From Rhizaria sp. SCN 62-66 (taxonomy: Eukaryota), in contig MEDY01000052.1 of assembly GCA_001724265.1 (NCBI GenBank), positions 124,001-150,938 of the forward strand: a DNA stretch of 26,938 nucleotides, written 5' to 3'. The notes under the pieces are model-generated. The model saw nothing but the letters and a program-made list of their open reading frames with translations, was not told where the DNA came from and searched no databases. Of this stretch, positions 1 to 26,938 are shown in pieces. Within the stretch, counting starts at the first letter, position 1. Each line of letters begins with the position of its first letter. Made by a program: the position numbers and the translations under genes.

Positions 1-2
1 AG

Positions 3-179
3 CAGAGTTTGCCGTCCGCGTCTTCGTCATATTACGTACCGCAGACGCAAGCACAAACTCATACTCAGATGCAGACTCAGGCGTTGGCGTTGGCCCAAGC
101 GCAGCAACTGGCGGCGCTTCAGACACAGGGCACACTGCAGCAGCAGCAGCAGCGGCAGCAGCAGCAACTACAACAACAG

Positions 180-220
<41 letters not shown>

Positions 221-620
221 GCACGCTCAACTGCAGCTAGGGGTTCAGACGCTTCTGCCGCCGCCGTCGCCCTCGCACCGCGTTTCCGGCCACGGTCACG
301 GTCACCATGGTCACAACTACGGTCATAACAACAGCTACAGCCACGCCCACGGCGGCGCCAGTAGCTTGCATAGTGGATCCGGGCGCCACCGCGCGTATAG
401 TGACGCCGGTCGCAGTGACTCCGGTGACATTGCTACGGCGGTTTCTCTGGGCCCTCAGTCGCGCAGTGACGCTGTTGGCACGGATGACCGCAATGGGCAC
501 CGCAACACCCGGGGTGGCCACGACAGTCGGCCTTCATCCCGCGGTGGGCGCGGCGGTGCCCGTGGGGCGAGCTATGACAGCCCAAACGATTTTTACAGTA
601 GTGGCGATGGCCATTACTGA
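3..620 (+). CDS. 3' end (partial) of a low-complexity protein: polyQ tract, His/Gly-rich segment, RGG-like C-terminus; function unknown
   Basis: Frame is open from the window edge (the ORF-track TTG start is not a real start) to TGA 618-620. GC-rich coding-like composition changes abruptly to T-rich 3'UTR-like sequence after the stop. Encodes a Q run, HGHGHHGHNYGHNN and SSRGGRGGARG. Confidence 0.75.
138..221 (+). repeat. CAG/CAA trinucleotide repeat encoding polyglutamine
   Basis: Direct reading: cagcagcag...caacagcaacag, with one CGG and one CTA interruption. Confidence 0.95.
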
Positions 621-2328
621 TCCAGGCGACATTGGGAGCAATTGACATCTGAATTGTACACTTGATCATTCATTCCATAAGCTCGCACATGCGTATGCAG
701 TGTTCGTTAATGTTTATGTTTCATTCTCTTTCTTCATTGTGGTGTGTGATCTTACTTTTCTGCCACGTACTTTTTTGATCGATAATTTTTTATTTCACTT
801 CTCTCTTTTGGTTTGTCCGCAAACTTTCATCATAATTATTTTGTCTTGAATATTTCTTCCTAAGGAGGATTTTCTCTTTAACTTTAGCTCAACCCCGGTC
901 ACTTTGTGGTGCGCCCTTTCGTGTGCCTGTTTTCTAATGATCCCCCAGTAAATGATTTCCCTTTTACTGTAGTCAATCCTTGAATCACCCAAGCTCTCTC
1001 TGTAGTGCTTATTTTCCTATGTCGTCTACCTATATGTGCGTGTTTTTTTCTCCCTCAATTTCTTTTAAGAAAACCTTGATCTCGTGACGAAGGGTGACTT
1101 AAATGTAAATTATATGTTGGTTTAAATCTTTTGTTTTGTTCGTTTTCGTCCACTTCGTTTTCATTTCAAGCTTCTCTCGCTTGTGTATTGAAAAGAAACC
1201 TGTCGCTAAATGAATGTAAGTGACATTAAATTCGTAATTATTTTCCCCCCACTACGGTCCTTCCGTAGCATCTTATCAGTTTTGAATGCAACAAAGTTAT
1301 CTCTCGTGATGTATCACTTACGTCATTCCATCAATTTTAGGTTTTTCGCTATTTGTTCTTCGTTTTGTTTTTCGTTTTGTCTAAGTTCTACGAATACGTT
1401 TCCACCCGTTGAGGTATATCCTCATACTTTTGCAATTGTACACATCTTCGTCTATCTTTGCTTCTAACAGTTCCTTTGCTCCACTCTGCTTTCGCGTTGA
1501 CCTCTCTGTCTCCGCACTATTTTATCGTGTTCTTGCGTGACACCACCCATACTTGCTTCCTGTACCAACCCGCCTGCTGCCTCAGCACGCGCTGATGGTT
1601 TCAGATCATCACAATCAATTTGTGATCACAATTCGCATCTGTTAATCAGAAGTTTAAATACAACTGCAAGTATCTCTAAATGTCACAACAATCCTCATCC
1701 TGCGTCACCACTTGCTGATCTCGGAGCTTAGCATGTCGAGTCTTAACGTGAATCCATAGTAACATTTGAGTCTGAATCCTACTTCTGAAACATGAATTGA
1801 TGACACATACAGTATATAAATACATATTGGGAGACGCCTGAAGGCGCCAGTGCGACGCCTCAAATCAATCTGCTCTCAGTGTGTTCGAGGTGCAATGAGG
1901 GGTTTTATTCAGTGTTACGACGAGTCTGACACTGTTCACTGCGCCGATCGGTCTCTTAGTCATCAAGTAAAACCAACTATCATTTTGGAGATTACAAACA
2001 ACGTGACGAGTCCAACCAGCCACAGTCTTCCTATCCCATCAACTTTGCATTGGGACCTAGAAATTGTGCATTATAATTCATGCAATTTTAGAATATAAAT
2101 AAAACAACCCGCGAAGTCGATGTTAAAGAAATTTGAACACAACACAGAGTGAAATACTTGTTAGGCATTGCTAAGCAGCGCGTTATGAGCAATTGAGCAA
2201 TTGATTCTAAACATACACATTAAGAAATTGCTAGAGAGGATGGCGTACCTAAATAAATTAATTTGTGTAAACGACGAGTTCAATCTTAAAAGATTATTTG
2301 AAGCCCACACATCAAATCTATGGGTGGG

Positions 2329-5300
2329 TTAGTTCTTGTCTGTGGAAGGAACACCCTCAACTGAAGACGCCGCGACAGCGGGCGCCGCGGCATCAGGGGT
2401 GACCTTCTTGGGGGCGAGCTTAGCCCTGCGTTCAGCTTCCTGCCGGCGAATAACAGTGGCGTTGTTGCGCACAATCATAACGCGCGATGTGTTATCATTG
2501 GCAAGAGAGAAAGGCGTGAAATCACGCAGCATGGCGTCAATGCGATCCTCGTCGCCACCCACGGCGCGGTCAATGCGCCGTTCCTGCACCAGCCGCACGT
2601 ACTCCTGGGCCTCAATGACCAGCTGGTCCTTGTCCGCCTCGGTCGGAAGTTCGTCGTCGACGTTAGCAAAGCGAACGCCGCCGACCTCCTGTGCTACTTG
2701 GAGCACAGACTTGAAGAGAACACACAGCTGCGCGTAGTCGGACTCGACCTCACGCAGACGCAGGAGCTCATCATTAGCCAGCGAGTAAGCCGTGGCAGCG
2801 GCCTGGAGCGTCGCCTCCTCAGCCTCGGCCTTGCTCTTGGCCTCGTCAAAAACCGCGCGCTGCAGACCGGGCACCAGCGTCAAGGCAGGCTCGTCGTCAG
2901 CATCTACAAGGTCGGCCACAGTCAAGTCCTCAAGGGCAACGGGCTCACCGCGCGCTTCGCTAGCACGTGCCGCCGCGGCCTCGGCCAGAGCAGGGTCAAT
3001 GTCAGCGTCGAAGTTGTTCTCCAGACGCGCCAGCTGCGATGCGCGCAACGCGCGCGCCAGCGCCTGTGCGTCAGCAGTCAGTTGCGTGAGGTGCGGAAAC
3101 AGCGGCGCCGTCATTACAGCGTCCGACACGAAGAGCTTGACCGAGCCGTCGCCCAGTGGCTGCGCAGCGGACGCGGATGCGGGTGGCGGAATGCGCGAGG
3201 GACCAATGGGGCCGCGCGAGCTCCACAGACTGGGGCGCGCCGTGGGGCCACGCGAAGGGCGCGACGGCGTACGACCTGCGGTCGCGGCAGCCTCATAGGC
3301 GGCGGCACGAGACGAAGTACGCAGGAACACGTCAGCATCGCGCGGCACGGCGACCTCGGTGCCCGTTGAGTCACCTGCCTTGCGACCTGCGCGAGACCGA
3401 GGACGGGAGGACTCCTTGCTGTCATCCTCACCGTCATCATTGTCGTAATCAGCGGTACGACTGGCGGGGCGCAGCGGCGTGAAGGGCGTGTAAGTGGATG
3501 CGCCGCGCGCTGGCGTCTGCGGCCCGTTGTCGCCAGTGACAGCAACTCCATCGACGCCCACTGGCGGACCGTAGTCGACCAGGCGCTCTCCAGTGGCGGA
3601 GTTGACGACACCCAGAGCGGGCGGCATAGAAAGCACAACAGCTTCGGCGCCCAGCTCATGCATCTCGCGCAGAATGCGCTGCAGGTTGGCATACTTGGCG
3701 TTGGGGTTGACCATCGGCGCGAAGGGCTTGACCTGAACGCGCGGGCGTGCGTCATCAAGCTCATCTTCGTCCGCATCCTCGTCATTGAGACCGACCTCGT
3801 CCTCGTCTTGCACGTCCTCAACCTCATCCTTGGCAACAGCGGCCTGCTCCGCGCGAGCAAGAGCAGCATCGCGCTCCGCGACGGCAGTGTCGCGCTGCGT
3901 CTTGTATTCTTCGATCTCACGACGCAGCTCGTTCGCCTGAGCGCGCGCAGCAGTGGCATCGTCGAAGGCGGCACGGGCCTCGTCGCGAGCCACATCAGCG
4001 TCCTCCTGCGCAATCGCAGTACGGCGCAAGGCCTCCAGAGCATCGGCACGCGCCGCTGCCACGTCGGCGTTCGCAGTCTCAAGCTCACGCGAGAGCTCCT
4101 CATGGTTGTGACTCTCACGCTCACTCAGCAGCTGCTTCTCCGGTGCAGCAACCAGAGCAGACTCGCGTGCACGGGCAAGATCAGACAGCAAACCGGCTTC
4201 GCGCGCGGCAGCATCGACGAGCTCGTTCTCAAGAGCACTTGCGCGCGCGTCCGCTGCGTCAGCACGGGCTTGTGCGCGCTCACTTGCAAGGCGAGACGCT
4301 GTAAGATCTGACTCAAGCTCATCGGCCTTAGCCTCAGCCTCCTTAAGCTTCGTCTCAGCCTCGCCGGCCTTACTATCAGCCTCCTTGAGCGTTGCCTCCG
4401 CATTGGCGGCCTTGGCCTCGGCCTCTTTAAGCTTGGTATCGGCGTCGCTCGCGAGAGCCTCGGCCTTGACAGTCCTGTCATCGGCCTCCTTCAACATCGT
4501 CTCCATATCAGCAATCTTGGTCTCGGCCTCAAGTAGCTTCACTTCAGTCTCATTGGTCTTCGTCTCGGCATCCACAGCCTTCTTCTCACTGTCAGCAAGC
4601 TGTTGCTTGCACTTGTCCAGCTGCGTCTGAGTCTCGTTGCACTTGTGCTCGGCCTCATCTGCACGGGCACCCGCAGCAGCAGCCTTAGCGGCAGCGTCAC
4701 GAGCAGCCTTCTCTGCGGCTACAGTGCGCTCGTCGGCATCAGCAGTACTTTTTGCAATCTCGGCATGAAGGGCCTCTTCCGCCGCCTTAGCACGAGCATC
4801 AGCCTCGCTAGCCTTAACTTCAGCCTCACTAGCCTTGGTTTCGGCCTGCTTTGCCTTATAGTTTGCATGCTTGGCTTCATCTTCAGCAGCAGTAGCCTTG
4901 ATCTCGGCAGCACGGGCCTTTTCCTCAGCAGCATGAATCTTCTCGTCAGCCTGAGTAGCCTTGGTTTCGGCATCGGCAACCTTAGCCTCAGCGTCGACAA
5001 CTTTAGCCTCAGCGTTGGCCACCTTAGCCTCAGCCTCAGCAGCCTTAGCCTCAGCCTCGGCAGCCTTAGACTCAGCATCAACGCGCTTCGAGTCGGCGTC
5101 AGCAGCCTTCGCCGCAGCCTCAGCAATATTTGCCTCAGCCTCAGTGACTTTAGCTTCAGCGTCCGCAAGGTTGGCCTCCGCTTCAGCTGCCCTAGTCTCA
5201 GCGCTGGCCGCCCCCGTCTCTGCCTCAGCAAGTTTGGTCTCAATCTCAGTTGTCTTGGCCTCAGCTTTAACACGCTTAGCGTCGGCCTCAGTAGCCTTGG

Positions 5301-8300
5301 CCTCCGCATCAGCAGCCTTCGTCTCAGCATCCTCAGCCTTGACTTGCGCAGCAGCAGCCTTGAATTCTGCCTCAGCAACCTTGTCCTCAGCCGCGAGCAC
5401 CTTCTCCTCTGCATCAGCCGCCTTAGTCTCCGCAGCGGTCGCGCGGCTCTCGGCCTGAGCGGCTTTGTCGTCGGCCAATACAGTCTGCGCCTCGGCCACG
5501 GCGGCGCGCTCCTCGGCCTCCGCAGCCTTGCGCTCAGCACCGGCGGCAGTAGCCTCAGCATTGGTGGCGCGCTCATTCGCAGCAGCGAGGTTCTCGGCTG
5601 CCTCAGCAGCAGCGGAGTCAGAAGCGGCGGCACGCTGCTCGGCGCCGGCAGTGGCAGCCTCAGCAGTCGCCTTCTCCTCCTCAGCCTTGGCCGCCTTGGC
5701 CTCAGCCTCATCTGCGCGCGCCTCCGTCGCCTCAGCCTTGATCTCAGCAGCCTGAGCCTTGGCCTCAGCCTCAGCCGCGCGTTCGCGCGCCTCGGCCGCC
5801 TTGCGTTCCGCCTCAGAAGCGCGGGCCGCCAGCTCGCCGCCTTGTTCCTCACTCGCAGCCTCGGCCGCGGTGAGACGTTCCTGCAGCGCTGTGGTGGCGC
5901 GCTCAGCCGCACTGAGGCGCTCACGAGCGTCGGCCAGATCGGTCTGCGCGCGCTCCGCGTCCTCACGCGCTCTGTCACCAGCAGAGCGAGCGGCGGCGAG
6001 GTCCTCCTGCGTACGTGCAAGCTCCTCCTGGGCCTGGGCGAAATCCGCAGAAGCCGTGCTGCACTGCGCCTGCAGAGCGTCGCGTTCCACGGCCGCGGCC
6101 TCCGTCGCAGCCTCAGCCGCAGCAAGCGCGTTCGCAGCTTCAGCCAGTGCGGCGTCAGTCTCAATGAGCTTGTTCTCGGCGCCAGTCAGCTGCTCCGACG
6201 CGGCGGCCAGCGCGGACGTCGCCTCAGCCAGACTCGCGTCAGCCGCGGCAGCAGTCGCTTCGGCAGCGGCGGCCTTAGCCTCGGCAGCCGTAGCCTTCTC
6301 GTCGGCGTCGGCAGCCTTTGACTCAGCTGCCTTCGCGCGCTCCTCGGCATCCGCGGCGCGAATTTCGGCTTCCTCAGCGCGAACTTCCGCTTCGGCGCCC
6401 GCGCGCTCAGCCTTCTCAGCGCGCTCCTCCGCAGCGAGAGTCGTGCTTTCGGCAGCTGCCACCTGTTCCATCGCCGCTGCGACCTTAGCAGCAGCGTCCG
6501 CAGCAGCCGCATCAGCCTCCTCGGCCTTGCGCTCAGCAGCAGCCACCTTGGCAAAAGCCTCCTCAGCCTTGGTTTCGGCCTCAGCGAGCTTAGTCTCAGC
6601 CTCGGCAGTCTTCTCCTCGGCCGCGATCGTGCGCTCCGCCGCATCGGCCGCGTGTTCGCGGGCCTCATCGGCGCGCGCCTCGGCCTCGCGAGCGCGCTCG
6701 AGAGCGGCGTCGCGCTCAGACTCGGCGAGCTCGGCGCGCGCCGCGGCCACCTGCTTCTCAGCAAGCACGGCGTCGCTGTCGGCGGCGCCAGCGTCACGCT
6801 CAGCACGCGCCTTGTCGGCCTCGGTGGAGGCGCTCGTGGCGTCGTCACGCGCGATGTCGCGCTCGGTCTCGGCCGCCTGGCGCGCAGCGCGAAGCTCCGC
6901 ACACTCTTCCTCGACAGCAGCAACTCGCTGCTCAGCCTCGGCCGCGCGCACAAGCGCCGCCGCAGCGCGCGCCTCAGCATCAGCCAGCGCGGCGGCGTCG
7001 GTCTCGGCCTGGCTCTCGAGCGCCGTGACACGGGCCTCCTCGGTGGCCATTGCGTCCAGCGCCGCGGCCAGGGCGTCAGTCACTTCCTCGAGCTTGGCCT
7101 CGGCCGCAGCCAGTGCGGTGTCAGCCTCGGACGTGATAGTGCCAGCCTCAACAGTGCGCGCCTCGGAGTCGGCCGCGGTGGAGTCGGCCGTCTCGCGCGC
7201 AGCCTGCACGCGATCGGACGCAGCGCGCGCAGTCTCGTCGGCGGCGACCAGCGCAGCGCCGGCCTCGGTGAGCTTCTTCGCGAGCGCGTCAGCAACCTTC
7301 TCGTGCTCATTAGCGGCGGCGAGCTTCTGCTCAAGCAGCGCCTGCGCCGCCTGCGAAAGCACCTGCTGCTCGAGCAAGTCGGCATCGATCTTGTCGCGCG
7401 CGGCCGTGGCCTCTGCGAGTTCGCGGCGGCACTCGGCGAGCGCGGCCTCGGTCTGCACCAGTCGCTGACTGTCCTCCTGGGCGTCCTCGTGCAGCTCCTC
7501 GGCACGCGAGTCGGCCTCGACCTTCTGCGCCACCATCGCCATCAGACGCTCCTCGAGCTCCTCGCACTTGCGCTCAGCCGCTCTGGCTGCCTCGCGCGCA
7601 GCACTCTCCTTGGCTTCAGCCTCGGCGGTCTTGACATTGGACTCAGTAATCTTAGTCTCGGCCTCAGTAACTTTAGTCTCGGCCTCGGCAGCCTTGGCAT
7701 CAGCTTCAGCAGTCTTCGCTTCCGCCTCAGCGACCTTCGTCTCCGCTTCAGCAGCCTTCGCCTCAGCGTCAGCAGTCTTGGCGTCGGCCTCGGTGGCCTT
7801 CTCTTCAGCAGCGGCGGCCTTGGTCTCAGCAGCAGCGATCTTCTCCTCAGTGGCAGTGACCTTCTCTTCTGCGGCAGAAGCGTTCTTCTCGGCAGCAACA
7901 GCCTTCTCCTCGGCAGCAGCAGCCTTCTCCTCGGCGGCAACAGCCTTGGCCTCGGCAGCCTTAGCGCGCTCCTCAGCCTCAGCGGCGCGCGCGGTGGCCA
8001 CGGCGACACGGTCATCACCAGACTCGCGTGTCTCTGCTTCGACAGCTTTAGCCTTAGCCTCAGCCGCCTCAGTCTTGGCATCAGCAGCAACAGCCTTGGC
8101 CTCAGCGGCAGCGGCACGCGCCTCAGCGGCCTCAGCCTTGGTCTCGGCCTCCTGCGCGCGCGCGTCCGCGGCCTCCACAGCGCGCGCGGCGGCGGCGTCG
8201 TGCTCCTCGCCGCTCGCGCGCGCGGCGTCCAGTTCGGCGACGGCGGCCTCGAGCCGCGTGCGCGCGTCGTCGAGCACGCGCTGCGACTCATCCAGCGCGG

Positions 8301-11300
8301 CCTCACCAGCGGCCATCTGTTCGCTTACACTCGCGGACGCGGTCTCGCGGGCGGCCTCGGCTGCGGTAGCCTCAGCGCGGGCCAGTGCGGCCTCGGCGCG
8401 CGCCGCGGCGGCGGCAGCCTCGGCAGCGGCGGTCGCAGCCTCAGCGGCGACTAGCTCAGTGCGTGCCGCAGCCAGTGCGGCGTCCTTCTCCTCGTTCGCG
8501 GCGGCGGCGTCGGCGGCGGCAGTCTCAGCGGCGGCGCGCGCAGTCTCCGCAGCATCGCGTGCAGCGTCGGCTTCGGCGCGCGCAGTCTCGGCCGCGTCGC
8601 GGGCGCTCTGCGCTGCGGCAGCGTCGTCCTTTGCGGCGGCGGCCACCGTCTCTGCCTCAGTCGCGCGCGCCTCCGCAGCAGCCGCACGCTCCTCAGCGGC
8701 GGCAGCGCGGTCGTCGGCGTCGCCCGCACGGGTCTCAGCGGCGAGCGCGCGCGCGGTGGCCTCCTCGGCGGCCGTCTCGGCGGCGCGCGCCTCGGCCTCG
8801 GCAGCGCGGACCTTGGCGGACACTGCAGCGGCGTCAGCGGCTGTCGTCGCGGCGGCCGCGGCCGAGGCCGTGCTGTGGGCCTCGGAGCCCGCGCGCGAGC
8901 GCGACTGCGGCGTGTTGCGGCCCGACACGGAAGACCGGCGCGAGGACTGCAGTGACGCGACGAGCTTCATATTGTCGCGCGCGACGGCGATTTGCTCGCG
9001 CACCTCGGCGTTGACGGCCTCGAGCTCGGCGCAGCGCAGCGCAGTCGCCGCGGCAAGCGCCTCGGCGCCAGTAGCACGGTCCTCAGCGTCGGCCGCGGCG
9101 CGCACGGCTGCCGCGAGATCCGTCTCGAGTCCGCTGACCAGGTCCTGGATCTGCTCTGCGCGGTTAGAAACCTGTGATTGTCGGTGAAGGAATGAAGAGG
9201 AAAAAATAATCAGTCAAGTTTCATGTGAGAAAGTGATCATTATGATGTGTGTCAAATAACAATAGATAGTCGGCATACTGCGGTGAATGCGTGTTTGTAT
9301 TGAAGTGGTGATGAGAGGTTGGACGCGGCGAACGGGGCGGGGCGCGGCGGCAGGGGCGGCGCAGAGCAGGGAAGTACGTGCGCGGGGACGGACGGGGACA
9401 GGCACGGAGGGAAAGGCTGAGGGGGGAGACAGGCGGGATGACTCTCAGCAGGCAAAGAGGTCCTGATATTCAGAACCATTCCTTTCGCATGCTGAGAGTC
9501 AAATGATCACACATGTGTGTTCTCCCCCGTCGCGCCCCCGCTGGCCCTCTCTTCTCCGGCACGCCACCGTGCAGTTGCCCCGCGACAAGACTGTCCCGCT
9601 CCACACACACGCCTCCACCGCCGCAACCCCGTCCACGCGACGCGCTCCACCTCAGCAGCAACAACGACAAACAGACAAACATTCGCATCAGTTCTCAACA
9701 CGCATAACATGTGTTGATAGAAATCACAGAAACAAACAATATTGAGCATAACGGTAGTATTTAAAAATATGTAAACAGACAGCCACGTCGTGCGGCGAGA
9801 TGTGGGCACGCTGCTGAACGAACTCAGTGCGACGAGTTAACAGCAGCCTCGCGGGCGCTGACGCTCATCTCACGTCTCTCGAGTTCGCTCGACAACATGT
9901 CCAGCTCGCACGACGCGTGTTTCAGGCCCTCGGCCAGTGAACGTACATCCTCAGCAGACTCTTGCCAACGCTACACAAAGGAAAAACAATGTGGGAGAAG
10001 TATGAGCAAATAGAGTGATGTGCATTTAGCGAATAAAGAAAAAACACCACAGAAGTCAGTCAAACAATGTTGCAAAAGCTTCGTACCTTCTTTTCCATAC
10101 GGAGCTCCTTGTAGGCCCCGGCAAGCTCGAGCAGTTGCGCCTTGAAGCGCTCCAGGAGCTCGGTCTGCTCTGCAGCCTCGACTGCGGCGGCCTCGGAGCG
10201 CTTACGCGTGGCGTCGAGCTCCTCCTCCAGGTGGGCCACGCGCAGGGCCTCCTCGCTGTTGACGCCCGCGGCGGCAGCGGCGTCGGCGGCCTTGGCTTCG
10301 GCCGCGCTTACCTTGCTCTCGGCGTCGGCCGCCTTCTTCTCGGCCTCGGCGGCCTTGGCCTCGGCGTCGGCGACCTTTTTCTCGGCCTCGGCGAGCTTGC
10401 TCTCAACGTCGGCCAGCTTGGACTCGGTATCGGCCAGCTTGGTCTCGGCGTCGGCGAGCTTCGTCTCGGTCTCAGCGGTCGCGACGTCGGCGTCCTCGAG
10501 CGCCTGCTTGCGCTTCTCCAGCGCAGTCCGCAGCGCGCCAGACTCGGCCTTGGCGTCAGCCACGCTCTTGATGGCGTCCTCCAGGTCGCCACGCATGTCG
10601 GCGCGCTCGTCGCGCGCGTCGTTAAGCTCGGCGCACAGGTCGCGTCCGGCCTTCTTGAGTCCGGCCAGCGCGCTGTCAACCGCGGCGCGCACGGTCGCGT
10701 CGTCGGCGTCGGGCCTTGTGGCCTCGGCCTCGGGCTCAGCAGTCTTGTCAGCCGTGTCGGTGGGCTGCGAGAGCTGCGAGTTGACCACGCGCTCCAGGTT
10801 GTGCACGCGGTCCCACACGTCGCAGAGGTACTCGCAGAGTGCGCGCCGGGCCGTCTCCGCCTCAGCCGCCGCGGCGGCAGCCTTCTCGGCAGCCTCGGCC
10901 GCGCCCGCGGTCATGGTCTCGCCCTCTGGGTCGGCAGATGCCGGGGCCGCGTTGTCGGCTTGCGCGTTAGCGAGCGCCTCGCGCACCTCGGCGAGCGTGG
11001 CCTCGACGGCCGAGAGTTCCTCACCGCGGCGTTCCGCGGCTTCCTCGCTCGCCTTGACGGCGGCGCGCGCCTCGTCAAGCTCCTCGCGCAGCTCGTCAAT
11101 CTCGCTGCGCGCGGCTGTTAGCGCGGCCTCGGCGCCGGCCAGCTCCTCGCCGCGGCGGTCAGCAGCCTCTTCGTTGGTCTTGACCGCGACGCGGGCTTCG
11201 GCCAGCTCCTCCTGGAGCGCGGCGTTCTCTTCACGCAGAGACTCGGTCTCGGCAGTTGCAGCGGACAACGCGGCCCGGACTTCGTCAACGGCGGCGCGCG

Positions 11301-13810
11301 CCGCGTTAAGCTCCGCAGCAGCCTTAGTGGCAGTGTCGCCGCTCACGGAAGCATCGGGGTCGGTATCCTTGAGCTTGGAAACAAGCTCAGCATGGCGGGC
11401 CTCAGCATCGTTGGCGCGTGCGGTCTCCGCAGCGAGAAGAGCCTCAATGCTCTCGAGTTTGATTTGCGCGGCATCAGCATTCGCATTGGCCTCGACAACC
11501 TTTTGCTCAGCATCGGCAACCTTAGTCTCGGCCTCAGCAGCCTTGGCCTCAGCGTCAGCGACCTTGGCCTCGGCGGCCTCAGCACGCGACTCAGCGGCTG
11601 CAATGCGCTCAGCAACCTCATCGTTGGAGCCTGCAGATGCCTCGGCAGCGGCCTGAGCAGCCTTGGCGGCCTCAGCCTCGGCCTTAGCAGCGGCAATTTC
11701 AGCCTTAGCGGCCTCAGCTAAAGCCTTGGCGGCAGTCGCCTCCTCCTTGGCAGTCTCGGCCTCGGTCTTGGCGACCGCAGCGTCGCTCTCAGCCTTGGCA
11801 GCGCGGTCGTCAGCCTCCTTGCGGGCCTTCTCGGCTTCGGCGCGCGCGTTCTCGGCCTCCTCAGTCGCGCGCGTGGCCGTCTCGAGCGCGACCGTGTCGG
11901 CGCCCGCGAGCGCCTTAGCGGCCTCGGTCTCGGCCTTGGCCGCGTCGATCATCGCCGAGGCAGACTCGACCGCGGCGTTGGCGGCCTCGGCCTCAGCCTT
12001 AGCGGCCTCAGCCTCGGCCTTGGCAGCGGCAGCAGCGGTCCGAGCGGCCTCGGCGTCGTCGCGCGCGTCCTTGCACTCGTCCTGCAGGGCCGCCACGCGG
12101 TGTGTGAGCGTCGCGAAGGCCTGGCGCGTCTTGTGCAGTGTCTCAGCGCGCTGCGTCACGAGCTCGCGCGAGAGCACTGTGAGCTCAACGGCCGAGACCG
12201 CGGCGGCGTCAGCGTCGCTCTTGGCTTCGTCGGCCACGCAGCACTGCGCGCGCGCGTGAGCTGAGCACACCGACACGCCGGCGCGGTCCCACGCCGCGGC
12301 GGGGCCGTCCGCGGCTGCCGCGGCGGTCTCGGACTCGGCGTCGTGTGTGTGCGCGGGGGTCTTGCGGAAGACCACGGTGGCGAGCACGCCCGCACGCGCC
12401 GTGGTAGCGGCGGCGAAGAGCGTGCGCGCGCGGTCGCTGCCGGCCTCCTCGCCCTCGACGTCGGCGCCGCCAGAGACTGACGACGACGACGATGACGACG
12501 ACGACGACGCGGCGATGGGCACGGCGGCGCAGAGCTTGCGCTGCGCAACGCCCACGGGCGCGGTCCAGGTGCCGGCCGACGCAGAGGACGCGGCGCCCGT
12601 GGTGGCGGCGGCGGCGGGGAGCGCAACGACGCGCTGCCAACCCGAAGCGTAGAGGACCGAGGCCAGTGCGGGACCAACCAGCGTCACTGTCTGCACGCCC
12701 AGCGGGCCGGCAACGCCGGCCGCCGTCGCGGCCGCGGGGTCGGCAAGCGCGGCCGTAGCGAGCACGGTGCCGAGCGCGGGGGGCGCTGCGCCGGGCGCGG
12801 GAAGCGCGACGAACGAGAGCGTGCCCGCCGCGGTCGCCACCAGCAGCGCGCCGGACGCGGTCGGGACGACGGCGCGCACGGGCGAGCGGTCGGCGCCGGC
12901 AGGGAGGTGCGACTCGGACAGAGGGTGCGCGGTCGCAACCGTGGGCGCCGCGGCGGAGAGCAAGAAGAGCGAGTTAAGCGCCAAGGGCGCAGCGCCAGCG
13001 AACACAGCACCGTGGCCCGAGCCCGCGCTAGCGCTCGCGGTGACGGCTGTGAGTGCGGAGCAGGCGGGCAGCGGGACCGAGGGCGCGCGACGGTCCATCT
13101 TGCGGCCGCCGCCGACGGCGGGCAGCTGCAGCGTGACGGCGGCGCGTGCGGAGGCCGCGAAGTCCGCGTGGAAACCGTCGCCACTGCGGGTCAGCGCCCA
13201 AACCGTGGGGAGCCCGGCGTCGGCGTCCGCGGCGGTGCTGTGGTCACTGGGCACGGCCGCAAAGGCAACGATGGCGTCGGCGCCGTTGATCTGCGCGGTA
13301 GCGGCGGCCGGGAGCGAGCCCTGGACCGCGCAGGAGACGGCGTCGATCACGGCGACAGCGCCGGAGGCGTAGCCCAGCAGCACGGACTTGTCACAGGTCG
13401 CGATCGCCGTAACAGCGTTGGCGGAGCAAACAGAGCCCGCGGAGGCGTCACCCTCGGCAACGACGCGGATGAGTTCGCTGGAAGTGGCGTCGTATACGTG
13501 CAGAGCGCCGTTCTGATAGGCAACCCACTGGTGCAGTTTGTGGGGGCCGATATTAGAATCTAGATACGATCAAGGAAGATACAGAGAGCAGAATGCTTGA
13601 GATAGTGTAAAGGAATGTAACAGGGTTAAATCAAAAGGACTGATATGCATCTAGAACGATGCATATGTCTCATATGAGGCCAGTAGGTGGGTGTGGAGGG
13701 TGGGAAGCGTAAGATAACGAACCTTTCGAGATTGGAACAGGGACGACGGCCATTGTGGACACTGCCAGGCCGGTCGGCCGGGACTGTACCACAACAGGGT
13801 AATGACCCAT
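2329..13810 (-). CDS. Giant Ala/Glu/Lys-rich coiled-coil protein with beta-strand-rich (WD40/propeller-like) N-terminus; long isoform model join(13810..13723,13559..10087,9970..9947,9171..2329), about 3475 aa
   Basis: The ORFs 10060..13383 and 2329..9105 extend upstream to splice acceptors at 13560 (GTATCTAG|) and 9172 (ATCACAG|). Donors G|GTTCGT (13722), AAG|GTACGA (10086) and GAT|GTACGT (9946) give phase-compatible joins. ATG 13810 sits just after TTTTAG|C. Stop is TAA 2331-2329. Extensive AEAK/ADAETK heptads. The join across 9946..9172 is inferred. Confidence 0.7.
4300..5460 (-). repeat. Degenerate 21-nt (7-aa) tandem repeats encoding coiled-coil heptads (AAEAEAK/VADAETK/LKEAEAK); boundaries approximate
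   Basis: Recurrent gccttagcctcagc/gccttggcctcggc units on +; heptad periodicity in the translation. Similar blocks at about 7620-8140 and 10290-10470. Confidence 0.8.
9172..9946 (-). other. Putative spliceosomal intron (775 nt, GT-AG) of the long isoform
   Basis: Donor GTACGT at 9946; 3' end TGACTGATTATTTTTTCCTCTTCATTCCTTCACCGACAATCACAG at 9172; phase 0 on both sides. Confidence 0.55.
9824..9970 (-). CDS. Alternative terminal exon of the coiled-coil gene (RWQESAEDVRSLAEGLKHASCELDMLSSELERREMSVSAREAAVNSSH*), giving a short isoform of about 1235 aa
   Basis: Polypyrimidine plus TAG acceptor at 9973-9971 in phase 0 with donor 10086; 49 codons of coiled-coil-like sequence ending in TGA 9826-9824; followed by T/G-rich 3'UTR-like sequence. 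Confidence 0.6.
   Translation of the reverse strand, partial: RWQESAEDVRSLAEGLKHASCELDMLSSELERREMSVSAREAAVNSSH
9971..10086 (-). other. Spliceosomal intron (116 nt, GT-AG)
   Basis: AAG|GTACGA ... TTTTTCCTTTGTGTAG|CGT; AT-rich; contains the ORF-track stop; phase 0. Confidence 0.85.
13560..13722 (-). other. Spliceosomal intron (163 nt, GT-AG)
   Basis: AAAG|GTTCGT ... TCTTCCTTGATCGTATCTAG|AT; phase 1 join restores GAT and an open frame from ATG 13810. Confidence 0.7.
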
Positions 13811-13811
13811 G

Positions 13812-13866
13812 CTAAAAGAAGAGCAAACATACATAAACAGTGAGTATCAGACAAAAGTTAGCTTAC
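13812..13866 (-). other. Putative 5'UTR intron (55 nt)
   Basis: GTAAGC donor at 13866; TTTGCTCTTCTTTTAG acceptor one base before ATG 13810. The upstream in-phase frame has TGA at 13883-13881, so the upstream exon looks non-coding. Confidence 0.55.
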
Positions 13867-13869
13867 GGG

Positions 13870-14610
13870 CGCGTGTAAATTCAAACTGAGTAAACTGCCG
13901 TTGGAGATTGGACTGCACTGTGATCAGCCCCGCTCGTGAGCGGGACAAACCACCATGAAGACGCTGTCAAAGCAATATGAAGTAATATTTAGGCCAACAA
14001 ATGTAATATTTTGAAATGAGCTGCCGCAACGATAGTCTCGTTTTGCATTGTCCCGTTTAGAGCTTCGCGTGGCTGGTCCCGACGGCGCCGGCTAGACTTT
14101 TCGGTCAGGCTGTAGGTCGATTTTTCGGTCCCTAAGCCGAGTGACAACAACAGCAGGGGTGTCTTCGAGACGTGAGGGCGATAAGACGAAACAATGACAA
14201 TTCCTGGGAAGTCACTGTCAGATTTTAGCTAAAACGCATATGCGTATTTTCTAGGATGCTTTCTTTGCATCCCATTTATTTTTTCGTCTGGCGTGAGCGA
14301 CTGCACTTCACGAGCGAAGGTGGCTGCGCCGTTCGAATGGCTCCGTCCTCCCGCTCAGGAGGGGCTACGTAGAGGCGCCTCTATCGTGTTTGCAGACTTA
14401 TAAGCAACCCTTCCATGAAGCATGTGTTTGAAAACGCAGGATTGTTGACGACCGAACCGCCTCGGCTTCTTCTTCTGGCTCTACAACCGCTATGTATCCC
14501 TTTTGCCTCCTCATCAGAATCTGTGATTAAGATATCTCTTCACTCCTGCTTGCCGCCTCCGCCCCCATCACAACCCTATCGTCCCGCATCACTTCACGTA
14601 CAACCACTCA
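13870..14610. promoter_or_regulatory. Divergent (head-to-head) intergenic/promoter region between the coiled-coil gene and the kinase
   Basis: Inferred only from gene orientation (ATG 13810 on -, ATG 14670 on +); no specific motif identified. Confidence 0.45.
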
Positions 14611-14669
14611 CCCGTATGACTGCCTATGTTCACTTTTTTCGTGCCCACCACCCAGACGCTCCGTCCACG

Positions 14670-17627
14670 ATGGCTGACGTCGCCAAGAACTCCCCCGAGC
14701 AGCCGCAGCAGCAGACGGTGCACGTCGTCGGCACCTACATCGTCGGCCCCACCATCGGCAAGGGCTTCTTCGCCAAGGTGAAGCGAGTTGAGGACCAGTA
14801 CCGCAACATCTGGGCCATGAAGTGCTTCGACAAGGAGCGCATCAGCAAGTCCGCCCACTCGCTCAAGCAGGTCGAGAAGGAGATCAACGCGCTGCGTCTG
14901 TGCAACCACCCGAACGTGGTGCACTTCCACGAAGTGCTCGAGGTCGAGAACACCGTCTATCTCATCATGGAATTTGTGCCTCACGGCGAGCTGTTCGATT
15001 ACATCAAGTCGCGCGGTCGCCTGCCCGAGCCCGAGGCGGTGTACCTGGCCAAGCAGGTCGTGTCTGCGCTCGACTACTGCCACCGCTGCGGCATCGTGCA
15101 CCGCGACATCAAGCCCGAGAACGTGCTCATCGACTCGCAGAACAACATCAAGATCGTCGACTTCGGTCTCGCGACGTTCTACCTGAGCTCCGACTACACC
15201 GGCGCCGAGAGCGCGCCGCTGCCGTCGCCCGAGGAGATGGACAGCAAGCCGGCCATGGAGAACTTCAAGCAGCTGCAGACGCAGTGCGGCTCCCCGCACT
15301 ACGCCGCGCCCGAGGTCCTGCTCGGGCTGGGCTACCACGGCCCCTCTGCCGACATCTGGTCGCTGGGCGTCATGCTCTACGCCATGGTCACCGGCTCGCT
15401 GCCCTTCACGGCGCGCACGATCCCGCAGCTCGTGCAGAAGATCGTCTCGGGCGTGTACCGCTTTGCGCCCTTCATGTCGCGCAACGCCAAGCACCTCATT
15501 GGCTCCATGCTGCGCGTGAACCCGCGCGACCGCATTACGATGGCCGAGATCATCGCGCACCCGTGGTTCTCCGAGACCGAGGCGTGGGTGCCGCCCGCCG
15601 TCGCCGCCGAGGCCGAGGCCGCCGCCGCCGCCGCGGGCGCTGCGGGCGCCGTGCCCGGCGAGTCGGCCGCCGTGCGCCTGCTGGGCACAATGGCGTCCAA
15701 GCTCGCCGCCGCCAAGCGTTCCGAGGCGTCTGCCGTGGTGTGCTCGGCGTGCAACAAGGCGCTCTCGGTGCGCCGCGACGCCAAGGGCATGTACGTGCTC
15801 TCGGCGGGGCCCGAGGCGGCGGCGCGCGACGCCGGCGCGGACCTTTGCCAGTGCGCGAACCCGCTCTGGTCGCAGGGCTCTGTCTCGCACAGCGGCAGCG
15901 GCAGCGGCAGCGGCAGCAGCGACGGCAGCAAGCGCAACGTGCTGGAGCTGCCTTCGGTCACCGGCGGCGCCATGACCATGGCCAAGCAGTTCGAGTCCTC
16001 GCCCTCGGCGCAGATGTCGTTTGACGCAGCCATGTTCCGCCCGCCGCCGCCCGTGGACATGACGCGCACGGCGCCGTCGCAGCGCGAGTACGAGATGCTG
16101 CGCGCGTGCGAGGACGGCCAGCTCGACGCCGTGCGCGCGTTGCTCTACGACGCGCCCCCATGCCCCGTGCTCAGCAAGGCCGCCAGCAGCTAGGCCGCGA
16201 GCCGGCGCTCCATGAACGCGCCCGCGGGCGCGGCCTCGCCCACCGCCGCGGCCGCCTCACCCGTCGCTGCCACGGCCACTGCGGCGTCGAGTCCTGCTCT
16301 GGCGACGCCCAGCGAGGCGTCTGAGAAGAAAAAGAACAAGCTCAAGAGCCTGTTCCACTCGATGGCGCACGCCGTGCGCGGTGACACCGACGTGTCATCG
16401 GCCGTGGTCGCGCCCTCCTCGGTGGCCTCCGACGCCGACTCCTCCTCGGGCTCGCTCGCCTCCACCGGCGACGAAGACAGCGACGAGTTTGTCGAGGCGC
16501 TCATGGACTGGCGCCTGCGCGGCACCTGCGCGTGTCCCGACCAGAGCCACCGCCTTGACCTGCGCGCGCGCGGCGCCGACAACTGGACCGCGCTGCACTT
16601 CGCCGCGCGCTCGGGCTCGGCGGCCATCGCGGAGGAGCTGATCCTGTCGTGCCTGCCGCTGGACATCAACGCCGTGACCAAGTCGATGTGGACGCCGTTG
16701 ATGCTGGCCGCCGACAAGGGTCACACGGCTGTGGTGGAGCTGCTGCTTAAGTACCGCGCCGACATCCACGCCGCGACGGCCGACGGCAAGACGGCCATCT
16801 TCCTCGCCCGCGAGCGCAACTTCTCGAGCATCTCGCAACGCCTGACCGAGGCGTCGTCGACGCGCCACCTTGCCGCGCTCAAGCACAACCCCTTCGTGTC
16901 GGCCGACGCGTCGCACGCGCTGACGACGTCTGAGGAGCACGGCGGCCACAGCGGCGGCAGCGGCGGCGCCGAAGACGAGGACGCCGCCAGCCCGGCCATC
17001 CTGTCGATTGTGCACGCCGTGCAGTCGATCAAGGCAGCCACCGAGGCCGCGATCGGATCCTCCGCCGCCGGCTCCAGCAGCGCGGGTGGCGCGCAGGACG
17101 CCGACGCCGTGCGCCGCGCGTGGTTCTCTGCCTCGCCGCTGCAGGCGGACCTTTTCGGCGCCTGCGAGACGGGCGACATCGCGCGCGTCAAGAAGCTCTT
17201 CGAGCTCTCGGTGCAGGCCGTCAACAACCTTCACGCGACGTCGCCCGCGGGCACGCCCATCCCTGCCGCTGAGGTGGACTTTTTTGCGCGCGGCATCGAC
17301 AACTGGTCGGTGATGCACTACGCGGCGCGCAAGAACCACCACAAGGTGCTAGTGCAGATCGTCGAATCGCTCGTGGGCGCCAACGTGCCTGCCAAGAGCA
17401 TCATCGACGAGATCAACGCCGTCACCAAGTCGGGCTGGACCGCGCTCATGATGGCCGTGGACCGCGGTCACGTCGAGTCGGTGCGCCTACTGCTGCGCTG
17501 CGGCGCCGACGCCTCGATCCGCGCCACCAACGGCGAGACCGCGCTCTCGCTCCTCTCCGCCTACCGCAACCAGTCCCAGTTCCCGTACGCGCTTCTCAAG
17601 GACCTCCTCGAGGGCAAGCGCGTCTGA
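14670..17627 (+). CDS. SNF1/AMPK-related (CAMKL; BRSK/MARK-like) Ser/Thr kinase with two C-terminal ankyrin-repeat modules; 985 aa if the in-frame TAG at 16191-16193 (codon 508) is decoded
   Basis: Kinase motifs in about 14736-15569: IGKGFFAKV, AMK, KEI, HPNVV, GELFDYI, HRDIKPEN, DFG, TQCGSPHYAAPEV, DIWSLGV, HPWF. Ankyrin motifs WTALHFAA, WTPLMLAADKGHTAVVELLL, WTALMMAVDRGHVESVRLLL. ORFs 14415..16193 and 16212..17627 are in the same frame, linked by TAG GCC GCG AGC CGG CGC TCC ATG. Coding-like GC content starts at ATG 14670; ends at TGA 17625-17627. Confidence 0.88.
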
Positions 17628-18354
17628 GTGCGCAGCTTGTTGTCTGTACGGTGACTGGTAGGCGTCATTGGTCTTCTCGTTTTGTTTGTTAACATTATCT
17701 GCTTTGCTGGTGCTGTTTGTTGTTGTTGCTGTTTCTGTTGACATTACAACAGAGCGGTTTTTATCTCTTTGTTGATGCGTGTTCTTATTGCTCTGTTCTC
17801 CCAAAATAATCTTTGTTTTTTGTCCTCTTTTCAATCTACCGCGCGTTGTATCGACTTCGCGCTTGCCGTAATAACATGCAAAGATTCCCTGCCATCATTG
17901 CATTGATACCATCACCTTGCCTTCGTGCTGTTCACGTTTGCAACTGGTGTGTGATCTTGCCAAAGTCTCTCGCGCTTTAATTTGACCCAAAAATACACAG
18001 AAAAACCACCTTTGTATGTTTTCATTCTTAACTCCCCTTCGTAGTTAATGACAACACACACGACGAAGCAAGACGTTTTCATCACAATATGCAAGTAAAA
18101 TAGTGCTAGTGTGGTTAAAATAAATGTATTTTAGATAAATTATTTGTTTTTGAACAGATTTGTTTTGAATAAACGTTGCAGTGTTGATTACCGTGTTTTT
18201 GTGTTGCTAACATCGAACTGTCAACACATTGTTATTGCCTTAAGTTTTGTCAATATTTTTGTTCGTATGTTTCTGTGTTCTGTACTATCTTCTTTCATAC
18301 TCATATTTTTGACTCAACTCCCCTACATAATCACTTTATAGCACATCTCATGGC

Positions 18355-18732
18355 TTAAAAGCCGCGAGGCTGCACGCCCCACTGCGTCTGCTGCGCCGGA
18401 GGCTGCTGCTGTTGCTGCGGCTGCTGGACCTGGCCGAACGCGGCGCCGGCACCCGGCTGCACGCCCCATGCCGCTGCGGCCGAAGTGGGCATCTGGTAGC
18501 CCATGCCCATGCCCATGCCCATCGGGTTCATGCCGCCCATCATCATGCCGGGCATGCCGCCCATGCCCATGCCGCCCATGCCGGGCATGCCGCCCATCGC
18601 GGGCATTGCGCCCATGCCGGGCATGCCGCCCATGCCGGGCATGCCGCCCATGCCGGGCAGCGCGTCCATGCCGGGTAGCGCGGCGTCTACACCAGGCAGC
18701 GCGGTGACGCCGGGCAGCGCGCCCATGCCGGG

Positions 18733-18775
<43 letters not shown>

Positions 18776-21700
18776 GCCATCGCGCCGAAGCCCGCCATGC
18801 CGCCAAAGCCGGGCATGGCGCCCATGCCGGCCATGCCCGCGCCCGCGAAGGCCGAGGATGTGGCGCCCGCGGCGTGCGCCTGCGGCTGCTGCTGTTGTTG
18901 CTGCTGCTGGGTGCGGGCGCCCGCGGCGGCGGCGTTGCGCGCGGTGCGCTGCTTATTCTTGTTCTCAAGCAGGCGCTTCATCCCGCCGATGAGCTCCTCG
19001 GGCGTCTTGGCCACGCGGTCAGCGCCCGTGTGGTCCGAGTAGTGGAACCCACCGGGCGTGACACGTGCGCGCTCGCGGGCGGCCTCGCGGCCGGGCAAGT
19101 ACGTGAACTCGACGATGAGCGGCGAGCGAGGATGCAACGAGAGCAGGTACGGCAGCGTCTGCTTGCGCACGCGCGCCTCGCGCTCCAGCTGCGCCTCGAC
19201 CTGGTCGCGCGGGCCGTCGAAGAAGACCTTGTGGCCGACGAGTCCCTTGAGCACGTCCATGACAGGCTCAACGAAGCGCGAGATGACTTCGTCCAGGTCT
19301 TCGTACTCGCGCAGGTACTGGCGCGGGTTGATCGCGTCGCGCGCGTCGCCCAGTGCCTCGGCGTGGCGCTTCACCAGCGCCTCCGTCCCGGGCGGATCCG
19401 TGTCGATCACCAGGCGCCGGCCCAGCGCCGTGGGGTCGCCCGTGGGCTTGTCGTGCTCGGCGATCTCGACGTGCACGAAGCGGTCCTGTGCCACGTTGGG
19501 CACGCGGAACGACGCCACCAGCGAGCGCAGCCCATCAGTCTGCGACGGCCGCAGCACCACGGTCGACGGCGCAGTTGCCGCGACGTGCGCGAGCAGCTCC
19601 TCGGCCTCGGCCTTGGTCATGTTCTTGAACGTGTCGTGCGATACGTTGCGGTGCACGATCTGCACGTCGGCCTGCTTCGGCGGCGGGCAGATATGCTGAT
19701 CGTCGGGATGCACCCACGAGGACCGCGCGGCGTCGAAGTACATATACTTGCCCTCGTGGCGCGCCTGTATCGTCTTAAACACCTCGAGCGACTCGGGGCG
19801 GTTCAGCGACGTGTGCGCCGTCGACAGCCGCACCGACGCGCGCTCGTACTGCACCTGGAAGATCACGGCGCGCACTTCCTGGCCAACCTTAACGCGCTCC
19901 TGGAGCCAGAGCTTCTGGGCCTCCTTGCGCGCCTCGCCCTGGCCGGGGAAATAGGGCGTGGTGGACGACACGCTCGTGATGGGCACGAAGCCCGCCACGC
20001 GGTTCGCCAGCTCCACGACGATGCCGTCGGGCTTGATCGCCTTGACCTGTGCGAGCACGTGCTGGTGCACGTAGAGCGTGTCCTCGGTCTCGCCTGTGCA
20101 CAGCCGGAACAGGTCCTGGGCCGACGGCGGGCCGCGGCGGCGCAGCGCCACGGCGGGCAGCAGGTCAGCGCGCACGCGAAGCTTGGCCTTGGTGGCGTTG
20201 TCGAGCACCTCGGGCACATGCGACGTTTCCTCCAACAGGTCCGCGGCGGCCACGAGGCGCGCGAACGACTCGAGCACCTCCGAAGTCGGCGGGTCCGCGA
20301 ACGGGCGCACGAGCTCGCGCGACGACAGGTAGAGGATATCGAGCATGTGGCGGTTCTGGTTGCGGCGCTGCGCGGCGAAGGCGTGCAGGTCGAATTCTTT
20401 GAGCGTGGATAGCAGCCAGTGGCCCTTGTGCGCGAGACGCGCCATGACGGCGTTGATGCGCAGGTGCATCGTGTCGGTGACGCTCTGGTGCGTGTCCTTC
20501 ATGCGCATGCGCATCGCGGCCACTTCGAGTGAGTCGGCGTCGGCGCCGCGGCCCTCGGCGCGCTCCATGTCGTCGTGCGCCTTGTTCGAGTCCACCAGCT
20601 CGGCCTCCTCGGCCTCGGTCAGCCCCAGCGCAGTCATGGTGCCCTTGCCGCCCTTATCGCTCTTCTTGCGGCCCCGGTCGCCCTTGACCTTCTTGGTCAC
20701 GGGCGGCGGCAGCGCGTTCTGCGCCTCGGCCAGTCCAAACAGCACCTCGAGCAGCAACTGCGCAGCCTCGCGGTAGTGCTCCGGCGGCACGCGCGTGCGG
20801 TCCAGAAACGGCACACGCGCGGCAGCCACGCCCTGGATCGCGGACCCGGCGGAGCGCGCACACACGCGCAGGAAGCCCGCGGCGTTGCGGTACACGGCGC
20901 CGCCCAGCACGCCGTTGGCGGCGCCGTTGGAGGCGGCCGCGGACAGCAGGTCGGCGCGCGTGTTGACCGAGCCCGAGCGGCCGAGGAAGGCCGAGAGCGC
21001 GCGCGCCTTCTGGGGGCCCAGCCCGGGCACGAACTGCAGCGGCGCGACGAGGTGCTGGCGCAGCCCCACGCCGGCCTGCACCAGCGCGTTAACGTCGACG
21101 CCCAGGCGCGCAGTGGCCTGCTGCAGCGCGCGGCGCAGCGCGGCGAGCAGCACGCTGCGCGGGAGCAGGTCCTGGTCCTTGTGCAGACGCAGCGAGAGGA
21201 TCTCGCACGCCTGCTGGCTCGTCGCGCGCGACGACGTCCACAGCGCGGCGAGCGTCGCCAGCGGGTTGATGGCCATGCGGCCAATGGCAGCGGCCTTGCG
21301 TACGAGCGGGTGCGCCGTGGGCATCTCCTGGCGCGAGCGCGCAGAGGTCATGTACACGCGCCCCACCGTCGGGTCCGCCAGCTCGAACTTGAGCCAAGGC
21401 TGGTCGTACAGCACCTTGGACTGCAGGTCCGTGATGAAGCCGCTCGAGTTGGGCGTGGCCGCGTCGACGAGCACGAGCGCGGGGCGGTACGTGGTCATGA
21501 TGTCGATCAGCACGCGCACGTCCATCTCCTTGCTACGCTGCACCTCGCCCGCGGCCTGGATGCGCGACCCGGCTTGCGAGCCGCCCTGGAGCGCGAGCGC
21601 CTGCATGCTGCGCTCGTTGGTGCGCGTCTTGAAGGCCGTCAGCACGGCCTGCTCCATCACATCGCCCTGCGAGTTGAGCACCACCAGCGACAGCGGCTCG

Positions 21701-24700
21701 CGGTCGTCGCCCTGCACGATCGACGCCACGCACCACCCGCGCGCGCCGCCCAGTGTGAGCCCACGCACGCGCGCCGAGCGCCGCTGCTTCTCCGCGCGCG
21801 CCTCGTCGCGGGCCGCGCGCCGCGCGCGCTGGCGCTCGCGGGACGCCACGGTGTCGTCATCGTCGTCGTCGTCGTCGAGCGCGTTGAAGGCGTCGTCCTC
21901 GGAGTCCGAGTCGCTCTCGCCGCCGTCGCTGCCGCGGAGCGCGTCGGGATCAGACAGCTCCGTGTCGTCGTCCGCAGAGTTCGAGCCTGCCGCGGCGGCG
22001 GTGCCGGGCGCGGCCCTGGGCTCCTCCTTCTTGGTGAGCTCGGCGTTGGCGCGGGCGGCGCGGCGCGCGGCCACGCGGGCGGCGCGCGCGGCGCGGCGCG
22101 TGGACGCCGCGGCGTCGAGGGGCTCTGTGAGCAGCATAGGCAGCAGCGCCTCGGTGGCGATGCGCGCCGACAGCAGCCGGTCAGCCGAGAGACGCACTTC
22201 GTCGAGCAGCAGGCGGCGCACGCTGGGCAGCAGGAACGTCATCACGGCCTCCTGCATCACCAGCGCGCGCGCGCGGGCCAGCCACGCGCCCTCGTTCTCC
22301 GCCTCGGCCTCCCCGTCAGCGCCGGCAGAGGCGCTCGCAGCCGCAGCCGCAGCCGCGAGCATGGCGCCCGCGCGCAGCCCGAGGCCGACGACGGGCTCGG
22401 CCGCGAGGTGCGGGCGCGCGTGCGCGCCGCCCTCGGCCAGCGCGCTGCACACGCCAGCCAGCTCGTGATCCGCGGCCGGCACCAGCTCAAAGGCCCAGTG
22501 CGGGCGGAACGTCCCCGCCTGCGGCAGCGCGGCCAGCGTCTCGGCGTCGAGGTGCGCGTGCATGGCGGCGTACTCGTCCGCCGACATGGGCGTCTGTCGC
22601 TGCGGCGTGTGGTGCAGCACGATCGACACGTACTTAGCCTGCGCGGCGGCGAAAATCTTGGGCAGCAGCTCCGGCGCGGCGGCCAGGTGCGACAGCGGCA
22701 TCGACGCCACGCGGCGCGCCACAAACAGCCGGTGGTTCCACTCCAGCTCGGCCACGCCCTTGGGCAGCGGGATTGTGGAGAGACGCATCTGCGGCGTGAG
22801 CGACTCGGACAGCGAGGTCCGCAGCACAGGGTCCTGCCCCACGCGCGAAGCCGCGCGGCGCCGCGCCGTCAGCAGCACGTCCTCGGGCGACGCGAAGCGC
22901 GGCCCCACGAGTGACTGCGCCAGCACGGCCACGGGCGGCAGCGGCGCCGCGGGCGGCGCGCCCGCGGCGTACGGGTTCTGTTCGCTGCGCTCGAGGTAGC
23001 GGCCCAGCGCGGCTGTGTAGTCGGCCCACGCCGCGGCGAAGGCGTCGGCGTCGGCGCAGGGCACTGCGGCCGCGGTGGTAACGACGCGCTGGCGCACATT
23101 GGAGCGCAGCGCCGCGGTGCTGAGGCCGAGCAGCACGTCGGCGATAATGTCGATCGCGGCATCAACGTGCGCGGTCGACGCGCTCGCCGCCAGCAGCTCG
23201 GGCCGCGCGTACGCGAACACGTGCTCGCCCGCAGACGACGAGACCGCAGAGGGCTCGAGCGTGGCGGACGACGGAGCCAGGGACGCGGCGGCGTCGGCGC
23301 TGCCCGCACTGGCCTCCGACTTGACGCTCTCGGGCTTGACCGCAGGGGCGCGGCGCGGCACGTCGCCCTCGCCCACGAGCTCCTCGTCGTCTGCAGCGGC
23401 GGCGTCGTCGCCGGCCAGGTCGACGGCCTCGAGGGCGCCGGCCTCGGTCTTGACCGCGGCGGCGGCGGCCGGCTTGGCGACGGACTCGTCGATGTCGTAG
23501 CCGAGCTCGGCCTTGACCTCGGTCTTAACGCCGTCCGCGGCCGCCTGCGCGGCGACGAGCGCGGCCATGCCGTGGAACGCAGTCAGCCGCAGGAGGCGGC
23601 GCTTCTCCGACGCCGCGATGAAGCGGCGCGACTCACGCAGCTCCAGCTCCGTGGCCGCGCGCGTCACCGCGCGCCACAGCTCGGCGTCGTGGCCCAGCGA
23701 GAAGTCGCCCGCCACCAGCGCGCCGGCCGCGCGCCCGGCGGCAACGGCGCGGCGCATCAGCGCCCACTCTGAGGCCGTGTACCCGCGGCCCGCAAGCGCC
23801 ACCACGGGCGCGCGCGCGGCCGCCGCGGCGACGGCGGCGACGCTGTCGGCGGCCTCGACGTCCGAATCGGCGTCCGCGCCAGCAGACGCGGCAGTGGCAC
23901 TGGACGTGAGAGGGGCTGCGGCTGCGGCGGCGGGCAGGGCGTCGAGCACGCGGGGCAGCGGGACGAAGTACGGGTCGATGGGGAGCCCCGAGAGCGAGGC
24001 CGGCGGCGCGGGCAGCGGCGCGCGCGCGGCGGCCTAGCGGCTCTCGACGAGTTCCTTCAGCGTGGTTGCGCGCGTGAGCATGAGCGCGTGCCAGCGCTCG
24101 TCGGCCTCGTCGAGCGTCCACACGTCGGCGTCCGACAGCGAGGCCGCGGGGAGCCCCGGGAAGCAGAGCTCGTCGCGCTTGTACGCCACCACATACCCTG
24201 GGTCGAGCCGGTCGCGGTGCAGCAGCCCCAGCAGCCAGGCCACGGCCGCGCGCGTGAGCTCGGAGCGCGGGGCCGCGGCGACGCCCGGCTTTGCGGCGGC
24301 CGTGACGCCCACGCCCAGCGCGGCCGCCGCGGACCCCACCGAGGGCTGCAGCGCCGTGTCCCAGAGCCACTGCGCCTCGGCCTCGAGCGAGAGCTCGCGC
24401 ACCACAGGGTCCATGCGCTGCGCCAGCTCCTGCCCGGCCGGGTCCGCCGCCAGCGCGCGCGCCAGCACGCGCTGCGCAAAGCCCGCGGCATCGGCGGCGG
24501 CGTGCCGGTGGTGCTGCAGCAGCGCCACCTCGCCCGCGCCCGCCGCAGTCGCCACGGCTTCGCGCGCGGCGGACATGTACACGTCCGTCTTGGCGCTGCT
24601 CACGCCCGCGGCCACGCTGGCCGCCTCAGCGGGCGACAGCAGCGCGGGCACGGTCGGCACCGTGTCCACCAGCAGCGGCGCGGGCTGCGGCACGGCGCGC

Positions 24701-26047
24701 GAGAGGTCGAAGCGCTCGGGGTCAGTGCCGCGCGCCTCGGCGTCCTCGGCTGCGAGCTTGTCCAGCACGCCGGGCGCCAGCGCAAAGCCCAGCTCGAAGG
24801 AGCGCGCGTCGATGCCCAGCGCGGCCGCCACGCTCGCGCGCAGCGCCACGCGCGCCTGCAGCCGCTCGGGCACGTCGTGCTCCACCACTGCGCGCGCGGC
24901 CGCCGCAGCCTCCTTGGCGCGCTCGGCGCGCACGCGGGCCGCGCCGCTAAGCACGGGCGCCACGGAGGTCGACGCGGCGGCCGCGGCCGCGGCGGCCGCC
25001 ACGGTGTCAGCGTCGGCCGAGGCGGCGGCCGCAGCGAGCGACTCCTCCTGGCGGCCGAAGAGGCCCTCGACGTCGCCGCCGAACATGGCCGACAGGCGCT
25101 GCTGGTCCGCGAAGGAGAAGCGCGAGAAGGTTGAGGCGCCCGTGACGCGGCGTTGCCCGTCCTCGGCGGCGTCGTCGTCCTCGTAGCCGTCCTCGTCGTC
25201 GTACTCGCCGTCGCCGTCCTCGTCATCGTCGCCGGCACCCGCGCGGCGCACGCGCACGCCGTCGGCATCGTAGGCGTCCTCGTCGTCGCCGTCGCCAGCG
25301 CCGCGCGTGGCATTGGCGAACTTCTTGTTCTTGGGCTTGAGCTTGGCTTCGTCGTCGAGGCCGTCAAAGATGGCGCCGGCGCCGAGGCGCGAAGCCAGCG
25401 GCGAGCCCAGATCGGCCTCTTCCTCGTCGTCGTCGTCGCCGCCCAACACGCGCGACGACGCCGTCTTGGAGCGCTTCGTGGGCGCCGCGGCGGCCGCAGC
25501 GGAAGTATCAAAGCGCATCATGTCCTCCTCTTCGTCGTAGTTGACGTCGAACATCTGCTTGCGCAGGTCCTCCTTGCGCTGCTTCTCGGCCTGACGCTCG
25601 GCCGCGAGCAGCCGCTCCTCAAGGGAAATGTGATCTTCATTTACAAGTGTACGCTTGCGGACAACCACCGTCTCGTCCTAGAGACAGGGGGTATAGAAGA
25701 AATACAGAAATTAATGACGGTGCGGAAGAAGGCAACGACGGAGAAGGAAGCGCGAAGAAGAAGAGCGGGGAGGGTATGGCAACGGTTAGAGAAAGCAAAA
25801 TCAGGCTCACCAAACAAGCAAATAACACACAATCAGAGGAGACTGAAGGGTAATGATACACTGCGATAGAAGAAATGTGATGTTTTACTGCAAAATTGAA
25901 GCTCGAAGCGTTATACGCCCCATATCTGGGGGCGTGGGAAGCTGATTGAAGCACAGGCGGGGTGGCAGCGAAGGGTTATGGTGGGTGTTCAAACAATCAA
26001 CATACCTCATCATCGGCGGGTCGGTTGGTGTCCTGCGTCGACGACAT
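18355..26047 (-). CDS. SPT6: Transcription elongation factor/histone chaperone Spt6; join(26047..26006,25677..18355), 2454 aa if the in-frame TAG at 24036-24034 (codon 562) is decoded
   Basis: Acidic N-terminus; HDVPERLQAR, EAEAQWLW, YVVAYKRDEL and DERWHAL before the TAG. After it: FASPEDVLLTAR, YqgF-like region, GVDVN, LQFVPGLGPQKA (HhH), LDRTRVPPEHY, S1 domain (GFVPITSVS) and tandem SH2 (HDTFKNM...VVLRPS...EYEDLDEVISRFVEP). First exon MSSTQDTNRPADDE|GTATGT; stop TAA 18357-18355. Confidence 0.93.
18497..18840 (-). repeat. Met/Gly/Pro-rich repeats (MPGMGG, MGG) in the Spt6 C-terminal tail, flanked by short polyQ runs
   Basis: Tandem gccgcccat and gccgggcat units on + (9- and 18-nt periodicity). 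Confidence 0.9.
25678..26005 (-). other. Spliceosomal intron of SPT6 (328 nt, GT-AG)
   Basis: GAG|GTATGT ... TTTCTTCTATACCCCCTGTCTCTAG|GAC; pyrimidine-rich; phase 0. Confidence 0.85.
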
Positions 26048-26938
26048 AACAGTCGCCGGTCTGTAAAATAATGATTTCGGAATACAATTTCGAATCAATG
26101 TACTTGTAAGCTCTCTTAATGGAAAACAATGAGTGCGAGGATGTGCGGTCCCGAGTCGGCTCAACAAGGCTTATCTCGGAACGCCACCGTGGGCGCAAGA
26201 ACAACATCACAAGGATCCAGGCAAAAGCCAAAAGTACATTGTGCAATGAAGACGTCGGATTTCATCCTTGCTCGTCTCCAAAGACCTTTTAATGCCTGAA
26301 AATTTGGATGGCGAGTCATCGGTCAGTTGGTGACCGTGAGATTGCTTCACTGCGCCCAACTTTTTCGGTACCGTTGCCTGCGGCGCCGACCGAAAGTGGA
26401 GCTCATCTTTGAGCAGCTATATCTTGATACATGTTCGTCACTATTAATATCTACAAGAGGGATGCGTCGCAATCTGTCTTTTATATCTTTGTTTTGTTTA
26501 TTAAACTGCTTCAATCACACTCGGCATGTGTCAATAGCATCACCGGTGACTTACGCCGGTGGCCTGATAGCTGGAGACACCGGTTGTATGAGTAAATAAG
26601 TCGGTCCTATATTAACGTGACCTTCCATTGAATACATTATTCCTCTAAAATCGCCGTTTACGGAGATGTATCCTGCTGTTGCTGCCGACAACTTCGCTCA
26701 CCGCTGCCGTTGCCGTGGCTGATTGTTGGATAACAATTTCCACTAAAGCTGGCAGTATCAGCTGTCAGTGAAGATAACCCGAGAATAAAGATATCGTATT
26801 AGAGAAAATTCACACCAAATCCCGTCATGTGTTGTCTATTGTACATCACTGGCGTAGAGTGAAAGTGTAGTGCCTGATCCGCGTGTCCGCCCCGCACGTG
26901 TTCGTACCGTCAAACAACGCCATGACGGTCTGATCAAA

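Follow-up and report, generated by a model that had tools for sequence, protein, structure and literature searches.

One in-frame TAG codon occurs in each of two neighboring genes from a GC-rich, intron-poor and uncultured eukaryote seen in bioreactor and wastewater metagenomes, and our analyses incline us to the view that UAG is translated in this host while UAA and UGA terminate. Both TAG codons are genuine: coding sequence continues across each of them, and the two halves of the gene around each belong together. Assembly error, an intron, a division into separate genes and a pseudogene each lost ground as explanations and, thus, translation of UAG is the leading reading; it is also the simplest single account of two verified, constrained in-frame TAGs in neighboring genes, one of which, Spt6, is generally essential in eukaryotes. 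The original prediction that the organism decodes UAG as an amino acid therefore stands as the leading interpretation, with its rivals weakened, but two sites and five termini fall short of a genome-wide code change.

Two in-frame TAG codons in neighboring genes

The window, by which we mean the whole stretch of 26,938 nucleotides that was analyzed, contains five modeled genes. Their parts, and the two in-frame codons here termed TAG1 and TAG2, are as follows:

3..620, plus strand: 3′ end of a polyQ-containing gene, with a weak coding signal (GC3 0.65) and a terminal TGA at 618-620
2329..9213, minus strand: alanine/glutamate/lysine-rich coiled-coil gene, a 2,294-codon open frame with a 21-nt repeat period and a terminal TAA at 2331-2329
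9824..9970, minus strand: last exon of an alanine/glutamate-rich coiled-coil gene, ending in TGA
9971..10086, minus strand: inferred intron of that gene, 116 nt, GT..AG, GC 0.37, with splice-like ends and the frame restored
10087..13569, minus strand: main exon of the same gene, which spans 9824-13569 in all and has one inferred intron
14670..17627, plus strand: kinase-ankyrin gene, ATG at 14670, 986 codons counting both the TAG and the TGA terminator, 17625-17627
16191..16193, plus strand: TAG1, within the linker that joins the kinase domain to the ankyrin repeats, flanked as AGC-TAG-GCC-GCG
18355..25677, minus strand: exon 2 of an Spt6 homolog, 2441 codons counting both the TAG and the TAA terminator, 18357-18355
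24036-24034, minus strand: TAG2, just past the N-terminal, helix-turn-helix-like part of Spt6, flanked as CGC-TAG-GCC-GCC
25678-26005, minus strand: inferred Spt6 intron, 328 nt, GT..AG, GC 0.48, after the first 14 codons
26006..26047, minus strand: inferred Spt6 exon 1, the ATG plus 13 codons

The Spt6 homolog with its tandem SH2 domains, together with the GT..AG introns, identifies the host as a eukaryote. Gene GC3 is ~0.9 or more, versus 38 to 55% GC in the intergenic DNA. A total of 16 listed public runs, drawn from 9 studies and labeled as metagenomes of bioreactors, wastewater or sludge, contain words of this stretch. Neither Spt6 nor the kinase matched anything among the genome contigs scanned, and scans of viral contigs returned either nothing or one irrelevant 28% match. 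Neither protein clusters nor the protein atlas yielded a taxonomy that could be used.

Under the standard code, the kinase-ankyrin gene consists of two plus-strand ORFs, 14373-16193 and 16194-17627, which adjoin in one frame and are joined by readthrough of the TAG. The highest-GC phase runs uninterrupted from ~14641 to 17580, across TAG1, with G or C at the third position of 19 of the 20 codons before it and all 20 after it; GC3 of the gene is 0.93. Its product matches the Pfam families Pkinase (2.5e-69) and Ank_2 (3.2e-40). P0022, a 629-residue protein of a related species encoded on a 2,664-base metagenome contig, is 70% identical to this product over 665 aligned columns and nearly identical to it in the kinase domain. 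The kinase domain, linker and first ankyrin repeat of P0022 form a single open frame with a linker of similar length, the TAG1-bearing linker being 5 residues shorter, and this continuous frame makes it unlikely that the kinase and ankyrin parts are two separate genes. Opposite TAG1, P0022 has an E, in a divergent, poorly conserved linker. None of its 629 codons is an in-frame stop, a count that is uninformative at such low TAG usage. The protein search with the kinase gene took in proteins of 30 to 637 residues, a range that a full-length variant spanning TAG1 would escape.

The arrangement of the Spt6 homolog is the same. Its minus-strand ORFs, 18355-24033 and 24034-25677, adjoin in one frame under the standard code and are joined by readthrough of TAG2, and the highest-GC phase is uninterrupted across the codon, from ~18361 to 25560, with GC3 of 18 of 20 codons before and 20 of 20 after. 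Overall, the coding signal that continues across the two TAGs has a GC3 of ~0.93 to 0.95. Pfam matches to SH2_2 (1.3e-24), HHH_7 and S1 were all above their cut-offs and a YqgF match, at 32.7 bits, was slightly below its cut-off of 35. The domains thus follow the Spt6 order of YqgF-like, HhH, S1 and tandem SH2, and the protein matches SPT6 chains in the PDB with an E value of 9e-21. Homology extends across TAG2, which falls at residue 559: with phmmer, query residues 440-567 and 923-1009 align to human SPT6 and flank the TAG, and with BLASTP, residues 488-549 and 930-996, on either side of it, align to P0006. It is therefore unlikely that the Spt6 halves are two separate genes.

TAG2 lies opposite a Q of human SPT6 in a weak alignment, and the residues in its column in seven distant Spt6 sequences are A, N, A, E, A, A and E. 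The protein search with the Spt6 core gave six distant matches, the best of which, covering roughly one fifth of that core, were a Logan protein at 40% identity and a brown-alga record at 38%, while a word-indexed protein search with the N-terminal half of Spt6 produced no match and an exhaustive representative search with residues 159-958 returned solely the window's own upstream ORF. As these searches gave no close Spt6, there is no ortholog to show the residue at TAG2. Thus, the prediction of one in-frame TAG in each of two neighboring intact genes was confirmed in coordinates, frame and coding phase, and in both cases the UAG lies inside an otherwise intact, conserved gene. Neither TAG occupies a conserved alignment column, however, and such variable columns provide no positive evidence for a particular encoded amino acid.

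Sequence accuracy and splicing

ORFs bounded by the two TAG codons recur in deposited sequences. P0023 (507 aa), the ORF that terminates at TAG1, was found on 6 contigs (ENA); P0021 (471 aa), which begins at the ATG six codons past TAG1, was on 6 contigs; and P0024 (544 aa), the ORF that terminates at TAG2, was on 3 contigs (Logan and ENA). These contigs possibly share samples and are hence not fully independent, although the assemblers differ. A contig carrying the stored ORFs is 39,308 bases long. Contigs of X2 and X3, whose contig sets are identical and were therefore taken as one data set, cover 15930-17511 including TAG1 with no differences, as does a contig of X4, from another study dated 2025, over 15930-17299. 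TAG1 was accordingly seen in runs dated 2016/2017 and 2025. In four runs no alternative letter was reported at TAG1 or TAG2, with no listed read piece spanning TAG2 and with the reservation that contigs lose rare variants. As a control for assembly quality, we examined 35 further eukaryotic metagenome loci, whose Spt6 alignments had altogether a single in-frame stop; these loci came from a metagenome-contig scan with the Spt6 core, showed 24 to 33% identity, belong to GC-rich marine eukaryotes and do not include the window's own contig.

The surroundings of the TAG codons are of a kind in which sequencing or assembly errors might arise, as GC content is very high, reaching 0.87 next to the TAGs, and coverage around TAG2 is thin. 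Against such an error, the contigs of two studies agree at TAG1, the ORFs ending at TAG1 (ENA) and TAG2 (Logan and ENA) were deposited repeatedly, and no further internal stop or frame break occurs in 7,018 codons. We thus consider it very improbable that the TAGs are artifacts.

The TAG codons are also unlikely, judged by base composition, to lie within introns. Candidate in-frame GT..AG introns of 40 to 400 nt that enclose the codons are numerous (80 for TAG1 and 26 for TAG2), and all have a GC content of 0.68 to 0.80. The two inferred introns, both of which were derived from sequence alone, lack codon periodicity, whereas the TAG flanks retain it at a GC content of 0.68 to 0.87; neither TAG therefore lies in a candidate with the non-coding composition of the host's other introns. 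Because the enclosing candidates are GC-rich and the TAG1 linker is already short, an intron there is unlikely.

Under a broader proposal, the mRNA would no longer carry the TAGs as such, because an unusual, GC-rich intron in frame takes them out or RNA editing alters them. TAG is the ending of both inferred introns, as it would be of any intron finishing at an in-frame TAG, and neither site is spanned among the listed RNA contigs. The composition of the flanks, however, differs from that of the inferred introns (GC 0.37 and 0.48) and has a GC3 of 18 to 20 of 20 codons; removal of sequence at TAG1 would shorten a linker already 5 residues under that of P0022; and among the 15 of 225 joints shown, none is near either TAG. 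Such a change in the mRNA is thus quite improbable, if less so than an assembly error. Contigs of X7, a polyA library, cover the inferred Spt6 intron, with variants at 25841 and 25855. This library consequently contains unspliced RNA or DNA and says nothing on splicing.

Stop-codon usage, constraint and local context

Across the 7,018 modeled codons there are two internal TAGs, no internal TAA and no internal TGA, which bears out the earlier claim that the genes are free of internal TAA, internal TGA and frameshifts. The further claim that no gene ends in TAG was upheld as well, the termini being TGA (620), TAA (2329), TGA (9824), TGA (17627) and TAA (18355), of which that at 9824 rests on the inferred 116-nt intron and that at 620 belongs to the gene with a weak coding signal. 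In Fisher's exact test, the internal counts (2 TAG, 0 other) against the terminal counts (0 TAG, 5 other) gave a one-sided p of 1/21, and five termini are too few to establish the absence of TAG as a stop. Two of the five are TAA even though the genes strongly favor G or C in third position.

For comparison, 55 non-redundant long ORFs with a GC3 of at least 0.80, taken from other GC-rich eukaryotic metagenome loci, ended in TGA (36), TAG (18) and TAA (1). On these shares, finding no TAG among five termini has a probability of ~0.14 and finding at least two TAAs a probability of ~0.003. The pattern fits the use of TAA in place of TAG as a terminator, but the control lineages are unrelated to the host and stop preferences vary by lineage, so the comparison carries little weight. 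Were UAG to encode Gln, its 2 occurrences would stand against 251 CAG/CAA codons.

If UAG is indeed translated, the kinase-ankyrin protein and Spt6 would each be made as a single full-length protein. Most simply, UAG would be read by a tRNA whose anticodon is CUA, and eRF1 would release inefficiently at UAG; there are no tRNA genes in the window. The very low usage, 2 in 7,018 codons, would fit a sense codon that is rare or young where GC pressure is strong.

A second strain, present in the polyA library X7, provides information on constraint. In the kinase gene, all 10 of its differences are synonymous and at third positions, including all 4 that lie downstream of TAG1, which indicates that constraint at the protein level persists there. 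In Spt6, 5 differences lie downstream of TAG2, of which 3 are synonymous, and a single one, nonsynonymous, lies upstream, a sample too small for a call on constraint. The X7 contig of the kinase gene begins at 16196, three bases past TAG1, and no listed piece covers TAG2. A decaying pseudogene is unlikely, as the kinase-gene differences are all synonymous and there are no other stops; neither relaxed constraint in the kinase gene, nor further stops, nor frameshifts were found.

The TAGs might instead be real nonsense alleles, that is, two loss-of-function or gene-splitting mutations on the assembled haplotype. They could, for example, represent a single allele in a diploid or polyploid host, or a recent split of the kinase from the ankyrin part that uses the ATG after TAG1. 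Indeed, the nearest ATG downstream of TAG1 is only six codons on. Moreover, codon counts suggest that, with GC3 above 0.9, a stop arising from a single-base change would in most cases be TAG, so that two TAGs are the expected mutational outcome, and rare variants could be absent from contigs. Such alleles would, however, truncate Spt6 at residue 559 of about 2,450 without a nearby restart, the first in-frame ATG past TAG2 being ~95 codons downstream. Two such alleles would be needed inside 8 kb, and they would have to agree with the recurrence of the TAG-ended ORFs on 6 and 3 contigs, with TAG1 in both the 2016/2017 and the 2025 runs, with four runs in which no alternative letter was reported at either site, and with the exclusively synonymous differences downstream of TAG1. 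We therefore regard nonsense alleles as unlikely, though deserving of more weight than a change in the mRNA.

The immediate contexts of the two codons resemble one another. Both sites share GC-TAG-GCC-GC, and when 200,000 codon pairs were drawn at random from these genes, only 0.39% had at least 7 contiguous common flanking bases, a figure for a pattern that was chosen post hoc. In addition, each TAG folds into a hairpin closed by AGGCCG/CGGCCU, six base pairs starting from the A of UAG. AGGCCG occurs 27 times in the two genes and is followed by its complement 4 to 40 nt downstream in three cases, two of which are the TAG sites. The TAG windows rank in the top 0.6 to 11% for hairpin stability within their own genes. 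Among windows of similar GC content, however, a fraction of 0.07 to 0.55 is at least as stable, the z-scores against shuffled sequences are -0.45 and +0.49, and an Rfam search returned no matches. As the excess of stability disappears at equal GC, we dropped the hairpin as evidence.

These resemblances bear on a further alternative, in which the code is standard, UAG is still a stop genome-wide, and programmed readthrough occurs specifically at these sites through the context and a GC-rich hairpin. The common GC-TAG-GCC-GC context, which a generic sense codon does not predict, remains unexplained and is the main ground for keeping this alternative, and the same closing of the hairpin at both sites also agrees with it. 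The hairpins, however, have ordinary stability when matched for GC and belong to no Rfam family, and both the context and the hairpin patterns were picked after they had been seen. Cellular readthrough normally extends C-termini, unlike what would be needed in the middle of an essential gene. Site-specific readthrough is therefore, like the nonsense alleles and to about the same degree, unlikely.

An intermediate of readthrough and reassignment is conceivable, and we rate it a shade lower than either of these two alternatives. Here, a previously unsampled, non-ciliate eukaryote lineage would be just beginning to take over UAG as a sense codon, with decoding that is still context-dependent. UAG would then be tolerated only in flexible linkers, with GC-UAG-GCC-GC plus a hairpin that starts in the codon.

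Relation to known recoding systems

Translation of UAG with UAA and UGA as terminators would have precedents. According to the published accounts, a change in the meaning of UAG without UAA was long held not to occur and is known from few lineages (PMC5304391, PMC11687900). Specifically, nuclear reassignment of UAG alone, with UAA and UGA kept as stops, is described for the sainouroid rhizarian Rhizaria sp. exLh (UAG=Leu) and the fornicate Iotanema spirale (UAG=Gln), the latter using UAG for ~8% of its Gln codons (Panek et al. 2017, PMC5304391). As described there, these systems share with ours in-frame UAG codons, termination at UAA and UGA, a UAG that can be a minor codon and an expected tRNA with the anticodon CUA. 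In contrast, those cases were reported transcriptome-wide, with UAG in alignment columns where Leu or Gln is conserved and at a usage far above that seen here, where two sites occupy non-conserved columns.

In phyllopharyngean ciliates, UAG is reported to have been reassigned to Leu or Gln (McGowan et al. 2024, PMC11687900). As in our case, the UAG-only change in that account came from environmental genome data and UAA is still a stop (PMC11687900). Suppressor tRNA genes are reported there (PMC11687900), whereas our data comprise a 27-kb window. The long genes, the GC3 above 0.9 and the introns of 116 to 328 nt seen here are unlike those of ciliate macronuclear genomes.

Ambiguous codes, such as those described for Condylostoma, Parduczia, karyorelicts and Blastocrithidia, resemble the present case in that a stop codon is translated inside genes. 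In those descriptions, however, two or three stop codons are involved and are used frequently, whereas here TAG alone is used, and rarely. Cis-directed recoding, which includes programmed readthrough and the Sec and Pyl insertion elements of bacteria and archaea, likewise combines a common context with an adjoining hairpin, as here; in contrast to such systems, the hairpins here are no stabler than windows of equal GC and match no known family. We know of no cis recoding element for UAG inside eukaryotic cellular genes.

A limited literature search yielded no account of sense use of UAG in a GC-rich eukaryote from wastewater. Should UAG be translated in this host, it would constitute a further independent case of UAG-only recoding, distinguished by its very low usage and possibly by its lineage, in an organism that is GC-rich, does not look like a ciliate and turns up repeatedly in the wastewater data of several studies. 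The extremely low usage would inform how a stop codon is first captured, and the organism would allow ideas on codon capture under GC pressure to be tested. Standard gene callers cut both genes at the TAGs, and fragments of this kind are stored as the proteins P0021, P0023 and P0024.

The two in-frame TAGs and their surroundings

An orthologue of the kinase-ankyrin gene that carries the first in-frame TAG (TAG1, 16191-16193, + strand) is encoded outside the window, on a 2,664-base JGI metagenome contig from a related species (P0022, 70% identity). Six codons past TAG1, at 16212, lies an in-frame ATG; gene callers begin a separate ankyrin protein, P0021, at this codon. TAG1 and the TAG of the Spt6 homologue (TAG2, 24036-24034, - strand) share the context GC-TAG-GCC-GC (positions 16191-16236 and 24036-23997); for random codon pairs, the chance of an equally good match is ∼0.4%. 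The hairpins at the two sites have six identical closing base pairs, and both hairpins are ordinary among windows matched for GC content.

Introns and base composition

Two putative conventional introns were read from the sequence.

9971-10086, - strand, GT..AG intron ending in TAG
25678-26005, - strand, GT..AG intron ending in TAG

Both are far more AT-rich than the exons. Exon GC3 exceeds 0.9, whereas non-coding DNA is 38-55% GC, a contrast so sharp that gene structure can be read from composition alone. A contig from X7, a polyA RNA run with a second strain of the organism, lies within the putative Spt6 intron, with variants at 25841 and 25855. Therefore, this library contains unspliced RNA or DNA of the organism.

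Repetitive coding sequence

Three repeat-bearing features were delineated.

2329-9213, - strand, giant alanine/glutamate/lysine-rich coiled-coil gene, GC3 0.69
10087-13569, - strand, giant alanine/glutamate/lysine-rich coiled-coil gene, GC3 0.82
18400-18870, - strand, Spt6 C-terminal tail, 9-nt repeat, Met/Gly/Pro-rich, polyQ flanks

The coiled-coil genes, which lie side by side, are made of 21-nt (7-residue) repeats, in families of up to 90 copies each, and their GC3 is below the 0.92-0.93 of nearby genes. In the Spt6 tail, DNA and RNA runs alike show a polymorphism behind 18565, the insertion of CCA.

Follow-up and report, generated by a model that had tools for sequence, protein, structure and literature searches.

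An In-Frame TAG in SPT6 and in a Kinase–Ankyrin Gene of a Wastewater Eukaryote, Probably Read as an Amino Acid

The Locus and Its Genes

The window (the whole stretch of DNA that was analyzed, 26,938 nucleotides) carries two large genes that are each interrupted by a single in-frame TAG (Table 1). Domain content and order support the assignment of the first, on the minus strand, as SPT6 (a transcription elongation factor and histone chaperone of eukaryotes), apparently one gene broken by the TAG. The second lies on the plus strand and encodes a Ser/Thr kinase joined to ankyrin repeats. The predicted SPT6 intron is in phase 0 at both ends. As a model for the introns of this organism, it is AT-richer than the exons.

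Table 1. Features of the window that bear on the two in-frame TAG codons
Feature	Position	Strand	Description and basis
SPT6 exon 1 (predicted)	26006..26047	-	ATG plus 13 codons, MSSTQDTNRPADDE, followed by GTATGT; read from the sequence
SPT6 intron (predicted), 328 nt	25678..26005	-	GTATGT...pyrimidine tract...CTCTAG; GC 0.48
SPT6 exon 2 upstream of TAG	24037..25677	-	547 codons; acidic N-terminal region and helix-turn-helix (HtH) domain
HTH_44 match	~24061-24327	-	Pfam
In-frame TAG no. 1, SPT6	24034..24036	-	context GC-TAG-GCCGC
SPT6 downstream of TAG	18355..24033	-	linker, YqgF, HhH, S1, tandem SH2, tail; Pfam and PDB matches
SPT6 YqgF	~21241-21699	-	Pfam
SPT6 HhH	~20866-21204	-	Pfam
SPT6 S1	~19819-20067	-	Pfam
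SPT6 tandem SH2	~19027-19671	-	Pfam
SPT6 TAA stop	18357-18355	-	read from the sequence
Kinase–ankyrin gene, whole	14670-17627	+	single in-frame TAG
Kinase–ankyrin gene before TAG	14670..16190	+	ATG (MADVAK...); Ser/Thr kinase, Pfam Pkinase E 2.5e-69
In-frame TAG no. 2, kinase–ankyrin	16191..16193	+	context GC-TAG-GCCGC
Kinase–ankyrin gene after TAG	16194..17627	+	linker and ankyrin repeats, Ank_2 E 3.2e-40; TGA 17625-17627
Gene ends in the window	620, 2329, 10060, 17627, 18355		TGA, TAA, TGA, TGA, and TAA, respectively

The SPT6 assignment draws on matches on both sides of the TAG. Downstream, the C-terminal tandem SH2 is recognized by SH2_2 (residues 2000–2214, E 1.3e-24, 87.2 bits against a cut-off of 27), HHH_7 and S1 also exceed their Pfam cut-offs (33 bits against 27 and 32.1 bits against 22), and YqgF falls slightly under its own (32.7 bits against 35). 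Human SPT6 chains in the PDB match this same part in phmmer searches, with E values from 9e-21 to 2e-18. Upstream, the best Pfam match is HTH_44 (E 0.0034, 18.3 bits, below the curated cut-off of 35), which covers residues 448–536 of the 544-residue upstream ORF and positions 29–105 of the 117 in the profile. The HtH, YqgF, HhH, and S1 domains are collinear, giving the order of a Tex-like core, and the full domain order is identical to that of the SPT6/bacterial Tex family (HTH_44, YqgF, HHH_7, S1, SH2_2; PDB 7oop, 6ted, 3psi). Compared with known SPT6 proteins, the protein in the window is very divergent, with a best identity of about 35%, long insertions dominated by Ala, and a tail, some 200 residues in length, that is rich in Gly, Met, and Pro and in Gln.

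The HtH region upstream of the TAG matches 22 SPT6 homologues by phmmer, and in all 22 the HtH domain and the remaining SPT6 domains are found in a single chain. In the window, the SPT6 domains would all share one polypeptide only on translation of the TAG at 24036-24034.

The TAG in SPT6

The SPT6 TAG is flanked by ...LKELVESR-TAG-AAARAPLPAPP..., and the upstream ORF (24034..25668) and downstream ORF (18355..23949) share one frame across it. After the TAG, 1,892 codons remain open until the TAA. The ORF track begins with a GTG at 23949, and the nearest in-frame ATG, at 23757, lies 93 codons past the TAG. Base composition is that of coding sequence on either side, with a GC content of 0.71 over the 150 nt that precede the TAG and 0.80 over the 150 nt that follow, and a third-position GC of 0.96 before and 0.88 after. 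Intergenic GC in the window is 0.38–0.54, compared with 0.48 in the clear SPT6 intron. By composition, no spacer or intron-like dip in GC was found around this TAG or the kinase TAG, and coding periodicity is unbroken across both.

These results agree with most of a sequence-only reading of the same DNA, which had placed the TAG in frame within SPT6, counted about 1,890 open codons after it with a GTG start and no ATG directly following, seen no AT-rich spacer or intron, put YqgF, HhH, S1, and tSH2 beyond it (where Pfam places all four), and taken Spt6 to be a single polypeptide. That reading had also set the TAG inside the conserved core, and here it needs correction: the codon lies at the C-terminal edge of the HtH domain, where a variable linker begins.

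The 544-residue upstream ORF that ends at the TAG (P0014) is found letter for letter in three public contigs. Searching for short protein fragments that bridge the SPT6 TAG returned this upstream ORF alone. Contigs from a polyA RNA run (X7) lie on both parts of SPT6 (24506-24806, 22096-22656, and others). On the promoter side, that run has zero depth in two bins where DNA runs do have coverage, and the contigs are not counted as proof of transcription.

A Second TAG in a Kinase–Ankyrin Gene

The kinase–ankyrin gene, 8 kb away, is interrupted in the same manner. The sequence-only reading had presented the TAG as a case in SPT6; the codon is real there, but it is not peculiar to that gene. With a second TAG found in another gene and in the same context, the question becomes how the organism reads TAG in general.

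Beyond the kinase TAG, 477 codons run without a frameshift or a further stop. P0168 matches the part before the TAG exactly, and the two split ORFs (P0168 and P0167) each recur letter for letter in six contigs. Contigs of two other studies span the TAG with no differences (X3 record 2, 15930-17511, and X4 record 10, 15930-17299). An orthologue from another metagenome (P0169) shows 70% identity over 665 residues. It is one ORF with the same start and kinase, crossing the TAG column and continuing into the conserved start of the ankyrin region. Its residue at the TAG column is E, within a diverged linker. P0169 had no match in the viral contig collection. Look-alikes of the kinase–ankyrin protein are present in a protein atlas, and one contig of the polyA RNA run begins at 16196, three bases past the kinase TAG.

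Recurrence and Strain Variation

Studies with sequences from this organism are dated 2015–2025, and the DNA runs X1–X3 contain 0.90–0.99 of the words sampled. In a comparison made at the contig level, where minor alleles are invisible and the SPT6 TAG falls outside all of the contig pieces listed, 24 of 25 coding variants from other runs are synonymous among the variants listed (40 of 88). Among these listed variants, the kinase–ankyrin gene accounts for 22, all synonymous and three of them past its TAG, and SPT6 past its TAG has two synonymous variants of three; past either TAG, five of six are synonymous. The TAG codons are real, in frame, and recurrent, in genes that are single chains in relatives, with purifying selection on both sides.

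Searches for further copies gave no match: neither SPT6 nor P0015, the relative nearest to it, was found in the metagenome contig collection, and neither SPT6 nor the kinase in the genome contig collection. Exact look-up found no fused SPT6 allele with Q, E, or L at the TAG and no fused kinase allele with Q, E, L, K, W, Y, or S, in a test that any other difference would defeat. The protein search for the kinase covered proteins shorter than 638 residues, so a fused form of about 985 residues in a close strain could be missed.

A Sense Reading of UAG

The best explanation is that this organism probably translates TAG into an amino acid and keeps TAA and TGA as terminators, a reading drawn from two TAG codons. 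UAG would be translated in the course of normal translation, presumably by a tRNA with the anticodon CUA, and UAA and UGA would terminate. With UAG decoded as sense, full-length SPT6 (~2,450 residues) and the full-length kinase–ankyrin protein (985 residues) would each be made from one mRNA. We infer that a tRNA does the decoding, that it extends to the whole genome, and that UAG no longer terminates; the 27-kb window contains no tRNA gene.

The in-frame stop codons and the gene ends are consistent with such a code. Two of the four complete large genes in the 27 kb have an in-frame TAG, one per gene, and in-frame TAA or TGA is absent from them. The five gene ends in the window comprise three TGA, two TAA, and no TAG. 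Under the standard code, no TAG among five ends would be expected with a chance that we estimate at about 1 in 3 to 8, assuming 20–35% TAG usage, and with a sample of five, TAG terminators may occur elsewhere. UAG occurs twice in about 6,800 codons, both times at a tolerant linker position; the corresponding counts for CAA, CAG, and TTG are 18, 192, and 18. TAG is about 10 times rarer than the neutral expectation from comparably AT-rich synonymous codons, which speaks against the sense reading. Rare UAG at tolerant linkers fits a young or weakly used reassignment.

Alternative Explanations

The two sites resemble each other beyond the TAG itself. A 10-mer, GCTAGGCCGC, is common to both, with two identical bases before the codon and five after it. 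For a random pair of codons from both genes, an identical 2+5-base context has a chance of 5.5e-4. The comparison is post hoc and covers two sites, both set in Ala-rich sequence, in which no codons are more frequent than GCC and GCG. Together with the rarity of TAG, the shared 10-mer hints that these two TAGs are special sites and not ordinary sense codons.

This context is the main argument for ambiguous or context-dependent decoding, in which UAG ends genes elsewhere and is efficiently read through internally in GC-UAG-GCCGC. Parallels would be the codes of Condylostoma or Blastocrithidia, which depend on position or context, or a programmed readthrough that acts on many genes, and both the scarcity of TAG and the small number of gene ends leave room for ambiguous decoding. 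It is nonetheless unlikely, although it survives better than the other alternatives. A leaky stop ahead of an essential protein core would demand near-complete readthrough, and no stable RNA structure was found around either TAG when 121-nt folds were compared with shuffles (z +0.61 and +0.89). Each UAG is followed by G, and a +4 G is a strong termination context that does not promote readthrough, which makes passive leakiness unlikely. We know of no readthrough motif that resembles the GCCGC 3' context.

A related reading with a similarly slim chance is an incipient, context-bound code change. UAG would be newly translatable and tolerated solely as GC-UAG-GCCGC in flexible linkers, in a deep lineage possibly near Rhizaria.

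The TAGs could also mark null or decaying alleles, that is, nonsense mutations that are heterozygous and recessive or backed by intact paralogues. TAG is the stop most accessible by one mutation in GC-rich codon usage, with CAG, GAG, AAG, TCG, and TAC as abundant one-step neighbors. Only one TAG is present per gene, in both cases within a tolerant linker, and a contig-level comparison would not reveal minor alleles. Even so, two of four genes would have to be affected, and among them is SPT6, an essential gene in those model eukaryotes where it has been tested. Three and six contigs, and studies dated 2015–2025, carry identical split ORFs, the listed variants past the TAGs are mostly synonymous, the long downstream frames have acquired neither a frameshift nor another stop, and the exact look-ups, a weak test, returned no fused allele. 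Decay is accordingly improbable.

Editing of the mRNA, for example A-to-I changing UAG to UGG (Trp), is considered very unlikely. Premature UAG codons are edited in filamentous fungi during sexual development, and U-A-G fits the fungal preference for U at -1 and G at +1. However, the known fungal editing is stage-specific and the need for SPT6 is constitutive, the hairpin signal is absent at both TAGs, and the organism does not group with the fungi, its best SPT6 relatives being metagenome proteins and Paulinella at 35% identity.

Equally hard to credit is a split into separate polypeptides by reinitiation, with the ankyrin part made from the ATG at 16212 and the SPT6 core from the ATG at 23757. 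The first of these starts is only six codons past the kinase TAG, and gene callers record the parts as separate proteins. Yet the distance to the SPT6 start is far greater, the TAGs have no spacer (the real spacers in the window are 727–1,708 nt long and AT-richer), and coding periodicity runs straight through. The kinase orthologue P0169 is fused, and the HtH-bearing SPT6 homologues are all single chains.

Least likely of all are very short in-frame introns containing the TAG, or a mistake in sequencing or assembly: candidate segments of 15 nt (GTCGAGAGCCGCTAG) and 27 nt (GTGCTC...GCTAG) do start with GT and end with AG, but they are unlike the gene's clear intron in length, borders, and GC content, any GT-AG intron around the kinase TAG would have to excise residues conserved in P0169 (the 27-nt candidate would take out the VL of CPVL), and an error is opposed by the repeated ORFs in public contigs and by the contigs of other studies.

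Which Amino Acid

By precedent, the amino acid at UAG could be Gln, Leu, or Glu. The sequence-only reading had tentatively favored Gln from a single column lined up with human SPT6, and phmmer reproduces that pairing, with Q of chain 7oop_M opposite the TAG. The assignment itself is not supported, since this stretch of the alignment scores -0.6 bits on its own and the column in a 23-row MAFFT alignment consists of 16 gaps, two E, two R, and two V. The column opens an indel-rich linker in the 22 homologues, and its mixture of gaps with E, R, and V says nothing on the residue. As both TAGs lie in poorly conserved linkers, neither yields a consistent amino acid.

Kinship and Comparison with Known Codes

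The organism is an uncultured, GC-rich, intron-poor eukaryote of wastewater and bioreactors, with exons of about 73% GC. In a small SPT6 tree, the protein in the window groups with metagenome proteins beside the rhizarian Paulinella, with weak support (0.85). Green-algal matches were considered as kin and rejected; they are placed elsewhere in the tree and probably reflect a shared GC-rich composition.

Codes with UAG as sense and UAA and UGA as stops are described for the rhizarian exLh and for Iotanema (PMC5304391), and UAG reassignment is described for some ciliates (PMC11687900). In the account of exLh, a member of the Sainouroidea, UAG encodes Leu, with 384 in-frame UAG codons that are spread over 71 genes and fall mainly on conserved Leu columns, and genes end only in UAA or UGA (56 and 15 cases) (Panek et al. 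2017, PMC5304391). The window resembles that case as described, in that UAG would be the sole stop converted to sense and its SPT6 lies near a rhizarian, if with weak support. It differs in having two UAG codons in four genes, at unconserved columns, and it shows neither Leu nor kinship with the Sainouroidea. In the fornicate Iotanema spirale, reported in the same paper, UAG encodes Gln, UAA and UGA are stops, and UAG codons are scarce (PMC5304391). The small number of UAG codons is shared with the window, as would be the reassignment of UAG only, whereas Iotanema is an unrelated anaerobic metamonad whose Gln assignment is described as coming from many conserved columns (PMC5304391), a basis that the two linker positions here do not offer.

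Among phyllopharyngean ciliates, UAG is reported to encode Leu in three uncultivated taxa and Gln in Hartmannula and Trochilia (McGowan et al. 2024, PMC11687900), with widespread use of UAG and with suppressor tRNA genes identified (PMC11687900). As in that report, UAG would here be reassigned independently of UAA and has come to light in metagenome-derived genomes. Unlike the phyllopharyngeans, the window is without ciliate-like traits and has highly GC-rich exons and long intergenic spacers. Condylostoma, Parduczia, and Blastocrithidia nonstop also read a stop codon as sense inside genes, but as those codes are described, the same codon also ends genes; here, none of five ends is TAG, and TAA and TGA are plain stops. 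Given the shared 10-mer, a dependence on context or position as in Condylostoma-type codes is conceivable. Nothing relevant on a changed UAG code in a wastewater protist appeared among the matches listed in a search of the literature.

Significance

Gene callers cut both SPT6 and the kinase at the TAG, and the organism's proteins are therefore mis-annotated in public catalogues. As the available accounts describe them, codes in which UAG alone is sense have been found in very few lineages outside the ciliates (PMC5304391, PMC11687900). If the sense reading of UAG is correct, this wastewater eukaryote, GC-rich and recurrent in the runs of several studies, would add a further UAG-only case. UAG would still be very rare in it, which would bear on how reassignments start. 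Were the change instead incipient and bound to context, it would show the very first step of a stop-to-sense reassignment, and the residue might be one other than the usual Gln.

Gene content of the window

The window, 26.9 kb of eukaryotic genomic DNA, contains four large genes along with the 3' end of a further one; its exons are very GC-rich (0.66-0.73 overall, GC3 0.83) and its spacers AT-richer (GC 0.38-0.54). The source organism is uncultured, since the near-identical matches to the window are contigs from bioreactor and wastewater metagenomes. Among the sequencing runs of several studies with matching contigs, three (X1-X3) contain 0.90-0.99 of the window's sampled words, and X4, X5 and the polyA RNA run X7 contain 0.34-0.45.

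Features of the window and their coordinates
Feature	Position	Strand	Basis
Coiled-coil gene, Ala/Glu/Lys-rich	2329-9213	-	
Coiled-coil gene, Ala/Glu/Lys-rich	10060-13569	-	
Kinase-ankyrin gene	14670-17627	+	
SPT6	18355-26047	-	
SPT6 predicted first exon and intron	25678-26047	-	read from sequence

The coiled-coil genes are very large (~2,260 and ~1,110 codons, respectively), are also Thr-rich, and are made of degenerate 'AEAKAA(D/E)AE(T/A)K' units, although the N-terminal half of the second is non-repetitive. They have no Pfam family except a weak Tropomyosin match (E 0.0015). Neither ORF opens with ATG, which makes a short 5' exon likely in each, like the one predicted for SPT6.

An in-frame TAG in SPT6

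The TAG at 24036-24034 (-), within ...LKELVESR-TAG-AAARAPLPAPP..., is codon 548 of SPT6 exon 2. As the sequence-only reading described, a long frame lies open beyond it, with 1,892 codons in the same frame ending in TAA (18357-18355); there is no ATG right after it, the nearest in-frame one being 93 codons on, and no AT-rich spacer or intron. Composition is steady across the TAG (GC 0.71 before and 0.80 after; GC3 0.96 and 0.88), which makes the region unlike the organism's introns and spacers. By contrast, the 5' end of the gene has a predicted 14-codon first exon followed by a clear 328-nt intron, GTATGT...CTCTAG, with a GC of 0.48. The raw-frame TAG just before 'DETVVV' would be the acceptor of this intron and no codon. 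Splicing here is a prediction, and one low-depth contig from the polyA RNA has variants within the putative intron (25841, 25855).

Downstream of the TAG lie Pfam domains YqgF, HHH_7, S1 and SH2_2, and this part matches human SPT6 chains with E 9e-21 to 2e-18. Upstream, the top Pfam match is the helix-turn-helix (HtH) domain HTH_44, at E 0.0034 and under the curated cut-off (residues 448-536, profile positions 29-105 of 117). In an exhaustive phmmer search, 415 of 1.84 billion representatives matched at E up to 0.001, and exon-2 residues 381-640 were compared with 163 SPT6-related proteins. This segment holds 'YVVAYKRDELCF...DVWTLDEADERW', and the matched homologues have a corresponding diverged segment. 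Paulinella chromatophora (P0017) and the best match, P0015, carry the HtH region, YqgF, HhH and SH2 in one chain. Because homologues keep the pre-TAG region and the later domains together, the gene appears to be a normal SPT6 whose frame is broken once, by a TAG at the HtH domain's C-terminal edge. The earlier placement within the conserved core holds as to a single SPT6 gene and needs revising as to position: when 22 homologues (including three near-duplicate pairs) are aligned to the query with MAFFT, conservation ends a few residues ahead of the TAG.

The 544-residue pre-TAG ORF (P0014) is present in protein collections and ends at the same residue in 3 contigs. The post-TAG ORF (1,864 codons, 18355-23949, -) is absent from both collections searched; gene-prediction programs may instead have called spurious long ORFs on the other strand of this GC-rich DNA, e.g., 20575-22914 (+). 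Past the tandem SH2, the SPT6 tail (18358-19020, -) runs for ~200 residues and is rich in poly-Gln and GMGGMPGMG-type repeats; it drew many spurious contig matches, with a depth peak at 18495-18939.

A second TAG in the kinase-ankyrin gene

If TAG is read as X, the kinase-ankyrin gene becomes a continuous frame of 985 codons, with its sole TAG (16191-16193) in the linker that joins the kinase to the ankyrin repeats. The protein P0169, encoded on a contig of 2,664 nt in a different metagenome and 70% identical over 665 residues, is one ORF with the same MADVA start, kinase, TAG column and strongly conserved ankyrin start ('DWRLRGTCAC...LDLRAR.ADNWTALH'). Its residue at the TAG column is E, in a diverged 'FEATHNEAKKNK'. 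The uninterrupted P0169 indicates that the ancestral gene was a single ORF, so that the window's gene can yield an equivalent protein only if its TAG is translated. One X7 polyA RNA contig (record 25, 16196-16682) starts three bases past this TAG, which may be coincidence or an assembly-graph branch point.

How UAG is read

The most economical reading, from two codons in one 27-kb window, is a plain reassignment in which UAG is probably translated and UAA and UGA terminate. Codes of this kind, with UAG as sense, are documented. According to PMC5304391, the sainouroid rhizarian exLh uses UAG for Leu, with UAA (56 cases) and UGA (15) as stops, and Iotanema spirale uses UAG for Gln, with UAG codons scarce; PMC11687900 gives UAG as Leu or Gln in phyllopharyngean ciliates. 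Of the five genes that end in the window, three stop at TGA, two at TAA and none at TAG, which is only suggestive in a sample of five. The window contains no tRNA gene. UAG occurs twice, versus 192 CAG, 578 GAG and 18 TTG codons. Its rarity and the linker positions are compatible with a recent or little-used reassignment, and they also keep the rivals alive.

Context-dependent or ambiguous decoding of UAG is an unlikely alternative. Both TAGs lie in an identical 10-mer, GCTAGGCCGC (16189-16198, +; 24029-24038, -), of which the window has no further exact copy; the same 2+5-base flanks at a random codon pair, one per gene, have a probability of 5.5e-4 in a comparison that is post hoc and based on two sites. 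The shared 10-mer could be due to decoding context, to a hotspot of mutation, or simply to chance given the Ala-rich sequence; CTAGG is the expected deamination product of methylated CCAGG, hence the possible hotspot. Neither TAG has a stable RNA fold around it beyond shuffled controls (z +0.61 and +0.89).

Null alleles backed up by other copies are rather improbable. Other runs' contigs differ from the window by 88 single letters, of which 40 were classified; among these, all 22 in the kinase-ankyrin gene are synonymous and at third positions, with 3 past the TAG, and the 3 in SPT6 all lie past the TAG, 2 being synonymous. These mostly synonymous variants indicate that both halves of both genes are under purifying selection, in a frame running through the TAG. 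Contigs of two other studies (X3, 15930-17511; X4, 15930-17299) cover the kinase TAG without difference. Exact look-ups for both TAG sites, a fragment search across the SPT6 TAG and, for the kinase, a search of proteins under 638 residues found no sense-codon allele. X5 and X7 contain another strain or a sister species that differs at up to 20 positions over 318 nt of the kinase (14852-15377 and elsewhere); the differences classified there are all synonymous.

There is little to recommend mRNA editing, and separate translation of the halves is just as improbable. Public protein collections do list the kinase and ankyrin halves as separate proteins (P0168, 507 aa; P0167, 471 aa), identical to the window and found in 6 contigs each. 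Tiny introns or error are the least credible: a 27-nt GT...AG intron around the kinase TAG would take with it the VL of 'CPVL', conserved in P0169, and the 15-nt SPT6 candidate is unlike that gene's 328-nt predicted intron.

Affinity of the organism and candidate residues

The closest SPT6 relatives are metagenome proteins (~35% identity), and the best named one is from Paulinella, a rhizarian. In a quick FastTree analysis of the SPT6 core, over 616 columns and with 27 proteins picked from 166 besides the query, P0016 is closest to the query (support 0.98), followed by P0015 (0.99) and then P0004 (0.93); the cluster connects to Paulinella with support 0.85. Having one named neighbor, the tree gives only a hint of rhizarian affinity. 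GC-rich green algae, top in a word-based search, are placed elsewhere in it.

The sequence-only reading had tentatively assigned the SPT6 TAG to Gln by comparison with human SPT6. The pairing is reproduced by phmmer, 'lkelvesrX' opposite 'ltrlfekmQ', but lends the Gln assignment no support: the X contributes nothing to the score, the stretch alone gives -0.6 bits, and the TAG column of the MAFFT alignment has 16 gaps and E, R and V twice each. As aligned, this column cannot name the residue. If the rhizarian affinity is true, Leu would be as weighty a candidate as Gln.
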